47,577 bases of DNA from Candidatus Anoxymicrobiaceae bacterium. GTDB lineage: Bacteria; Actinomycetota; Geothermincolia; Fen-727; Anoxymicrobiaceae. Positions 1-47,577 of the stretch are shown one piece after another; the stretch's first letter is position 1; each line of letters begins with the position of its first letter. The position numbers and the translations under genes were made by a program. The notes beneath the pieces are model-generated. The model saw nothing but the letters and a program-made list of their open reading frames with translations. It was not told where the DNA came from and did not search any database. Location of the stretch: positions 1 to 47,577 of the forward strand of contig DATCGY010000151.1 of assembly GCA_036508635.1 (NCBI GenBank), read 5' to 3'.

Positions 1-11
1 GCGGAAGCGGA

Positions 12-1730
12 GTGTCGGAGCGGGATTGGGGCACTTGCGCGTCGGCCGTCGCGGCCCCGGCGAAGACCTGGTATCTGGCGGAGGGTTGCACGGCGGCGGG
101 GTTCGAGACCTGGGTACTGGTCCAGAACCCGGGCTCTTCTCCGGTCGATGTCACAATGAGCCTTCAGACCGGGAACGGCGGGGTCGCTGGACCGAAAGAT
201 ACCATTCCCGCCCTGACCCGGCGCACGTATAACCTGGCCGACTACGTCGTGAGCTACAACGTCTCGACAAAGGTGAGCGCGAGCGCGCCGGTCGTCTGCG
301 AGCGCGCGATGTACGGCAACAACCGCGAGTGGGGCACCGGGGCGACCGGAGTGACATCGCCGTCGAAGACGTGGTATCTCGCCGAAGGATGTACCGACGG
401 TGGGATGGAGACGTGGGTCCTCGTCCAGAACCCGGGGTCGACGCCTGTCAATGTCACACTGACCCTGCAGACGGACGCCGGGCAGGTCGCCGGCCCTAAA
501 GACACGATTCCTCCCAGGACCAGGCGCTCCTACAACCTGGCGAAATACGCTGTCTCCTACAACATCTCGACCGAGGTCAACGCTAGCGGCGGAGTCGTCT
601 GTGAGCGCGCGATGTACGGCAACAGCCGCGAGTGGGGCACCGACGATACTGGAGCTCCATCTCCGTCGACCTCCTGCTACCTTGCTGAGGGTTGTACCCT
701 TCCTGACTTCGAGACGTGGGTACTGGTGCAGAATCCGGGTACTTCGACGGCCAGGGTGCGCATGAGGCTCCTGACTGACAAAGGAGAGGTCGCCGGCCCG
801 GACGACAGCGTCCCGCCGGGCACCAGGCGGACGTACGACCTCTCCAAGTACGCTCCCAACGCGAGCGTGGCGACTGTCGTCAGCTCCAATTCACCGGTGG
901 TGGTGGAACGGGCTATGTATGGGGGCAGGCGGCTGTGGGGCACGTGCTCGTCAGGGTGCACCGCTCTTTCGAGCGTCTGGTATCTTGCGGAGGGTTGTAC
1001 GGCGAACAAGTTCGAGACGTGGATCGCGCTGATGAACCCCGGGAAGAACGCCGTCGATGTCAAGGTCAAGTTGCAGACCGACAAGGGTGAGGTCGCCGGC
1101 CCTTCCGGTACCATCCAGCCCCGGCAGCGCAAGACGTTCTATCTCGGTGACTACGTCGACACCTTCAACGTATCGGCGAAGGTAGAGGCCAGCGCGCCCG
1201 TCGCCTGCGAGCGCTCGATGTACGGTGAAGGCACCAGCAGGCGCCCTTGCGCCCCTGTGCAGGGGCCGCCACTATATCCGATCACGAAAGACGCGTCCAT
1301 AGCTTGCGGCCATTGGCCAGCGGGGTCGACCGACTACCCGTACTTCGGAGCGCCTAGAGAGGGAACCCGCCTTCACGCGGGAGTCGACATTTATCCCCCC
1401 GGCGGCGAAGGGACCCCGGTCAGGGCGATAAAAACGGGAACTGTCGTAAAGACCGGTCTTTTCTACACTCGCGCCAACGGCGAGCAGACGTTCGCCGTGC
1501 TCGTCGACCACGGGGACTACGTGGCGACATACGGGGAGTTGCGCCCGCTGGACGCCTGGCTCCAGCCAGGTGTGACGGTATCGCGAGGCCAGGTAATCGG
1601 ATATGTCAGTGGAACGGTACAGCTCCACTTCGAGATGTACAAACCGGGCATCGGGACCTGGTTCAGCTGGTACGGCCCCAAACCAGCCGACCTCATCGAC
1701 CCCACAGATTACGTTCTCGGCCTGTACTGA
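12..1730 (+). CDS. Secreted/cell-wall M23 (LytM-type) metallopeptidase with N-terminal tandem 101-aa repeat modules. The 5' end is probably cut by the window edge.
   Basis: The C-terminal part carries M23 signatures: LHAGVDIY (HxxxD) and QLHFEMY (HxH-like). The N-terminal part is four in-phase copies of a module WYLAEGCT..ETWVLVQNPG..VAGP..TRRxYxL..CERAMYG. The frame stays open to nt 3. Confidence 0.8.
   Translation: MSERDWGTCASAVAAPAKTWYLAEGCTAAGFETWVLVQNPGSSPVDVTMSLQTGNGGVAGPKDTIPALTRRTYNLADYVVSYNVSTKVSASAPVVCERAMYGNNREWGTGATGVTSPSKTWYLAEGCTDGGMETWVLVQNPGSTPVNVTLTLQTDAGQVAGPKDTIPPRTRRSYNLAKYAVSYNISTEVNASGGVVCERAMYGNSREWGTDDTGAPSPSTSCYLAEGCTLPDFETWVLVQNPGTSTARVRMRLLTDKGEVAGPDDSVPPGTRRTYDLSKYAPNASVATVVSSNSPVVVERAMYGGRRLWGTCSSGCTALSSVWYLAEGCTANKFETWIALMNPGKNAVDVKVKLQTDKGEVAGPSGTIQPRQRKTFYLGDYVDTFNVSAKVEASAPVACERSMYGEGTSRRPCAPVQGPPLYPITKDASIACGHWPAGSTDYPYFGAPREGTRLHAGVDIYPPGGEGTPVRAIKTGTVVKTGLFYTRANGEQTFAVLVDHGDYVATYGELRPLDAWLQPGVTVSRGQVIGYVSGTVQLHFEMYKPGIGTWFSWYGPKPADLIDPTDYVLGLY
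21..1232 (+). repeat. Four tandem, exactly phased 303-nt (101-codon) intragenic repeats
   Basis: Unit starts fall at 21, 324, 627 and 930 (R-[DEL]-W-G-T codons). The gagcgcgcgatgtacggcaac motif recurs at 301, 604, 907 and 1210. Nt ~298-340 and ~601-643 are near-identical 40-mers. Confidence 0.9.
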
Positions 1731-1790
1731 GGCGCAACGTCAGGTTGCGAAGCTTTTCTCGGAGATCGAAGCAAGTTGCTCGACTATCTG

Positions 1791-1857
1791 GAGTTCTTCT
1801 GAAAAAAGTACTACTCGCTCTGCACTTCAAGACAATAGGAAGACTATGGTCTGATTC
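1791..1857 (+). repeat. Copy A of a direct repeat flanking the glycyl-radical enzyme gene (in its 5' leader)
   Basis: Copy A reads gagttcttctgaaaaaagtactactcgctctgcacttcaagacaataggaagac..ctgattc. It aligns with 5037-5128 at roughly 37 of 46 identities in the core, by hand alignment. Confidence 0.6.
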
Positions 1858-1954
1858 TTGTCTCCCGCAGGAAACCGCCGCCGGCCGTCATTGACCGCGG
1901 TGCCCTCGAGGTCGTATAAGAAGGGTGTGGAACCCTACCTTGGAGGCGAGCGAT

Positions 1955-4927
1955 GTGAACGGGAAGTCTTTTACCAACACCATCAGCGGCTCGGTCCTGC
2001 GGCTGATGGCCGCGAACTTCAACTTGAGACCTTCCATCAGGGAATCCATGCGCTGCAACGGGTCATGGGTCGATTTCACGGTCGGTCTCAGGACGGAGCA
2101 GGACACCGTCGAACAGGCGATAAGGTTCAGGGACGGAAAGGCCACTGTCCTCAGACACATTCCGGCTGAAGTCGACGTCACGATGATCATGGCCGACGAC
2201 TCCGTGGTCAAGGAGCTTCTCTCCGCGACTCCGAACGAGACTCTCAACATGCTGCTCAAGAGCAAGCTCAGGCTCGAGGGGAACCTCAGTTATATCAGCC
2301 TCTTCAACTATTACATCGCCACGTTGATGGCCAAGACTAACGCCAGGCGAAACTCGAAGATAAAGGAAGACGATGCCGCAATGAGGCTCAGCGAGGCTCC
2401 TCGCGTCGACCCCGCGCTCAGGACGGAGATGGCCCGTCGCAGGAGTGCGAGGATGGCCGCCCAGGAGATCGACGCCGGCGTGCATTTCCTGGAGGAACCA
2501 TACCTCTGTGCTTATGACATCGAAGATTTTCCGCGCTTGGAGCGCTTCCTGGAAATACATTTTACTACCAGGCCGGAGCTTTGTGCCGAGCGGCCAAAGC
2601 TCCTGATGGACTGGTTCGTAGAGAACGGGTTCGAGAACGACAGGGAAGGCAAGCCGTGGTTTCCGCCGCTTCGCCAGGGGTATGCATTCAAGCACCTGAT
2701 GGAAAATCGCAAGCCGATAATCAGGAAACACGATCTCATCGCGGGTACTACGACGACGAAGGACATAGGTGTCGTTATATACCCGGATGCGATCGGCACG
2801 ACAATGTGGAGCGAGCTCGAGAGCGTTCCAGACCGTCTGCTGAACCCGTACGATGTCTCCGAGGAGACGATCAAGACCCTTCACCACTACGTCTTTCCGT
2901 ACTGGACGCACCGTAACTTCCGGGAATGGGTACGCGAAAAGTACAACGCTCCTTTGAGCCAGAAGATGGATGAGCGCTTCGCGGTCTATTTCATGTGGAA
3001 GACGGTCGCGCTCTCGCACACCATCGCGGATTTTCCGAGGCTCATGAACCAGGGCACCTCCGGTGTGATACGGGAGATAGAGGAGGAGCTCGCGCGCGAC
3101 GAGTTCGCGAACCAGGCTAAGAAGGATACCCTGCATGGTATGATTCTCTGTCTCGAGGGCGTTAACGCCTACGCGAGAAACCTCTCGAGGCAGGCTACCC
3201 GCGATGCGGAGGCAGAAGGCGACCCGGTCCGCCGGGCCGAGCTGGAGCGGCTGGCCGAGATATGCGCGAAGGTTCCAGAGAACCCATGCGACACGCTCGA
3301 CGAGGCTATTAACGCGTGCTGGATAGTATGGCTCTCGCTGCATATGGAGAGCACAAACGCAGGTCTTTCCATCGGGCGAATGGATCAGTGGCTCCAGCGT
3401 TACTTCGAGGCCGATATCGCGAAGCTGTCCACCCCCGATGAACGGGAGGAGTACGTAAGGAAAGCGATAGAGCTGGTCGGGTGCTTCTACATGAGGTGCA
3501 CCGATCACCTCCCCATGATCATAGATATCGGCAACTATCTATTTGGTGGCAGTTCCTCAGACCAGGCTATCACCCTTGGAGGGATCACGCCGGAGGGGGA
3601 AGACGCTGTCAACGACATGACGTACATCTTCCTCAAGGTCACCGAGCTGCTCAATATCCGGGACCCCAACATCAACGCTAGGTACAACCCGGAGAAGAAC
3701 TCCGACATCTACCTCAAGCGCCTTTGCGAGGTCAACCTCATCACTGCCGCGACACCGTCCATGCACAACGACCTCGCCGTAATGGAGTCGCTCAAGGAGT
3801 TCGAATACGCCCCCGAGGACCTCCGGGACTGGTCGGCGACCGGTTGCGTGGAGCCGACGCTCTCGGGCAAGCATATCGGGCATACCAACTGCATGATGAT
3901 GAACATGGTCGCCGCCTTCGAGATGGCCATGAACAACGGCAGGCACCCACTGATGAACTGGGATGTGGGGCCGAAGACCGGCAGCATCGAAGCAGGTGAT
4001 TTCACGGAGTTCGAGGATTTCTTCGGGGCGTTCCTGACGCAGTATCGGTTCCTCATAGATAGCTCCGTGGAGTACAACAACATGCTGGGCGAGGCCCATA
4101 ACGTCCTGCGACCGACGCCGCTGCTATCCTCGCTGATAAACGACTCGATAGAGAACGGCAAGGACGTCACGGCGGGTGGCGCCAGGTACAACAGCTCGGG
4201 ATCGGCGTGTATCGGGCTCGCAGATGTCACGGATTCACTGATGGTGATCAAGAAGCTCGTGTACGACGGGAAAAAGGTTAGCTTCGCCGACCTCAAGAAG
4301 GCCGTGGACACCAACTTCGTGGAGGACCCCGCGCTTCACGCGATGGTCACAAGGAAGGTCCCGCTCTTCGGCTCGGGCAGCGAAGAGGCCCTCGAGATGG
4401 CGGGACGGATCACCAGGTTCACCCATGATACGTATGGAGGACACAGGAACTTCAGGGGCGGGCCTTACACCGCGGGATTCTGGTCGATGTCCAACCACGT
4501 GGCGTTCGGTACTCTCACGGGGGCCCTGCCGTCGGGGAGGCTTGCCGGCAAGGCGTTCACTCCGGGCCTGACCCCGGAGCCGAACGCCTCAAAGAACCTG
4601 CTCGACAACATCAGGGACGTCGCGAGGCTCGACCCCCACGACATGAACAACAACATCGCCTTCAACGTCAAGGTGGTACCGTCCGCGCGCGACACTCACG
4701 AACAGGTCGTCGACAACATGTTCTCGTACGCCAAGACCTACTTTGACCTTGGCGGGATGCAGATGCAGATGAACGTTGTCACGAGCGACATGCTCCGTGA
4801 CGCTATGGCCTATCCCGAGAATTACCGCAACCTTCTTGTACGCATCTCGGGGTACAACGCTTACTTTGTGACCCTCAATCGCGATATGCAGATCGAGCTC
4901 ATCGAACGCGCCGAATACGGAATCTAG
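1955..4927 (+). CDS. Glycyl-radical enzyme (PFL2/dehydratase-eliminase clade) with an N-terminal SCP2-like domain
   Basis: The C-terminal Gly-radical fingerprint is RISGYNAYFV. The thiyl loop is ATGCVEP (Cys-x-Glu). The PFL2 core begins near ELCAERPKLLMDWF. The N-terminal ~110 aa match the SCP2 signature (DVTMIMADDSVVKELLSATPNETLNMLLKSKLRLEGNLSYISLF). The start is taken as GTG 1955, 8 nt after GGAGG at 1942-1946. The track start of 1925 is possible but has no usable RBS spacing. Confidence 0.85.
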   Translation: MNGKSFTNTISGSVLRLMAANFNLRPSIRESMRCNGSWVDFTVGLRTEQDTVEQAIRFRDGKATVLRHIPAEVDVTMIMADDSVVKELLSATPNETLNMLLKSKLRLEGNLSYISLFNYYIATLMAKTNARRNSKIKEDDAAMRLSEAPRVDPALRTEMARRRSARMAAQEIDAGVHFLEEPYLCAYDIEDFPRLERFLEIHFTTRPELCAERPKLLMDWFVENGFENDREGKPWFPPLRQGYAFKHLMENRKPIIRKHDLIAGTTTTKDIGVVIYPDAIGTTMWSELESVPDRLLNPYDVSEETIKTLHHYVFPYWTHRNFREWVREKYNAPLSQKMDERFAVYFMWKTVALSHTIADFPRLMNQGTSGVIREIEEELARDEFANQAKKDTLHGMILCLEGVNAYARNLSRQATRDAEAEGDPVRRAELERLAEICAKVPENPCDTLDEAINACWIVWLSLHMESTNAGLSIGRMDQWLQRYFEADIAKLSTPDEREEYVRKAIELVGCFYMRCTDHLPMIIDIGNYLFGGSSSDQAITLGGITPEGEDAVNDMTYIFLKVTELLNIRDPNINARYNPEKNSDIYLKRLCEVNLITAATPSMHNDLAVMESLKEFEYAPEDLRDWSATGCVEPTLSGKHIGHTNCMMMNMVAAFEMAMNNGRHPLMNWDVGPKTGSIEAGDFTEFEDFFGAFLTQYRFLIDSSVEYNNMLGEAHNVLRPTPLLSSLINDSIENGKDVTAGGARYNSSGSACIGLADVTDSLMVIKKLVYDGKKVSFADLKKAVDTNFVEDPALHAMVTRKVPLFGSGSEEALEMAGRITRFTHDTYGGHRNFRGGPYTAGFWSMSNHVAFGTLTGALPSGRLAGKAFTPGLTPEPNASKNLLDNIRDVARLDPHDMNNNIAFNVKVVPSARDTHEQVVDNMFSYAKTYFDLGGMQMQMNVVTSDMLRDAMAYPENYRNLLVRISGYNAYFVTLNRDMQIELIERAEYGI

Positions 4928-5036
4928 ATCGATAGAGCATGATTTATCCTTTGCTCGTCACGGGGGGCTCGGGGTACGTTTTTTCCTCGAGGTCCTCGCG
5001 GAAAGACGGAATTCGGTCAAATATATTTCCGCTGAG

Positions 5037-5128
5037 GAGTTCTACGAAAAATAGTACCCCTCGCCCTGCACTTTAAGAGAACAACTGGAGACGTGCACGG
5101 GCGATCCCAGGTCTTGTCGGCCTGATTC
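5037..5128 (+). repeat. Copy B of the direct repeat, lying between the convergent 3' ends of the GRE gene and the GT-C gene
   Basis: Copy B reads gagttctacgaaaaatagtacccctcgccctgcactttaagagaacaactggagac..cctgattc. It has the same order and orientation as copy A. Confidence 0.6.
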
Positions 5129-5157
5129 AATTCAGCGATGCAATGCATAGTAGCTAT

Positions 5158-6960
5158 CTACCGGAGTTCGTAGGCGTAATAACCGTCAGACTGATAGCGA
5201 GGCACGAGCTCCGGCTTACGCTTGACGCGCTCGAGGATACTTGCGAACCGCCCGTGATCGTACCGCTTGCTCTCGAGGATCACGTACTTGACCTTGAGGC
5301 GCCTCAAATACCGGAGGGCCGCCCGCGATGGAAAATCGTACTCAGCCCTGACGGCATCCTTGTACGAGACCGGCACATAGCCGGAGTACCCGTTGACCAT
5401 CGCTTTCCAGTTGGCGGTGTTGAAGTAGTCGCGCTCGGGCTCCATGCTCACGTAAGCGAAGTCGTCCATGCGATTGACGGACTTGCTGTCGTAAGGCGCA
5501 ACCGGCAAGACGATCGTGGGTGCGTTGCCGTCGACGCCCGCCATCCATCTGAACACAGAGGGGAACTGGGCTTTGGTCAGCATTGGTTTCATCTCTATCC
5601 CGGTAGGGAGGATCTCGACCACCATCAGGATGAGGATCACCACGAGCAGGCCGGCTACCGCGACGCGGTCCAGGTGTCCGTTGAGCTTCGAGCGCAACCA
5701 CTTGACGCCGAATCCAGACAGCACGGCGAGCGACAGTAGGCAGAGGACGAATATCCTGGTCGGAGTGCGTATGGCCTTGAACCCGGGGAAGAATTTGTAC
5801 AGGAACTTGTAAGGCATGAGTATGCTTGAATGGTGCCCGAAGGCGTAGAAAGCCACTCCCAGGCACATCACGCCGGCCAGGAGTAACAGCGTTACGTAGA
5901 ACGCGAGGGCGAACCTGTCGCGCCGGCTTATTCCGCGACTGGACAGCAAGACGATTCCGCCGATGGTCAGGAGGAGTGGCAGCAGGCCCGGGAAAAGTGA
6001 GCGTTCGGACCCGTTACCACGCGTATACGGGTCGGGCCTGAACAGGCTCGTCGCCTTGCCCCAGACCAGGCTCTGGGGAGGAGCTACGAGGAAATCGGTG
6101 ACATCGCCGGAGTAGCTGGCGACCTCGTTGATATCCCTCGAGAAATTAGGGTTGAGCTTCTGCGACTTCAGATATGGAAGGATGAAAGGAGCAAGCACGA
6201 CCCCGATAAGCATAACGGAAGCCACAAAGAAGGCGACCCATCGGTACGCAGCCTTGCGTTCCTCGAGGCTTGCTTTGCGCCGCAGGACCGCCACTATGCG
6301 CTTTCTCTTCATGAGCGCGAGTATGACCAGGTATATCAGCACGGCGAACACCAGGTAGAAGCCGTAGCTCCAGACGCTCCAGAACACCGCTATCGAGAAG
6401 ACGCTGAAAAGGAAAGCATAGACGGGTTTTCGCTTTTCGGTGAAGAGGTGCAGGCACAGGAACGCGAGCGGCAGGAAACCCATCGAGAGCAACTGCATGT
6501 GCGTTATGTGGGCGAGCCTGTACGTCGAGAACCCGAAGACAATGCCACCGGCGAAAGCGGCATACCTGTCCCCGGTAAGGTGCCAGACCAGAAGGTACGC
6601 GCCGAACGAGGCTATAACGAAGCTCATGAGTATCACGAAGTTGAACGCGAGCACGCCGTTGCCGGTCACGGCCAGCACGGGCAGGGCGATGAGAGAGCTC
6701 ATGAATTCGTCGTCAGAGTAGGCTAACGTATACCTGTTCGGGTAGAACAGCGTCGCGTTGAAGAGGTTCAACGGGTTGGTCTCGAGTGAGTGCGCCGTCC
6801 ACGAGAGCACGTAGATGTTGAACATCGTATCGCCCGTGTTCTCGCGCATAGTGTGGTTGTTTGCCTCGGTGACGAGGGGCCTCGTATAGAACAGCGTGAG
6901 AAGCACGAACAGCACTAGCACAAGCACATATATGAGTACGGTTTTGCGTCTGTGGCTCAA
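5158..6960 (-). CDS. Polytopic GT-C-fold membrane glycosyltransferase-like protein
   Basis: The 600-aa protein has more than 10 predicted TM helices. There is an acidic motif in the first outer loop (AYSDDEFM). The soluble C-terminal domain is as seen in ArnT/PMT/YfhO-like enzymes. Confidence 0.6.
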   Translation of the reverse strand: MSHRRKTVLIYVLVLVLFVLLTLFYTRPLVTEANNHTMRENTGDTMFNIYVLSWTAHSLETNPLNLFNATLFYPNRYTLAYSDDEFMSSLIALPVLAVTGNGVLAFNFVILMSFVIASFGAYLLVWHLTGDRYAAFAGGIVFGFSTYRLAHITHMQLLSMGFLPLAFLCLHLFTEKRKPVYAFLFSVFSIAVFWSVWSYGFYLVFAVLIYLVILALMKRKRIVAVLRRKASLEERKAAYRWVAFFVASVMLIGVVLAPFILPYLKSQKLNPNFSRDINEVASYSGDVTDFLVAPPQSLVWGKATSLFRPDPYTRGNGSERSLFPGLLPLLLTIGGIVLLSSRGISRRDRFALAFYVTLLLLAGVMCLGVAFYAFGHHSSILMPYKFLYKFFPGFKAIRTPTRIFVLCLLSLAVLSGFGVKWLRSKLNGHLDRVAVAGLLVVILILMVVEILPTGIEMKPMLTKAQFPSVFRWMAGVDGNAPTIVLPVAPYDSKSVNRMDDFAYVSMEPERDYFNTANWKAMVNGYSGYVPVSYKDAVRAEYDFPSRAALRYLRRLKVKYVILESKRYDHGRFASILERVKRKPELVPRYQSDGYYAYELR

Positions 6961-7213
6961 ACGCTTCCTCCTGCAGCGGTGCTGCGGTCGCCGGGCTTCT
7001 GCTTATTGTTCACGACTTCCATGCCGCTTTCCTGCGCGCCCGCAGGCAAGGTTCGGCCGGACGCTCCGGGTAATGCGCGAATAAAGGCATCACCGGCGTG
7101 ACGGCGAAAAAAAACTAACAGAGCGGTGCGGGCGCCGCAAGCCTGTCGTACCGAGTTGGACGGAGCCGGCGCTTGGGTGAAGTACCCAGGTGATTCTATG
7201 ATGGAGAGGGGCC

Positions 7214-7639
7214 ATGAGCTTTCAGCAGGTCATGGATGGGGTCAGCAAGATCATAGACTCGGCCGGTGTGGTAGTAATCGTTATCGGCTCGATCTACGCA
7301 ACCTGCGTTTTCGCCTGGAGCCTCGTACGACGCGATTCAAGAAAACTTGATCCGTATCGCATATACCGCGAGACCGTTGGCAGGAGCATACTCCTGGGCC
7401 TCGAGTTCCTGATAGCAGGCGATATCATAAGGACCGTGGCAGTGGCTCCATCTTTCAAGAACGTGGGAGTGCTAGCGATACTTGTCATGATCCGATCTTT
7501 CCTGAGCATGGAGCTCCAGGTGGAGATAGACGGCTACTGGCCGTGGCAACGCGGCAAGTATCTCGATCAGAAAGCCGCGATGGCAACCGGGACGCGTGGA
7601 CCGAGAGAGGGTTCAAACGCGGGCATCAGAGAAGACTAG
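7214..7639 (+). CDS. DUF1622-family small membrane protein
   Basis: The motif LGLEFLIAGDIIRTV plus 3-4 TM segments support the call. A strong RBS (GGAGAGGGG) lies directly upstream of the ATG. Confidence 0.65.
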   Translation: MSFQQVMDGVSKIIDSAGVVVIVIGSIYATCVFAWSLVRRDSRKLDPYRIYRETVGRSILLGLEFLIAGDIIRTVAVAPSFKNVGVLAILVMIRSFLSMELQVEIDGYWPWQRGKYLDQKAAMATGTRGPREGSNAGIRED

Positions 7640-8295
7640 CCCCAGAGGACGTCGCTCACGCCCTCAACACCGTACAGGCTCTCCGTTATCTTCACGACGT
7701 CGCTGCCTGCATGAAGTGTAGCGATCATCCCGAGGTCTATCATGCCGCCGTCTTCATGTCGGCGAAAATGGACAAGCTGTGGTTCGCACCCGTTATTTAG
7801 AAGCACCTCTTCGATGTTCGAGTAGACGCTCTCGGAGTAAGCGGCTCCGACGTGTATCGGCATTGTGTGCGTCTTGAGGCGCGGCGAGATCGCATCGGTC
7901 CCCCAGTCAACTATCCTGAGCACGACAAGCGCGATGCCCGTGACAACGAACCCAACAGCGTAGTAGCCGGTGCCAAAGAGCATCCCGATGCCCGCGACGC
8001 TCCACAGGCTGGAGGCCGTGGTGAGCCCCGTCACCCAGCCGTCGCGGCTCCTGAGGATAGCTCCGCCGCCGATAAAGCCGATGCCCGTGACTACGGCCGC
8101 GGCGACTCGGTCGCCCTGCAGAAAACCGGGGAACCCGTACAGCGACATGGTAGTGAAGACGCAAGCGCCGACCGTGACGAGGATATGTGTGCGTATTCCC
8201 GCCGGATGGTCAGTGAGCTCACGCTCGAGGCCGACAAGCCCCCCACACCCCATCGCAAGCAGTATTCGGATTATGATCTGCATGGAACTGCTCAT
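7636..8295 (-). CDS. mgtC: MgtC/SapB-family membrane protein
   Basis: The N-terminal motif is GCGGLVGLERE..HPAGIRTHILV, followed by a C-terminal soluble ACT-like domain. The gene overlaps the convergent DUF1622 gene by 4 nt. Confidence 0.85.
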   Translation of the reverse strand: MSSSMQIIIRILLAMGCGGLVGLERELTDHPAGIRTHILVTVGACVFTTMSLYGFPGFLQGDRVAAAVVTGIGFIGGGAILRSRDGWVTGLTTASSLWSVAGIGMLFGTGYYAVGFVVTGIALVVLRIVDWGTDAISPRLKTHTMPIHVGAAYSESVYSNIEEVLLNNGCEPQLVHFRRHEDGGMIDLGMIATLHAGSDVVKITESLYGVEGVSDVLWG

Positions 8296-8330
8296 TGACG
8301 ACCTCTATCGATTTACAGCGTAGACGGTAC

Positions 8331-8459
8331 TTATTTCTTGGGAAGCGCCGCGTCCACCTTCTGCCCGGCAGCGGCAATGTCCTGCTCGAGAGGATCGAAA
8401 ACCGACGCCAGCCCACCCGCGAGACCACGGGATGCCCGCCCTGTGGAGGAAGATGACAT
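8331..8459 (-). CDS. Possible 42-aa upstream small ORF in the mgtC leader (MSSSSTGRASRGLAGGLASVFDPLEQDIAAAGQKVDAALPKK)
   Basis: This ORF is not in the track because it is under 60 aa. It runs from ATG to TAA, with AGGTG about 10 nt upstream. GC3 is similar to neighbouring genes. It ends 35 nt before the mgtC start on the same strand. Confidence 0.3.
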   Translation of the reverse strand: MSSSSTGRASRGLAGGLASVFDPLEQDIAAAGQKVDAALPKK

Positions 8460-8646
8460 TGAAGCTCGCACCTGCAATCGTCCATCGGGTAATCAGAACG
8501 CGATTTATGAGTGACCGGTTCGTCTTTGACCAACAGATGCGGCGTAAGGTTTTTGCCTGCTCGTGGCGAACTCGCGCCGTATACGGTGTTATGATGCAGG
8601 CAACGGCTCGAACTGCTGTACATACAAGGGGGAGGCGCCGACCGGG

Positions 8647-9576
8647 ATGATCTACACGCTTACGATGAACCCGACACTTGACATCACCTACGTTGTCAAC
8701 GAGATCGGCTTTGGCGAACCCGTGCGCGCCCTGGAGGTCGTGAAGACTCCCGGGGGCAAAGGGATCAACGTCTCCCGGGCTTTGCGCGCGATGGGAACGG
8801 ATTCGGTCGCGATGGGCATGGTCGGGGGGTACGTGGGGGAGGAGGTCCTCGACCTGCTCCAAGAAGAGGGACTTATCCTGCAGATAGCCAAGATCAAAAG
8901 TGAGACCCGCACCAACGTCATTGTAGTAGCGAGGCACGACAACCGGCAGCTAGTCATCAGGGCCGTGGGGCCACCCGTCGACCGTGGTGAGACCGAGACC
9001 TTCACTGGCATGATATTCCGCACCGCGGTAGCACCCGAGGTTCTAGTACTGTCAGGCTCGCTGCCCCCCGGCGCGGATCCAGGCATCTACCGGGAGATAA
9101 CGGTGGAGGGCAAGTCCAGGGGGTCGAAAGTCGTGATCGACAGTGAAGGACCGCCGCTCTCCGAGGGTATCCAGGCCGGTCCATTTCTGATCAAACCCAA
9201 CCTCATGGAGCTTCAGGAACTGGCCGGACGGAGCCTGGCCACGGACAAGGAGAGAATCGAGTTCTGCAAGACGCTGAACGAGCGCGGTGTCGAGATGGTG
9301 GTCGTATCCATGGGTCCCGATGGCGCTTTGCTCGTCAGCGACGACGCCGTACTACGCGGGCACGTGCCTTCACTGTCCGACGACACCGTGGGAGCTGGAG
9401 ATTCAATGGTTGCGGGCCTCCTCATCGGCATGGTCCAGGATTTGCCCATCGAACGGACTTTTCACATCGGGCTTGCATGCTCCGTTTCCGCCGTAATGAA
9501 CGAGGGCCCCGGGCTGGCCGAGCCGGAGACTTTCGCCGCCGCTTTCCCTCGGGTGAACATAGAGAAGCTGTCTTAG
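8647..9576 (+). CDS. pfkB: PfkB-family sugar-phosphate kinase (1-phosphofructokinase / tagatose-6-P kinase type)
   Basis: The N-terminus MIYTLTMNPTLDITY, the motif PGGKGINVSRAL and the C-terminal GAGDSMVAG anion-hole motif support the call. The start is moved to ATG 8647. Confidence 0.85.
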   Translation: MIYTLTMNPTLDITYVVNEIGFGEPVRALEVVKTPGGKGINVSRALRAMGTDSVAMGMVGGYVGEEVLDLLQEEGLILQIAKIKSETRTNVIVVARHDNRQLVIRAVGPPVDRGETETFTGMIFRTAVAPEVLVLSGSLPPGADPGIYREITVEGKSRGSKVVIDSEGPPLSEGIQAGPFLIKPNLMELQELAGRSLATDKERIEFCKTLNERGVEMVVVSMGPDGALLVSDDAVLRGHVPSLSDDTVGAGDSMVAGLLIGMVQDLPIERTFHIGLACSVSAVMNEGPGLAEPETFAAAFPRVNIEKLS

Positions 9577-9593
9577 CCTACGCTTCGATCGAC

Positions 9594-10299
9594 CCCCTGC
9601 AGCTCGATAGGACATTGGGGATCGCGGGACAGATCGTAGCGGCGCTGGCGTATGCGCACTCGAGAAACGTGATCCATCGTGACGTCAAGCCGGACAACGT
9701 ATTCTTGTTACAGTCGGATGTCGTAAAGCTGGGTGGGAGGATTATCCGCGGTCATTCTCGCCGGCATAGTCGTACTGTCGCTGTTCCTTGCTGGAGTGTT
9801 CTCGACCGCCGTTGGGGAGACCAAAGTGCCAAACCTCATCAACCTCCCGAGACAGCAAGCCGGGCCGGTGCTCAAAGAAGCGGGGCTGGAAAGCGGCAAG
9901 GTGACCGTTGGTTTTTCGTACGACATCTGGAAAGACAAGGTGATGAAACAGATGCCGAGCGCAGGTACGGTAGTAAATAAAGAATCAACAGTCGACTACG
10001 TGGTCAGCCTCGGAAACGATGTAGTCAAGGTGCCGGATGTTATCAATCAGCCAGAGGCCACAGCCACGCAGATACTGAAGAACTTCGGTTTTGCTGTGGT
10101 GAAGGCTACCAATTCCAAAACGGGCGTCCAGGTCGGCTTTGTGATAGCGACGCACCCTGCTCCGGGAACACTTCAATCGAAGGGAGCCAAAGTCGCGATG
10201 GTCGTGAACACGGCTCAGGCATCTCAATCCGGGGCCCAGGCCACTCAACCTCGTAAGTTGCCGGTCAGACAGAGAACGCTGCCGATTCCAGGGCAGTGA
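9594..10299 (+). pseudogene. Remnant of a PknB/PrkC-type Ser/Thr kinase: a catalytic-loop fragment, then a frameshifted TM segment plus 2 PASTA domains
   Basis: Frame 3 (9594-9731) encodes LGIAGQIVAALAYAHSRNVIHRDVKPDNVFLLQSDVVKL, covering subdomains VIa/VIb only. There is no Gly-loop, VAIK or DFG/APE motif. Frame 1, from GTG 9733, encodes a TM helix and two PASTA repeats. Confidence 0.65.
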
Positions 10300-10363
10300 T
10301 GCATGCCCCGAGTTAAGCCTTCCTGCTTTGATATAATTCTCGCGGCAAGAGGAGGGGAGCAAC

Positions 10364-10891
10364 ATGGATTACCTGGATGGCCGTATGGAGATCATCGAGG
10401 GTGACATAACAAGGCTGGACGTGGATGCGATCGTCAATGCCGCCAACAAGACGCTGCTCGGTGGAGGAGGGGTCGACGGGGCCATACACAAGGCCGCCGG
10501 CCCGAAGCTCCTCGAGGAAACGCAAACCCTTGGCGGCGCCCGGACGGGAGAGGCAAAGATCACGGCGGGTTACAAGCTTCCCGCAAGGCACGTTATCCAC
10601 GCTGTCGGTCCCGTCTGGCACGGTGGCAACTCGAACGAGGACGCGCTACTGGCCGATTGCTACCGGAACAGCCTGGCCTTGGCCGTGTCGAACGGCCTGA
10701 CGACGATCGCTTTTCCCTCGATAAGCACCGGGGTATACGGTTTTCCAATAGAAAGGGCCGCGCGGATCGCCCTTGGTGAGATCAAGTCATTCCTGGAGCG
10801 TGAGCCCGGTTTCGAGAAGGTCGTCTGTTGCACGTTCGGCCCGCGGGACCTCAAGGTGTACCTCGCCGCGGCATCCGAAATACTCGGTTGA
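10364..10891 (+). CDS. ymdB: Macro-domain protein (O-acetyl-ADP-ribose deacetylase, YmdB-like)
   Basis: The motifs are [34 protein letters not shown] and [13 protein letters not shown] strong RBS (GAGGAGGGGAG) is present. Confidence 0.9.
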
Positions 10892-11116
10892 CCCTTCACT
10901 GCCGGTTGAACGGAGAGGGTCAGGGGGGCTCCATACACGGGCCCTACAGACCCGGCTAAAGCAGGGAACCCCCTCCAGGGCGGGAGTTGTGGCGTGGCTA
11001 CTGTGACCAGGGCCGTTCTTTGCGAGGTTGGTCGCATTTGGTAATCGGTATTGATATGCGTCAGGGCGTGGAAGTCGTAATGCTGTTACATTCTTACCAT
11101 TCAAGGGGGTCTTGAG

Positions 11117-12109
11117 ATGCCGGATGAACGCTACGTAAAGCTCGCCGAAAAGATCGGGATGGGATCGTCGGAGTTAATTCCTCGACTCTTCGAGAAGCTA
11201 GCCAGCGCCGAAGAGGCTGACGTGCTGTTCGACCTTCCCGGTGACGCATCGAGCGTTGCGAAGACGGGCGGCATGGACCCGGAGGCGGCACAGAAGATGC
11301 TCGATGGCCTGTATCGAAAAGGCCTCGTCTTCAAGAAGGCGACCCCCGAAGGAACCCTGTACAGGATGTGCCGCGACCTGATGCAGTTCCACGACGCGAC
11401 GATCTTGTGGCCTGAGGCGCCGAGGGATTACCTCGACCTCTGGAATGAGTTCATGGAGACGGAGTGGCCGGCCTTTTCCGAGCTTGCCGCCAAGTTCCTG
11501 CCAAAGCCGGTGGCTCGCGTGGTACCGGTCAGCGAATCGGTTGACGCGCGGCAGCAGATTCTTGCGTTCGAGGACGTGAGGCAGATAATCGAAACGGAAA
11601 CGCCGGTCGCCGTGACGAACTGCACCTGCCGGCTCACCGCTCAAAAGTGCGACCGTCCAGTCGAGATTTGCCTTCAGGTGGGCAAGGCCGGGGAGTACGC
11701 GATCGATCGTGGCAGCGGGCGCGAGATCGACAAGGAAGAAGCCCTCAGGCTTCTCAAGGAGGCGGAAGACGCCGGACTGGTACACGTGACCATGAACAGG
11801 AACAGTGGCTTTCACTTCATATGCAACTGTTGCAATGACTGCTGCATGACGTTCCCGCTGCTCATCGAACGTCGTTTAAACCTTTGCGATCCGAGCCGCT
11901 TCGCGGCCGAGATCGACACCGGGACGTGCGAGGGATGCGGCAGTTGCGTGGAGAGGTGCTACTTCGGGGCGCTGGAGGTCGACGAGGATGCGGGAGTCTG
12001 CATCGTAGACCCCGAGATGTGCATGGGATGCGGACTCTGCCAATCCGCCTGCCCGTCAGGGGCGCTGAGGCTGGTCCAGGTGAGGGACGCCGACTTCATC
12101 CCAGGATAA
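11117..12109 (+). CDS. Fe-S protein with a C-terminal 2x[4Fe-4S] ferredoxin domain and an additional Cys-rich core
   Basis: The ferredoxin motifs are CEGCGSCVERC and CMGCGLCQSACP. Extra cysteine clusters are CTCRLTAQKC and ICNCCNDCC. The N-terminal ~70 aa look like a winged-helix domain. Confidence 0.7.
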   Translation: MPDERYVKLAEKIGMGSSELIPRLFEKLASAEEADVLFDLPGDASSVAKTGGMDPEAAQKMLDGLYRKGLVFKKATPEGTLYRMCRDLMQFHDATILWPEAPRDYLDLWNEFMETEWPAFSELAAKFLPKPVARVVPVSESVDARQQILAFEDVRQIIETETPVAVTNCTCRLTAQKCDRPVEICLQVGKAGEYAIDRGSGREIDKEEALRLLKEAEDAGLVHVTMNRNSGFHFICNCCNDCCMTFPLLIERRLNLCDPSRFAAEIDTGTCEGCGSCVERCYFGALEVDEDAGVCIVDPEMCMGCGLCQSACPSGALRLVQVRDADFIPG

Positions 12110-12183
12110 AAAAAGGCCACAACCGCAGCCTCGGGAAGGTATCCCGGAGATGACGGGCGAGTTATGACTGGAGGAACAGGGAA

Positions 12184-12384
12184 TTGCCTGTATACGAGTA
12201 TCAATGCACGGTATGCGGGGAGAGGACGCAGCGCCTCCAGGAGGTTGGAGAAGACTCCACGGGCAGGACGTGTCGCACGTGTTGCAAAGGCGTCATCAAG
12301 AAAGTCTTTTCGGTATTCGGGACCCCGGGCGGCAATAGATCAACGCGGTCCTGTTCGCCGAACCCCGAGAGCGGCTTCAGGTGA
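12184..12384 (+). CDS. FmdB-family zinc-ribbon protein
   Basis: The sequence is MPVYEYQCTVCGERT...GRTCRTCCKG, which fits the CxxC..CxxC(C) FmdB signature. The start codon is TTG and there is a GGAGG upstream. Confidence 0.75.
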   Translation: MPVYEYQCTVCGERTQRLQEVGEDSTGRTCRTCCKGVIKKVFSVFGTPGGNRSTRSCSPNPESGFR

Positions 12385-12765
12385 AGTCCCCGTAAGTAAC
12401 TCCCGGTCGGGGAGCACTCCAAAGTTCAACATCAGGCATTATTCGATGTCCTGATGCTATACGTCCCGTGGCTGCTCTCCCTCGTACGATGTCGATTCCC
12501 GCGCCGAGCCGAACGTTGAAGGGCGCTTTTACCTCGAACCTACACAACCGGTGAAAGGGCCGGTCAAATACGAAAGGTGCCCGGTCTGCTGATCGCCGGT
12601 ACTCGAAGAATCTGGCGAATTTCCTTGGGAAACCGCACCGCCTGCACTCTCTCATCATCATCATTACTCCAACCGAACAGCGGCCTTGCTGTAGCGGTGT
12701 GCAGGTAAGCGATGATTATTTATTCTTGTACAGCACGGGCCGTCTGCCCGTCTCGCTCCAATGCT

Positions 12766-12918
12766 CTAGGGAGCTACCTTGGACATGGCTTTCTCGGCCT
12801 TCTTGGTAGCTTTTTCAGCCTGCTTTACCAGCTTGTCGGACTTCTTGGTCGCCTTGCCTGCCTTCTTGTCCAGCTTGTTGGCCTTTTTCTCGAGCTTTTT
12901 GGCCTTGCGTGCCCTCAT
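12766..12918 (-). CDS. Untracked 50-aa Lys/Ala-rich highly basic small protein (MRARKAKKLEKKANKLDKKAGKATKKSDKLVKQAEKATKKAEKAMSKVAP)
   Basis: The ORF runs from ATG 12918 to TAG 12766-12768. An RBS (GGGAGAGG) lies 5 nt upstream, and a near-consensus promoter lies at 13001-13029. 19 of the 50 residues are Lys. Confidence 0.65.
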   Translation of the reverse strand: MRARKAKKLEKKANKLDKKAGKATKKSDKLVKQAEKATKKAEKAMSKVAP

Positions 12919-13000
12919 CGTACCTCTCCCTTCTCCGTACCATAAGCCTCGCTATCGGCTTACGTCGTCTCCCATTGGAAAGAGCAGTTGCCCATCCCAT

Positions 13001-13029
13001 ATCATAACCACATGTAGATAAGATTGTAA
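13001..13029 (-). promoter_or_regulatory. Sigma-70-type promoter for the Lys-rich small gene
   Basis: The minus strand reads TTACAA, a 17-nt spacer, then TATGAT (-35 at 13024-13029, -10 at 13001-13006). Confidence 0.55.
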
Positions 13030-13074
13030 TGATAACAGAGAATCAATCAAGTGGTACAGGAGGTCGTCATCAGA

Positions 13075-13878
13075 GTGAAGCTATTGAAGCGTACGAGGCG
13101 AAAAAGGGCAATGCATGACTCCGGTACAAGCGACGATGCGACGTATCCGTACCGGCAACTTGCGCTCATTTATGACGAGCTGGTCGGGGACTCGGCTTTT
13201 GACTGTTGGCGCGAGAACTTCGACCGCCTCATCGCGCGCTACGGCATAGAGTACGAGGTCGCGGCGGATATCGCCTGCGGAACCGGCCACGCGGTGGCTT
13301 ACCTCATATCCAGGTGCGACAGGGTTTACGGGGTCGACATCTCGCCCGAGATGCTCCAGGTGGCGAGTTTCAGGGTGCGGGCACATGGCGCGACGTTCAT
13401 CGAGCAATCATTCACGGATTTCGAACTCCCCGAAAAAGTCGATCTGCTGACATGCAATTTCGACTCGCTCAACTACCTGTTGAGAGCAGAGGACGTCGCT
13501 GAAGCACTCCGGAGATTCGCGGATTCCCTCAAGCCGGGGGGTTACTGCATTTTCGATATGAACACCACCAGGGAGCTGGAACTCGAATGGGGCACCTCGG
13601 TATTCGTGCACCGGGTGGCTAATGGTTTTACGATATGGGAGTCCGAATGGGACCCGCAGTTGAGAATAAACAGCCTCAGGATGACCAACTTCATCCTGAG
13701 GGAGGACGGTCTGTACGAGAGAAGCGAAGAGATGCATCGCGAGCGCTCATACGACCTGGACTTCCTGATCGACGGACTGCGCGACGCGGGATTCTCGAAC
13801 GTGGAGGCCTACGACGCAAAAGGCCTGGCGGTGGTCAACGAAGATACGAGAAGGGTACATTTCCTCGCGCGCCGTTGA
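13075..13878 (+). CDS. Class I SAM-dependent methyltransferase
   Basis: Motif I is DIACGTGH, followed by LKPGGYCIFD. The start is uncertain: GTG 13075 lies 11 nt after AGGAGG, and ATG 13111 is the alternative. Confidence 0.8.
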   Translation: MKLLKRTRRKRAMHDSGTSDDATYPYRQLALIYDELVGDSAFDCWRENFDRLIARYGIEYEVAADIACGTGHAVAYLISRCDRVYGVDISPEMLQVASFRVRAHGATFIEQSFTDFELPEKVDLLTCNFDSLNYLLRAEDVAEALRRFADSLKPGGYCIFDMNTTRELELEWGTSVFVHRVANGFTIWESEWDPQLRINSLRMTNFILREDGLYERSEEMHRERSYDLDFLIDGLRDAGFSNVEAYDAKGLAVVNEDTRRVHFLARR

Positions 13879-13977
13879 CCGCTCAAACTCCGCTCAAAGC
13901 GCAACGGTCCGGGCATGGGGCAGACCAACCACCAGCGAAAGATCTCCGTGGGTTGAACCGGCGAGCGTGACGGGCGC

Positions 13978-15261
13978 CTATTGTGGGGCTTTGATATTGT
14001 AAGGCTGACCGGTGGCCGCAAGGTCAAACGTCATGGTCACATTAGTGCTGGCGCCCTGGATCATGACATTGAACACCTGGACCGTCATCTTCACGACCGT
14101 GGAGGAAGCGCCATCGATCCAGACTTCGACGACGGCGTCGCTGGCTCCGCTCTGTGCCCCCACTCCAAGCGCCGTCGAGATCAGCTTCGGGTGGATCCTG
14201 TACTTGTAGTGCAGGCAGTTGGCGGTGCCGATCGCCTGGGTGCCCAGGTCCTCGACGCTTGAGAAATCACGCCAGAGTCCAAGAGCGTCGGCGGTGGATT
14301 GCCCGGGATCCACAGTCTGCCACGCGGGGCCGTTTCCGTAGACCTTGTCTCCGATCTGCATAGCCGCCGTCACCCCCGGCTTTCCGGGCGTTCCGAGGCT
14401 CAACACCCAATACGTCTTGTCAGGTGTCTCGAAAAGGAGTTTGCCCGAGCCGCCGTACTGGGCTCCGTCGGCCGTTTCGAACGCGGCCGTGATGTTGTAC
14501 TGGAAGCTGGGAAGCCGTTGCATCACACCGGCCACGCCGCGTATCTTCTTTGCCTTTCCGCCAAGAAGCGTTCCATAGCCGCCGAACACGAAGAGGTACA
14601 CGAGTGTGAAGATGATGAGTACTCCAACGATAGCAACGATTATCTCGCGCACCCCTAAAGCACCCGCAAAGCCGGAACCGCTACCGAACTTGCGAGGGGA
14701 GCCGGTACCGGGGGCTCCCTCGCTGTAGTAATCGCTGGCAGGCGCAGTCCCCGCCATACCTGCAAGGAGGTTGGGCTTCGAGGGTTCGGTAGCCAGGGGT
14801 ATCATTGTTGACGGCCTGGGAGCGTTCATGGCCGGGGTGAAGGCATCGACTCGGAGCGCTTGTCCGCACTGCTGACAGTACCTCTGCTCCTTGGGGTTCG
14901 CGTGGCCGCACTGATCGCAGTACCTCTGTTTTTCGGCGAAATCGGCCGCGACGCCGCTTAGTTGTATCTCGGGAGGCTCGTCGGAGTCGGACGCGACCTG
15001 GTTCTCGTAAGATTCTATCGACGCCGCTGCCTCTTGCTTGTACATCTCGATATCGATCGGCGAGCCTGCGGCAGGCGGCCCCGCGTTGGCGGTCGGAGCA
15101 AGGCGAGCGTTGTCTCCCGACGCCGCAGGAATGAAAGTACCGAACGCGTCCGCCTCTCGGGGTCCTTGTCCAGATTCTACGGCATCAAGGTCTTTCGCGC
15201 ATTTCATGCAGAAGCGCGCCTGGTCGGGGTTGTCAAAACCGCAGAGCTCACATTTCTTCAA
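13978..15261 (-). CDS. Double zinc-ribbon / single-TM protein with a C-terminal extracytoplasmic beta-rich (LolA/LppX-like) domain
   Basis: Two zinc ribbons are present: CELCGFDNPDQARFCMKC and YCDQCGHANPKEQRYCQQCG. A TM helix (IIVAIVGVLIIFTLVYLFVF) follows. The start is moved to TTG 15261, 4 nt after AGAGGGAG. Confidence 0.6.
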   Translation of the reverse strand: MKKCELCGFDNPDQARFCMKCAKDLDAVESGQGPREADAFGTFIPAASGDNARLAPTANAGPPAAGSPIDIEMYKQEAAASIESYENQVASDSDEPPEIQLSGVAADFAEKQRYCDQCGHANPKEQRYCQQCGQALRVDAFTPAMNAPRPSTMIPLATEPSKPNLLAGMAGTAPASDYYSEGAPGTGSPRKFGSGSGFAGALGVREIIVAIVGVLIIFTLVYLFVFGGYGTLLGGKAKKIRGVAGVMQRLPSFQYNITAAFETADGAQYGGSGKLLFETPDKTYWVLSLGTPGKPGVTAAMQIGDKVYGNGPAWQTVDPGQSTADALGLWRDFSSVEDLGTQAIGTANCLHYKYRIHPKLISTALGVGAQSGASDAVVEVWIDGASSTVVKMTVQVFNVMIQGASTNVTMTFDLAATGQPYNIKAPQ

Positions 15262-15499
15262 ATCGCTCCCTCTTTTCGAAAGATTGACCCATGCTCGCTT
15301 GACACCTTCAGTATAACTCCGGCTCGCCTTCACGGGTCTCTCACGTGGAGGGTGGACACGGCAATACCTGGTTGCCACCCCTGGTGAGGTCGAGGGTCCC
15401 GGGTCCACCGGGATCGGTAACGGTTATACTGAATAAGTATTCGGCATACTGGTCCTTGTCCTCAAGGAACAGAAGGGGCCTGTCTGATGTTATCAGCAA

Positions 15500-17254
15500 G
15501 TGGGCAAGGAGCGTAAAGGGTCCGCCGATGGGAAACAGAGCATGACACCGGAAACGGTCAAGAACGAACAGGACGGGCAATCCGGGACAACGGACCGGGA
15601 TAGACCTGCTGCGCGTGTGGTAAATGCGATCAGGCGCCACCCTTCAGTCGTGGCAATGTGCTCCATCTTCGCGCTGTACCTGTTGACCAGGTTACTCTTT
15701 CTCGGTCGATTGCCTGTCTTTTTCGACGAGAGCATCTTCATCAGGTGGGCGCAACTGGCTCCACGTAACGGCAACTGGATGGTCTCGATGACGGATGGAA
15801 AACCGCCGATCTTCATCTGGCTTCTCATACCGTTCGTCTCCGCTTTTAAGAACCCGCTCGTCGCGGCACGCCTTCTCTCGGTGTCCACAGGAGCCCTGAG
15901 CGTATATGGGATGTTTCTAATTGGAAAGGAATTGCGTGACTGGAGGTTGGGTGCATGGGGCGCATTCCTGTACGTCATCTGTCCTTTCACGTTGTGGTAC
16001 GACCGGATAGCGATAACAGAAGGATTTCTGCTGACGGTCTTTATTTTCGGGCTCTACTTCGCGCTGCGTGCGTCCCGGTCTCTCAACCCACTTTGGTCCC
16101 TGGCCATCGGCGGTACGCTGGGCCTTGGCCTGCTGACGAAGGGCACGACTGAACTGCTCTTTGTCATAACACCGTTCGCCTTTCTCGCGCGTACCGGATA
16201 TAGAAAGGGCTCGGCGCGGGAAGGCTGCGAGGGGGAAACCGTTGGCGGAAGCGCGGGATCGTCGGTGGGGGTCAGAGAGCGCTGGACGCGATTGCAGCCT
16301 CTTGCCCGCTGGATCGTCGTAATAGTCATTTCCTTTGTACTTGCCATTGCTATATACAGCGTTCTCAGGCTCTCAAGCATGTACGGTTTGATCGCTGCAC
16401 GAAACTCCATCGCCACAAAGGGAGTCGGAGAAGTCCTCAAGCATCCGTTCGACGTATTCTTCTCAAATGTCGGAACGATTATCGGCACGACCTTTATCTT
16501 CATGACGCCACTCCTCCTGCTGGGAGGTCTTGCCGGGTTGATATACGGCGCCGTTAAGAGATGGCACCCGGCATGGTTTCTCCTTGTCTGGACGGTTGCG
16601 GTCGGCGTCGTCGAAGCGCTGGTTGCGAAGCACTGGATGTTCAACGCGATACTCCCGAGGTTCTTCCTGTCGCTCGTTCCGCCGCTCCTGCTCGGCGCGG
16701 GTTACCTGGTCATCGAGGGCGTGGCGGTCGTCCGCATGCTGGATTCGAGCCGCGCGCAGGTCGTCCGCATCCTTACAGCCGTGGTCATCTTTCTGGCCCT
16801 GGCCTTTCCACTCTATACCGACTTGATGGTCATTGCGAAGCCCGACGAAGCGGTACTTCCGTACTGGACAAGGGTCCAGTACCTCACTGACTGGCCTTCC
16901 GGATGGGGGATCAAGGAGTCCGCGGATTACATCGCAGCGCATAGTGAAGAAGGGCCGGTTGTTGTCGGGACGAACGTCAAGGGCATCGGGCTTCCGACCG
17001 ACGGCATCGAGATGTACCTGGATGGCAACAGGGATGTGGAGGTCGTGCCTTTCAGCTCAACCACTCAGGAGTTCCCACGCGAGCTCGCCGATGCCGCCGC
17101 GAGCTATCCTGTTTACGTGGTTTTCAACTCCTTCCCCGGGTACGAGAGCCCCCCGGCCGACTGGCCGCTTGAGCTCATCTCGAAATTCCCGAAAGACGGC
17201 AACAACAACCAGCACCTCGACCTGTTCAAGGTCAAGGCGACTGCGGCGCCATGA
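15500..17254 (+). CDS. GT-C glycosyltransferase, ArnT/PMT (GT39/GT83)-like
   Basis: The protein has more than 10 TM helices, a first-loop acidic motif (VFFDESIFIRWAQ) and a soluble C-terminal domain. The start could instead be ATG 15542. Confidence 0.7.
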   Translation: MGKERKGSADGKQSMTPETVKNEQDGQSGTTDRDRPAARVVNAIRRHPSVVAMCSIFALYLLTRLLFLGRLPVFFDESIFIRWAQLAPRNGNWMVSMTDGKPPIFIWLLIPFVSAFKNPLVAARLLSVSTGALSVYGMFLIGKELRDWRLGAWGAFLYVICPFTLWYDRIAITEGFLLTVFIFGLYFALRASRSLNPLWSLAIGGTLGLGLLTKGTTELLFVITPFAFLARTGYRKGSAREGCEGETVGGSAGSSVGVRERWTRLQPLARWIVVIVISFVLAIAIYSVLRLSSMYGLIAARNSIATKGVGEVLKHPFDVFFSNVGTIIGTTFIFMTPLLLLGGLAGLIYGAVKRWHPAWFLLVWTVAVGVVEALVAKHWMFNAILPRFFLSLVPPLLLGAGYLVIEGVAVVRMLDSSRAQVVRILTAVVIFLALAFPLYTDLMVIAKPDEAVLPYWTRVQYLTDWPSGWGIKESADYIAAHSEEGPVVVGTNVKGIGLPTDGIEMYLDGNRDVEVVPFSSTTQEFPRELADAAASYPVYVVFNSFPGYESPPADWPLELISKFPKDGNNNQHLDLFKVKATAAP

Positions 17255-17622
17255 CCGCACCGCATGCGTTTGAACTGACCGGGCTTGATGGAATATGCTT
17301 TGGATCAGCCAAGGAGTCCGAAGACGTCCTGGAGGTTGGCATGCAGGTCATAAGATTGAGGGAACCTTGCTACGTACAGCAGCGCGATAGCGACGTCAAG
17401 CATCTACCGGTGGAGCTGTGCAGAAAGCTGTTCGGTTGGGAATCCGCCTGCCAATCCCTCGAGATATTCATCCACCACGAGATACCGAATGTCGAGTTCT
17501 ATGCCGTGGTCGAGGTCCAAGAAGAAGGGATTACGCTGGCATCCACGGGCAAGTTGGGCATACACCACTATTTCATTCCCTGGAGCAACATAGTCGCCGT
17601 CCACGGTCATATAGCTACCTGA
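17251..17622 (+). CDS. Hypothetical 123-aa protein, translationally coupled to the upstream GT-C gene
   Basis: Its ATG overlaps the GT-C stop codon (ATGA at 17251-17254). I recognised no motif. Confidence 0.45.
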   Translation: MTAPHAFELTGLDGICFGSAKESEDVLEVGMQVIRLREPCYVQQRDSDVKHLPVELCRKLFGWESACQSLEIFIHHEIPNVEFYAVVEVQEEGITLASTGKLGIHHYFIPWSNIVAVHGHIAT

Positions 17623-17697
17623 ATGCCCTCGGCAGCTTGAGTGCCGCGGGGCGTGTGGTACACTCGGAACGGTTGCTTGCTTGCAGAGGGAGAAGTG

Positions 17698-18441
17698 TTG
17701 TCCAGGACGGGTATCATAGGCGATGTGCACGGGAACCTCGCAGCCCTTGAAGCCGTTATTTCCTGTGCCGAATGTGACTCATGGCTCTGTGTCGGTGACA
17801 TTGTAGGTTATGGACCGCAACCGAACGAGTGCACAGGGCGTGTGATGGAACTTGGGGCGTTGGCGGTTGTCGGAAATCACGACCTCGGTTCAATCGATAT
17901 GTTGAGCCTGGCCCCGTTCAACCAGGACGCGAGGCGTGCGTGCGAGTGGACCCGTCGTGTGCTCGACCAGCGAGCTCGGGATTTCCTCGGGTCCCTTACT
18001 GGGAAGTTGAGCGACCACGACATATTGCTCGTGCACGCCAGTCCGCGGGACCCGGCATGGGAATACGTGCTGACCGAGACACAGGCGTACGAAAATCTCC
18101 TGGAGTTCGAGGAGCACCTCTGCTTCAACGGCCACTCGCACGTACCCGAGGTATTCAGCATCGGGATTGGCGGGGAACCGGATCCCGATGACATTCAGAG
18201 CCTCACGCCTGACAATGGAGAGAGCGTCGAGATCGAAGCGGGCCGGAGGTACCTGGCTAACGTAGGCAGCATTGGCCAGCCACGCGATGGTGACCCGAGG
18301 GCGTGCTACGTTGTGCTCGATTCAGACAGGGGCCTGCTCTCATACCACAGGGTTCCTTATGAGGTATCACGAACGCAGCTCGCGATGAGGGAGGCGGGGC
18401 TTCCGTCTTTCCTGATCAGGCGCCTGTCGGTGGGCCGCTAG
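17698..18441 (+). CDS. Calcineurin-like metallophosphoesterase (YfcE/MJ0936-like)
   Basis: The motifs are GDVHGN, GDIVGYG, GNHD and GHSH. The start is taken at TTG 17698 or GTG 17695, just after GAGGGAG. Confidence 0.85.
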   Translation: MSRTGIIGDVHGNLAALEAVISCAECDSWLCVGDIVGYGPQPNECTGRVMELGALAVVGNHDLGSIDMLSLAPFNQDARRACEWTRRVLDQRARDFLGSLTGKLSDHDILLVHASPRDPAWEYVLTETQAYENLLEFEEHLCFNGHSHVPEVFSIGIGGEPDPDDIQSLTPDNGESVEIEAGRRYLANVGSIGQPRDGDPRACYVVLDSDRGLLSYHRVPYEVSRTQLAMREAGLPSFLIRRLSVGR

Positions 18442-18450
18442 GATGAAGCA

Positions 18451-20070
18451 ATGTTCAAGATGAACCGCAAGACGCTCGTGCTGGCGCTGTTGGCCATCGT
18501 TGCTCTAATGGTGCTCCTGCGCGTCTTTAACATCGGCCACGTGCTCGGATACGACGAGGCCTGGAACGCCAACTCGGTGATAGACGCAGCCACCGGCCAC
18601 ACGGGCGATGTCTTCTACGGCAACTTCCTGCGTCATCCTCCCCTGTATACGGGGCTCGGCACCGTCTACGCGATGATCACCGATACTGGCAGGATGGGAT
18701 TGTCGATAGCGATGGAGATGATCTCACTTATCTTCTCGGTCGGCCTCGTGATTGTGATATTTTTCTGCGCGCGAGACTGGTTCGATGACCTGACCGCGCT
18801 CTCGGCTGCTTTCCTGTTCGCTGTTGCGCCCGCCGCCCGGGTGTTCGATACGCTGTCCAAGCAGGAGTCGATGACCCTGTTTTTCGGTATGTGCTTCCTT
18901 CTGTTGTTCTTCCGACGCAAGTTCCTGTTTTCGGGCGTGTTCCTGGGGCTTTCGATGCTGACAAAGGAGATATTCATCTTCCTGCCGGCCGCTCTTTTCC
19001 TGTTTCTCCTTGTGGGTCGTCGGACCCGCGACATGAAGGGGTTCTTCGAAAGCCTTGGAACAGGCGTGCTGATGTCGTTCTGGTGGTACCTGTTCGTCTC
19101 CCGGAGCAGAGGCGAGTTTTTCCAGTTCTTTCTCGGCAGGAGCCAGGAGTCTCTCAACTGGCGCCAGCCCTGGCACTACTACCTCGGCCGGATACCACTC
19201 GATATGGGTTGGGTGACGGTCGTGCTGGCGGTGGCAGGACTGGCGTTCCTGGTCGTTCATATCCGTCGATCAGGTTGGCCCCGGGCCGTCCGCGCCGCGC
19301 GTGAGGACGCCGAGGACGAAGGCGAGCGTGCCGCCGTATCCAAAGGTGCTCATTGGGAGCGCGAATACCTGGGTGTGTCGAGATCCTACGAGATGGCACT
19401 CCTACCTGTGGTATGGATACTCTTCATCTACCTGTTCCTGTCGGTTTCACTCGGAAAGCCACCATGGCTCATATACGCGGCTATACCCGCTTTTGCTCTA
19501 CTCGGCGGCTGGGGCCTCTCCCAGACCGCGACCGCGCTTTCCGGGCGGCCCCGGATCGCGGCTGTGTTGGTGGTCGTTGCGCTCGCTGTCGCGCTGGCGT
19601 TTTCAATCCCGGTGGGATTCGGTGCTTACCTCAGGAAAGCCGACCCCACTTACGGTCATTCTCTGACCTACAAGAGCGCTGCCGACTACATGAACGGGCG
19701 GATGTCCTCGAGTGGCAGGGTGATGATAAGGCTCAACGATTTTACGCCGAACATCGCTTTCTATCTGAAGAGCTACAAGCCTGACTCGATAGCGGAACTT
19801 CCGAGCGACCCTTCGAGAGGCGACCGTACCCTGACAGGGAACTCTACCGTTGTTATATCTGGACGGGATGCCACGGTGAACGAGGTGGCGGGACACGTCC
19901 TGAACGCCCACCCGGATTTTCTGATGATAAGGCCGGGCTTCACTGGAGCGGATGGGTACGATCCAGCGCTCGTGCTTGCGCGATTCGCTCAGCCGGTAAA
20001 GATAGACGGCGTCTGGGTGTTTGACGGGCATGCGCTGGCTTCGGCCCTGCAGGCCGCGGGAAACCGTTGA
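18451..20070 (+). CDS. GT-C glycosyltransferase, ArnT/PMT (GT39/GT83)-like, second copy in this locus
   Basis: The protein is polytopic, with a first-loop motif GYDEAWNANS, FLRHPPLYT, and a soluble C-terminal domain. Confidence 0.7.
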   Translation: MFKMNRKTLVLALLAIVALMVLLRVFNIGHVLGYDEAWNANSVIDAATGHTGDVFYGNFLRHPPLYTGLGTVYAMITDTGRMGLSIAMEMISLIFSVGLVIVIFFCARDWFDDLTALSAAFLFAVAPAARVFDTLSKQESMTLFFGMCFLLLFFRRKFLFSGVFLGLSMLTKEIFIFLPAALFLFLLVGRRTRDMKGFFESLGTGVLMSFWWYLFVSRSRGEFFQFFLGRSQESLNWRQPWHYYLGRIPLDMGWVTVVLAVAGLAFLVVHIRRSGWPRAVRAAREDAEDEGERAAVSKGAHWEREYLGVSRSYEMALLPVVWILFIYLFLSVSLGKPPWLIYAAIPAFALLGGWGLSQTATALSGRPRIAAVLVVVALAVALAFSIPVGFGAYLRKADPTYGHSLTYKSAADYMNGRMSSSGRVMIRLNDFTPNIAFYLKSYKPDSIAELPSDPSRGDRTLTGNSTVVISGRDATVNEVAGHVLNAHPDFLMIRPGFTGADGYDPALVLARFAQPVKIDGVWVFDGHALASALQAAGNR

Positions 20071-20192
20071 CACCTGGCGGAAGTCTTAATGTACGAGTGA
20101 TGACAACGCTCGGTGTGTGCTCAATCACATTGCGGTAAAATATCGCGGTTGGTTGCTTGTTAGCGACTGCGAGATAGTCCCGGAGGATGAGA

Positions 20193-20867
20193 ATGAACAT
20201 GAAGAAAGCGTTCTTGGTGGCGGCCGCCTGCGCCCTTTCAATAATCTTACTAAGCGTATTTCTGCCTGGCTGTGGAAAGAAGCAGACTGTCACCGAGGGA
20301 ACGGACACGGAGGGCAGGCCACAGAAGGTAACCGCCTACGAAGCCGTGCAGTATTGTAAACCCGCAGCGAACAAGTGGCAGTCCAACAACTGGATGATCC
20401 AGGTCAGGGACGGGGACCCCGACGGCATCGGGCGCGACGGCAAAGGCAAGATATGGGAGGTCTACTTCTTCTCGCCGACACCGGAGGAGGACAACCAGCT
20501 ACTGGTGCAGTACAACCGTGGGTACGTGTGGCCGAGCGCACCCACCAGGAACAAGGGCGGGGATAACGGCACGACGGTGTACACTAAGGAGAAGCCGAAG
20601 GACTTCCGCGTGGATTCCCCGGAGGCTTACACCGTCGGCCAGCGTAACGGTGGCGGCGAGTACTCTGACGCGCACCCTGACTCTATCGCACACGTCACTT
20701 TGCGGTGCAAGGCTGACTACGATTCCGTGGCCGAGAAGATGCCTGCTCCGAAATATAAGTGGATATGGGACGTCTACTATCGCCAGCCGCAGATTGGTGC
20801 GGAATCGCTGCACGTCTACGTCGATGGCATGACGGGCGAATTTATAGCAAAGGAGACCAAGAAGTAG
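20193..20867 (+). CDS. Lipoprotein with PepSY-like repeats
   Basis: The signal peptide plus lipobox is LSVFLPGCG. The C-terminal VDGMTGEFI resembles the PepSY signature. The start is ATG 20193, 6 nt after GGAGG. Confidence 0.6.
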   Translation: MNMKKAFLVAAACALSIILLSVFLPGCGKKQTVTEGTDTEGRPQKVTAYEAVQYCKPAANKWQSNNWMIQVRDGDPDGIGRDGKGKIWEVYFFSPTPEEDNQLLVQYNRGYVWPSAPTRNKGGDNGTTVYTKEKPKDFRVDSPEAYTVGQRNGGGEYSDAHPDSIAHVTLRCKADYDSVAEKMPAPKYKWIWDVYYRQPQIGAESLHVYVDGMTGEFIAKETKK

Positions 20868-21016
20868 AAGGCTTGAGGGCAAGCGCGCGAAGGCCGTCAT
20901 GAGGTTATGGCCATCCGGAGCCTTCCACGGTTTTCCAGGCCGAGCGAACTGTCTTGCGCTTATCCATCAACCCCCGATGTGATATTGTATTAATCGATAC
21001 GTTCGGGGGTTTAATG

Positions 21017-21049
21017 CCCTCTCCGCGCGGAGGGGGTATAGTTTTTATT
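21017..21049 (+). terminator. Intrinsic-terminator-like hairpin between the lipoprotein gene and metK
   Basis: The sequence ccctctcc-gcgc-ggaggggg forms an 8-bp stem with one G-U pair, followed by tatagtttttatt. Confidence 0.45.
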
Positions 21050-21074
21050 AACCGCAAATCGCATGGGGGTAGAC

Positions 21075-22268
21075 ATGTCGGAAAAATGGCTCTTTACGTC
21101 GGAATCCGTGACAGAGGGGCATCCAGATAAAGTATCCGATCAGATCAGCGACGCGATACTCGACGCGATACTCGCTGAAGACCCAACGGCACACGTCGCC
21201 TGCGAGACTCTTACGACAACCGGCCTCGTGGTCGTCTCGGGCGAGATAACAACCGATAGCTACGTGGATATCCCGGGGGCGGTGCGCAGGACCATCGAGG
21301 AGATCGGTTACACCCGCGCCAAGTATGGTTTTGACTTCGAGACGTGCGCCGTACTCACTTCGATAGACCCGCAGTCACCAGACATCGCCCAGGGAGTCGA
21401 TTCCGCGGCGGAGGTGAGGGTTGAAGTGAGCGACGACAATCTCGACAAGATGGGCGCCGGCGATCAGGGGATGATGTTCGGTTATGCGTGCAGGGACTGC
21501 GAAGAGCTGATGCCCCTGCCCATCATGCTGGCTCACAAGCTCGCACGCCGGCTGGCCGACGTCAGGAAAGCCGATGTGCTCCCTTACCTGCGTCCGGACG
21601 GAAAGACCCAGGTCACGGTCGAGTACGAGGGAGACAGGCCGGTCCGTGTGAAAAAGATAGTCATCGCCGCACAGCATGGGCCTGATGTGGACATCGTCGA
21701 CCTTCTCACGCCGGACCTGAAGGAGCACGTGGTCAAGCCGATAATTCCCGTTGAGCTTATAGACGAGAGCACCGAAGTCCTGATCAACTGCACCGGTAAG
21801 TTCGAGCAGGGAGGGCCGAAGGCAGACACCGGTCTTACCGGCCGCAAGATAATCGTAGATACGTACGGTGGAATGGCTCGACATGGCGGTGGCGCTTTTT
21901 CCGGAAAAGACCCATCGAAGGTTGACCGCTCCGCATCGTACGCGGCTCGATGGGTCGCAAAGAACGTCGTTGCGGCCGGGCTAGCGGACCGGTTCGAGGT
22001 ACAGCTTGCCTACGTAATCGGTGTGGCGCACCCCGTCTCGATAAGCTGCAACGCGTTCGGGACCGAAAAGATCGAGACCTCCCGGATCACGGAGCTCATC
22101 GAGTCGACGTTCGATCTCAGGCCAGCCGCGATCATAAGGGACCTGAAGCTGCTCAAACCTATATACAAAAAGACGGCGGCGTACGGACATTTCGGACGCC
22201 ACGAGGAAGGTTTTACCTGGGAAAGAACTGATAGAGCGGATATACTCAAGAACGAAGCGGGGCTCTAG
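21075..22268 (+). CDS. metK: S-adenosylmethionine synthetase
   Basis: The motifs are [26 protein letters not shown] and [16 protein letters not shown]. The start is moved to the ATG 6 nt after GGGGG. Confidence 0.97.
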
Positions 22269-22300
22269 ATCACTGAAGTTCATTTCCGGAGGTTGCCGGC

Positions 22301-22807
22301 TTGGAGCTGGAAATCAGGACAATCGGGGACCCCGTACTTCGAGAGAAGTGTCGCGAGGTCGACCAAGTGGATAGCGAGGTATCGAACCTCATCGATGACA
22401 TGATGGAAACGCTGGGTTCGGTGCCTGGACGTGCCGGACTCGCTGCTTCCCAGGTCGGGGTTCTGAAGAGATTGTTCGTCTACGACATCGGTTACGGGCC
22501 TCGCTGCCTCATAAATCCTGAGATGATCGAGACGGATAACGAGATCACTTGCGAGGAAGGTTGCCTGAGCATACCAGGTGTCTCTATATCTATTCCGAGA
22601 TTCGAGCGTATCAAGGTAAGGTGCCAGACTCCATCAGGGCACAATATCGTAGTGGAGTCGAGAGGTTTTACCGCGCAGGTGATGCAGCATGAATGCGACC
22701 ATCTCGAGGGCGTCATGATAATCGACCGGTGCGATCCCGAGGACAAGAAGAAAGCTCTCGAGGAGTACCAGGAGCTTGTTACGAAGAGAGCGCAGGCTAC
22801 TGCGTAG
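22301..22807 (+). CDS. def: Peptide deformylase
   Basis: The motifs are EGCLSIPG and HECDHLEG. The TTG start lies 8 nt after GGAGG. Confidence 0.95.
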   Translation: MELEIRTIGDPVLREKCREVDQVDSEVSNLIDDMMETLGSVPGRAGLAASQVGVLKRLFVYDIGYGPRCLINPEMIETDNEITCEEGCLSIPGVSISIPRFERIKVRCQTPSGHNIVVESRGFTAQVMQHECDHLEGVMIIDRCDPEDKKKALEEYQELVTKRAQATA

Positions 22808-22818
22808 AGGGTCTCAAA

Positions 22819-23763
22819 TTGGAAATAATCTTCTTTGGAAGCGATAGCTTTGCGTTAGAGCCGCTGGAGCGATTGATCGCCAGCGAGCATGAGTTGGTCG
22901 GGGTGGTCGGGCGGCCCGACAGACCGGTCGGCCGCGGGCTCAAGGAAAGTGCGACACCGGTTGTCGCCAGGGCGAGAGAGCTGGACCTGCGGATATGGCA
23001 ACCCGAGAGCCTGTCCGAGACGTCTTTCGGCGCAACCACCAGGGACGCGGAATGGGGTGCCGGTGTAGTCGTGGCCTACGGTGGGTTCATTCCGAGATGG
23101 CTGCTGGATGTCCCTCCGATGGGCTTTGTGAACCTCCACCCTTCACTGCTGCCGAGATACAGGGGCGCCGCCCCGATAAAAAGAGCTCTTATGAACGGGG
23201 CGAGCATTACGGGCGCTACCACAATCCGGATGAACGAGAGGCTGGACGCCGGTGACATCATGATGCATACCGAGGTCCCTATCGCTGATGACGATACCGC
23301 CGGAACGTTGAGCAGGCGGCTCGGACACCTTGGAGCAAGACTGCTCATCGATACAATCTACAAGCTCGAAGGTGGCACCCTTGAGCCGGTCCCGCAGGAG
23401 GAGGACAAGGCAACCAGCGCCCCCGCACTCCTGCCGGATGAGGGAAACATAGAATGGAGCCTGCCTGCCGAAAAGATTGACAGGCTGGTCAGGGCTCTCG
23501 ACCCTGAGCCTGGGGCGTACACGTTTTTCAGGGGTAAAAGGGTCAAGCTCTGGTCCGTCCAGGTAACCGACGTACCCCCCGAAGACGAGCCCGGAACGCT
23601 CATGAACATGGGCAAGGAAGGCTTCCTCGTGAACACCAGCACCGCTTGCCTGCGAGTCGTGTCGGTCCAGCCTGAGGGCAAGCAGCGTATGAGCGCGGGA
23701 GAGTTTTCACGAGGCCAGCGTCTGCTCATCGCCGAGCGCTTCACTGGCTCGCCGGAGCAGTGA
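22819..23763 (+). CDS. fmt: Methionyl-tRNA formyltransferase
   Basis: The sequence IIFFGSDSFA..., HPSLLPRYRGAAPI and the C-terminal fmt domain support the call. The track start of 22693 would overlap def, so the start is moved to TTG 22819. Confidence 0.93.
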   Translation: MEIIFFGSDSFALEPLERLIASEHELVGVVGRPDRPVGRGLKESATPVVARARELDLRIWQPESLSETSFGATTRDAEWGAGVVVAYGGFIPRWLLDVPPMGFVNLHPSLLPRYRGAAPIKRALMNGASITGATTIRMNERLDAGDIMMHTEVPIADDDTAGTLSRRLGHLGARLLIDTIYKLEGGTLEPVPQEEDKATSAPALLPDEGNIEWSLPAEKIDRLVRALDPEPGAYTFFRGKRVKLWSVQVTDVPPEDEPGTLMNMGKEGFLVNTSTACLRVVSVQPEGKQRMSAGEFSRGQRLLIAERFTGSPEQ

Positions 23764-23770
23764 GCCTGCC

Positions 23771-25108
23771 TTGGGTCGAGTCACGGCACCCGGCGAGGCT
23801 GCCAGAGATTGTGCCTTCGACATTCTCGTCGAATACGCTCACGCCGACACTTTTCTAAATTCCGTTTTGACAAAAGGCCTTTGCGCCTCAGGGCTCGAGA
23901 GACGCGACAGGGCGCTCATTACTGAGATCGTTCAGGGAACGGTTCGAATGAAACTCGCACTCGACTGCGCGATCTCCGGTTTTTCAAACCGCGAGCTTTC
24001 ATCGGTGGATGAGGGTGTGTTGTGGATTCTCAGGCTTACGGCTTACCAGCTCCTGTACACCTCCGTGCCGACGTATGCGGCTTGCGATATATCAGTCGGT
24101 CTGACCAGGCGCCGGTTGGGAGCCGGAGCCTCCGGTTACGTGAACGGTGTACTGAGGGCATTTGCGCGGGGTGCGGATGATATCGCATGGCCCGAGAAAG
24201 AGGACGACCCGGTATCTTACCTGGAGGTGTGCACGTCACACCCGCGCTGGTTAGTAGAGATGTGGATCGCGGAGCTGGGCCTGGCCAGAACGGAGACGCT
24301 TTGCGAAGCGGATAACAGGCAGCCCCGGTTGTCCCTGAGGTGCAACCTCGCTCGCTCGAGCAGGGAAGAGCTCCTGGCTAAGCTGATCGAGGCGGGCATC
24401 GAAGCACAGCCGGGTGACCTTGCGCCGGAAGCGCTGCTCGTCAGGGGAACCGGTTACCTCAACGACATTCCCGAGTTCGTCTCGGGGTTGTTCGCCGTGC
24501 AGGACCAGGGTTCGATAGTGGTGGGTCACAGGGTCGCACCCGAACCTGGGATGCGGGTCCTGGATATGTGCGCCGCTCCCGGAGGAAAGGCGAATCACCT
24601 GGCGGAGCTGATGCATAATAGTGGCCGCGTGCTGGCCATTGATATAAACCCCGGGCGGCTCGAGATGGTAGGCGAGTCCGCCACGAGACTGGGCAACTCT
24701 AGCGTTGAAACGATGGTCCAAGACGGCACCACGGCGAGCGCTGACCTGGGCGAAAGTTTCGACCGGGTGCTCGTAGACGCACCGTGCACCGGTCTCGGGA
24801 CTCTCGCCAGGAGACCCGATGCCCGGTGGCGGAAGTCCCCTGGCGACATAAGGAGATTGCCGGAGTTGCAGGGGGCGCTTCTCCAGGAGGGCGCACGTCT
24901 GACAACGCCCGGAGGCCTCCTTGTCTACTCGACCTGCACTATCTCACACCGCGAAAACCAGGAAGTGGTCAACGCGTTCATTGCGGGTGGTCAGGGAGAG
25001 AGCTTCAAATTAGTCTCGGACGAACGCGACGAAGTTTTCACCCAGATGTTCCCCGATGCCGACGGATGCGACGGCATGTTCGTGGCCGTGATGCGGCGAG
25101 AGACTTGA
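23771..25108 (+). CDS. rsmB: 16S rRNA (cytosine-C5)-methyltransferase RsmB/Sun
   Basis: An N-terminal NusB-like domain is followed by DMCAAPGGK, DAPCTGLG and YSTCT. Confidence 0.92.
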   Translation: MGRVTAPGEAARDCAFDILVEYAHADTFLNSVLTKGLCASGLERRDRALITEIVQGTVRMKLALDCAISGFSNRELSSVDEGVLWILRLTAYQLLYTSVPTYAACDISVGLTRRRLGAGASGYVNGVLRAFARGADDIAWPEKEDDPVSYLEVCTSHPRWLVEMWIAELGLARTETLCEADNRQPRLSLRCNLARSSREELLAKLIEAGIEAQPGDLAPEALLVRGTGYLNDIPEFVSGLFAVQDQGSIVVGHRVAPEPGMRVLDMCAAPGGKANHLAELMHNSGRVLAIDINPGRLEMVGESATRLGNSSVETMVQDGTTASADLGESFDRVLVDAPCTGLGTLARRPDARWRKSPGDIRRLPELQGALLQEGARLTTPGGLLVYSTCTISHRENQEVVNAFIAGGQGESFKLVSDERDEVFTQMFPDADGCDGMFVAVMRRET

Positions 25109-25205
25109 GGTATACCGCAACGGACAAAGAGTCTAATATTATCGTTTGAAATACAATCCGTGTGAGTGGCGTGTTTATGGGACCGGCACCATGTAAGGCT
25201 ATGAG

Positions 25206-25889
25206 ATGACAACTTACGCATTTCGAGATGACGGGTCGACGTACGCCAGGGATCTTCTCGAAGGCCTGGACTTGCTGGGCATACTTGCGGCCCCCGTTCA
25301 TGATACCGACGAGCTCTTCAACGACCATGACGAAGACCCGGCGGCCATCGTGCTCGTGAATCCCTCGTCTCAGATAGCGAGAGAAGTGAAGGACGCCATG
25401 AGCAGGATCGGCGGCTGGGTTGCCCGCATTCCGCTGATAGCCGCGATGGACAGTATGGAACGTCTCGAGGAACAGGTGGCTCTGCGCACCGTGGATGATT
25501 TCCTCGTATACCCCGGTGGCGCCGGTGAGTTGATCGCCCGCGCCAGGGTAATCGTGCTTAGACGCGGCGGCCAGGGGGACGTCGCGAACTTCGGTGCGCT
25601 AGTGATCAACCTCGAGGCCCACCAGGTAATGCTCGAAGGCAAGCCTGTCGATCTGACTTTCAAGGAGTTCGAGCTGTTGAGGACTCTCTCGTCCTCGCCG
25701 GGAAGAGTCTACACGCGCGAGGAGTTACTCAAGACCATCTGGGGGTATGATTACTTCGGTGGAACCCGCACGGTCGACGTCCACGTCCGGCGACTGCGAG
25801 CAAAGATCGAGCGGTCTTTCCGCTACATCGAGACGGTCCACAGTGTCGGATATCGGTTCGCGAGGTCCGGTTGGGGCAAGGATGCCTGA
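25206..25889 (+). CDS. glnR: Actinobacterial-type GlnR: an orphan OmpR-family nitrogen regulator with an atypical receiver domain
   Basis: The C-terminal sequence DLTFKEFELLRTLSSSPGRVYTREELLKTIWGYDYFGGTRTVDVHVRRLRAKIE...VHSVGYRF closely matches my recollection of Streptomyces/Mycobacterium GlnR. The receiver lacks the usual Asp, Thr and Lys residues. Confidence 0.8.
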   Translation: MTTYAFRDDGSTYARDLLEGLDLLGILAAPVHDTDELFNDHDEDPAAIVLVNPSSQIAREVKDAMSRIGGWVARIPLIAAMDSMERLEEQVALRTVDDFLVYPGGAGELIARARVIVLRRGGQGDVANFGALVINLEAHQVMLEGKPVDLTFKEFELLRTLSSSPGRVYTREELLKTIWGYDYFGGTRTVDVHVRRLRAKIERSFRYIETVHSVGYRFARSGWGKDA

Positions 25890-25960
25890 AGGCCTGGAAA
25901 CATCACCTGCGCGCGTGCAGGGGTCATGACTCGCCGGGAGCTCCGGGTCATCGCCGTGAT

Positions 25961-25998
25961 GTAACAACTTTTTCATTGGTTGGAAACATTTCTGAAAC
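25961..25998 (+). promoter_or_regulatory. Candidate GlnR box upstream of glnA (four 5-nt sites in an 11-nt register)
   Basis: The sequence is GTAAC-aacttt-TTCAT-tggttg-GAAAC-atttct-GAAAC. The published actinobacterial consensus is gTnAc-n6-GaAAc-n6-GtnAC-n6-GAAAc. The box ends 60 nt before the glnA ATG. Confidence 0.5.
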
Positions 25999-26057
25999 AA
26001 CCGTGACCTAAAATCACGATAACGAACGAGAGAGATCGCTATTACCTAGGAGGCGCA

Positions 26058-27395
26058 ATGGGCGATACCCGCGACATAGAGTATGTCCTCGAAGCGGTGC
26101 GAGAGCATGACGTAAAGTTCATAAGGCTCTGGTTCACCGACATCCTCGGTTTTCTCAAGAGCTTCGCGATCACACGTGAAGAGCTCGAGGAAGCTCTCGA
26201 AGACGGCATGGGTTTCGACGGATCTTCGATCCAGGGCTTCGCCAGGATCGACGAGAGCGACATGATCGCCCAACCGGACCCTTCCACCTTCACTATCCTC
26301 CCGTGGCGTCCCAGCGGGCACAGTGCGGTCGCGCGCATGTTCTGCGACGTACTTGAGCCCGATCGGTCGCCGCACGCCGGTGACCCCCGGTACGTCCTGA
26401 AGAGAAACGTCGAGAAGGCAAAGAAGCTGGGCTACACGTACTACGTCGGCCCGGAGCTCGAGTACTATTACTTCGCGAGCTCTGAAGGCCCACCCGAAGT
26501 GCTCGACAGGGGAGGGTACTTTGACCTCACCCCGCTCGATCTCGCCAGTGACCTCAGGCGCGATACGGTGCTGACCCTCGAGGAGATGGGAATCGGCGTC
26601 GAATACAGCCACCACGAGGTCGGGCCGAGCCAGCACGAGATCGACCTAAGATATTCGGATGCGCTGCAGATGGCTGACAATGCCATGACATACCGCCTGG
26701 TGGTAAAGGAAGTCGCTCTGAAGCATGGAGTCCACGCCACGTTCATGCCGAAGCCGCTGTTCGGTGAGAACGGAAGCGGCATGCACACCCACATGTCACT
26801 GTTCAAGGGAGACAGCAACGCCTTCTTCGACCCGAACGACGAGTATTACCTGACAAAAGAAGCCAGGGGCTTTATCGGTGGCCTGATGAAATACGCCCAG
26901 GAGATCTGCCTGGTTACCAATCAATGGATAAACTCGTACAAGAGGCTTGTGCCGGGTTATGAGGCACCGGTATACCTGTCCTGGGCGCAGCGCAACCGCT
27001 CCGACATGATCAGGGTGCCCGTCTACAAGCCGGGTAAGGAAAAGGCTACGCGCGTCGAGTTCCGGTCGCCGGACCCCGCATGCAACCCGTATCTCGCTTT
27101 CTCAGCGATGCTGGCCGCGGGCCTCAAGGGCATAGAGGACAACATCGATCCGGGCGAGCCTGTCGAGAGGAACATCTACGAGATGAGCGAGGAAGAGCGC
27201 GGGAACCTCGGGATTGAGAGCCTTCCCGAGGACCTCTGGGAGGCCATCAAGCTAGCCGAGAAAAGTGATCTGCTCAGAGAGTGCCTGGGCGACCACGTAT
27301 TCGAGTTGCTCATAAGGGACAAGAAGATCGAGTGGGAGAAGTACAGGGCGGTAGTCACCGAGTACGAGCTCGAAAACTATTTATCGGTCCTGTAA
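26058..27395 (+). CDS. glnA: Glutamine synthetase, type I (short, GSI-alpha-like, 445 aa)
   Basis: The motifs are FTDILGFLKSF, GPELEYYYF, KPLFGENGSGMHTHMSLF and RVPVYKPGKEKATRVEFRSPDPACNPYLAF. An AGGAGG RBS is present. Confidence 0.96.
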   Translation: MGDTRDIEYVLEAVREHDVKFIRLWFTDILGFLKSFAITREELEEALEDGMGFDGSSIQGFARIDESDMIAQPDPSTFTILPWRPSGHSAVARMFCDVLEPDRSPHAGDPRYVLKRNVEKAKKLGYTYYVGPELEYYYFASSEGPPEVLDRGGYFDLTPLDLASDLRRDTVLTLEEMGIGVEYSHHEVGPSQHEIDLRYSDALQMADNAMTYRLVVKEVALKHGVHATFMPKPLFGENGSGMHTHMSLFKGDSNAFFDPNDEYYLTKEARGFIGGLMKYAQEICLVTNQWINSYKRLVPGYEAPVYLSWAQRNRSDMIRVPVYKPGKEKATRVEFRSPDPACNPYLAFSAMLAAGLKGIEDNIDPGEPVERNIYEMSEEERGNLGIESLPEDLWEAIKLAEKSDLLRECLGDHVFELLIRDKKIEWEKYRAVVTEYELENYLSVL

Positions 27396-27419
27396 CTTCT
27401 GACGAACAATTTAAAACGG

Positions 27420-27459
27420 GCGCCCTGCCTGGCTCAAAGGTGGGGCGCTTGCTTTAATT
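27420..27459 (+). terminator. Likely intrinsic terminator after glnA
   Basis: The sequence gcgccctgcct-ggctcaa-aggtggggcgc forms an 11-bp stem with two wobble pairs, followed by ttgctttaatt. Confidence 0.5.
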
Positions 27460-27499
27460 GACGGTCTACAGAGAGCCGGCGGCGTTTTGATTCGTATCA

Positions 27500-27528
27500 T
27501 TGAACGGTAATATCATGGATGCTAGAAT
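27500..27528 (+). promoter_or_regulatory. Sigma-70-type promoter for the hdrBC-like / split-gltB operon
   Basis: TTGAAC (27500-27505), a 17-nt spacer, then TAGAAT (27523-27528). Confidence 0.5.
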
Positions 27529-27573
27529 TCGCTGGACACTAAGCAAGCGCACCAGGTTAGGAAGCTTTTACCT

Positions 27574-28911
27574 GTGAACGATTACATCTTCTTCTGGGGT
27601 TGCACCATACCCGGCAGGTTTCCTTTCCTCGAGAAGTCACTCCGCCTGGTACTCGATGAGCTGGGCGTACGGTTTCGCGAGATAGAGGGATTCACGTGCT
27701 GCCCCGAGAAATTTCTGGTCGAGACCCTCTCCGAAGAGGCGTGGTACCTTACAGCGGCGAGAAACCTGGCTCTAGCCGAGAAGAACGGCGGCGATCTGCT
27801 GGTTGCCTGCAACGGATGCTACTCCACTTTTCGCTCGGTTATAACCGCATTCAGCTCTTCCGCCGCGTTGAGGCGAGAGGTTGCCGCGAAGCTCGAGGAG
27901 ATAGGGCTCGAGTACAACTTCAGATCTTCTGTGTACCATATAGTGCAGGTGCTGCACGACAAGATAGGTCCCGACGTGATCGCGCGCCGCGTGGAGCTTG
28001 GAATGGAGGGGATGAAGATAGGAGTGCACGTCGGATGCCAGGTGCTGCGCCCGTCGCCTACGGTGCGCATCGACGACCCGCTTCACCCGGTCAAGCTCGA
28101 CAGGCTGGTGGAGTGCCTCGGCGCCACCAGCATAGATTACGAGTCGAAGCTGATGTGCTGCGGCGAGGCGCTCGGTCGAGCCGGCAACGCCGATAAATCG
28201 ATGGAGAGCGCGAGGCTCAAGCTGCTGGAGCTGGAGCAGAACGAGGCGGATGCTATGGTGGTGGTCTGCCCAGCGTGCTTCCAGCAGTTCGAGACTCAAC
28301 AGATGGTCATCGGCAAGCAGATCGAGAATTTGAGCATCCCCGTGTTCTATTACACGGAACTGCTGGGGCTCGCCCTCGGGTTCACTCCCGGGGAGATGGG
28401 CCTGGACATGCACCGGGTGCCCGTTCAGCCTTTCCTGGACAGGTGGGAATACCTCCGACGCATCCGGGAGTCCGTACCGGCGGAGTTCGACCTCAAGTCT
28501 ATGACCACGTGCGTCAACTGCGGGTCGTGCTCCAACGATTGCCCGGTCGTACAGGTTGACGACGAGTTCGACCCGCACGCCGTGCTCGAGCGCATCCTGA
28601 AAGGCGATGCGGACGGCGTGGTCGCCGGAGACGAGATATGGAAGTGCCTGGAGTGCGGGACCTGCATCGAGATGTGCCCCAACAACTTCGGGATGATGAA
28701 GGTGTTCAAAGAGGCTAAGCGCATGGCTCTCGCCAGGGGCATCGCGCCGGCCGAGACGAGCCAGGGCATCGAGATGTTCAAGAGCGCCGGAGTACTCGGC
28801 AAGTCCAGGGAGCGGGCAAGGGCGAAGCTCGGCCTGGCCCCCGTGGCTGAGCCTGGCAGCGAAGAACTTGCGCGTCTCCTCGAGAGCACGTTGAAACGTA
28901 AAGACGAATAG
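27574..28911 (+). CDS. HdrB-HdrC-like fusion: two CCG (Cys-rich) domains followed by a 2x[4Fe-4S] ferredoxin domain
   Basis: CCG domain 1 is FFWGCT..FTCCPEK..ACNGC. CCG domain 2 is HVGCQ..LMCCGEALG..VCPACF. The C-terminal motifs are CVNCGSCSNDCP and CLECGTCIEMCP. Confidence 0.75.
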   Translation: MNDYIFFWGCTIPGRFPFLEKSLRLVLDELGVRFREIEGFTCCPEKFLVETLSEEAWYLTAARNLALAEKNGGDLLVACNGCYSTFRSVITAFSSSAALRREVAAKLEEIGLEYNFRSSVYHIVQVLHDKIGPDVIARRVELGMEGMKIGVHVGCQVLRPSPTVRIDDPLHPVKLDRLVECLGATSIDYESKLMCCGEALGRAGNADKSMESARLKLLELEQNEADAMVVVCPACFQQFETQQMVIGKQIENLSIPVFYYTELLGLALGFTPGEMGLDMHRVPVQPFLDRWEYLRRIRESVPAEFDLKSMTTCVNCGSCSNDCPVVQVDDEFDPHAVLERILKGDADGVVAGDEIWKCLECGTCIEMCPNNFGMMKVFKEAKRMALARGIAPAETSQGIEMFKSAGVLGKSRERARAKLGLAPVAEPGSEELARLLESTLKRKDE

Positions 28912-28963
28912 CAGTTGGTGAGGTGGGCATGCAGCCTGCCCAAGACCGGAGGGATGGTTTAAG

Positions 28964-30079
28964 TTGGCGTTCGGGGATCAGTATGCCAAATGGAGGGTAG
29001 ACACAGAGAAAGTGCCCGGCGCGTGCGGCCTGTCGGGTGTGATGAGCCGCGACGGCAAGCGCTTCGGCGGTGACGTAATCATAGAATCCATGAGGGTCCT
29101 CCACGACCGTGGCAACGGGCTCGGAGGCGGGTTCGCCGGCTACGGCATCTACCCGGACTACCGCGACCACTACGCGATGCATATCATGTTCGAGGATGCG
29201 GCAGGGAGGGCGCTCTGCGAGGAGTTGCTCGAAGCCAGTCTCGAGATCGATGTCGGGGAGGAGCTCCCCACCAGGGCACACCCGGGCATTATCGACGCGC
29301 CGGACCTGCGCCGCTACTTCGTAAAACCCAGGCGAGAGGTCGTCGCGGCCGAGGCGATCGAGCCTGACGATTTTATGGTCAAGCTGGTCATGAAGATCAA
29401 CAAGACCGTTCCGGGCACGTTCGTCTTTTCCAGCGGCAGGAACATGGGAGTGTTCAAGGCCGTCGGTTTCGCCGAGGACGTCGGTGAGTTCTTCAAGCTT
29501 CCGGAGTACGACGGGTATATCTGGACCGGGCACGGCAGGTTCCCTACGAACACGCCTGGATGGTGGGGGGGAGCGCACCCGTTCAATATCCTCGACTGGA
29601 CGGTCGTACACAACGGCGAGATATCATCGTACGGTATCAACAAGCGATACCTCGAGATGTTCGGGTATGAGTGCACGCTTCTGACCGACACCGAGGTTAT
29701 GGCTTACCTGTTCGACCTCCTCGTGCGCAAGCACAAGCTCCCGCTCGAACTGGCGTGCCGCGTCATCGCCGCGCCGTTCTGGAAAGATATCGACTACGAA
29801 GGAAAGACAGAGCGGCACGACCTGGATGAGGCACTGCGCATCACGTACGCAAGCGCGCTGGTCAACGGTCCGTTCGCGGTTGTGATCGGGTTCTCGCGCG
29901 GCATGGTGGGGCTGAACGACAGGATCAAGCTAAGGCCACTTGTCGCCGCTTACAAGGACGATCTACTGTACGTCTCCAGTGAGGAATCGGCGATACGGCA
30001 GGTTTGCCCCCGGCCTGACCGGGTCTGGGCTCCGAACGCGGGCCAGCCCGTCATAGGGGAATTGAGGGGTGATGTGTGA
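28964..30079 (+). CDS. Glutamate synthase amidotransferase subunit (the GltB class-II GATase domain as a separate polypeptide)
   Basis: The Ntn-type Cys-Gly (PGACGLSGVM) follows a short propeptide. RGNGLGGGFAGYG, GHGRFPTNTPG and HNGEISSYG are also present. The TTG start lies 10 nt after GGAGGG. Confidence 0.8.
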   Translation: MAFGDQYAKWRVDTEKVPGACGLSGVMSRDGKRFGGDVIIESMRVLHDRGNGLGGGFAGYGIYPDYRDHYAMHIMFEDAAGRALCEELLEASLEIDVGEELPTRAHPGIIDAPDLRRYFVKPRREVVAAEAIEPDDFMVKLVMKINKTVPGTFVFSSGRNMGVFKAVGFAEDVGEFFKLPEYDGYIWTGHGRFPTNTPGWWGGAHPFNILDWTVVHNGEISSYGINKRYLEMFGYECTLLTDTEVMAYLFDLLVRKHKLPLELACRVIAAPFWKDIDYEGKTERHDLDEALRITYASALVNGPFAVVIGFSRGMVGLNDRIKLRPLVAAYKDDLLYVSSEESAIRQVCPRPDRVWAPNAGQPVIGELRGDV

Positions 30080-31581
30080 TGCCCGGCAACATGGTAACCA
30101 GTGAGTTCCAGGTCATGGTTGACCAGGAGAAATGCCGGAAGTGCAAGAGATGCGTACTCAACTGCGGGTTCGGGACGCTTGAGTTCAAGGACAGGGTGAT
30201 ACCCGACTCGTCAAAGTGCGTAGCCTGCCACAGGTGTGTCGTTTTCTGCCCCGAGGAGGCTATAACCGTGACGCGCAACCCGCTGGCTTTCAGCGAGCAT
30301 GCGTCGTGGGCGGTAGACAGGCGCAAGGACGTCTGGAAGCAGGCCGAGAGCTCGGGCATGCTTCTGACAGGCATGGGCAACGACCTGCCGTGGCTCAACG
30401 TTTTCGACCACCTGCTGATCGATGCCTGCCAGGTCACCAACCCATCCATCGACCCGCTTCGCGAGCCGATGGAGCTTCGCACTTTTCTCGGCAGAAAGCC
30501 TGACCGGGTCGAGGTCGAGCCCGGCGATGGCGGATACAGGCTGAACACGACGGTCGGCAACAACATCAAGCTGGACGTCCCGATGATGTTCAGCGGTATG
30601 TCTTACGGCTCCGTGAGCCTAAACGTCCACAAGGCGCTCGCCCTTGCTGCCGAGAAGCTCGGTACGGTCATGAATACGGGCGAGGGTGGCCTTCACGAGG
30701 AGCTGTACCCGCTCGCGGACCATATCATTGTGCAGTGCGCGTCGGGTCGGTTCGGGGTCCATTCCGAGTACCTGAACAAGGGTGTCGCGGTGGAGATCAA
30801 GGTCGGCCAGGGTGCGAAGCCGGGAATCGGCGGACACCTGCCCGGCGAGAAGATCGGCCGTGAGGTCTCGAGCACGCGCATGATACCCATCGGAACAGAC
30901 GCACTGTCTCCGGCGCCACATCACGACATCTACTCGATCGAGGATCTGCGACAGTTGATCTACGCCATCAAAGAAGCTACCGGGTACAAGCCGGTGTCGG
31001 TCAAGATAGCGACCGTTCACAACGTCGCCGCTATCGCCAGCGGCATAGCACGGGCTGGAGCTGACATTATCTATCTCGACGGTTTCCGGGGAGGTACTGG
31101 TGCGAGCCCGGCCGTCATTCGCGACCATGTCGGTATCCCTCTCGAGATCGCGCTTGCCGTGGTCGACCAGCAGCTTCGCAGCGAAGGGATAAGGAACTGG
31201 GTCTCGATAATAGCCGCTGGCGGCATACGCTCCAGCGCCGACGTGGCCAAGGCGATCGCGCTGGGAGCCGATGCAGTGGGCATCGGCACCGCCGCGCTCA
31301 TTGCGATGGGCTGCCGTTTATGTCAGAAATGCTACACGGGTAACTGCTCGTGGGGGATCGCGACCCAGAAGCCCGAACTTACAGGCAGGCTCGACCCTGA
31401 TTGGGGAGCCGAGCGCCTCGTGAACCTGATAAACGCATGGGCGCTCGAGCTCAAAGAGGTCCTCGGCGCGCTCGGAGTGAACGCCATCGAATCTCTTCGG
31501 GGTAATCGCGAGCGGCTGAGAAGCCTGGGGCTCGACGAGATGACCACGGAGATACTCGACGTAAAGCCGGCCGGAAGGTGA
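30079..31581 (+). CDS. Glutamate synthase FMN/[3Fe-4S] central-domain subunit with an N-terminal 2x[4Fe-4S] ferredoxin module (archaeal type)
   Basis: The N-terminal motifs are CRKCKRCVLNC and CVACHRCVVFCP. The core motifs are KVGQGAKPGIGGHLPG, SPAPHHDIYSIEDL and the cluster cysteines CRLCQKCYTGNC. Its ATG overlaps the upstream stop codon (TGATG). Confidence 0.88.
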   Translation: MPGNMVTSEFQVMVDQEKCRKCKRCVLNCGFGTLEFKDRVIPDSSKCVACHRCVVFCPEEAITVTRNPLAFSEHASWAVDRRKDVWKQAESSGMLLTGMGNDLPWLNVFDHLLIDACQVTNPSIDPLREPMELRTFLGRKPDRVEVEPGDGGYRLNTTVGNNIKLDVPMMFSGMSYGSVSLNVHKALALAAEKLGTVMNTGEGGLHEELYPLADHIIVQCASGRFGVHSEYLNKGVAVEIKVGQGAKPGIGGHLPGEKIGREVSSTRMIPIGTDALSPAPHHDIYSIEDLRQLIYAIKEATGYKPVSVKIATVHNVAAIASGIARAGADIIYLDGFRGGTGASPAVIRDHVGIPLEIALAVVDQQLRSEGIRNWVSIIAAGGIRSSADVAKAIALGADAVGIGTAALIAMGCRLCQKCYTGNCSWGIATQKPELTGRLDPDWGAERLVNLINAWALELKEVLGALGVNAIESLRGNRERLRSLGLDEMTTEILDVKPAGR

Positions 31582-31593
31582 GAGAGAGGGAGT

Positions 31594-32370
31594 ATGGCGA
31601 AGGCTGCCACTAGAAATAAAAGCGAGCTTACCACGGTCACGATCGATGCGACCGGGATCTACTATAAGCAACTCAACGAACAGATACGCGACCTCATAGC
31701 GGAAGGCTGCACCGAGATAGTGCTGGATGGCGTAAACGGCCAGCGGTATATCGGCGATGGCCTGAGCGTGGACGGTGTCACAATAGTGATAAACGGGGTC
31801 CCGGGCAACGACCTCGGCGTGTTCATGGATGGGCCTGAAGTCATCGTCAACGACAACGCGCAGGATGGTGTCGGAAACACCATGAACGCCGGCAAGATAG
31901 TGGTGAAAGGCCACGCGGGTGACGTGATCGGCTACGGGATGAGGGGCGGAAAGATCTTCGTCCTTGACAACATCGGCTACCGCGTCGGCATCCACATGAA
32001 ATCGTTCAAGGAGCAGGTGCCCGTCATAGTCGCCGGCGGGTGTGCGGGAGATTTCTTCGGCGAGTACATGGCCGGAGGGCTGCTCGTGCTCCTCGGTCTC
32101 AACGCGGGCGAGACCCCAATGGTCGGCAGCTACGTCGGGACCGGAATGCACGGTGGGGCCATATTCCTGCGGGGCGAGGTAACCGAGCATCAGCTCGGCA
32201 AGGAGGTCAGGGTCTTTCCACTGGACGACGAGGACACCTGCATGCTTGAGAGCCTGCTCGAGGAATTCGCCGCGGACACAGGGGCGGATATTTCGGGCGT
32301 GTCGACCGGGCAGTTTGTAAAACTTCAGCCGTTTTCGCACCGCCCATACGGCAACATGTACTGTTATTGA
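31594..32370 (+). CDS. Glutamate synthase GXGXG (GltB C-terminal beta-helix) domain subunit
   Basis: GxxGxxxG beta-helix turns repeat through the protein: GQRYIGDG, GVPGNDLG, GHAGDVIGYGMRGG, and AGGCAGDFFGEYMAGG. Confidence 0.85.
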   Translation: MAKAATRNKSELTTVTIDATGIYYKQLNEQIRDLIAEGCTEIVLDGVNGQRYIGDGLSVDGVTIVINGVPGNDLGVFMDGPEVIVNDNAQDGVGNTMNAGKIVVKGHAGDVIGYGMRGGKIFVLDNIGYRVGIHMKSFKEQVPVIVAGGCAGDFFGEYMAGGLLVLLGLNAGETPMVGSYVGTGMHGGAIFLRGEVTEHQLGKEVRVFPLDDEDTCMLESLLEEFAADTGADISGVSTGQFVKLQPFSHRPYGNMYCY

Positions 32371-32474
32371 TGTGCCTTGTCTCAATTCGATGTGTAGGGC
32401 TTGAAAGAAACCGCCGGGGCTGCGAGTATTATCTCTCGGTTAATAGGCACTCGTAGCTCGAGGAGCAAGCCTGC

Positions 32475-33170
32475 ATGAACGCAAAGGTGAAACTGTCCCC
32501 TTCTGTACTCAACGCGGATTTCGCGAACCTGGGAAAGGCCATACGCGACGTCGAGCCTTACGCCGACTATATCCACCTCGACGTCATGGACGGCCATTTC
32601 GTCCCCAACATCACTTTCGGGCCGATGGTGGTCGAGACTATAAAGCGGATCACGGATGTCCCGCTCGACTGCCACCTGATGATCTATAACCCTCCGGAAT
32701 GGGTCGAGGCCTTCGCGGACGCGGGAGCCGACCGGATCTCGTTTCATGTACGGTCGTGCCGGGACGCCGAAAGCGTTATCCGTGCCATAAAGGCGTTCGG
32801 TGCTTCACCGGGACTCGCCGTGAGCCCCGAGGTACCGCTGTTCGAGCTGAAGCCGTTTCTCGGCATGATCGACTTCGTTGTGTTGATGTGCGTTTATCCC
32901 GGGTTCGGAGGGCAGAAGCTGATGCCCGAGATGCTCAACCGCGTAGGCGCGATAAAGAGGGACGCCGCCGAGATGGGAGTTTTCGTCGAGGTTGAAGTCG
33001 ACGGAGGGGTAAAGACCGACAATCTCGAGCAGGTGCTCCAGGCCGGCACCGACACCGTCGTGGTGGGCTCGTCGATATTCGCCAGCCCCGACGTTTCCGC
33101 GGCCGCGGAAGAGATAAGGAGGGTCCTCGACTCCACCAGCGCCGCTCTCAGAGGTTGTACTTCTTCTTGA
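32475..33170 (+). CDS. rpe: Ribulose-phosphate 3-epimerase
   Basis: The motifs are IHLDVMDGHFVPNITFG, HLM, VNPGFGGQK-like (VYPGFGGQK) and VDGGV. Confidence 0.95.
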   Translation: MNAKVKLSPSVLNADFANLGKAIRDVEPYADYIHLDVMDGHFVPNITFGPMVVETIKRITDVPLDCHLMIYNPPEWVEAFADAGADRISFHVRSCRDAESVIRAIKAFGASPGLAVSPEVPLFELKPFLGMIDFVVLMCVYPGFGGQKLMPEMLNRVGAIKRDAAEMGVFVEVEVDGGVKTDNLEQVLQAGTDTVVVGSSIFASPDVSAAAEEIRRVLDSTSAALRGCTSS

Positions 33171-33720
33171 GGCTCTTCGCCTGGCTCTGAAGTTCCCCCG
33201 TCGTGATGCCCTGCTTTGCCAGGGAGTCCGCGAATTCCGTGACGAACGACTGAAACGCAATGGGATCGAACGATGTGCCCGACAGTTTCTCCAGCGATTG
33301 GTTGAGGAATGTCTTCAACTGGTTGATGCCTGCGACGTTGGCGTCTATTATCCTGACCTTCAGGTCGGCGTATTTCTTGTACTCCGGGACGTCTTTCAGG
33401 CTGTCGACCTTGAGGTATTCCGCCCTGGCTGAAGACGCCTTGCGCAGCATCCTGTCCGCCTGTGATTTCAAGTCGTCCGCGGTGTCCTTGAAACCGGCAG
33501 CATCCGGTGTCTTCCCGGATGTGATGTCGTGGTAGAGGGAATTGTAGAGGTTCTCCATGTCGTTGCCCAGCGTCTTGCCCTCGCTATCCAGGACGGCCAT
33601 CGACTTGTCGCCCAGTTGTATCGACGACTTGGCCTTGCCGGAATCGCCGCCGCACCCGCAGAGGGATACACCCAGGAAGACCACTACTAGTGCCAGCGCT
33701 ATGGTGGCGGTTCTCTTCAT
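33148..33720 (-). CDS. Helical lipoprotein, paralog 1
   Basis: The signal peptide plus lipobox is LGVSLCGCGGD. It shares the core VPEYKKYADLKVRI with the neighbouring paralog. It overlaps the rpe 3' end by 23 nt (convergent). Confidence 0.65.
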   Translation of the reverse strand: MKRTATIALALVVVFLGVSLCGCGGDSGKAKSSIQLGDKSMAVLDSEGKTLGNDMENLYNSLYHDITSGKTPDAAGFKDTADDLKSQADRMLRKASSARAEYLKVDSLKDVPEYKKYADLKVRIIDANVAGINQLKTFLNQSLEKLSGTSFDPIAFQSFVTEFADSLAKQGITTGELQSQAKSLKKKYNL

Positions 33721-33832
33721 GACTTTCTCCCAGGGTGGTTCAGACTTCTGACAGAATAGCTTTGGCCGCAGGTCTCAACTACTCCTTTGGAAGAAACGAA
33801 ATAGCACCGGAATAGTGGCCACCAGGTCCGCG

Positions 33833-33872
33833 ATATAAAGAAGAAAGCCCAGCCGCGCATGCGGCGGGGCTT
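33833..33872 (-). terminator. Intrinsic terminator after lipoprotein paralog 2
   Basis: The minus strand reads AGCCCCGCCGC-atgc-GCGGCTGGGCT followed by TTCTTCTTTAT. Confidence 0.6.
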
Positions 33873-33893
33873 TGAAATAAACAGATTTCCGGT

Positions 33894-34433
33894 TTAGAGC
33901 TTCTTGTCAGACTTCAGCTGCTGTGCCTGCTGGTCAAGCCTGGAGTACTCCTGCCCAAGCTTGTTGATTGTATCGCTCGAGGCTTTTGAAGCACTTTGAA
34001 GGCCGGAGAGATCTCCAGAATTTACCATCGATAGAAATTGATTGAAATACGAGTCAATGCTCTTGACCAGTTGTTGGAACAAGTCCATCGCCTTAATCTC
34101 AAGGTCGGCGTACTTCACGTAGTCAGGTACGCGGTGGAGACTCTTGATCTTCTGGAAATCGGCCGCGGCTTGATCTGCAGTTTTGGAAAGATTGGCGGCG
34201 GTCGTCTTCGCCTTGTTGACTGCGGCAACAGCCGCAGTTGGATCAGTTATGCTGGATAGCGCGGTCATCTCATCGCCAAAAGCACTTGTGTCGGACTTGA
34301 GTTTCTCAACCTGGGCGTTGCCCTCCTTCATGTATTGCTTCGCCTGTTTGGTGTCTCCACCGCAGCCGACAAGCAACGCAGATCCCGCCAGAACAACCAG
34401 GCTCACCAGGAAAATTGTCAGCGTTTTCTTCAT
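33894..34433 (-). CDS. Helical lipoprotein, paralog 2
   Basis: The start is moved to ATG 34433 (MKKTLTIFLVSLVVLAGSALLVGCGGD), preceded by a GAGAGGAG RBS. It shares the core VPDYVKYADLEIKA with paralog 1. Confidence 0.7.
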   Translation of the reverse strand: MKKTLTIFLVSLVVLAGSALLVGCGGDTKQAKQYMKEGNAQVEKLKSDTSAFGDEMTALSSITDPTAAVAAVNKAKTTAANLSKTADQAAADFQKIKSLHRVPDYVKYADLEIKAMDLFQQLVKSIDSYFNQFLSMVNSGDLSGLQSASKASSDTINKLGQEYSRLDQQAQQLKSDKKL

Positions 34434-34590
34434 GCCAGCTCCTCTCGCGTTCACCTCTGCCCAATATGTGAAAGGCTTGCGGCGGACGCCAAGCCTGCCG
34501 AACATCACTTCCAGCCGCCTTAGATGTTAACTTTCGAGTCCTGGAGAGGCAATACAGTCCCGCTTATTTTGGGGCTCATGACATGCGTTA

Positions 34591-34618
34591 TTGACACTGC
34601 ACCTGCGTTTGTTATGAT
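34591..34618 (+). promoter_or_regulatory. Sigma-70-type promoter of the rib operon
   Basis: TTGACA (34591-34596), a 16-nt spacer, then TATGAT (34613-34618). Confidence 0.65.
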
Positions 34619-34627
34619 GGAAAAAAC

Positions 34628-34742
34628 ATAGTCTTCGGGACAGGGTGAAATCCCCGACCGGCGGTATAGCCCGCGAGCTCCTCTGGAGCAGACCCGGTGA
34701 GATTCCGGGGCCGACGGTAACAGTCCGGATGGGAGAAGATAT
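34628..34742 (+). promoter_or_regulatory. FMN riboswitch (RFN element) aptamer
   Basis: The sequence tcttcgggacagggtgaaatccccgaccggcggtatagcccgcgagc...ggtgagattccggggccgacggtaacagtccggatgggagaaga matches the RFN consensus, including P1 closure (tcttc/gaaga). Confidence 0.95.
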
Positions 34743-34761
34743 CTGACCGTTGCGGTCAGTT

Positions 34762-34787
34762 GCGCCAGCTTCTCCTGGCGCTTTTTT
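34762..34787 (+). terminator. Riboswitch expression-platform terminator
   Basis: The hairpin gcgccag-cttctc-ctggcgc is followed by TTTTTT. It ends 32 nt before the ribD ATG. Confidence 0.85.
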
Positions 34788-34818
34788 GATCCCATCGACC
34801 CTGTCCCCAGGTGCAAAC

Positions 34819-35970
34819 ATGGATTTTTTTCAGAGCGGAGAGAGAAATATAGCGGGAATGCGCCCCCCGGACGCCGGATCGGTGGACGAGCGGATGATGA
34901 TGCGCGCGCTCGAACTGGCCGAGAAAGGAAGGGGCATGACGTCTCCCAATCCCGTCGTAGGTGCGGTTATCGCAAGGGGCGACCAGGTTATCTCCGAGGG
35001 ATACCACGAGAGGGTCGGAGGGCCGCATGCCGAGATAAATGCGCTCGACAGCGCTCCGGGCGGCCTCCGCGGGGCCACCATGTATGTCACGCTCGAGCCG
35101 TGCTCTCACCAGGGCAGAACGCCGCCGTGCGCTCCGAGAGTGGCGGATTCGGGCATTGAGAGGGTCGTGATAGCCGTTCGCGATCCAAACCCGCAGGTCG
35201 CCGGCGGGGGAGAGGCGCTCCTCAAAGATCACGGCGTCGAGGTCTCTGTAGGCCTCTTCGGCCGGTTCGCCCTCAGGCAGAATGAAGAGTACCTGAAATG
35301 GGTGAGGACTCGCAGGCCTTTCGTGACATTGAAGATGGCGATGAGCCTCGACGGCAAGGTGGCCACGAGGACGGGCGATTCCAAGTGGATATCTTCGGAA
35401 ATATCCAGGGCCGATGTTCAGCGCGCCAGGGCGGCAAGCGACGCGGTCATGGTCGGTATCGGAACCGTGATGAGCGACAATCCCCGACTGAACGTGCGGG
35501 ATTTAGAGGGAGTCCGACAGCCACTGAGGGTCGTCGTTGACAGCTTTGCCAGGACGCCGGTCGGGAGCAATGTCGCTGATAGCTCGATGGCGCCGACGCT
35601 CCTGGCCGTCTCCGAGAATGCTCCTGGGGAGAGTATCCGGGCACTCGAAGCAACAGGTGTCGAGCTCATGAGGCTCGACGACGCCGGGAAGGTCGACCTT
35701 GGAGCCCTATTGGAGCTGCTCGGCGAGCGTGGAGTGACTTCTTTGCTCGTTGAGGGAGGACCGGAACTTGCTCGAGGTGTGTGGCAGGCAGGGTTGGTCG
35801 ATAAGTTCGTGTTCTACTTTGCTCCCAAGATAGTGGGCGGGTGCGAGGCGCCTGGGCCGGTCGGTGGGACCGGGGTTGCCTGCATGAAGGAGGCCGGGCC
35901 GCTCACGATAGATGCTGCTTTCGAGATGGGTCCAGATTTAAAGGTGGTCGCGTACCCGGGGGGAGAGTGA
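34819..35970 (+). CDS. ribD: Bifunctional diaminohydroxyphosphoribosylaminopyrimidine deaminase / 5-amino-6-(5-phosphoribosylamino)uracil reductase
   Basis: The motifs are SPNPVVGAVI, HAEINAL and LEPCSHQGRTPPC, followed by the reductase domain. The track start of 34750 would span the terminator, so it was rejected. Confidence 0.93.
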   Translation: MDFFQSGERNIAGMRPPDAGSVDERMMMRALELAEKGRGMTSPNPVVGAVIARGDQVISEGYHERVGGPHAEINALDSAPGGLRGATMYVTLEPCSHQGRTPPCAPRVADSGIERVVIAVRDPNPQVAGGGEALLKDHGVEVSVGLFGRFALRQNEEYLKWVRTRRPFVTLKMAMSLDGKVATRTGDSKWISSEISRADVQRARAASDAVMVGIGTVMSDNPRLNVRDLEGVRQPLRVVVDSFARTPVGSNVADSSMAPTLLAVSENAPGESIRALEATGVELMRLDDAGKVDLGALLELLGERGVTSLLVEGGPELARGVWQAGLVDKFVFYFAPKIVGGCEAPGPVGGTGVACMKEAGPLTIDAAFEMGPDLKVVAYPGGE

Positions 35971-35971
35971 G

Positions 35972-36631
35972 TTGTTCACCGGAGTTATCGAGGAGAAAGG
36001 CACGGTCGCCGGGCTGACCGCCGACGGAAAGCTGAGGGTCTCCGCGCGCACGGTGCTCGAGGGTACCAGGATAGGCGACTCCATAGCCGTATCGGGGGTT
36101 TGCCTGACGGTCGTGGAGCTCGATTCAAGCAGTTTCACGGTTGACGTGATGCCTGAGACGCTGCGCAGCAGCGCACTGGCCGACGTGAGGACGGGCAGGC
36201 AGGTCAACCTCGAGCGGGCCATGGGTGCGGGCGGGCGTTTCGGCGGGCACCTGGTCAACGGACACGTCGACGGCGTTGGGACGGTTGGCGGCATAAGGCG
36301 CGAGGCCAACGCGGTGGTCATCGAGATATCGACTCCCGTGGACATCACGCATTACATGGTGCCCAAGGGTTCAGTTGCGATCGACGGGATAAGCCTGACG
36401 ATAGTCGAGGTCTCGCGTGGCCGATTCACAATCTCCGTCATCCCGCACACTCTCGATGAGACGACTCTAGACGACGCCCGCGCGGGCACCCGCGTGAACC
36501 TCGAGGTCGATATTATCGCCAAGTACGTGGAGTCTTTTCTTGCGCGTGACGGAACGCCGGAACAGGCGCCAAGCGGAGGAATAGGGGAAGCCCTGTACCG
36601 GGGTGGTTTTACCTCCGGTCAGGAAGGCTAA
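35972..36631 (+). CDS. ribE: Riboflavin synthase (alpha chain)
   Basis: The protein starts MFTGVIEEKGTV. It has the duplicated barrel with GDSIAVSGVCLTV and GSVAIDGISLTI. Confidence 0.93.
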   Translation: MFTGVIEEKGTVAGLTADGKLRVSARTVLEGTRIGDSIAVSGVCLTVVELDSSSFTVDVMPETLRSSALADVRTGRQVNLERAMGAGGRFGGHLVNGHVDGVGTVGGIRREANAVVIEISTPVDITHYMVPKGSVAIDGISLTIVEVSRGRFTISVIPHTLDETTLDDARAGTRVNLEVDIIAKYVESFLARDGTPEQAPSGGIGEALYRGGFTSGQEG

Positions 36632-36653
36632 CTGAGGAAAGTGAGGTAAGAGT

Positions 36654-37871
36654 ATGCCTTTCAGCACCATTGACGAGGCTATCGAGGAGCTGAAGGCGGG
36701 ACACCTGATAATCGTAGTCGACGACGAGGATCGAGAAAACGAAGGCGACCTTGTCTGCTCGGCTCAGATGGTGACGCCCGAGATCATCAACTTCATGAGC
36801 AAAAACGGCAGGGGTCTGATATGCATGCCGTGCATCGCCCACAGGCTCGACGAGTTGGAGATACCCGCCATGGTTGAGGACAACACCAGCGCGCAGGGAA
36901 CCGCGTTCACGGTTTCCATCGGGGCAAAGGGCAAGATCACCACGGGTATATCCGCCTACGACCGGGCGGCCACGATACAAGCGGTGATCAACCCCGAGAC
37001 CATGCCCGAAGATATCAGCAAGCCAGGGCACGTATTCCCGTTGAGGGCCAGGAACGGCGGCGTTCTAACGCGCGCGGGACACACGGAAGCAGCGGTGGAC
37101 CTGGCCCGTATGGCCGGGCATTTTCCCGCTGGTGTCATATGCGAGATCATGCATGAAGACGGCACCATGGCTCGCGTTCCCGAGCTGGAGAAAATAGCCA
37201 AGAAATTAGGCCTGAAGATGATCACGGTGGCCGACCTCATAAAGTACCGCATCGAAAAGGAGCAGTTGGTGGAACGCGTATCGGAGGCGAAGCTGCCCAC
37301 CGCTTACGGTGACTTCAGGGCGATTGGGTTCGAGAGCAAGGTCGACGGTACATTCCATCTGGCGCTGGTGAAGGGCGACGTTGCCGGAAAGAAGGACGTG
37401 CTGGTGCGGGTGCACAGTGAATGCCTGACCGGTGACGTATTCGGGTCGCGCCGGTGCGACTGCGGCTCGCAGGTCGCCGAGGCGCTCCTGAGGATAGAGG
37501 CCGAGGGGGAGGGCGTCTTCCTCTACATGATAGGACATGAGGGCAGGGGTATCGGGCTCGCTCACAAGCTCCGGGCCTACCAGCTCCAGGACATGGGTCT
37601 CGATACGGTCGAGGCGAACATCGAGCTCGGTCTTCCTGTGGATGCCCGCGACTACGGCACCGGGGCGCAGATACTCCGTGACCTCGGGATAACATCGATG
37701 AGGCTTTTGACAAATAACCCCGCAAAGAGGGTTGGCCTCGAAGGCTACGGGCTGTCCGTCAGCGAGCGTGTGTCCCTGGAGATCGAGCCATGCGAGGAGA
37801 ACCTCCGTTACCTCACGGTCAAGAAAGAGAAGATGGACCACATGCTCGATTTAGAAAAAACGAAGAAATAG
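36654..37871 (+). CDS. ribBA: Bifunctional 3,4-dihydroxy-2-butanone-4-phosphate synthase / GTP cyclohydrolase II
   Basis: The motifs are DDEDRENEGDL, HTEAAVDLA, and VRVHSECLTGDVFGSRRCDCG with the zinc site. Confidence 0.95.
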   Translation: MPFSTIDEAIEELKAGHLIIVVDDEDRENEGDLVCSAQMVTPEIINFMSKNGRGLICMPCIAHRLDELEIPAMVEDNTSAQGTAFTVSIGAKGKITTGISAYDRAATIQAVINPETMPEDISKPGHVFPLRARNGGVLTRAGHTEAAVDLARMAGHFPAGVICEIMHEDGTMARVPELEKIAKKLGLKMITVADLIKYRIEKEQLVERVSEAKLPTAYGDFRAIGFESKVDGTFHLALVKGDVAGKKDVLVRVHSECLTGDVFGSRRCDCGSQVAEALLRIEAEGEGVFLYMIGHEGRGIGLAHKLRAYQLQDMGLDTVEANIELGLPVDARDYGTGAQILRDLGITSMRLLTNNPAKRVGLEGYGLSVSERVSLEIEPCEENLRYLTVKKEKMDHMLDLEKTKK

Positions 37872-37954
37872 CGAGCTCTTGAAACACAGTCCATGCAATC
37901 GATGTGACGGGGCCCCGGGACGTCACTCCGGGCCTCTGACGGGAGGAGGAAGTA

Positions 37955-38416
37955 ATGGGGACATTCGAGGGAAAACTGATTGCCAGGAATCTAAAGTTCG
38001 GCATCGTAGTGAGCCGGTTCAACGAGTTCATAAGCAAGAACCTTCTGGAAGGAGCGCTGGATTCGCTAAAGAGACACGAGGCGTTGGCCGAAAATATTGA
38101 TGTGGCGTGGGTGCCGGGCTCATTCGAGATACCGCTCGTGGCCCAGAAGCTGGCAAGGTCCGGCAGGTACGACGCGGTGGTATGTCTTGGGGCGGTCATC
38201 CGGGGTAATACGCCTCATTTTGACTATGTGGCCGCGGAGGTCTCAAAGGGAGTTGCGCGTGTCGGACTCGACTCCGACGTGCCTGTTATCTTCGGGATAA
38301 TAACCGCGGACACGCTCGAACAGGCTGTGGACAGGGCAGGTGCCAAGGCCGGAAACAAAGGCTGGCAGGCGGCGCTCACCGCCATAGAGATGGCAAACCT
38401 GATGTCCGCTTTATAG
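37955..38416 (+). CDS. ribH: 6,7-dimethyl-8-ribityllumazine synthase
   Basis: The motifs are [34 protein letters not shown] and GNKG. A GGAGGAGG RBS is present. Confidence 0.95.
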
Positions 38417-38570
38417 CATCCGGATTGAGCGGGAGACGGCTGCATGAATACTTAGACGTTACGCCGCGGTGGGCGGGACGGCCGATACGGATGCCTGACC
38501 GTCGCTAGAGCACCTTTTGCGATGCTCGAACGTTATAGAGTGCTGACAGGCTACAGGTGCGGGGGTTTTG

Positions 38571-40676
38571 ATGAGCAGGATGCTTTCGAGGTCTGACGAT
38601 GGCAAGTTTTTCGCGCTCGAGCTATTGACGACCAGGCGCGCTGAAGTCCTGGCGAGGATAGCGGAAGACGAGTCCCCTTCAACTTCGTTTTATTCTTTCC
38701 TCAAATTAACGCGCAAGAAGTACTTCGTATCGTACCTGGACCAGTTGAAAGAAGCCCTGGAAGCGGACGACGTGACGGACTTCCTGGGTAACGAGACGTT
38801 TCAGAGCTACTCACATGCCAAAAATGGCTTCTCCATGAAAGAAGTATTGAGCGTTCCGTCCATCGTCGAGAGAGCCATAACGGGGCTCGCGGCGGACCTG
38901 GTCGACTCGGGCGACGTCAAGGCGGGTGACGCGATGAACGCGACTCTCCTCATTCACGACATGCTTGGCCAGGCGGGGACCATCAGAGCAGAATCGTTCA
39001 CTCAGACTCGCGACGAGATAGTAAGGTTCTATCACTCGTACCAGGAGGAGATCGACCGCTTTCCGAGCAACCTCGCGGCCACCCTGGATTTCAGCACTCT
39101 GCTGCTTTCCGCGGTCAAGAAGTGCAGGGACCTGGTCGGTGCCGAGCGTTGCGCGTTCTTCACAAGGGACCTCCTCACCAACGAACTCCACCTTGAAGCA
39201 TCGAACTTCGACGAGAAGACGTTCGGTGATGGCGTCGTCGCGCTCGACGATCCGATCGTCAAGAAGCTGGTACACCAGCGCGAATCTTTCATGGTCGAAG
39301 GCTATCCGCGTAGCATGCCTCACATCTCGGCGCTGATGAGGACGGCCAGGACCAGGCGTATGGCGCTGGTGCCGCTACTCGTGCGTGACCGGAATGTCGG
39401 CGTCATGATGCTGGACAACGTCGAGAATCCACAGATCTTCACGACGGAGACGATGAACCTCGCCGAGAGGTTAGCCAACAAGGTAGCCGCGTCGATGGAG
39501 AACGCGCGGCTCCACGGAAGCGAGCAGAAGAAGCTGAAGGAGACCATCGCGCTCCTGGAAGTCTCTCGCCTCGTCACTTCGACCCTTGACATCGACGTGC
39601 TGCTCTCGCGGCTCGTTCAGATAACCGCTGACGTCTGTGAGGTCGGCAAGTGCACCATGTACATCTACCTCGAGGAAGGTGGGCGTTTCTTCCCGACGGC
39701 CACGTTCGGGATGTTCCCCGATTCCGAGTGGGAGACGGCCCTGTCCGCCGGGGTCCTTCCCGGCGACATCGTCTCGGAAGAGATCGCCGCGCTTATGCGG
39801 AATGAGGTTGCGGTCTCCGAGGCACTTCTATCGCCTTTCATACCGCCTGACCGCCTGAAGGATACGGGCGTCAAGTCCGTTATGCTCGTGCCCATCAGCT
39901 CCCGGGATCATCTCCTGGGGATAATGGGGCTGTTCTACGACAAGGAGCGCGACGAGCTCGACGGCGAGGACCTGAACCTGGTCAGTGCCATAGCCGGCCA
40001 GGCCGCGGTGGCTATGGATAACGCCTCACTGTACGAAGACCTCGAGATGAGCTATTTCTCTACGGTGAAAGCTCTCGCGAGGGCTATAGAGGTGAAGGAC
40101 CCGTACACCTACGGGCACTCCGAGCGTGTGACCGAGTACGCGATGGTCATCGGAAAGAAGCTCGACCTCTCGGAGTGGGACCTGCGCAACCTCAAGTACG
40201 CGGCGGCCCTCCATGACATCGGAAAGCTTGGGATCTCGGGGCATATCCTGAACAAGCCCGGAGCCCTTTCCGAAGACGAGTTCGTCCACATAAAAACACA
40301 CCCGCAGATGGGTGATTCCATCATGGAGCCGGTCAGCTTCCTCAAGGAGCCGCGGGAGATAATACTTCACCACCACGAGCGTTGGGACGGCAATGGCTAC
40401 CCGGAAGGCCTCAAGGGTAATAAGATCCCTCTTGGCGCAAGGATACTCTCAGTCGCCGACTCGTTCGAAGCCATGATGTCAGACCGCCCATACCGCAAGG
40501 CTCTAGACCTTCAGGACGCGATAAAGGAGATCGAGGACAACGCCGGAACGCAGTTCGACCCGGTGGTCGTGACGGCGTTCATCGCTGCTCTGGACGAGGA
40601 CGGGGGCCAAGTGGTGATCAGCTTTTCCGAGGCGGTCCAGGACGAGCCTGACGATGCCGTGAGCGAGTTGGACTAG
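38571..40676 (+). CDS. GAF-GAF-HD-GYP cyclic-dinucleotide phosphodiesterase
   Basis: The C-terminal motifs are HSERVTEY..AAALHDIGKLGI..HHHERWDGNGYPEGL..ADSFEAMMSDRPYR. The central region has GAF-like sequence. Confidence 0.85.
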   Translation: MSRMLSRSDDGKFFALELLTTRRAEVLARIAEDESPSTSFYSFLKLTRKKYFVSYLDQLKEALEADDVTDFLGNETFQSYSHAKNGFSMKEVLSVPSIVERAITGLAADLVDSGDVKAGDAMNATLLIHDMLGQAGTIRAESFTQTRDEIVRFYHSYQEEIDRFPSNLAATLDFSTLLLSAVKKCRDLVGAERCAFFTRDLLTNELHLEASNFDEKTFGDGVVALDDPIVKKLVHQRESFMVEGYPRSMPHISALMRTARTRRMALVPLLVRDRNVGVMMLDNVENPQIFTTETMNLAERLANKVAASMENARLHGSEQKKLKETIALLEVSRLVTSTLDIDVLLSRLVQITADVCEVGKCTMYIYLEEGGRFFPTATFGMFPDSEWETALSAGVLPGDIVSEEIAALMRNEVAVSEALLSPFIPPDRLKDTGVKSVMLVPISSRDHLLGIMGLFYDKERDELDGEDLNLVSAIAGQAAVAMDNASLYEDLEMSYFSTVKALARAIEVKDPYTYGHSERVTEYAMVIGKKLDLSEWDLRNLKYAAALHDIGKLGISGHILNKPGALSEDEFVHIKTHPQMGDSIMEPVSFLKEPREIILHHHERWDGNGYPEGLKGNKIPLGARILSVADSFEAMMSDRPYRKALDLQDAIKEIEDNAGTQFDPVVVTAFIAALDEDGGQVVISFSEAVQDEPDDAVSELD

Positions 40677-40708
40677 ACGAGCGGCACAGCTTTTCCCGTA
40701 GAACGGTT

Positions 40709-42865
40709 CTACTTTTCGTGGACAGGTAGCGTAAAACAGAAGGTGCTTCCCCTGCCTTCGCTGCTGTCAGCCCAGATCTTGCCTCCGTGCATCTCAACAA
40801 TCTCGCGCGAGATCGCGAGCCCGAGGCCGAATCCGCCCCTGTCGTTGACCTCTCCCGAGTGTGCCTGGAAGAAACGGTCGAAGATGTGGGGAAGCGCGGA
40901 TGCGGGGATACCCACACCGTTGTCAGTGACCTGCACCTGGAGGAACGAGCCGTTCCTGAGCACCGTCGTCTCCACGATCCCTCCCGCCTCTGTGTACTTG
41001 ATGGCGTTGCTGATTATGTTCGTCAGGACCTGAGCGATCCGGTCGGGGTCGGCTTCCGCCAGCGGCAGGTCGTCGGCTACTCGCGTGCGCAGCTCCACCT
41101 GGTTTGCCTCGGCGCTGTTTGAGAGATGCAACGAGACGGCTTTTATGACCTGCTCTATGTTAGCGGGCATTATCGTCGTCTTGATCCTCCTGGCCTGGAG
41201 CCTCGACAAGTCGAGGAGGTCCTCGATCATCCTTGTGAGGTTCTCGGCTTGCTCGCTCACGATGTTGAGGTACTCCGACTGTTGTGGAGTGAGCGACCCG
41301 GCCCGGCCTGCGAGCAGGAGGCTCACGAACCCCGAGATGCTGGTAAGCGGTGTCCGAAGCTCGTGAGAGACATTCGACACGAAGTTAGATTTGAGCTCGT
41401 CGATGCGCTTGAGTTCGGTGATATCGTGGAGGAAGAGCACCATCCCGGTCACACCACCGACCTGGTCTTTGAGCGGTATGAACTGTGCCTGAGCGTGTGC
41501 CTGTGTCTCACCGGCGAACGAAATTTCGCCGAAGATATTACGTCCTTCGAGAACAGCTACGACGGCCTCTCGAGGTGAGTAAACGCCGAGGTTCGCATCG
41601 CGCAGCGCGGGCTCGAGGACTTCGATAAGGGGCATTCCGATTGCGCTCGAGCTTATGTCCAGAAGTCGTTCGGCCACGGGGTTAGTCTGGATCAGGACGC
41701 CTTCGGAGTCCGTCACCAGAAGGCCTTCGCGGAGAGCCGATAATATGGTCTCGACTTTCGTTTTTTCGTCGAGAGCGCTCGTATAGAGACGGGCCTTCTC
41801 GACTGCGACAGCCGACTGGCTGGCGAGGGTAGACAGAACTTCGAGATGGGCTTCCTTGAACGCGCGCGGAGCGGGGGAGAAACACATGAGGTACCCCGCC
41901 ACATCGCGACCCACGAGCATAGGCACGGCCGCGATGCCGAAGGTCCCGCCTACGTCCTGCAGCGGGAGCCATTCAAGTGAGACGTTCTCGGCAACCACGT
42001 CTTCACCATTTCTCAGGCGGTAGAGCCAACCCTCGCCTTCGGGAAGAATCGTGGGAGCTGTCTTTACGATCGGGAGCGTCCCAAGCGCGGCCCTGAGATG
42101 CTGTTCACCTTCTTCGGAGAGGAACACCAGCGCACCATCGGATGAGAGCATCTTACGGGCGAGCGCCGCGGTTGTCTCGATAACCGCATCGAGTTCGAGC
42201 GTATAGGAGAATTTCCTGCTCACGTTATAGATAAGCGAGATATCGCGCTCTTTCTCCATTGAAAGGTCGAGGAGGTGTCGGTACTCGATCGACTCACGGG
42301 CGTACATCCGCTCACCTTCGAACACGTAGCATGCGATATATCCCACGACGAAGTAAGCGAAGGCTGTAAGCGCCAGCCAGAAGTGAGCGAGCGCGCTGAC
42401 GTTCACGCTGACGTATGGCAGGTACCTCACGAGCGCAGTTGCGGCGGCGACGATCATCGTCCCAGGGTAGCTGTAGTATGCGGCGGCCGAGATCGGGACC
42501 AGGAAGAAGAGAAAGCTTAACTGGCTGGCACGACCGCCTGTAAGGTACACGATGCTGGATATGACGCCCAGGCATGCGAGCATGAGCAGGAAGAACGCGA
42601 ACGGACGGTATTTCTTGAACGGCACGTAGTGGTTGCCGAAGAGGAGCAGCGCGTACGAGATGCACATGGCCACGATACCCCAGGGATACCGCGCCTTGTC
42701 CCAGACGATACTGTAGACGAACACCGAGGCAACCAGGACGGTCCAGAGGAGCTGTATGCCGGGACGTGCGGTCACGAACAGCAGCTGGCTCATCTCGCCG
42801 CTGGCGGACCGATCCGGCGGTGAGGTCTTCTCACCCTTTCTTGTCATCAATCTTCGATAATCCAT
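40709..42865 (-). CDS. Membrane sensor histidine kinase (multi-TM, GAF, PAS, HisKA, HATPase_c)
   Basis: The H-box is SHELRTPLTSI. The N, G1 and G2 boxes are NAIKYT, DNGVGI and GGFGLGLAI. About 6 N-terminal TM helices are predicted. Confidence 0.9.
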   Translation of the reverse strand: MDYRRLMTRKGEKTSPPDRSASGEMSQLLFVTARPGIQLLWTVLVASVFVYSIVWDKARYPWGIVAMCISYALLLFGNHYVPFKKYRPFAFFLLMLACLGVISSIVYLTGGRASQLSFLFFLVPISAAAYYSYPGTMIVAAATALVRYLPYVSVNVSALAHFWLALTAFAYFVVGYIACYVFEGERMYARESIEYRHLLDLSMEKERDISLIYNVSRKFSYTLELDAVIETTAALARKMLSSDGALVFLSEEGEQHLRAALGTLPIVKTAPTILPEGEGWLYRLRNGEDVVAENVSLEWLPLQDVGGTFGIAAVPMLVGRDVAGYLMCFSPAPRAFKEAHLEVLSTLASQSAVAVEKARLYTSALDEKTKVETILSALREGLLVTDSEGVLIQTNPVAERLLDISSSAIGMPLIEVLEPALRDANLGVYSPREAVVAVLEGRNIFGEISFAGETQAHAQAQFIPLKDQVGGVTGMVLFLHDITELKRIDELKSNFVSNVSHELRTPLTSISGFVSLLLAGRAGSLTPQQSEYLNIVSEQAENLTRMIEDLLDLSRLQARRIKTTIMPANIEQVIKAVSLHLSNSAEANQVELRTRVADDLPLAEADPDRIAQVLTNIISNAIKYTEAGGIVETTVLRNGSFLQVQVTDNGVGIPASALPHIFDRFFQAHSGEVNDRGGFGLGLAISREIVEMHGGKIWADSSEGRGSTFCFTLPVHEK

Positions 42866-42933
42866 GGCTGCACGATATTTACCGTTAGCGTTGGAGCACT
42901 AGTCTGGAGACCCCCCGGAGAGCGCAGGTCGAC

Positions 42934-43872
42934 CTAGGTCTTCCTCCGGTCGAATACGTACACACTGCCCTCGAGGTCTTTTGCGTATTTTTTCAGCTCG
43001 GCCGCGACACGGCCTATCTGGGCCGCGTCAGCAAGCTGCCTGTACTCATTATGGACGATGGAGATCGATATCGTCATCACGGGGAACTTCATCACGTAAC
43101 CCCGGCGGTCCACCGAGACGATATAGCCCTTCTCCAGGTCCTCGGGCTGGTAGCAAGAAGGTATCTCTTCGTCGAAGAGACGTACGATCTCCCTGGCAAC
43201 GTCCTCGGCCTTATCGATCGAGGTCAGGATTATGAAGTCGTCCCCACCGACATGTCCGAGGAAGTCCTCATCGTTGCCTTTCTCGTCAATGGCCCGTCTC
43301 AGGAGCTGCCCGGTCATCTTGATGACCTCGCTACCTGAGTTGAAACCGTAGAAATCGTTGTATGCCTTGAAGTCGTCGAGGTCGACATACATGAACGCGA
43401 ACTTCTCGCCGGACTCGATGCGTTCATCGAGCTTATTGCCGATCGACTTGTTTCCGGGAAGTTCGGTTATCGGGCTCATGTCCGTCTCGCGCTGGTAGCG
43501 CCTGAGGTGCATCTCGATCCGCGCCTGGAGCTCCATCGGGTCGAACGGTTTGGTTATATAATCGTCAGCACCCGACTCTATACCGTCGAGCTTGTCCTTG
43601 AGTTGAGCCTTGGCCGTCAGCATCAGTATGGGGATATTGCTCGTCTGGGGGTTGCCCCTCATTAGACGGCAGATCTCGAGCCCGTCGAGGCCCGGCATCA
43701 TTACGTCAAGGAGGACGAGGTCCGGTCGCAGGCTACGTACTATGTCCCACGCTTCGGTCCCGTCCGCGGCCTGGTACACATCGAACTTATGCTTTGGCAA
43801 CGCCTCAGTAAGGAGCTGGCGAAGGTTGTGGTCATCGTCAGCAATCAGGACCTTTGGCCTGGGCTGCAGCAT
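42934..43872 (-). CDS. Response regulator with a divergent GGDEF-type nucleotide cyclase domain (REC-GGDDF)
   Basis: The REC domain is canonical (DDD, D56 in LLDVMMPG, LTA, KPF). The cyclase domain has DLDDFKAYNDFYGFNSGSEVI and GHVGGDDFIIL. Confidence 0.85.
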   Translation of the reverse strand: MLQPRPKVLIADDDHNLRQLLTEALPKHKFDVYQAADGTEAWDIVRSLRPDLVLLDVMMPGLDGLEICRLMRGNPQTSNIPILMLTAKAQLKDKLDGIESGADDYITKPFDPMELQARIEMHLRRYQRETDMSPITELPGNKSIGNKLDERIESGEKFAFMYVDLDDFKAYNDFYGFNSGSEVIKMTGQLLRRAIDEKGNDEDFLGHVGGDDFIILTSIDKAEDVAREIVRLFDEEIPSCYQPEDLEKGYIVSVDRRGYVMKFPVMTISISIVHNEYRQLADAAQIGRVAAELKKYAKDLEGSVYVFDRRKT

Positions 43873-43961
43873 TCATTACCGCCTTTCGTCTTCTAAAGAA
43901 TAATATAACCGTCAGGCGATGGCCAACGCTCGCGCCGTCCAGGCGGATAAAGGCCCCCCCG

Positions 43962-43991
43962 TTGGACATATATCGGTGCTTTCGCTATACT
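43962..43991 (+). promoter_or_regulatory. Candidate promoter of the infC-rpmI-rplT operon
   Basis: TTGGAC (43962-43967), an 18-nt spacer, then TATACT (43986-43991). Confidence 0.4.
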
Positions 43992-44098
43992 TTCCTAAAA
44001 CTTGATAAGCAGGAGCGAAATGCCGCTCCTCACCTTGCGGTGCCAATCGAAATCGAAGAGGCAAAGGTTGCCAGCAAGGTTATCCATACGGATAGAAA

Positions 44099-44126
44099 AG
44101 GGTGGCATTTTGCCACTCTTTTTTTT
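44099..44126 (+). terminator. Attenuator terminator in the infC leader (L20-leader-like arrangement)
   Basis: The sequence agggtggca-ttt-tgccactct forms a 9-bp stem with one G-U pair, followed by T8. It sits between the candidate promoter and the infC RBS, and no plus-strand gene lies upstream. Confidence 0.6.
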
Positions 44127-44158
44127 CAAGGACTTGCGCGGCATAAGGAGGGGTTGCC

Positions 44159-44704
44159 ATAACCGGAAAGCTTAGGGTCAACGAGACGATTCGGTGTCCG
44201 CAGGTGAGGCTTATCGACGCGACGGGTGAGCAGCTGGGCATAAAACCGATTGAGGAAGCTCAGAGGATCGCTCTCGAACAGGACCTAGACCTGGTTGAAG
44301 TCGCGCCTCAGGCGAGTCCGCCTGTGTGCAAGATAATGGACTATAGCAAGTTCTGCTACGAGCAGGAGCAAAAGCAGAAGGCCGCTCGAAAAAAGCAGAG
44401 CATAATTGTGGTCAAAGAGATGAAGATGCGCCCCAAGATCGACATCCATGACTACGACACCAAGAAGAAACACGTGGTGAGGTTTCTGCAGCAGGGGAAC
44501 AAGGTCAAAGTGACGATCATGTTCCGAGGCCGTGAGATGACACATACGGAGCTCGGCTTGAATCTCCTGAATAAGCTGGCTGAAGAGCTCGCGGAGATGG
44601 CGACGGTTGAGGCCAGGCCCAGGCTCGATGGGCGCAACATGACAATGGTTCTTGCACCCATAGTGGCCGTGGAACCCAAAGCCGAGTCTACAAAGGAGCC
44701 GTGA
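44159..44704 (+). CDS. infC: Translation initiation factor IF-3, with a non-canonical ATA start
   Basis: The conserved N-terminus [25 protein letters not shown] lies upstream of the first GTG. An in-frame TAA at 44144 limits the ORF. ATA 44159 lies 7 nt after AAGGAGG. Confidence 0.85.
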
Positions 44705-44708
44705 TCAA

Positions 44709-44915
44709 ATGCCGAAGATGAAGACCCACCGGGGCGCCGCAAAGCGCTTCCGTGTTACGGGCAAAGGAAAGATCATCCGAAAAAAAGCCTACAACAGCCA
44801 CCTTTTCGCATCGAAGAACGCTAAGCGCCTTCGCAGCCTCGAGAAAGAAGTGCAGGTAGCTCCCTCGGACGACGGCAACGTCCGCAAGATGCTCGGGATC
44901 AAGAATAGCAAGTAA
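44709..44915 (+). CDS. rpmI: 50S ribosomal protein L35
   Basis: The sequence begins [22 protein letters not shown]. Confidence 0.95.
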
Positions 44916-44974
44916 GAGCGGCACGCCCCGGGAGGGCGTTCGCTTTATTGTTTCAGGTAGAGGGGTTGGTAACT

Positions 44975-45454
44975 ATGCCAAGGGCCAAGAACAGTGTCGC
45001 AACCAGGCAGCGCAGAAAAAAAGTGCTCAAGATGGCCAAAGGTTATCGTGGGCCCAAGAGCGATTGCTACAGGCCGGCGAACGAACAGGTCCTTCATTCG
45101 CTTCAGTATTCATACAGGGACAGGCGCGCTAGGAAATCCGACTTCCGCAGGCTCTGGATCAGCCGGATAAACGCTGCTGCGCGCGAGCACGGGATGTCTT
45201 ACAGCAGATTTATCAACGGGCTCAAGAACGCCGGTGTCGAGGTTGACCGCAAGATACTTGCCGAGCTCGCGGTGCACGATCCCGAGGCGTTTGCGCAGCT
45301 GGTCGAGGTTGCCGCGGCGAACAGCGAAGAGAAGCCGCAGGCCGCAGAAAATACAGTTCTGGCCAAAGGATCGACAGACAAAGCAGCTTCCGGGAAGCTC
45401 GAGGCCGGGGACGCTGAGACCGCTCGGACAAAGGCGGACGAAGCCACGGGATAA
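44975..45454 (+). CDS. rplT: 50S ribosomal protein L20, with a ~40-aa C-terminal low-complexity extension
   Basis: The sequence begins [26 protein letters not shown]. The start is moved to ATG 44975. Confidence 0.93.
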
Positions 45455-45481
45455 CGCTGACCAACCACGGACGCCAAAAAA

Positions 45482-46291
45482 ATGCTCGCTCCCATAACCA
45501 GCCGTAATCACGATGTAGTCAAGCGTTTGCGGAAGCTCGGGCGAAGGACCTACCGAGACCGTGGGCGTGTTTTCGTTGTTGAAGGTCTTAACCTGCTTCA
45601 GGAATCGATAGATTCGGGCGCGCGGCTTCGCGAACTTGCCTACGTGGATTCCAGGGCCGAGGAGGTCGAGTACCTCAGAAGCTACTTGTCAGAATCTGTG
45701 CCCGCTCACGAGATAAGCTCCGAGTTGATGGCATGGGTGTCAGATGTCGTGACGTCGCAGGGTGTCATTGGGGTTGTCGACCAGGTGGACGTCGAATACT
45801 CTGACTTACCCCTCGAAGACGCTTCCATTCTGATGGTGGCAGACCAGGTCCGCGACCCGGGAAACCTGGGCTCTTTGTTGAGGTTGGCGGATGCAGCCGG
45901 CGTCGACGCGTTTCTCATGACCGAGGGATGTGTCGACCCCTATAATCCCAAGGTCGTGAGGTCCGCAGCAGGCGCCCATTTCCACGTGGTGATGACGAGG
46001 GACATCGAGTTGGCACGGTTAAAGGCCGATGCTGTCGACAGGTTCCGCCTGATGGGGCTTGATCCCCGGGGGGCGGAGAGCTACCTGGGTGTAGACATGA
46101 TAGCGCCAGTCGCCCTGGTGGTGGGCAACGAGGCTTTCGGCATAGTCGAGGAGGACAGAGAACTCTTGGACAGTACCATTTACATAGAGATGCCGGGAAA
46201 GGCCGAGTCGCTGAACGTAGCCTCCGCGGCGGCCGTCGTGCTATTCGAGGCGCTGCGCCAGCGGCAGGCCGCCGGTGCGGGGGTGAGTTAG
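45482..46291 (+). CDS. TrmH/SpoU-family rRNA 2'-O-methyltransferase
   Basis: The motifs are DPGNLGSLLRLADAAG, LVVGNEAFGI and ESLNVASAAAVVLFE. The position after rplT is the same as in Mycobacterium (tsnR-like). Confidence 0.88.
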   Translation: MLAPITSRNHDVVKRLRKLGRRTYRDRGRVFVVEGLNLLQESIDSGARLRELAYVDSRAEEVEYLRSYLSESVPAHEISSELMAWVSDVVTSQGVIGVVDQVDVEYSDLPLEDASILMVADQVRDPGNLGSLLRLADAAGVDAFLMTEGCVDPYNPKVVRSAAGAHFHVVMTRDIELARLKADAVDRFRLMGLDPRGAESYLGVDMIAPVALVVGNEAFGIVEEDRELLDSTIYIEMPGKAESLNVASAAAVVLFEALRQRQAAGAGVS

Positions 46292-47380
46292 TTGAGTGAC
46301 CGGGCAAGGCTCGATGAGCTTACCGCTGAACGCCCCCGGATGGCCGGCCTGTTAGACGAAGCCCTGGCGGAGATAGAGGCGTGCCCCACCGTCTCTGACC
46401 TAGAGGACTCTCGAGTGAGGTTGCTTGGCAAGAAGGGGACCGTGACGTCCATCTTCAAAGGCCTGGCTACCCTGCCGCCCGAGGAGAAGCGGGTCGTCGG
46501 CCAGATCGGTAACCTGATGCGCGGCGTTGTCGAGGAGAGGTTGGACACCAAGTCGAAAGCGCTGGCCGAGATCGAGTCCGCGATGCTGTTGCGCAGCAGG
46601 GCGGTCGACGTCACGCTTCCCGGAAGGCAAGGCACACTTGGGCACAAACACCTGCTCGCTCAGGTCGCCGAAGAGATGACGTCAATATTCCTGAGCCTTG
46701 GATACCAGATCGTCACGGGGCCGGAGGTCGAGCTCGATTACTACAACTTCGAGGCCTTGAATACTCCGGCACATCACCCCGCACGCTCCCTCCAGGACAC
46801 TCTTTACGTCAGGCGAAAAGACCCCCTCAGCGAGGATCGCGATGATATATTGCTGCGGACGCACACGTCCCCGGTCCAGGTCCGGGTGATGGAGAGTCGG
46901 CGGCCTCCGCTTTACGTGATCAGCCCCGGCAAGGCATACAGAAAAGACGAGATAGATGCGTCGCACTCGGCTATGTTCCACCAGGTGGAAGGATTTGCGG
47001 TGGACCGTAACATAACGATGGGACACCTGAAGGGAACGCTCGAGGTTTTTGTCAAGAAGCTGTTCGGCGCCGAGCGGCTGGTGCGGTTCCGCCCTCATTT
47101 CTTCCCATTCACGGAACCTAGCGCTGAGGTCGATGTCTCCTGCCACCTATGTGGTGGAAAGAAAGCAGGGTGCAGCCTGTGCAAAGGCTCGGGCTGGCTC
47201 GAGATACTGGGGTGCGGCATGATAGATCCCAATGTATTCGGCTATGTAGGGTACGACCCGGAAGAGTTCAGCGGGTTCGCGTTCGGGATAGGAATCGAGC
47301 GCGTTGCGATTTTGAAATACGGGATCGATGACATAAGGGTATTGTTCGAGAATGATATGCGCTTCCTGCGCCAGTTCTGA
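46292..47380 (+). CDS. pheS: Phenylalanine--tRNA ligase alpha subunit
   Basis: The motifs are HPARSLQDTLY, LRTHTSPVQVR, FRPHFFPFTEPSAEVDV and GFAFGIGIERVAILKYGI. Confidence 0.96.
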   Translation: MSDRARLDELTAERPRMAGLLDEALAEIEACPTVSDLEDSRVRLLGKKGTVTSIFKGLATLPPEEKRVVGQIGNLMRGVVEERLDTKSKALAEIESAMLLRSRAVDVTLPGRQGTLGHKHLLAQVAEEMTSIFLSLGYQIVTGPEVELDYYNFEALNTPAHHPARSLQDTLYVRRKDPLSEDRDDILLRTHTSPVQVRVMESRRPPLYVISPGKAYRKDEIDASHSAMFHQVEGFAVDRNITMGHLKGTLEVFVKKLFGAERLVRFRPHFFPFTEPSAEVDVSCHLCGGKKAGCSLCKGSGWLEILGCGMIDPNVFGYVGYDPEEFSGFAFGIGIERVAILKYGIDDIRVLFENDMRFLRQF

Positions 47381-47426
47381 GGCTTTATGAGAGGCGGGCG
47401 CCCGGTGCCCGCTGCGGGAGACCGGT

Positions 47427-47577
47427 TTGAAAGTATCGATTGAGTGGCTATCCGAATACGTAAATATCGAGCAGTCGGCCGATGAGGTTGCCGACCTGCT
47501 CTCGCTTTCAGGCACCGAGGTGGACAGGGTTACCAGGCTTGGCTCCGGCGTTACCGGAGTCGTCGTCGCTAGGGTGA
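47427..47577 (+). CDS. pheT: Phenylalanine--tRNA ligase beta subunit, N-terminal 50 codons (runs off the window)
   Basis: The TTG start lies 6 nt after GGGAG. The sequence is MKVSIEWLSEYVNIEQSADEVADLLSLSGTEVDRV. It is not in the track because it is open-ended and under 60 aa. Confidence 0.8.
   Translation, partial: MKVSIEWLSEYVNIEQSADEVADLLSLSGTEVDRVTRLGSGVTGVVVARV

Follow-up and report, generated by a model that had tools for sequence, protein, structure and literature searches.

An SCP2-linked glycyl radical enzyme family that probably acts on greasy substrates

The locus and its coding sequence

The window (the whole stretch of DNA that was analysed, 47.6 kb) holds a gene for an oxygen-sensitive glycyl radical enzyme (GRE) fused to an N-terminal SCP2-fold module, which we refer to as SCP2-GRE. 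The features of the locus are listed below, with the evidence for each in parentheses.

1733–1749, + strand: terminator-like hairpin with a T-rich tail, just past the stop of the upstream gene (consensus scan)
1942–1946, + strand: GGAGG ribosome-binding site (blastn homology to related loci L003 and L008 begins at 1942)
1955–4927, + strand: coding sequence of the SCP2-GRE fusion, complete including the stop codon (85% identical to P0002/L003 across 100% of its length)
1955–2329, + strand: SCP2-fold module, residues 1–125, alpha/beta with a five-stranded sheet (AF2 model, Foldseek, profile matches)
2330–2524, + strand: charged, mostly helical linker, residues 126–190 (alignment consensus, secondary structure of the full-length model)
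2525–4924, + strand: GRE catalytic core of the PFL2/eliminase type, residues 191–990 (Pfam PFL-like and Gly_radical, AF2, Foldseek)
3017–3019, + strand: family-invariant His355 (HMMER alignment with propanediol dehydratase His166)
3542–3565, + strand: family signature F530-GGSSSDQ-537 (alignments, invariant columns)
3842–3856, + strand: Cys loop GCVEP with Cys631 and Glu633, C-x-E (alignment, checked by translation)
3881–3889, + strand: H643-T644-N645 (alignments, conservation)
4841–4867, + strand: glycyl radical motif RISGYNAYF, with the radical-bearing Gly966 at 4850–4852 (Pfam, coordinates checked by translation)
4928–5157, no strand: intergenic gap of 230 bp with no activase remnant (blastn synteny, tblastn, gene orders)
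5158–6960, − strand: membrane protein, homologue of DUF6311 proteins in related loci (ORF clustering, blastn)

The frame was open from 1925 to 4927 (+), giving a 1000-aa frame, within which 1955–4927 formed a single intact ORF of 990 aa with zero internal stops. The GTG at 1955 is the likely start, since GGAGG lies 8 nt upstream of it, and the closest relative has the same start, with a GTG and an identical VNGKSFTN peptide. A sequence-only reading of this DNA had named a separate ORF mis-joined through a sequencing frameshift as a way in which the fusion could be spurious. The continuity of the ORF, together with the fact that all 80 of the related loci kept span residues 1–990 in one frame (starting within the first 19 residues), excluded such an artefact. 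Compared with L003, the whole coding sequence displayed a dN/dS of 0.079, indicative of purifying selection, with no branch acceleration, and its outgroup distances equalled those of the activase-bearing sister. The hairpin at 1733–1749 weakly suggests that the GRE gene forms its own transcription unit; this evidence is weak because the count of terminator-like sites was no higher than in shuffled sequence.

We detected no radical-SAM activase in the 47.6 kb, either by a CxxxCxxC frame scan or by tblastn with nine cognate activases, in agreement with the sequence-only reading, and TetR and SDR genes were likewise absent from the window. The only CxxxCxxC motif in stop-to-stop frames of at least 60 aa occurred in a 65-aa frame (12810–13004) that had no other support and that we took as spurious. 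The sole tblastn match (39 bits, 30106–30372) was rejected as an activase, since it falls on a glutamate synthase subunit, in its ferredoxin domain. Apart from the DUF6311-homologous membrane protein, the neighbours in the window encode DUF5719/M23 peptidase, DUF1622, MgtC, PfkB, PASTA and PMT_2 glycosyltransferase proteins and housekeeping functions.

At the site of the 230-bp gap, relatives hold 2.5–4.1 kb containing the activase, which may be accompanied by Rieske and PIG-L genes or by a further SCP2-GRE paralogue. The membrane protein on the far side of the gap, which had no Pfam match of its own, is a synteny anchor that lies outside the enzyme system: its homologue in relatives sits downstream of the GRE-activase pair, carrying DUF6311 labels in L003 and L004. 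The activase-less layout was repeated in an independent assembly (L090), with 99.7% identity over 5910 bp. With the adjacent activase segment missing, activation would have to draw on an activase gene in the rest of the genome; GRE function in this organism thus depends on an activase outside the window.

Modules of the protein and residues of the active site

The core was readily assigned, with Pfam matches to PFL-like (E 5.6e-165) and Gly_radical (E 8.2e-23) and a full-length AlphaFold2 (AF2) model of good quality (pLDDT 87.6, pTM 0.91). In Foldseek searches, the best structural matches of the core were dehydratases and lyases, with TM-scores (normalised to target length) of 0.86–0.93 against chains of propanediol dehydratase, HypD, glycerol dehydratase and CutC. 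These fold and Pfam matches, along with the motifs G-C631-V-E633-P and RISG966YNAYF, bore out the earlier assignment to the eliminase-type GREs with a C-x-E loop. They also agree with the hallmarks of the GRE (PFL-like) superfamily, a glycyl radical motif of the RVxG[FWY] type and a catalytic Cys on a loop within a core barrel of ten strands. The glycyl radical motif was invariant across 81 homologues, and all family-invariant residues were present in the product of 1955–4927.

Cys631 aligned with propanediol dehydratase Cys438 and Glu633 with Glu440; both were invariant in the family, and on this alignment they are the predicted thiyl radical site and general base, respectively. The propanediol dehydratase residue aligned with His355, His166, we take to be the equivalent of glycerol dehydratase His164, a pairing that is assumed rather than aligned here. 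GRE 1,2-eliminases cleave C-O, C-N or C-S bonds to give carbonyl products, their Glu forming a hydrogen bond with a hydroxyl of the substrate. A C-x-E on the Cys loop is a feature of these enzymes, in which the roles of the Cys, Glu and His have been described, and His164 of glycerol dehydratase has been proposed to protonate the leaving group (PMC13450708).

The family departs from the diol dehydratases at two sites, lacking both their Asp and the aromatic FAGY..F loop. The FGGSSSDQ signature stands where propanediol dehydratase and CutC have that loop, and Asn645, 12 residues past Glu633, occupies the site of the diol-dehydratase Asp (Asp452 in propanediol dehydratase; an Asp is likewise present in A. 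fulgidus PFL2). The Asp and FAGY..F residues presumably line the small pocket in the structures of glycerol dehydratase, propanediol dehydratase and CutC. Judged from these alignments, the signature would make for a larger and more polar pocket, and Asn645 in place of Asp is a family-specific departure. Ser, Asp, Gln and Asn, the residues of the pocket that do not vary in the family, are polar and would suit a fully polar substrate as well.

In searches against NCBIfam, the protein fell short of the equivalog cut-offs for every characterised GRE (HypD, CutC, HpsG/HpfG, PflD/YbiW, IAD, HPAD and PFL), the best scores against cut-offs being 409/1100 for HypD, 372/1050 for CutC and 361/1000 for HpsG, and it was also below the cut-off of the subfamily model TIGR01774 (492/678). 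We found no GRE of known substrate that shares the N-terminal extension, and so close orthology to such an enzyme, which would have undermined the earlier reading, was not seen.

The Pfam PFL-like match began at residue 203 of 990 (213 of the 1000-aa frame), and therefore some 190–200 residues precede the core, much as the sequence-only reading had estimated. That reading had also aligned part of this segment with SCP2. The AF2 model of residues 1–140 (pLDDT 84, pTM 0.74) contained helices at 6–24, 26–31, 82–90, 93–101 and 111–124 in addition to five strands, and the top 45 Foldseek matches of this model in the PDB were all SCP2-fold proteins (E 2.9e-6 to 3e-3, best probability 1.00), with target-length-normalised TM-scores of up to 0.72 against single-domain SCP2 proteins. 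Among these matches were UbiJ-SCP2 and, from the alkylsulfatases SdsA1 and Pisa1, SCP2-like domains with structure entries that contain long-chain alkyl ligands. GNAT acetyltransferases such as Eis followed the SCP2 proteins at much weaker E-values.

Model and structural matches thus upheld the SCP2-like fold, with the Pfam SCP2 score just below threshold: against a gathering score of 21.3 bits for PF02036, the whole protein reached 15.3 bits (E 0.026) and the domain alone 19.5 bits. Half of the family N-termini (21/42) matched Pfam SCP2 at E up to 1, the best at E 3.9e-6. Standalone SCP2 relatives escaped detection by Pfam SCP2. When a family profile was compared with PDB sequences, the top three matches were all SCP2 (E 0.15) and covered the same stretch as the earlier alignment. 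On the strength of the model, we presume that the module is a carrier of hydrophobic ligands, and it may bind lipids.

The SCP2 module displayed a dN/dS of 0.108, and the linker, the least conserved part of the protein, 0.19. At its C-terminal end the linker carries a conserved DPGV..L.DPYL, a segment with which the GRE core begins in split versions of the protein too; the split GRE in L088 begins at the equivalent of residue 176.

Relatives and their gene context

By sequence comparison, the protein is a member of a large, highly conserved family of enzymes from anaerobes and not a singleton. Using the FGGSSSDQ signature as the search pattern, we found at least 578 loci in species-representative genomes, 61–85% identical, from which the best 80 were kept. 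The family has members in Geothermincolia, Chloroflexota, Desulfobacterota, Spirochaetota and Asgard archaea, among other hosts, with Desulfosudis oleivorans, Smithella and Desulfatibacillum represented; the orthologue in Desulfatibacillum aliphaticivorans has an activase of its own. Desulfatibacillum, Desulfosudis and Smithella are degraders of hydrocarbons (alkanes) and fatty acids.

The SCP2 part was retained in each of the 80 loci kept, across several phyla and at 64–85% identity. It also occurs as a separate ORF: in L003 an SCP2 ORF overlaps the GRE core by 4 nt, while the gene order is activase C-terminus, SCP2, GRE in L088 and GRE, SCP2, activase in L089. We count the existence of both fused and separate-ORF forms as support for a functional coupling of the SCP2 module and the GRE, as far as gene arrangement can indicate it.

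The usual locus comprises a TetR gene, an activase, the GRE and two SDRs. By ORF clustering, the activase groups with the GRE in 60/87 loci, and by tblastn it lies within 4 kb of the GRE in 48 of the 55 well-flanked loci, leaving 7/55 with no adjacent activase; the activase of L001 scored 299 bits against TIGR02494 (cut-off 174). The earlier description of this GRE as an orphan therefore holds for this genome lineage, in which the activase-bearing segment is absent by nucleotide synteny, and fails for the relatives.

A TetR gene accompanied the GRE in 43 loci, and 27 loci had SDRs, usually one extended and one classical, the best matches of the extended SDR being HpnA and OleD, both below cut-off. 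A fatty-acid-CoA ligase was present in 15 loci and an aldehyde:ferredoxin oxidoreductase in 13; these two, like glycerol kinase and MlaE, were contributed mainly by a single syntenic clade, and their occurrences do not count as independent. Acyl-CoA dehydrogenases also figure among the context genes of relatives, and FadL/AupA-like porins occur in L007. This context lent support to the hydrophobic substrate proposed from sequence, and it suggests, rather than demonstrates, such a substrate.

Proposed reaction, alternative explanations and known systems

Taken together, we consider it reasonably probable that the protein is a two-module GRE that carries out a radical 1,2-elimination at the alcohol head of an amphiphilic substrate brought to it by the SCP2 module, and enzymes of the family probably act on greasy substrates; both the reaction type and the substrate class are what we infer from the evidence above. 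In the proposed mechanism, a separate radical-SAM activase would place the radical on Gly966, from where it would move to Cys631, which would then abstract a hydrogen from the carbinol carbon of the substrate. Glu633 would deprotonate the substrate hydroxyl and His355 would protonate the neighbouring leaving group (hydroxide, alkoxide or similar), to yield an aldehyde or ketone. The SCP2 module (residues 1–125) would most likely hold the hydrophobic tail and offer the alcohol head, which is polar, to the catalytic pocket; this pocket may exceed that of eliminases for small molecules in both width and polarity. Lipids of the glyceryl-ether type and long-chain vicinal diols are examples of what the substrate could be. 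In relatives, the SDRs, the aldehyde:ferredoxin oxidoreductase and the fatty-acid-CoA ligase encoded with the GRE could then process the resulting carbonyl compound or alcohol, under TetR control.

A further and rather doubtful extension of this proposal is that these are the first glycyl radical eliminases to take insoluble lipids, such as those of membranes, as direct substrates, with the SCP2 module, at times a separate polypeptide, extracting the substrate and presenting its alcohol head for radical C-O cleavage or dehydration. If this were true, cleavage of 1-O-alkylglycerol ether lipids and dehydration of long-chain vicinal diols would be examples, and through this family ether lipids or long-chain diols could be broken down without oxygen in the subsurface and in anoxic sediments.

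An SCP2-like domain may have no more than a structural role, and to our knowledge all characterised GRE eliminases act on small polar metabolites. The module could be an appendage that serves structure, oligomerisation, activase docking or regulation in an enzyme with a small polar substrate, a reading we hold to be improbable. It would accommodate the polar invariant pocket residues (GGSSSDQ and H-T-N) and the GNAT/Eis-type proteins among the weaker Foldseek matches, and the pTM of 0.91 for the full-length model may point to rigid docking and not to a free shuttle; it also has a parallel in BSS, MASS and HPAD, in which accessory subunits stabilise the GRE or control passage through its substrate channels (PMC13450708). 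However, the closest structural matches of the module include UbiJ and the enzyme-appended SCP2 domains of SdsA1 and Pisa1 with their long-chain alkyl ligands, the context in relatives is lipid-flavoured (HpnA/OleD-like SDR, fatty-acid-CoA ligase, FadL-like porins and acyl-CoA dehydrogenases), and the hosts lean to hydrocarbon and fatty-acid degraders. That the gene in this genome is an inactive leftover, which lost its activase segment and can no longer be activated, we regard as quite unlikely. The window is devoid of an activase, the gap falls exactly where relatives hold theirs, and upstream synteny breaks as well, at the ribosome-binding site, but the ORF is intact with every family-invariant residue kept, the outgroup distances match those of the activase-bearing sister, an adjacent activase is also missing from 7/55 other loci, and GRE activases may be encoded elsewhere in a genome. 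Judged by its dN/dS and the lack of branch acceleration, the gene would appear to be functional.

Another alternative is a hydrocarbon-activating GRE resembling alkylsuccinate synthase, the role suggested for A. fulgidus PflD and Asgard PflD-like genes, to which the SCP2 module would deliver an alkane. An alkane would indeed need a carrier, and the family is present in the alkane degraders Desulfatibacillum, Smithella and Desulfosudis, but Desulfatibacillum already carries dedicated ass genes. By sequence, the closest solved structure is A. fulgidus PFL2/PflD, and PflD-like GREs of Asgard genomes have been interpreted as Ass/Bss (PMC8163825). Against this, C-x-E, a 1,2-eliminase feature (PMC13450708), is invariant together with the dehydratase His, MasD and BSS-alpha scored 193 and 184 bits compared with 330–376 bits for eliminases, and no conserved small-subunit genes were seen among the neighbours at an ORF cut-off of 90 aa, which could miss them. 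We find alkane activation very improbable.

With the GRE 1,2-eliminases (glycerol dehydratase, propanediol dehydratase, HypD, CutC and IslA/HpsG), SCP2-GRE shares the core fold, the Gly radical motif, C-x-E and His355, and its relatives share a dedicated TIGR02494-type activase with a ferredoxin insert. Identity to these enzymes is only 23–30%, and SCP2-GRE differs in its ~190 extra N-terminal residues of SCP2 fold, in lacking a microcompartment context, and in the lipid-type neighbours of its relatives. The best sequence match among solved structures, A. fulgidus PFL2/PflD (PDB 2F3O; 376 bits over residues 230–986), has the C-x-E motif in common with it, but is 776 aa long, has no SCP2 module, and carries Asp in place of Asn645 and FSGQATNQ in place of FGGSSSDQ; its function is debated, between glycerol dehydratase and MASS (PMC13450708).

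GRE accessory subunits (BSS beta/gamma, MASS beta/gamma/delta and HPAD gamma) resemble the SCP2 module in being an extra polypeptide or module that accompanies the catalytic subunit, and the beta subunits of MASS and BSS are thought to gate hydrocarbon entry (PMC13450708). Unlike these Fe-S/rubredoxin-like small proteins, the module has an SCP2 fold, contains no cysteine cluster and is usually an N-terminal fusion.

We found no literature on the SCP2-GRE family, and no report in the literature of SCP2 combined with a radical enzyme. The nearest counterparts of the module are the enzyme-linked SCP2 domains (SdsA1/Pisa1, UbiJ, MFE-2 SCP-2L and archaeal AF1534), which have the same predicted alpha/beta fold and are attached to, or work with, an enzyme whose substrate carries a long hydrophobic chain. 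At 10–18% identity to these domains, the SCP2-GRE module differs from them in being N-terminal and in residing on a radical enzyme.

The fused gene and its N-terminal module

The gene for SCP2-GRE, a 990-aa protein in which an SCP2-like N-terminal module precedes a glycyl-radical enzyme (GRE) core, lies in an open frame at 1925–4927 of the forward strand. Judged from the sequence, its most plausible start is the GTG at 1955, 8 nt 3′ of a GGAGG sequence (1942–1946); a GTG and the peptide VNGKSFTN also begin its closest relative, and its database homologues are 990 aa long with 100% query coverage. Pfam profiles matched as PFL-like (E = 5.6e-165, residues 213–862 of the 1000-aa frame) and Gly_radical (E = 8.2e-23), and translation confirmed both motifs quoted in the sequence-only reading:

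3842–3856, forward strand: GCVEP
4841–4867, forward strand: RISGYNAYF, with the Gly966 codon at 4850–4852

We ruled out a frameshift or mis-joined ORF, as the frame is unbroken in the window; such an error is also contradicted by an independent assembly with 99.7% identity and by all 80 loci retained from our genome scan, which are 61–79% identical, span residues 1–990 and start within the first 19 residues.

The SCP2-like character of the N-terminus, also proposed from the sequence alone, held at the level of fold while staying below the Pfam threshold. Pfam SCP2 scored 15.3 bits on the whole protein and 19.5 bits on the N-terminal domain alone, so that strict membership (gathering score 21.3 bits) is not reached, which is why precomputed annotations show only PF02901 and PF01228. 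The SCP2 profile matched 21 of 42 family N-termini (best E = 3.9e-6), and the best three matches of the family profile against all PDB sequences were SCP2 (E = 0.15), spanning the stretch that the earlier reading had already aligned. This sequence-level support is consistent but weak. An AlphaFold2 model of residues 1–140, built with 42 homologues (pLDDT 84, pTM 0.74), comprised helices flanking a five-stranded sheet, and its top 45 Foldseek matches in the PDB were all of SCP2 fold (E = 2.9e-6 to ~3e-3, probability 1.00), including archaeal AF1534, UbiJ-SCP2, yeast, insect and human SCP2, and the SCP2-like domains of the alkylsulfatases SdsA1 and Pisa1. On these models the predicted SCP2 fold stands, with clear fold-level evidence.

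A profile of the module drew only 333 matches from 1.84 billion representative proteins, among them family fragments, divergent SCP2-GRE fusions (P0222, P0224, P0172, P0258) and standalone SCP2-like proteins of 125–170 aa. When these standalone relatives were scanned with Pfam SCP2 as a transitive bridge, no match was obtained; they diverge from PF02036 as far as the fused domain does. At some related loci the two parts are paired without being fused. In L003, a close activase-bearing relative, the second paralogue occurs naturally in two pieces, a 165-aa SCP2 ORF and an 824-aa GRE core with a 4-nt overlap. At L088 the order is activase C-terminus, standalone SCP2-like ORF and GRE core, the core starting at the equivalent of residue 176, and at L089 it is GRE C-terminus, standalone SCP2-like ORF and an activase with CxxxCxxC. 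The two standalone ORFs (145–155 aa, Pfam SCP2 negative) are:

L088, 340–807: standalone SCP2-like ORF
L089, 529–966: standalone SCP2-like ORF

These split and adjacent forms are our strongest evidence, and argue for the module as a functional partner of this GRE clade, as opposed to an accident of fusion. In alkylsulfatases, MFE-2 and UbiJ, the appended SCP2 domains serve substrates bearing long hydrophobic chains.

Active site and family of the GRE core

The full-length AlphaFold2 model (pLDDT 87.6, pTM 0.91) gave Foldseek TM-scores, normalized to target length, of 0.86–0.93 against propanediol dehydratase, HypD, glycerol dehydratase and CutC. Among solved structures, A. fulgidus PFL2 was closest in sequence (376 bits), followed by the eliminases (330–355 bits). 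Residue equivalences were counted through a HMMER alignment with propanediol dehydratase:

Cys631: Cys438 of propanediol dehydratase
Glu633: Glu440 of propanediol dehydratase
His355: His166 of propanediol dehydratase
Asn645: Asp452 of propanediol dehydratase

A 2026 review describes the C-x-E motif as common to GRE 1,2-eliminases and names His164 of glycerol dehydratase as the residue that protonates the departing hydroxyl (PMC13450708). The proposal of an eliminase-type core was borne out, with C-x-E present, dehydratases and lyases as the best structural matches and eliminase bit scores well above those of MasD and BSS. In contrast to the diol dehydratases, the family has a near-invariant Asn645 in place of Asp, and where propanediol dehydratase and CutC have a FAGY..F loop it has an invariant F-GGSSSDQ. 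Because of these substitutions, we infer a pocket that is roomier and more polar than in the characterized eliminases. A known GRE function was ruled out, since no NCBIfam equivalog came near its cut-off and the N-terminal extension was absent from all solved structures compared. By sequence, SCP2-GRE appears to work like a GRE 1,2-eliminase while belonging to no characterized one.

In databases these proteins are entered as "formate acetyltransferase" or "pyruvate formate lyase family," and metagenome papers have interpreted related PflD-like genes as alkylsuccinate synthases (PMC8163825). MasD (193 bits) and BSS (184 bits) are far more distant from SCP2-GRE than are the eliminases. For this family, neither the PFL-type nor the alkylsuccinate synthase label is likely to be right.

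The best 120 database homologues are ~990–1000 aa long and 64–85% identical over the whole query, and our scan of one genome per species detected at least 578 related loci. Across bacterial phyla and Asgard archaea, identity within the family is 61–85%. Hosts include Geothermincolia and other Actinomycetota, Chloroflexota, Spirochaetota, SAR324, Myxococcota, Bacillota, Chitinophagales, one Promethearchaeota archaeon and many Desulfobacterota (Desulfatibacillum, Desulfosudis oleivorans, Smithella, Syntrophaceae).

Two full-length homologues, P0212 (984 aa) and P0185 (1007 aa), lack the catalytic Cys and Gly motif, with AGDGGP and AGAAAP in place of the Cys loop and RSAGAGALF and RVGACCARF in place of the Gly motif; they may be non-catalytic pseudo-enzyme partners. 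Several genomes encode two tandem, catalytically intact paralogues, which diverge 3′ of the Cys loop (HTNCMM versus HTNFQM or HTGSLL):

L003, 13008–15976: tandem-paralogue locus
L008, 6930–9899: tandem-paralogue locus
L019, 1865–7978: tandem-paralogue locus
L052, 3257–9395: tandem-paralogue locus

Gene neighborhoods and the missing activase

We clustered neighboring ORFs for 87 loci and tallied activases separately by tblastn. An activase clustered with the GRE in 60 of the 87 loci, and lay within 4 kb of it in 48 of 55 non-redundant, well-flanked loci by tblastn. The other recurrent neighbors were a TetR regulator (43 loci), short-chain dehydrogenases/reductases (SDRs; 27 loci, mostly paired as one extended and one classical), a fatty-acid-CoA ligase family protein (15 loci) and a tungsten-type aldehyde:ferredoxin oxidoreductase (13 loci); acyl-CoA dehydrogenases were often nearby. 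Several phyla share the TetR-activase-GRE-SDR core; the block of oxidoreductase, ligase, glycerol kinase and MlaE weighs less because it comes mostly from one syntenic clade. The best named matches of the extended SDR were HpnA and OleD (~110 bits, below cut-off), and in Desulfosudis oleivorans the extended and classical SDRs are fused. We dropped the idea that the classical SDR is of the 3-ketosphinganine-reductase type (KDSR), which would have hinted at sphingoid substrates, as its NCBIfam matches were to generic SDRs only. At L007, two FadL/AupA-like outer-membrane channel genes lie upstream of TetR-GRE-activase.

In Chloroflexota loci, a second GRE of 838–843 aa adjoins SCP2-GRE and its activase:

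L005, 12007–15579: second GRE with its activase
L017, 5912–8428: second GRE (GRE only)
L041, 4685–7201: second GRE (GRE only)

With 26% identity to SCP2-GRE and its own 344-aa activase, it belongs to an unrelated GRE family and was rejected as an SCP2-less version of SCP2-GRE; simple patterns for the Cys loop and the Gly motif did not match it.

The 47.6-kb window contains no activase, TetR or SDR gene. As the sequence-only reading had stated for the activase, a six-frame CxxxCxxC scan and tblastn with nine cognate activases returned nothing real, the sole weak match being due to the ferredoxin domain of glutamate synthase and rejected. Nucleotide homology to the nearest relatives begins sharply at 1942, ends at 4925–4929 and resumes at ~5244–5351, within a gene homologous to the relatives' DUF6311 proteins. 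Between these points the relatives have 2.5–4.1 kb, which include an activase and in some cases also Rieske and PIG-L genes or a second paralogue, whereas the window has 230 bp, and no activase remnant was found in this gap 3′ of the gene. The independent metagenome contig L090 has the same layout (99.7% identity over 5910 bp), so the arrangement is no assembly artefact.

The window gene might be an inactive leftover that lost its function very recently, a possibility prompted by the missing activase to which we give little credence. The gene is under purifying selection, with dN/dS against L003 of 0.079 overall (SCP2 module 0.108, linker 0.19, core 0.066; dS is near saturation and the ratios are approximate), and its outgroup distances are not above those of its activase-bearing sister. 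An adjacent activase is also absent at 7 other loci of the 55 that are well flanked. Activation of the window GRE in trans is the simplest reading.

Several other genes of the window were annotated in passing:

12–1730, forward strand: the gene upstream of the GRE gene, encoding four tandem ~110-aa repeats matching DUF5719 (WYLAEGCT...ETWVLVQNPG...CERAMYG), then a C-terminal M23 peptidase domain; no synteny with genes 5′ of the GRE in relatives
11117–12109, forward strand: Cys-rich protein of 330 aa that ends in a 2x[4Fe-4S] ferredoxin domain and whose first 260 residues match nothing in Pfam
26058–27395: glutamine synthetase, which with a CCG/Fer4 protein lies 5′ of the split glutamate synthase
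28964–32370, forward strand: glutamate synthase in three ORFs (GATase_2 protein; Fer4 and Glu_synthase protein; GXGXG protein)
34627–34744, forward strand: an ordinary FMN riboswitch (Rfam RF00050, 111.8 bits), directly 5′ of the ribD, ribE, ribBA riboflavin operon at 34750–37871

In related Actinomycetota loci, homologues of the Cys-rich protein (cluster c13) are 6–9 kb away from the GRE; in L072 and L073 they lie directly upstream of TetR-activase-GRE.

Proposed chemistry and relation to known GREs

Beyond the architecture, catalytic residues, SCP2-GRE coupling, gene contexts and selection that the analysis shows, we infer that the enzyme carries out a radical 1,2-elimination at the alcohol head group of an amphiphilic substrate. 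The Gly966 radical would generate a thiyl at Cys631, which would abstract hydrogen at the carbinol carbon, with Glu633 as the putative base and His355 as the proton donor to the leaving group, while the SCP2 module would carry the substrate's tail. The carbonyl product could then pass to the SDRs, the aldehyde:ferredoxin oxidoreductase and the acyl-CoA ligase. Candidate substrates, as no more than fitting examples, would be long-chain vicinal diols or glyceryl ethers.

The original view of this protein as an orphan fusion was essentially right, with two corrections: the lack of an activase is peculiar to the window's lineage, and the protein is not isolated but belongs to a large, conserved family. 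In that family an SCP2-type lipid-carrier fold is paired with an eliminase-type active site in fused, split or adjacent form, and the interest lies chiefly in this recurrent pairing and in what it would mean for lipid-directed radical chemistry. The June 2026 review of the superfamily makes no mention of a lipid-linked or SCP2-bearing GRE, and stresses that whole GRE clades are still unassigned (PMC13450708). We found nothing relevant on the combination of SCP2 and GRE in the open-access literature, though an unindexed report is possible. If true, our reading would place a concrete enzyme candidate at an unassigned step in the anaerobic degradation of lipid or hydrocarbon-derived alcohols in sediments. 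To our knowledge, the characterized GRE eliminases all act on small water-soluble metabolites; should the substrate of SCP2-GRE indeed be hydrophobic, amphiphilic or insoluble substrates would come within GRE chemistry, and the SCP2 module would be a new kind of accessory module for these enzymes.

Follow-up and report, generated by a model that had tools for sequence, protein, structure and literature searches.

The split glutamate synthase (GOGAT) of a Geothermincolia-type actinobacterium appears to have a dedicated fourth subunit for electron input. [quoted passage not shown] From gene context and sequence we infer that the four proteins associate, which way the electrons run and what donates them. 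Apart from the F420-type proposal, it has never been settled where split, "archaeal-type" GOGATs obtain their electrons, and HdrBC bears on this question. Many uncultured anaerobes assimilate ammonium mainly through split GOGATs, among them Actinomycetota of peat and fens, Coriobacteriia of the gut and the subsurface, Bacillota that reduce sulfate or live syntrophically, and the nitrate-dependent methanotroph Methanoperedens. The near-obligate HdrBC partner described below suggests a concrete four-protein complex, and the operons of Bacillota point to a specific donor chain consisting of dihydrolipoyl dehydrogenase (Lpd) and a lipoyl carrier. The searchable full-text literature, as distinct from subscription-only works, holds no description of a link between HdrBC and GOGAT or between lipoyl proteins and GOGAT. 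Thus, an HdrBC-linked split GOGAT is apparently undescribed, and the idea of a modular fourth subunit is already known from the FrhB-type F420-GOGAT.

Results

The window, meaning the whole stretch of 47,577 nucleotides that was analyzed, contains the following features of the locus:

25206..25889, + strand: OmpR-type winged-helix regulator, context (Pfam Trans_reg_C only, residues 145-218)
26058..27395, + strand: glnA, type I glutamine synthetase (TIGR00653, 534 bits against a cut-off of 429; Pfam Gln-synt_N and Gln-synt_C)
27417..27451, + strand: terminator-like GC-rich hairpin after glnA (14-bp stem; consensus scan)
27500..27528, + strand: predicted sigma-70-type promoter of the hdrBC-GOGAT operon (TTGAAC-17-TAGAAT, extended -10 TG-n; consensus scan)
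27574..28911, + strand: hdrBC fusion gene (445 aa, GTG start), proposed electron-input subunit of the split glutamate synthase
27601..27819, + strand: first CCG motif, C10-x31-CC-x35-CxxC, predicted noncubane [4Fe-4S] site (invariant cysteines, alignment to solved HdrB)
28036..28278, + strand: second CCG motif, C155-x39-CC-x35-CxxC, predicted second noncubane cluster site (invariant cysteines, alignment to solved HdrB)
28510..28677, + strand: HdrC-type ferredoxin domain with two CxxCxxCxxxC motifs, 2x[4Fe-4S] (Pfam Fer4_8, HdrC chain matches, invariant cysteines)
28964..30079, + strand: GOGAT glutaminase subunit, class-II amidotransferase domain of GltB (Pfam GATase_2, GATase_6 and GATase_7)
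30076..31581, + strand: GOGAT synthase subunit, N-terminal 2x[4Fe-4S] ferredoxin and FMN/Fe-S Glu_synthase domain (Pfam)
31594..32370, + strand: GOGAT GXGXG subunit, C-terminal beta-helix (Pfam GXGXG, E = 4e-33)

The presence of glnA marks the region as a nitrogen-assimilation locus. The OmpR-type regulator 5' of it has no receiver-domain match, and its NCBIfam matches are below all cut-offs; its homologues adjoin glnA in Geothermincolia and Coriobacteriia loci. The arms of the hairpin behind glnA are kept in related loci, and the spacer between glnA and hdrBC gave no match to any riboswitch or leader of Rfam. An own promoter for hdrBC had been part of the original prediction, and it is backed here by the consensus scan and by conservation in 10 Geothermincolia-type loci, in which the -35 and extended -10 boxes are invariant or nearly so in intergenic DNA that is otherwise 40% conserved. 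The ribosome binding site and the GTG start of hdrBC are conserved in these loci as well. From the end of hdrBC it is 52 nt to the next gene (TTG start at 28964), the first of three genes with GltB domains, and the consensus scan called no terminator-like site in between, both as had been predicted. By this layout, hdrBC is the predicted first gene of a split GOGAT operon, or at least of an operon-like arrangement. The earlier remark that gltD is missing also holds: neither gltD nor frhB, HdrA or mvhD was found among the scanned ORFs of the 47.5-kb window, and the same is true for Lpd and lipoyl proteins.

The window protein is an intact HdrB followed by an HdrC-type domain in a single chain. 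Pfam recognizes CCG (PF02754) in two stretches (E = 1e-24) and a Fer4_8 dicluster domain at residues 310-371 (E = 8e-12), in agreement with the two CCG domains and the C-terminal 2x[4Fe-4S] domain that had been read from the 445-aa ORF. The NCBIfam HdrB model TIGR03288 covers residues 4-289 with 248.8 bits, which is below its equivalog cut-off of 345.15, and NF041780 (117.6 bits, cut-off 450) and the HdrC model TIGR03290 (residues 311-426, 53.3 bits, cut-off 160) likewise stay below theirs. The cluster-binding cysteines are arranged as C10-x31-C42C43-x35-C79xxC82 and C155-x39-C195C196-x35-C232xxC235 in the CCG motifs and as C313xxC316xxC319xxxC323 and C358xxC361xxC364xxxC368 in the ferredoxin domain, and none of these 18 varies among 55 homologues. 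The two CCG motifs conform to the HdrB pattern CX31-39CCX35-36CXXC for noncubane [4Fe-4S] clusters. The first reads TCCPEK and the second MCCGEALG...CPAC, just as described before; however, the CCP of the first had been taken for a departure from the canon, and it is found in a solved methanogen HdrB (8rvu_b) too. The alignment thus indicates that CCP in motif 1 is the norm of the HdrB family and no anomaly.

Comparison with solved Hdr complexes gives the same picture. HdrB matches the window protein with E = 1e-60, the HdrC chains 9sfi_E and 5odc_C match its ferredoxin part with E = 1e-13 to 1e-14, and the C-terminal extension typical of HdrC is present. An AF2 model (pLDDT 91.9) used as Foldseek query superposes on HdrB with TM 0.91-0.93 at ~34% identity and on HdrC with TM ~0.6. 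The domain order is CCG-CCG-Fer4, as the original prediction had it in calling the order inverted, but the protein is not a one-off: the fusion family has several hundred database members, which form ~28 clusters at 50% identity.

CCG domains also occur in proteins with a different kind of partner. For SdhE of the type-E succinate/methylmenaquinol:fumarate reductases and for GlpC, a membrane or quinol role of the CCG domains has been proposed, and by analogy HdrBC could tether the GOGAT to the membrane and take up electrons from menaquinol. The NCBIfam model of the SdhE membrane anchor, NF042965, does match residues 3-279 with 111 bits, and the matches of TfrB, GlpC and GlcF extend over the Fer4 part. 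Moreover, menaquinone is generally made in the host lineages (Actinomycetota, Desulfotomaculum-type Bacillota and Methanoperedens), and the potential of the menaquinol couple is close to that of the GOGAT couple. We nevertheless regard a quinol-dependent GOGAT as very improbable. HdrB scores far above SdhE (249 against 111 bits) and the fold is that of HdrB (TM 0.92), the driving force from menaquinol would be small, and the genes for Lpd, the lipoyl carrier and LipB/LipA in the Bacillota operons described below would be left unexplained. A point against a thiol-dependent enzyme is that the CCG matches include SdhE of MFR, LutA and GlpC, proteins that have complete motifs and are not known for thiol chemistry.

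The three GltB domains lie on consecutive ORFs, i.e. the enzyme is a split (archaeal-type) glutamate synthase, and to judge from its residues it looks competent. The nucleophile of the glutaminase, Cys21, follows a propeptide of ~20 aa and is kept in 55/55 homologues. In the FMN subunit (Pfam Glu_synthase, E = 3e-139; Fer4 at residues 14-64), the eight ferredoxin cysteines and C399, C402, C405 and C410, 12 in all, are invariant, again in 55/55.

Gene-neighborhood statistics, which the original prediction had named as a way to check the link, show that it is conserved across several bacterial phyla and Methanoperedens. With the fusion protein as query we retrieved 80 loci, the closest being from Actinomycetota MAGs. 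In 77 of them hdrBC lies beside split GOGAT genes, and the remaining three end at the contig edge. The GATase gene directly follows hdrBC in 73 loci, and in four the GOGAT genes have another order. The linked loci belong to Geothermincolia, Coriobacteriia, Thermoleophilia, Bacillota, Nitrospirae and about a dozen archaeal genomes of Methanoperedens, and three relatives with an identity of only 34-35%, one of them archaeal, are likewise linked to GOGAT. Near-obligate linkage that includes such divergent relatives makes a role in electron input the best reading. The spacing from hdrBC to the GATase gene is often just -1 to 5 nt, and elsewhere the two overlap by ~10-14 nt. When loci are compared in pairs, the identities for HdrBC follow those for each of the three GOGAT subunits (r = 0.93-0.98), as tightly as the GOGAT subunits follow one another. 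An unfused hdrB-hdrC pair was found directly 5' of the FMN-subunit gene, hence the B->C fusion probably arose by joining of adjacent hdrB and hdrC genes. The one fusion of the opposite order (C->B) that we tested is not linked to GOGAT. In many loci, hdrBC-GOGAT has glnA or the gene for a regulator of the OmpR or ANTAR type close by.

These data also bear on the idea that HdrBC has no part in the catalytic electron supply. It could be a regulatory or protective subunit that senses redox state or thiols, or an unrelated enzyme that is co-regulated under nitrogen limitation, and the GOGAT would then run on free ferredoxin. The FMN subunit has a 2x[4Fe-4S] domain of its own that could accept electrons from soluble ferredoxin, and methanogens have split GOGATs without HdrBC (PMC3087415). 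Set against this are the near-obligate linkage (77/80), the translational coupling and the co-divergence (r at least 0.93), which are typical of subunits of one complex, and the invariance of every cofactor ligand. We therefore hold a non-catalytic HdrBC to be improbable.

Another view of HdrBC is that of a mere Fe-S adaptor to a flavoprotein encoded elsewhere, such as an HdrA/MvhD-like or NfnB/GltD-like protein or a hydrogenase module, possibly with electron bifurcation. The true donor would then be ferredoxin, NAD(P)H, H2 or formate, and the HdrB site would serve as a wire or as a disulfide-reducing co-acceptor. Canonical HdrBC is always partnered with HdrA, including in the solved complexes matched here, and the window is without any donor gene. 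Furthermore, bacterial Hdr-like systems such as MetFV-HdrABC and Flx-Hdr have HdrB sites with no known substrate, which counts in favor of an adaptor. However, hdrA, mvhD, gltD and frhB recur neither in the gene-family clustering of the 80 loci, from which clusters of spurious antisense ORFs of high-GC loci were left out, nor in the Pfam-annotated loci, and the loci checked include some on contigs of 0.1-4.6 Mb. The extra genes that are actually present encode Lpd, a lipoyl carrier, LipB and LipA and argue for a dithiol donor. On balance, an adaptor seems unlikely to us, if somewhat less so than the two alternatives above.

The lipoyl genes are a feature of the Bacillota operons. These add an Lpd gene to hdrBC-GOGAT (TIGR01350, 563 bits against a cut-off of 409) and often also LipB (TIGR00214, above cut-off) and LipA, and an E2-type lipoyl domain of 75-77 aa is encoded immediately 5' of hdrBC. 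In one locus (L036), the lipoyl domain is fused to LipA. The Eubacteriales/Peptococcaceae type of operon has eight genes, and cultured organisms with hdrBC-GOGAT include Desulfotomaculum copahuensis (L018) and Coriobacteriaceae EMTCatB1 (L073). Since Lpd, lipoyl carrier and LipB/LipA come together in these operons, the immediate electron donor in Bacillota is probably a dithiol and the ultimate reductant probably NAD(P)H. Of the predicted electron-input module independent of NAD(P)H, the input role and a different immediate donor are thus probable, but independence from NAD(P)H as the ultimate source does not seem to apply to Bacillota. The quinone and ferredoxin pools, which the original prediction had also listed, seem less likely. 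Searches for the lipoyl carrier, Lpd and LipA with HMMs built from the Bacillota genes gave no match in the window or in the actinobacterial and archaeal loci. In the Geothermincolia-type actinobacterium of the window, in Coriobacteriia and in Methanoperedens the four-gene core stands alone, and its neighbors in Methanoperedens are unrelated housekeeping genes with no donor gene among them. Near the actinobacterial and archaeal core there is no Lpd, lipoyl carrier or other thiol-system gene, so that any donor named for the organism of the window is a guess.

The lipoyl carrier was also considered as specific for HdrBC-GOGAT, and this was dismissed. The family is found without HdrBC or GOGAT in Brocadia, where the stand-alone carrier is encoded alone, in an Omnitrophica MAG, where it lies with Lpd-LipB near TCA-type genes, and in Desulfolucanica, together with DsbD/thioredoxin genes. 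The carrier is a generic module, and Lpd beside GOGAT in Bacillota could serve another purpose. A glycine-cleavage identity for the downstream genes shared by L036 and L018 was discarded too; by eye these resemble thiamine and other housekeeping genes.

Discussion

In the mechanism that we propose, the HdrB domain would use its two noncubane [4Fe-4S] clusters to oxidize a dithiol to the disulfide, which is the heterodisulfide reductase reaction in reverse. By way of the [4Fe-4S] pair in the HdrC domain, the electrons would reach the FMN subunit at its N-terminal 2x[4Fe-4S] ferredoxin domain and move on to the Fe-S cluster beside FMN and then to FMN, which would reduce 2-iminoglutarate formed from 2-oxoglutarate and glutamine-derived ammonia. 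The acceptor couple of GOGAT is at roughly -70 mV and can be reduced by dithiols at -140 to -290 mV. In Bacillota, the most likely donor would be the 75-aa lipoylated carrier, re-reduced by the Lpd of the operon with NAD(P)H. In organisms that have the core only, i.e. that of the window, Coriobacteriia and Methanoperedens, a thiol donor would have to come from genes elsewhere, and candidates are a housekeeping lipoyl protein, a low-molecular-weight thiol or, in Methanoperedens, CoM-SH/CoB-SH. A dithiol- (lipoyl-protein-) dependent GOGAT would be a fifth donor class, with a relay in Bacillota from NAD(P)H via Lpd and the 75-aa carrier to HdrBC and GOGAT; we put this forward tentatively, as a proposal with somewhat less than even chances. 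LipB and LipA would mature the carrier, and the whole relay would be encoded in one operon.

If this is true, a textbook enzyme gains a new donor class, and the widespread annotation "heterodisulfide reductase B/C" in organisms without CoM and CoB is given a function. Noncubane clusters of the HdrB type would have a biosynthetic, thiol-oxidizing role beyond methanogenesis and sulfur metabolism, and lipoate would take on a new role in Actinomycetota, Bacillota and Methanoperedens, that of carrying electrons for nitrogen assimilation. Metabolic reconstructions that list these genes as Hdr of energy metabolism would need correction.

The closest architectural analogue is the F420-dependent GOGAT proposed for methanogens and ANME, in which three subunits with GltB domains are joined by an FrhB-like "subunit 4" (PMC3087415; PMC9012536). 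Both systems have the same split core and one extra Fe-S subunit with a proposed role in electron input. The input protein there is FrhB, which oxidizes F420H2 and carries FAD and [4Fe-4S], whereas here it would be HdrB plus HdrC, and no FrhB match was found among the window ORFs. The NADPH-dependent GltBD catalyzes the same chemistry, and in both enzymes the path would lead from a reductase subunit via two [4Fe-4S] clusters to the Fe-S cluster near FMN and to FMN. In contrast to GltBD, GltB is here divided into three proteins, the 2x[4Fe-4S] clusters are on the FMN subunit instead of GltD, and the window is without gltD. By analogy, we propose that the role of HdrBC parallels that of GltD in NADPH-GOGAT and of the FrhB-like subunit in the proposed F420-GOGAT.

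For a thiol-oxidizing HdrB inside a biosynthetic enzyme, as proposed here, there are partial precedents. In thiol:fumarate reductase, TfrAB, a CCG-domain subunit draws electrons from thiols for a reductive reaction. TfrAB and the fusions of the HdrD/GlcF/GlpC type likewise couple a CCG Fe-S protein to a flavoenzyme, although in those proteins the ferredoxin module is N-terminal of the CCG domains and here it is C-terminal. In mycobacteria, a relay from NADH via Lpd to a lipoyl domain, which includes AhpD, acts as general dithiol reductant. Hdr-like proteins of the sHdr system act together with lipoate-binding proteins (PMC6067878), and sHdr-LbpA is thus a precedent for an Hdr-like Fe-S protein working with a lipoylated carrier. 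It serves sulfur oxidation, however, and needs HdrA, two HdrBC pairs (hdrC1B1-A-hyp-C2B2), the GcvH-like LbpA and sulfur transferases, and neither the window nor the related loci have any of these partners. The carrier here, present in the Bacillota versions only, is an E2-type lipoyl domain, and the acceptor would be GOGAT.

CoM and CoB, the thiols of the methanogen enzyme, would not be expected in an actinobacterial host. The methanogen HdrABC complexes (PDB 5ODC, 7BKB and 8RVU) share with the window protein the HdrB fold, the CCG spacing and the HdrC-type 2x[4Fe-4S] domain with its C-terminal extension. Unlike them, the window protein has B and C in a single chain and scores under the NCBIfam equivalog cut-offs, its partners are GOGAT subunits with no HdrA or MvhD in the window, and the proposed electron flow is opposite. 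A further difference is seen in the loop after the second CCG, which reads CCGEALG here and CCGAGGG in methanogen HdrB.

Results

The protein encoded by hdrBC joins an HdrB part to an HdrC part, as the original prediction had proposed, and Pfam, NCBIfam and structure matches agree on this composition. In Pfam, PF02754 (CCG, E = 1e-24) matches in two stretches, and residues 310-371 match a 4Fe-4S dicluster domain. The NCBIfam HdrB model TIGR03288 covers residues 4-289 end to end (249 bits) and the HdrC model TIGR03290 residues 311-426 (53 bits), both under their equivalog cut-offs. Among solved structures, the first 290 residues resemble HdrB from five methanogen Hdr complexes (E = 1e-60 to 1e-52), and the C-terminal part resembles HdrC from the same complexes (E about 1e-13). 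A confident AlphaFold2 model computed from 55 homologues (pLDDT 91.9) superimposes on HdrB chains with TM 0.91-0.93 and an rmsd of about 2 A, and on HdrC chains with TM about 0.6. The CCG cysteines (C10-x31-CC-x35-CxxC and C155-x39-CC-x35-CxxC) and the ferredoxin cysteines (C313xxCxxCxxxC and C358xxCxxCxxxC) are invariant in the 55 homologues, so that HdrBC carries a complete ligand set for two noncubane and two cubane [4Fe-4S] clusters. The first motif indeed reads CCP instead of CCG; this is no anomaly, because the first motif of solved HdrB is likewise CCP. An SdhE model also scores HdrBC (111 bits), and by analogy with SdhE and GlpC the protein might be linked to menaquinol; with a much stronger similarity to HdrB and a small driving force, we consider this very improbable.

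The gene lies in an operon-like arrangement with the following features:

26058-27395: glnA, upstream of hdrBC (TIGR00653 above cut-off)
27417-27451: terminator-like GC-rich hairpin 3' of glnA
27500-27528: sigma-70-like promoter site, TTGAAC-17-(TG)cTAGAAT
27574..28911, + strand: hdrBC fusion gene, ORF with GTG start, 445 aa
28964-30079: class-II amidotransferase domain of glutamate synthase (GOGAT), downstream of hdrBC (Pfam)
30076-31581: GOGAT 2x[4Fe-4S] ferredoxin domain fused to the FMN/Fe-S synthase domain (Glu_synthase E = 3e-139)
31594-32370: GOGAT GXGXG domain (Pfam)

That hdrBC has its own promoter at 27500-27528 finds good comparative support. In an alignment of the glnA-hdrBC spacer with its counterparts from nine related loci, little or no variation is seen in the -35 box, the extended -10 box (TGCTAnAAT), the RBS or the GTG start, while the remaining spacer is conserved only about 40%. 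The gap from the hdrBC stop codon to the next gene start is the predicted 52 nt, and no terminator-like site was called within it. The reported lack of gltD also holds among the scanned ORFs of the window, which likewise contain no frhB, hdrA, Lpd or lipoyl protein gene. The split GOGAT itself looks functional, since the Ntn nucleophile Cys21 of the amidotransferase, the eight ferredoxin cysteines and the cluster cysteines C399/C402/C405/C410 of the FMN subunit are kept in 55/55 homologues.

Relatives of HdrBC are numerous (819 matches at E <= 1e-10 in a 5.8-billion-protein set) and share a constant architecture of 440-470 aa; in some sources they go by the name 'heterodisulfide reductase B/C'. 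The order CCG-CCG-Fer4, described before as an inversion, is there, yet it defines the family and is not singular. A library clustered at 50% identity contains about 28 clusters of full-length B->C proteins, at identities down to 34%, below which stand-alone HdrB replaces the fusions. Among 185,579 scanned species genomes 273 relatives were found, and the loci of the best 80 were fetched and searched by tblastn with the window's proteins. In 73 of these 80 the amidotransferase gene lies directly downstream of hdrBC and in four more the GOGAT genes stand in another order, giving linkage in 77/80; the remaining three are uninformative (the contig ends at hdrBC in two, and L036 starts just upstream, at LipA). 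The closest locus among the matches comes from a fen Actinomycetota MAG (95%), and a Candidatus Geothermincolia MAG is about 79% identical to the window. The loci belong to Geothermincolia/Anoxymicrobiaceae, Coriobacteriia, Thermoleophilia, several Bacillota, one Nitrospirae MAG, 'Deltaproteobacteria' MAGs and about a dozen Candidatus Methanoperedens genomes. Divergent relatives are GOGAT-linked as well: P0136 (34% identity), P0139 (34%, on an archaeal contig), P0154, and P0107, whose genes overlap by 11 nt. At the locus of the opposite-order C->B fusion P0151 no GOGAT linkage was found. The association is confirmed, far beyond chance, and the idea of hdrBC as the electron-input module of a split GOGAT has withstood the neighbourhood test.

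P0142, the stand-alone HdrB most similar to the fusion (42% identity), has a separate HdrC gene after it and next the gene of the FMN subunit, indicating that an adjacent hdrB-hdrC pair was probably the origin of the fusion. Pairwise identities over 55 loci show HdrBC and the three GOGAT subunits diverging together (r = 0.93-0.98), at least as tightly as the subunits among themselves (r = 0.90-0.94), a pattern that would be expected for one co-inherited complex. That HdrBC is a regulatory protein or just shares its regulation with GOGAT, which would then draw on free ferredoxin, is hard to square with the near-obligate linkage, the gene overlap and this co-divergence, and we regard it as quite improbable.

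Bacillota loci carry a dihydrolipoyl dehydrogenase (Lpd) gene between or beside the GOGAT and hdrBC genes (TIGR01350, 563 bits vs a cut-off of 409). Genes for LipB (above the TIGR00214 cut-off) and LipA (domains LIAS_N and Radical_SAM) often accompany it, and a stand-alone E2-type lipoyl domain of 75-77 aa is encoded immediately upstream of hdrBC. According to precomputed annotations, one order comprises eight genes, GATase-FMN-GXGXG-Lpd-LipB-LipA-lipoyl carrier-HdrBC, and another reads ANTAR-glnA-GXGXG-Lpd-carrier-HdrBC-GATase-FMN. In L036, a LipA with a fused lipoyl domain is encoded directly upstream of hdrBC. None of Lpd, LipB, LipA or the carrier was found near the actinobacterial or Methanoperedens clusters. 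HdrBC might alternatively be an adaptor from GOGAT to an unlinked HdrA-like or other flavoprotein, possibly bifurcating; this seems unlikely, as no such flavoprotein gene recurs in locus clustering or appears in Pfam-annotated loci, and the lipoate genes would be left unexplained.

The stand-alone lipoyl carrier family (75-110 aa) is not exclusive to the HdrBC-GOGAT context and also occurs outside GOGAT loci:

L094, 8021-10240
L095, 9178-11698
L093, 10001-10336

The carrier stands alone in Candidatus Brocadia, belongs to an Lpd-LipB-carrier string in an Omnitrophica MAG, preceded by aconitase, isocitrate dehydrogenase and malate dehydrogenase-type genes, and adjoins DsbD-like and thioredoxin-like genes in Desulfolucanica intricata. 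These contexts suggest that the module 'NADH -> Lpd -> dithiol carrier' is generic and can serve different acceptors.

Discussion

HdrBC is probably a subunit of the split GOGAT, for which it would provide electron input. A dithiol would be oxidised at the noncubane clusters of the HdrB part, and electrons would pass over the HdrC clusters to the ferredoxin domain of the FMN subunit, its Fe-S cluster and finally FMN, which would reduce 2-iminoglutarate. In Bacillota the dithiol would most likely be a lipoylated carrier to which Lpd returns electrons from NAD(P)H, and in the window organism the donor would be encoded elsewhere. The original prediction of a possible non-NAD(P)H module needs correction on this point: by way of Lpd and lipoate, the electrons may in the end still come from NAD(P)H, at least in Bacillota. 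The 2-oxoglutarate + NH4+/glutamate couple lies at about -140 mV and the hydrolysis of glutamine shifts the effective potential of the acceptor up to about -70 mV, so that dithiols, at -140 to -290 mV, could drive the reaction. Domain content, complete ligand sets, the operon-like gene order and the conserved linkage are direct observations, and from this comparative evidence complex formation, the direction of electron flow and the donor are inferred. We hold a dithiol as immediate donor to be an evenly balanced question, and the model of a dithiol-fed input subunit as a whole to be somewhat probable.

By sequence and fold HdrBC is HdrB plus HdrC, yet it does not qualify as a CoB-CoM heterodisulfide reductase, because it scores under the equivalog cut-offs, no HdrA gene was found among the scanned ORFs of the window and the host is bacterial. 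Nor is it of the HdrD/GlcF/GlpC type, in which the domains come in the opposite order. Chemically, the closest precedents are thiol:fumarate reductase and the sHdr-LbpA system. The Hdr-like proteins of the latter rely on lipoate-binding proteins (PMC6067878). The described system most like it in function is the FrhB-like 'subunit 4' of a proposed F420-dependent split GOGAT (PMC3087415; PMC9012536). The searched literature, with most subscription journals outside it, holds no description of an HdrBC-GOGAT or lipoyl-GOGAT association, and we infer that this glutamate synthase has an input subunit of a type not described before. It would occur widely, puts a long-standing question within reach of direct tests and ties three well-studied cofactor systems together unexpectedly.

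Additional observations

In L096 (8001-10856), an unfused hdrB (304 aa) overlaps hdrC (141 aa) and is followed by the GOGAT FMN subunit only; no amidotransferase or GXGXG gene adjoins, and some 5 kb upstream there is a gene for glutamate dehydrogenase. This could be an ammonia-dependent or otherwise reduced GOGAT form. In L088, whose HdrBC is 34% identical, a 362-aa HEAT-repeat protein (11999-13087) is encoded between the FMN-subunit and GXGXG genes, with a second HEAT-repeat gene upstream. The loci titled 'Acidimicrobium ferrooxidans' (L002, DYIU01000002.1) and 'Slackia heliotrinireducens' (L014, DYIV01000002.1) are syntenic with Geothermincolia-type and Coriobacteriia-type MAGs, respectively, and the species names given to these TPA assemblies seem untrustworthy.

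Within the window, a 1000-aa glycyl-radical enzyme (1925-4927, +; PFL-like plus Gly_radical) has an N-terminal extra stretch of about 200 residues without Pfam match. About 6 kb downstream, a 330-aa protein (11117-12109, +) matches only a C-terminal 2x[4Fe-4S] domain, its N-terminal 260 residues being without assignment. Two candidate ORFs overlap, one of 600 aa (5158-6960, -) without Pfam match at E <= 1e-4 and one of 198 aa on the + strand. Upstream of glnA, an OmpR-type winged-helix regulator (25206-25889, +) with no detectable receiver-domain match is reminiscent of the orphan actinobacterial GlnR, and its arrangement with glnA is kept in Geothermincolia and Coriobacteriia loci. An FMN riboswitch (RF00050, 34627-34744, +; 111.8 bits vs a gathering score of 66.2), overlapped by spurious listed ORFs at 34520-34820, lies directly upstream of ORF 34750-35970 and three more same-strand ORFs up to 38416, which by eye look like a ribD-ribE-ribBA-ribH riboflavin operon. 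Between rpe and this operon, two adjacent paralogous genes (33148-33720 and 33894-34508, both -) encode proteins of about 190-200 aa, in which inspection of the ORF list by eye finds a signal peptide, a lipobox-like '(L/V)xGCGG' motif and common motifs such as 'VP(E/D)Y(K/V)KYADL'.

Follow-up and report, generated by a model that had tools for sequence, protein, structure and literature searches.

Introduction

Response regulators of the PleD, WspR and DgcR type join a receiver (REC) domain through a linker to a GGDEF cyclase domain and are activated by rearrangement of their dimers. Canonical diguanylate cyclases are recognized by a GG[DE]EF motif, an Asp that reads the guanine base (D344 of PleD) and, commonly, an RxxD inhibitory site (I-site). 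A REC-GGDEF architecture is also found in GacA (GSU1658 / Gmet_1914) and Bd0367, which are Hypr cGAMP synthases (PMC6456294, PMC9140294) with Ser at the specificity position (S348 in GacA), and for GacA it is established that this Ser can form a hydrogen bond to guanine or adenine. According to the so-called Goldilocks model, Hypr activity needs this Ser together with Asp at the third position of the signature motif (PMC6456294), and cGAMP-dominant Hypr enzymes have a residue other than Arg at the cross-dimer position (GacA Y304 / PleD R300). Ser at the specificity position is nevertheless no guarantee of cGAMP, as the Ser-type enzymes Cabther_A1065 and Ddes1475 mostly make c-di-GMP, and Hypr GGDEFs also yield c-di-AMP and accept other purine NTPs (PMC6456294).

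In 2022, a second Hypr cGAMP/c-di-GMP synthase was described in Geobacter sulfurreducens and shown to be active with a GGDDF motif (PMC8835794). This HAMP-containing protein, GSU1937, is the only GGDEF protein of that organism besides GacA with the specificity Ser, and expression of its GGDDF domain in E. coli yielded cGAMP as well as c-di-GMP, the latter, for the fusion, at a level comparable to that of GacA (PMC8835794). It also adds to in vivo cGAMP reporter activity, and a G-to-A mutation in the motif abolished its activity, while neither the wild-type protein nor three of its four fusion constructs showed activity in E. coli (PMC8835794).

Results and discussion

A receiver-linked GGDDF protein in Geothermincolia

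We analysed a response regulator gene of an uncultured actinobacterial lineage (Actinomycetota, class Geothermincolia) together with the whole 47.6-kb stretch of DNA around it, which we call the window (Table 1). The start codon is backed by 120 homologues that are mostly 312 aa long as well, and Pfam recognizes Response_reg (7e-32) and GGDEF (7.5e-15, 55.5 bits) in the protein. The receiver is canonical, just as the first-pass annotation of this DNA had described it: The Pfam match is full-length and all phospho-acceptor residues are kept, comprising the acidic pocket D12/D13, D56 (codon 43705..43707; opposite the phospho-acceptor D53 of PleD in the HMMER alignment), T86 and K108, which are invariant or nearly so among homologues. 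PleD, WspR and DgcR have the same REC-linker-GGDEF layout with complete phospho-acceptor residues and were the top full-length Foldseek matches; the window protein is close in size to the minimal DgcR, and the dimer-rearrangement logic of their activation is likely common to it. Its NCBIfam scores, however, lie far below the cut-offs of these families (PleD, 158 vs 474; DgcR, 83 vs 500).

Table 1. Features of the REC-GGDDF locus, with positions counted from the first letter of the window.
Feature	Position	Strand	Basis
312-aa REC-GGDDF response regulator gene	42934..43872	minus	ORF list and sequence; stop codon included
Receiver (REC) domain, residues 8-120	43513..43851	minus	Pfam, profile positions 1-111 of 111
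GGDEF-fold output domain, GGDDF subfamily, residues 131-311	42940..43482	minus	AF2 model, Foldseek, family profile vs PDB
LPGNK (residues 138-142), counterpart of the canonical LxGLxNRR turn	43447..43461	minus	HMMER alignments; exact register uncertain
Ser181 codon agc, base-reading specificity position (PleD D344 / GacA S348)	43330..43332	minus	Sequence and HMMER alignment
N200-D-E-D203 at the RxxD inhibitory-site position	43264..43275	minus	HMMER alignment to PleD
H207-V-G-G-D-D-F213, GGDDF signature after His (PleD R366 position)	43234..43254	minus	Sequence
Putative partner kinase, a 718-aa membrane sensor histidine kinase	40709..42865	minus	Pfam and hydropathy
GAF-GAF-HD-GYP phosphodiesterase, 702 aa	38568..40676	plus	Pfam HD_5 1.6e-43; convergent with the kinase

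Residues and fold of the output domain

HMMER alignment to PleD (PDB 9g85/1w25) reproduced the earlier hand alignment throughout, pairing D164 (codon gac, 43383..43381, minus strand) with D327, K169 with K332, N172 with N335, S181 with D344 and H207 with R366. The sequence N200-D-E-D203 falls opposite R359xxD362 and GGDDF (residues 209-213, ggt ggg gac gac ttc, 43248..43234, minus strand) opposite GGEEF, and the agc codon of Ser181 was likewise found where it had been placed. Compared with enzymes of the PleD type, the window domain thus has Asp344 changed to Ser, Arg366 to His, GG[DE]EF to GGDDF and RxxD to NxxD, and so departs from canonical diguanylate cyclases at the motif, the guanine-reading position and the I-site alike. 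The third motif residue, D211, is Asp rather than Glu and forms with Ser181 the pair that the Ser/GGD rule of the Goldilocks model names, while the fourth, Asp212, stands in place of the Glu general base of Hypr GGDEFs. Among 121 close homologues, Ser181 is found in 118, GGDDF and His207 in every one, and LPGN is invariant.

The LPGNK turn includes the residue that aligns with the cross-dimer Arg. HMMER alignments with PleD and TM1788 set N141 opposite the first Arg of the canonical turn and K142 opposite the second, with a shift of the register by one residue being possible; the basic residue (Lys or Arg) that the window clade has at 142, adjacent to the cross-dimer position, would favour guanine if the loop were shifted in this way.

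An AF2 model of the output domain reached a pLDDT of 95.4 and a pTM of 0.90. Because receiver domains swamped the full-length Foldseek search, we searched with a model of the output domain only, and all 50 matches listed, with TM of about 0.65-0.71, were GGDEF domains, Hypr GacA (6d9m) among them; the model matched GGDEF cyclases over its full length.

GGDD is the motif of the Cas10 palm, and the first-pass annotation had pointed to the cyclic oligoadenylates made there. A Cas10- or mCpol-like palm making cyclic oligoadenylates or 2'-5'-linked products would fit the motif and a weak Pfam match to Cas10-Cmr2_palm2 (E 0.0054), but we regard it as very unlikely: This match scores 17.3 bits against a curated cut-off of 27 bits and the 55.5 bits of GGDEF, the family profile retrieved only GGDEF chains from the PDB with no Cas10 or mCpol chain even at E<=10, the 50 Foldseek matches listed are GGDEF cyclases, and the surroundings are those of a two-component system amid housekeeping genes rather than of a defence locus. 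The analogy to Cas10 fails on these grounds, and we rejected kinship with Cas10 or mCpol.

Could the domain instead be a degenerate, catalytically dead GGDEF whose phosphorylation-controlled role is to act as a receptor for nucleotides or to bind other proteins? GGDDF deviates from the [G/A/S]G[D/E]E[F/Y] pattern, the Pfam GGDEF model covers only the first two thirds of the output domain, and the GGDDF-EAL protein PA3258 is without a cyclase phenotype (PMC8835794). A putative catalytic set of D164, K169, N172, D211, D212, K298 and R309/R310 is nevertheless almost invariant in the 121 homologues, its first six positions also across 160 subfamily domains, which argues against a dead domain, and the metal-, phosphate- and base-contacting positions are all invariant across hundreds of clusters. 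The whole domain is moreover predicted with high confidence to fold as GGDEF, it has no I-site with which to bind a dinucleotide, and a GGDDF domain of the same subfamily is active while its G-to-A motif mutant is inactive (PMC8835794). We therefore consider a dead domain very unlikely.

The closest characterised relative is probably GSU1937

A gapless alignment of 185 aa gives the output domain 44% identity (163 bits) to AAR35313.1 of G. sulfurreducens PCA, a Ser-type TM-HAMP-GGDDF protein, and identity to other proteins of Geobacter, Geomonas and Desulfuromonadales is 43-47%. From its match to the published description (PMC8835794), and not from a locus-tag look-up, we deduce that AAR35313.1 is GSU1937. 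Both proteins have the specificity Ser, His before GGDDF, the LPGN turn and no RxxD, as well as a common C-terminal signature, Y..ED..G.I..DR.G..FP..SI...K...GS.Y..RR, and each genome has an HD-GYP gene close by. They differ in host (Actinomycetota vs Desulfuromonadota), at position 142 (Lys/Arg in the window clade, Ile/Leu in the Geobacter group) and in their input, which is a receiver with a putative partner kinase in the window and a transmembrane 4HB/HAMP sensor in GSU1937; the transmembrane HAMP input of the GSU1937-like group is absent from the window protein and REC is found instead.

GacA and Bd0367 resemble the window protein in architecture, specificity Ser, third-position Asp and GGDEF fold (Foldseek TM 0.71 for the window domain against 6d9m). 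GacA, however, belongs to the canonical sequence family, which the Pfam GGDEF model spans end to end, and has a GGDEF motif with the Glu general base and an I-site that binds c-di-GMP (R393), whereas the window domain has GGDDF, lacks RxxD, diverges in its C-terminal half and has four more residues separating Ser from the GG motif. With 29 bits to 6d9m as compared to 163 bits to AAR35313.1, the window domain is far closer to the GSU1937 group.

The combination of Ser and GGDDF is less novel than the first-pass annotation had assumed, since GSU1937 is a published and tested precedent. Its reading of the gene as Hypr-type is supported in part, by Ser181, the third-position Asp, homology to GSU1937 and a receiver in a conserved operon with a kinase, and loses the Cas10 analogy, some of its novelty and, as set out below, GGDDF, His207 and the missing RxxD as evidence. 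In our judgement, the window protein is a real Hypr-like cyclase that is probably active, and as its output domain is close to the Geobacter cGAMP/c-di-GMP enzyme, it plausibly adds a new case from an uncultured actinobacterial lineage to a type of enzyme known before.

A large GGDDF subfamily with a variable base-reading residue

GGDDF, His207, LPGN and the absence of RxxD are the marks of a large GGDEF subfamily comprising 895 representative clusters (E<=1e-30). About 70% of its members have Asp as the base-reading residue, about 14% Ser and about 11% Asn. Across 160 subfamily domains, position 181 holds Asp in 113, Ser in 22 and Asn in 17, while His is found at position 207 in 148 and GGDD in about 155; at position 200, the four residues seen most often are N, S, T and D, without Arg. 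The Asp-type members (uncharacterised proteins of Omnitrophota, Gemmatimonadota, Chloroflexota, Clostridia and others) share the subfamily signatures and often the REC-GGDDF layout of the window protein, but differ from it by keeping Asp to read guanine and, in many cases, by a fused EAL, HD-GYP, CBS or MshEN domain. Most representatives of the Ser type come from Geobacter and relatives and have a TM-HAMP-GGDDF layout, and those scanned were HAMP-linked. GGDDF, His207 and the missing I-site had been taken as further signs of altered specificity; since Asp-type members share all three, we rejected them as independent evidence.

The subfamily also bears on the possibility that the window protein is in practice a phosphorylation-controlled diguanylate cyclase, with GGDDF marking a c-di-GMP family whose Ser variant makes mainly or only c-di-GMP in vivo. 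That Asp holds the specificity position in 113 of 160 domains speaks for this reading, as do the fusions of subfamily members to c-di-GMP modules (EAL, HD-GYP, MshEN), the guanine-reading Rxx[K/R] motif of the neighbouring HD-GYP protein, the Ser-type GGDEFs that mostly make c-di-GMP (PMC6456294) and the GacA-like c-di-GMP level of the GSU1937 fusion (PMC8835794). Lys/Arg142 may also be a guanine-favouring cross-dimer residue, although HMMER sets that position at Asn141, which is not basic. Against it, the closest characterised relative adds to cGAMP in its native host (PMC8835794), and Ser181 is near-invariant throughout a deep clade whose members fall to about 47-55% full-length identity, which implies selection for something that Asp cannot supply. 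Taken together, we see a c-di-GMP enzyme as possible but doubtful.

Asn at the specificity position co-varies with a change of LPGN to LPGG, which suggests a pocket adapted to different products. Such variants, together with the c-di-AMP and the use of other purine NTPs seen with Hypr GGDEFs (PMC6456294), would suit an enzyme that is mainly a diadenylate or other non-guanine purine cyclase, its preference shifted to ATP by Ser181 and an altered pocket (His207, Asn141). We think this improbable, as the window protein retains N172, the residue through which GacA and PleD read the sugar face of the base, and GSU1937 yielded cGAMP and c-di-GMP, not c-di-AMP (PMC8835794). It further counts against an enzyme of this kind that the GGDEF family offers no precedent: Among its characterised members, we know of none that is adenine-specific.

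A neighbor-joining tree places the window clade with other Ser- and Asn-type domains, with which it shares 143A, 145E, 161C, 283P and a hydrophobic residue at 307. When the two diagnostic columns were removed, the sister group was mostly Ser/Asn in a weak 88 of 200 bootstrap replicates, so that placement with the Geobacter Ser-type clade is tentative.

Proposed function

Our preferred reading, to which we give about an even chance, is that the window gene encodes a two-component response regulator with an active cyclic-dinucleotide cyclase output of the GSU1937-like Hypr GGDDF branch. Asp56 would be phosphorylated by the downstream membrane GAF-PAS histidine kinase, and the ensuing rearrangement of the receiver dimer would bring two GGDDF domains head-to-head, as in PleD, WspR and DgcR. 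By homology, D164, D211 and Mg2+ would hold one NTP in each half-site, where K298 would contact the phosphates and N172 the sugar face of the base. Since Ser181 replaces the guanine-specific Asp and would be able to bond guanine or adenine as in GacA, GTP and ATP could both be taken and 3',3'-cGAMP made alongside c-di-GMP, with Asp212 presumably replacing the Glu general base. Without RxxD, there should be no product feedback through a primary I-site and the kinase would set the output, while the neighbouring GAF-GAF-HD-GYP protein may degrade the product. Besides the residues and the kinship with the Geobacter enzyme, the tree, the conserved operon and the more frequent HD-GYP neighbours of Ser-type loci speak for this reading. 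Against it speak the c-di-GMP bias of some Ser-type enzymes, Asp at the general-base position, the inactive GSU1937 constructs, Lys/Arg142 in the case of a shifted loop, the weak bootstrap support, the RPYR motif of the neighbouring HD-GYP and the lack of GEMM-type riboswitches in the loci surveyed.

More tentatively, we propose that GGDDF represents an unrecognised radiation of GGDEF domains with a retuned base-reading residue (Asp, Ser or Asn, with LPGN changes) and varied dinucleotides, and that the window clade has the first two-component 3',3'-cGAMP pathway in Actinomycetota. If so, this pathway would consist of sensor kinase, REC-GGDDF synthase and neighbouring HD-GYP phosphodiesterase, and Hypr-type cGAMP signalling would reach well past the Deltaproteobacteria-type lineages studied so far. 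If cGAMP is made, GGDEF-derived cGAMP signalling with a classical two-component input would be present in the deep-branching, uncultured class Geothermincolia, for which we know of no description of such a pathway. To our knowledge, GGDDF has so far been regarded as an oddity, a "degenerate" motif of which one active example is known. It marks a large and coherent GGDEF subfamily whose specificity position holds Asp, Ser or Asn, and this variety makes the subfamily a natural set for testing how GGDEF enzymes choose their nucleotides. For annotation, GGDDF proteins should neither be called diguanylate cyclases automatically nor be dismissed as inactive.

Operon and neighbouring phosphodiesterase

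The kinase gene lies directly downstream of the REC-GGDDF gene on the same strand, after a gap of 68 bp, where the first-pass annotation had placed it. By hydropathy and Pfam, N-terminal hydrophobic segments are followed by GAF, PAS, HisKA (H-box SHELRTPL) and HATPase_c domains, and the order of response regulator and then kinase is conserved in relatives at 78% and 55% identity. A promoter and terminator scan of 40500..44250 gave no operon-relevant signal above background. A riboswitch survey of the window and 101 kb of related loci gave no hit to a GEMM family; those found in the window and 11 related loci were of the FMN type only.

The GAF-GAF-HD-GYP enzyme is a likely candidate for the partner that degrades the signal. 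Its top PDB match is the V. cholerae 3'3'-cGAMP phosphodiesterase 3 (5z7c, 8e-50), followed by PmGH, and its motif is RPYR, the canonical Rxx[K/R] form and not the RxxQ/N of cGAMP-selective PmxA-type enzymes. We considered this motif as a read-out of the messenger and rejected it, since all neighbouring HD-GYPs have RPY[RK], a form also found in the cGAMP-degrading V-cGAPs. The HD-GYP gene is adjacent to the operon in locus L001, co-directional and overlapping with it in L034 and absent in L003. Across the loci compared, an HD-GYP gene lies near 6 of 28 of the Ser type and 1 of 51 of the Asp type.

Residue mapping, fold and conservation

The response regulator combines a complete receiver domain (residues 8-120, E = 7e-32 in Pfam) with a GGDEF domain (E = 7.5e-15) whose Pfam match spans only positions 5-105 of the 161-position profile. 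The first-pass annotation had aligned the protein to PleD by hand with Ser181 opposite D344, the base-reading residue, and an independent HMMER alignment gave the same result (with D164 on D327, K169 on K332, N172 on N335, N200xxD203 on R359xxD362, H207 on R366, GGDDF on GGEEF, and receiver residue D56 on the phospho-acceptor D53); its coordinates for Ser181, GGDDF and Asp164 were all right when checked on the minus-strand sequence.

Coordinates of features in the window and of HD-GYP genes at related Ser-type loci
Feature	Position	Strand	Basis or remark
Glycyl-radical enzyme, 1000 aa	1925..4927	plus	PFL-like (5.6e-165) and Gly_radical
Putative ORF, 600 aa	5158..6960	minus	no Pfam match at E<=1e-5
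OmpR-type winged-helix protein, 227 aa	25206..25889	plus	Trans_reg_C, 3e-27
Glutamine synthetase	26058..27395	plus	directly downstream of the OmpR-type gene
FMN riboswitch	34627..34744	plus	111.8 bits; precedes riboflavin operon (34750..38416)
GAF-GAF-HD-GYP gene	38568..40676	plus	convergent with kinase gene
Histidine kinase, 718 aa		minus	68 bp downstream of REC-GGDDF gene; Pfam, hydropathy
REC-GGDDF ORF, 312 aa	42934..43872	minus	ORF and sequence
G209-G-D-D-F213 motif	43248..43234	minus	sequence
Ser181 codon (agc)	43332..43330	minus	sequence
Asp164 codon	43383..43381	minus	sequence
HD-GYP, locus L034	1458-3467
HD-GYP, locus L084	5026-7311
HD-GYP, locus L008	5968-8379
HD-GYP, locus L006	5752-6846
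HD-GYP, locus L026	3607-5642

The full-length AF2 model (pLDDT 88.6) matches WspR, PleD and DgcR, and a domain-only model (pLDDT 95.4, pTM 0.90) aligns with GGDEF cyclases, including the Hypr enzyme GacA (6d9m), over about 180 columns at TM 0.65-0.71, so that the C-terminal half missed by Pfam is predicted to have the usual GGDEF fold, to which a short helical segment (residues 241-248) is added. The GGDD motif had also suggested an analogy to Cas10 and cyclic oligoadenylates, which we rejected: all 50 matches listed for the domain-only model are GGDEF domains, the subfamily profile retrieved only GGDEF chains and no Cas10 from the PDB at E<=10, and the Cas10 palm2 Pfam match of the protein lies under its cut-off.

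Among the matches listed from a search of about 5.8 billion proteins were at least 120 homologues (46-98% identity, mostly 312-330 aa), the few named ones coming from Candidatus Anoxymicrobiaceae, Geothermincolia or Geothermincolales, or unclassified Actinomycetota. Position 181 is Ser in 118 of 121 aligned sequences (Asp in 2, Thr in 1), while GGDDF, His207, D164, K169 and K298 are invariant and N172, R309 and R310 nearly so. This pattern points to strong purifying selection on the whole set of presumed metal, phosphate and base contacts, which argues against a degenerate, inactive domain.

The GGDDF subfamily

When residues 127-312 were run exhaustively with HMMER against 1.84 billion cluster representatives, 895 clusters scored E<=1e-30, and the 150 matches listed span nearly the entire domain. 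Column statistics over 160 subfamily domains revealed GGDD(F/Y) in about 155, a His before the motif in 148, an LPGN turn in place of LxGLxNRR, an RxxD position at which Arg is not among the most frequent residues, and a C-terminal half with a pattern of its own (Y..ED..G.I..DR.G..FP..S....N......AAE.K..AK..GS.Y..DRR). The GGDDF motif, His207 and the loss of the I-site, earlier taken as additional signs of a changed product, are thus subfamily-wide traits and do not count as extra evidence. Judged from these alignments, only the specificity position varies among the protein's odd features (Asp 113, Ser 22, Asn 17 of 160), and Ser181 is its sole diagnostic change. We regard this variation and the HD-GYP association described below as the more interesting by-products of the analysis.

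Some Asp-type members are fused to EAL, HD-GYP, CBS or a second REC domain, and one Asn-type protein is fused to MshEN (P0262, 466 aa, REC-GGDDF-MshEN). MshEN is a known c-di-GMP receptor domain, and together these fusions place the subfamily within cyclic-dinucleotide signalling. The Asn type (P0149, P0154, P0160, P0167 and others; loci L004, L010, L012, L025 and L075) forms a third variant that almost always carries LPGG at the turn including the cross-dimer position (PleD R300 / GacA Y304); this co-variation of Asn with the LPGN-to-LPGG change hints at yet another nucleotide preference. Six proteins of about 750-790 aa (P0127, P0135, P0137, P0175, P0192 and P0212) match only partially in an N-terminal GGDDF-motif domain that looks degenerate, with the Lys/Asn/Asp pocket residues lost and the specificity position occupied by E, K or Q, while their C-terminal copy is intact; the one scanned for architecture, P0127, reads GGDDF-EAL-CBS-GGDDF.

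A characterized relative in Geobacter

The combination of Ser and GGDDF is already known from G. sulfurreducens GSU1937, where it lies behind transmembrane/HAMP modules (PMC8835794). GSU1937 adds to in vivo cGAMP reporter activity, most on Fe(III) citrate, and one fusion of its GGDDF domain to the GacA REC domain yielded both cGAMP and c-di-GMP in E. coli, whereas a Gly-to-Ala change in the motif abolished activity; the authors describe it as the first active GGDDF-motif enzyme, with many deltaproteobacterial homologues, and state that GacA alone among the other G. sulfurreducens GGDEF proteins shares its Hypr Ser (PMC8835794). All 8 Ser-type representatives that we scanned with Pfam have the HAMP-GGDDF layout, in some cases with a 4HB_MCP or CHASE3 sensor domain, and the first matches of a genome scan with the Ser-type alignment were in Geobacter, Geomonas, Desulfuromonadales, Syntrophales and Nitrospirota. 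A second protein search recovered AAR35313.1 of G. sulfurreducens PCA (436 aa, HAMP-GGDEF in Pfam), which we deduce to be GSU1937 from the published description rather than by locus tag, since GSU1937 is the only Ser-type GGDEF protein there other than GacA and has HAMP and GGDDF. Window residues 127-311 align to it without gaps at 44% identity, Ser on Ser and GGDDF on GGDDF. The earlier reading of a Hypr candidate is reasonable and now has a characterized homologue behind it; the protein appears to be the actinobacterial counterpart, with a REC input, of the GSU1937-type Hypr GGDDF cyclase and not a new enzyme class.

In a neighbor-joining tree, the REC-linked clade sits in a 54-domain group in which every member but one fragment is of Ser or Asn type and none is of Asp type. 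A143, E145, C161, P283 and a hydrophobic residue 307 are common to this clade and other Ser/Asn types and mostly absent from Asp types. With the two diagnostic columns removed, support was weak: of 200 bootstrap replicates, 88 gave this clade a sister group made up mainly of Ser/Asn types and 31 one made up wholly of Asp types. A common origin with the Geobacter type is thus suggested and not shown.

Kinase, HD-GYP neighbors and likely mechanism

The kinase (hydrophobic N-terminal segments, GAF, PAS, HisKA, HATPase_c) is indeed encoded immediately downstream on the same strand, and this order is retained at the related loci L001 (78% identity) and L003 (55% identity; genes overlap). L001 also has the convergent HD-GYP gene, which L003 lacks. 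At L034, from another actinobacterial MAG, an HD-GYP ORF and the REC-GGDDF ORF lie on one strand, the former overlapping the start of the latter. Two Geobacter genomes, that of G. sulfurreducens included, carry a GAF-containing HD-GYP gene some 0.7 kb downstream of the gene for the HAMP-GGDDF protein. Overall, an HD-GYP gene lies within a few kb at 6/28 Ser-type versus 1/51 Asp-type loci (Fisher p = 0.007; 0.03 with scan-derived loci alone), though these loci are phylogenetically non-independent; the six Ser-type loci with an HD-GYP gene come from Actinomycetota, Geobacter, Syntrophales and one deltaproteobacterial MAG. The best PDB match of the window HD-GYP is V. cholerae cGAMP phosphodiesterase 3 (8e-50), and its motif is the canonical RPYR, not the RxxQ/N of cGAMP-selective PmxA-type enzymes. 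All neighboring HD-GYPs carry RPY[RK], and this does not discriminate between messengers. A survey for GEMM riboswitches, proposed earlier for the GEMM-Ib class, found none, either in the window or across 101 kb of sequence from related loci.

The analysis establishes the fold, the mapping of residues, their conservation, the homology and the synteny; the following scheme of phosphotransfer, catalysis, product and phosphodiesterase pairing is inferred, and we consider it the most likely. The membrane kinase would phosphorylate Asp56, and the receiver dimer would rearrange as in PleD, WspR and DgcR so that two GGDDF domains meet. Each half-site would hold one purine NTP with Mg2+ via D164 and D211, its base read by Ser181 and N172 without discrimination between G and A, as in the GacA structure (PMC6456294), and Asp212 would act across the dimer as general base. 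Both 3',3'-cGAMP and c-di-GMP would be made, and their ratio would depend on the cross-dimer residue and on cellular NTP levels. Feedback through the primary I-site would be absent without RxxD, and the neighboring HD-GYP probably clears the signal. The main rival is a diguanylate cyclase in effect, as some Ser-type enzymes are, and Lys/Arg142 adjoining the cross-dimer position could favor guanine.

Remainder of the window

The other genes are ordinary chromosomal ones. About 200 N-terminal residues of the glycyl-radical enzyme form an extension with no Pfam match. No receiver domain was found at E<=1e-5 in the 227-aa OmpR-type protein, which resembles an atypical GlnR-like regulator. The riboflavin operon comprises ribD, ribE, ribBA and ribH, as judged by synteny with L001, and its arrangement with the FMN riboswitch adjoins the regulator-kinase operon in L001 and L003 as well.
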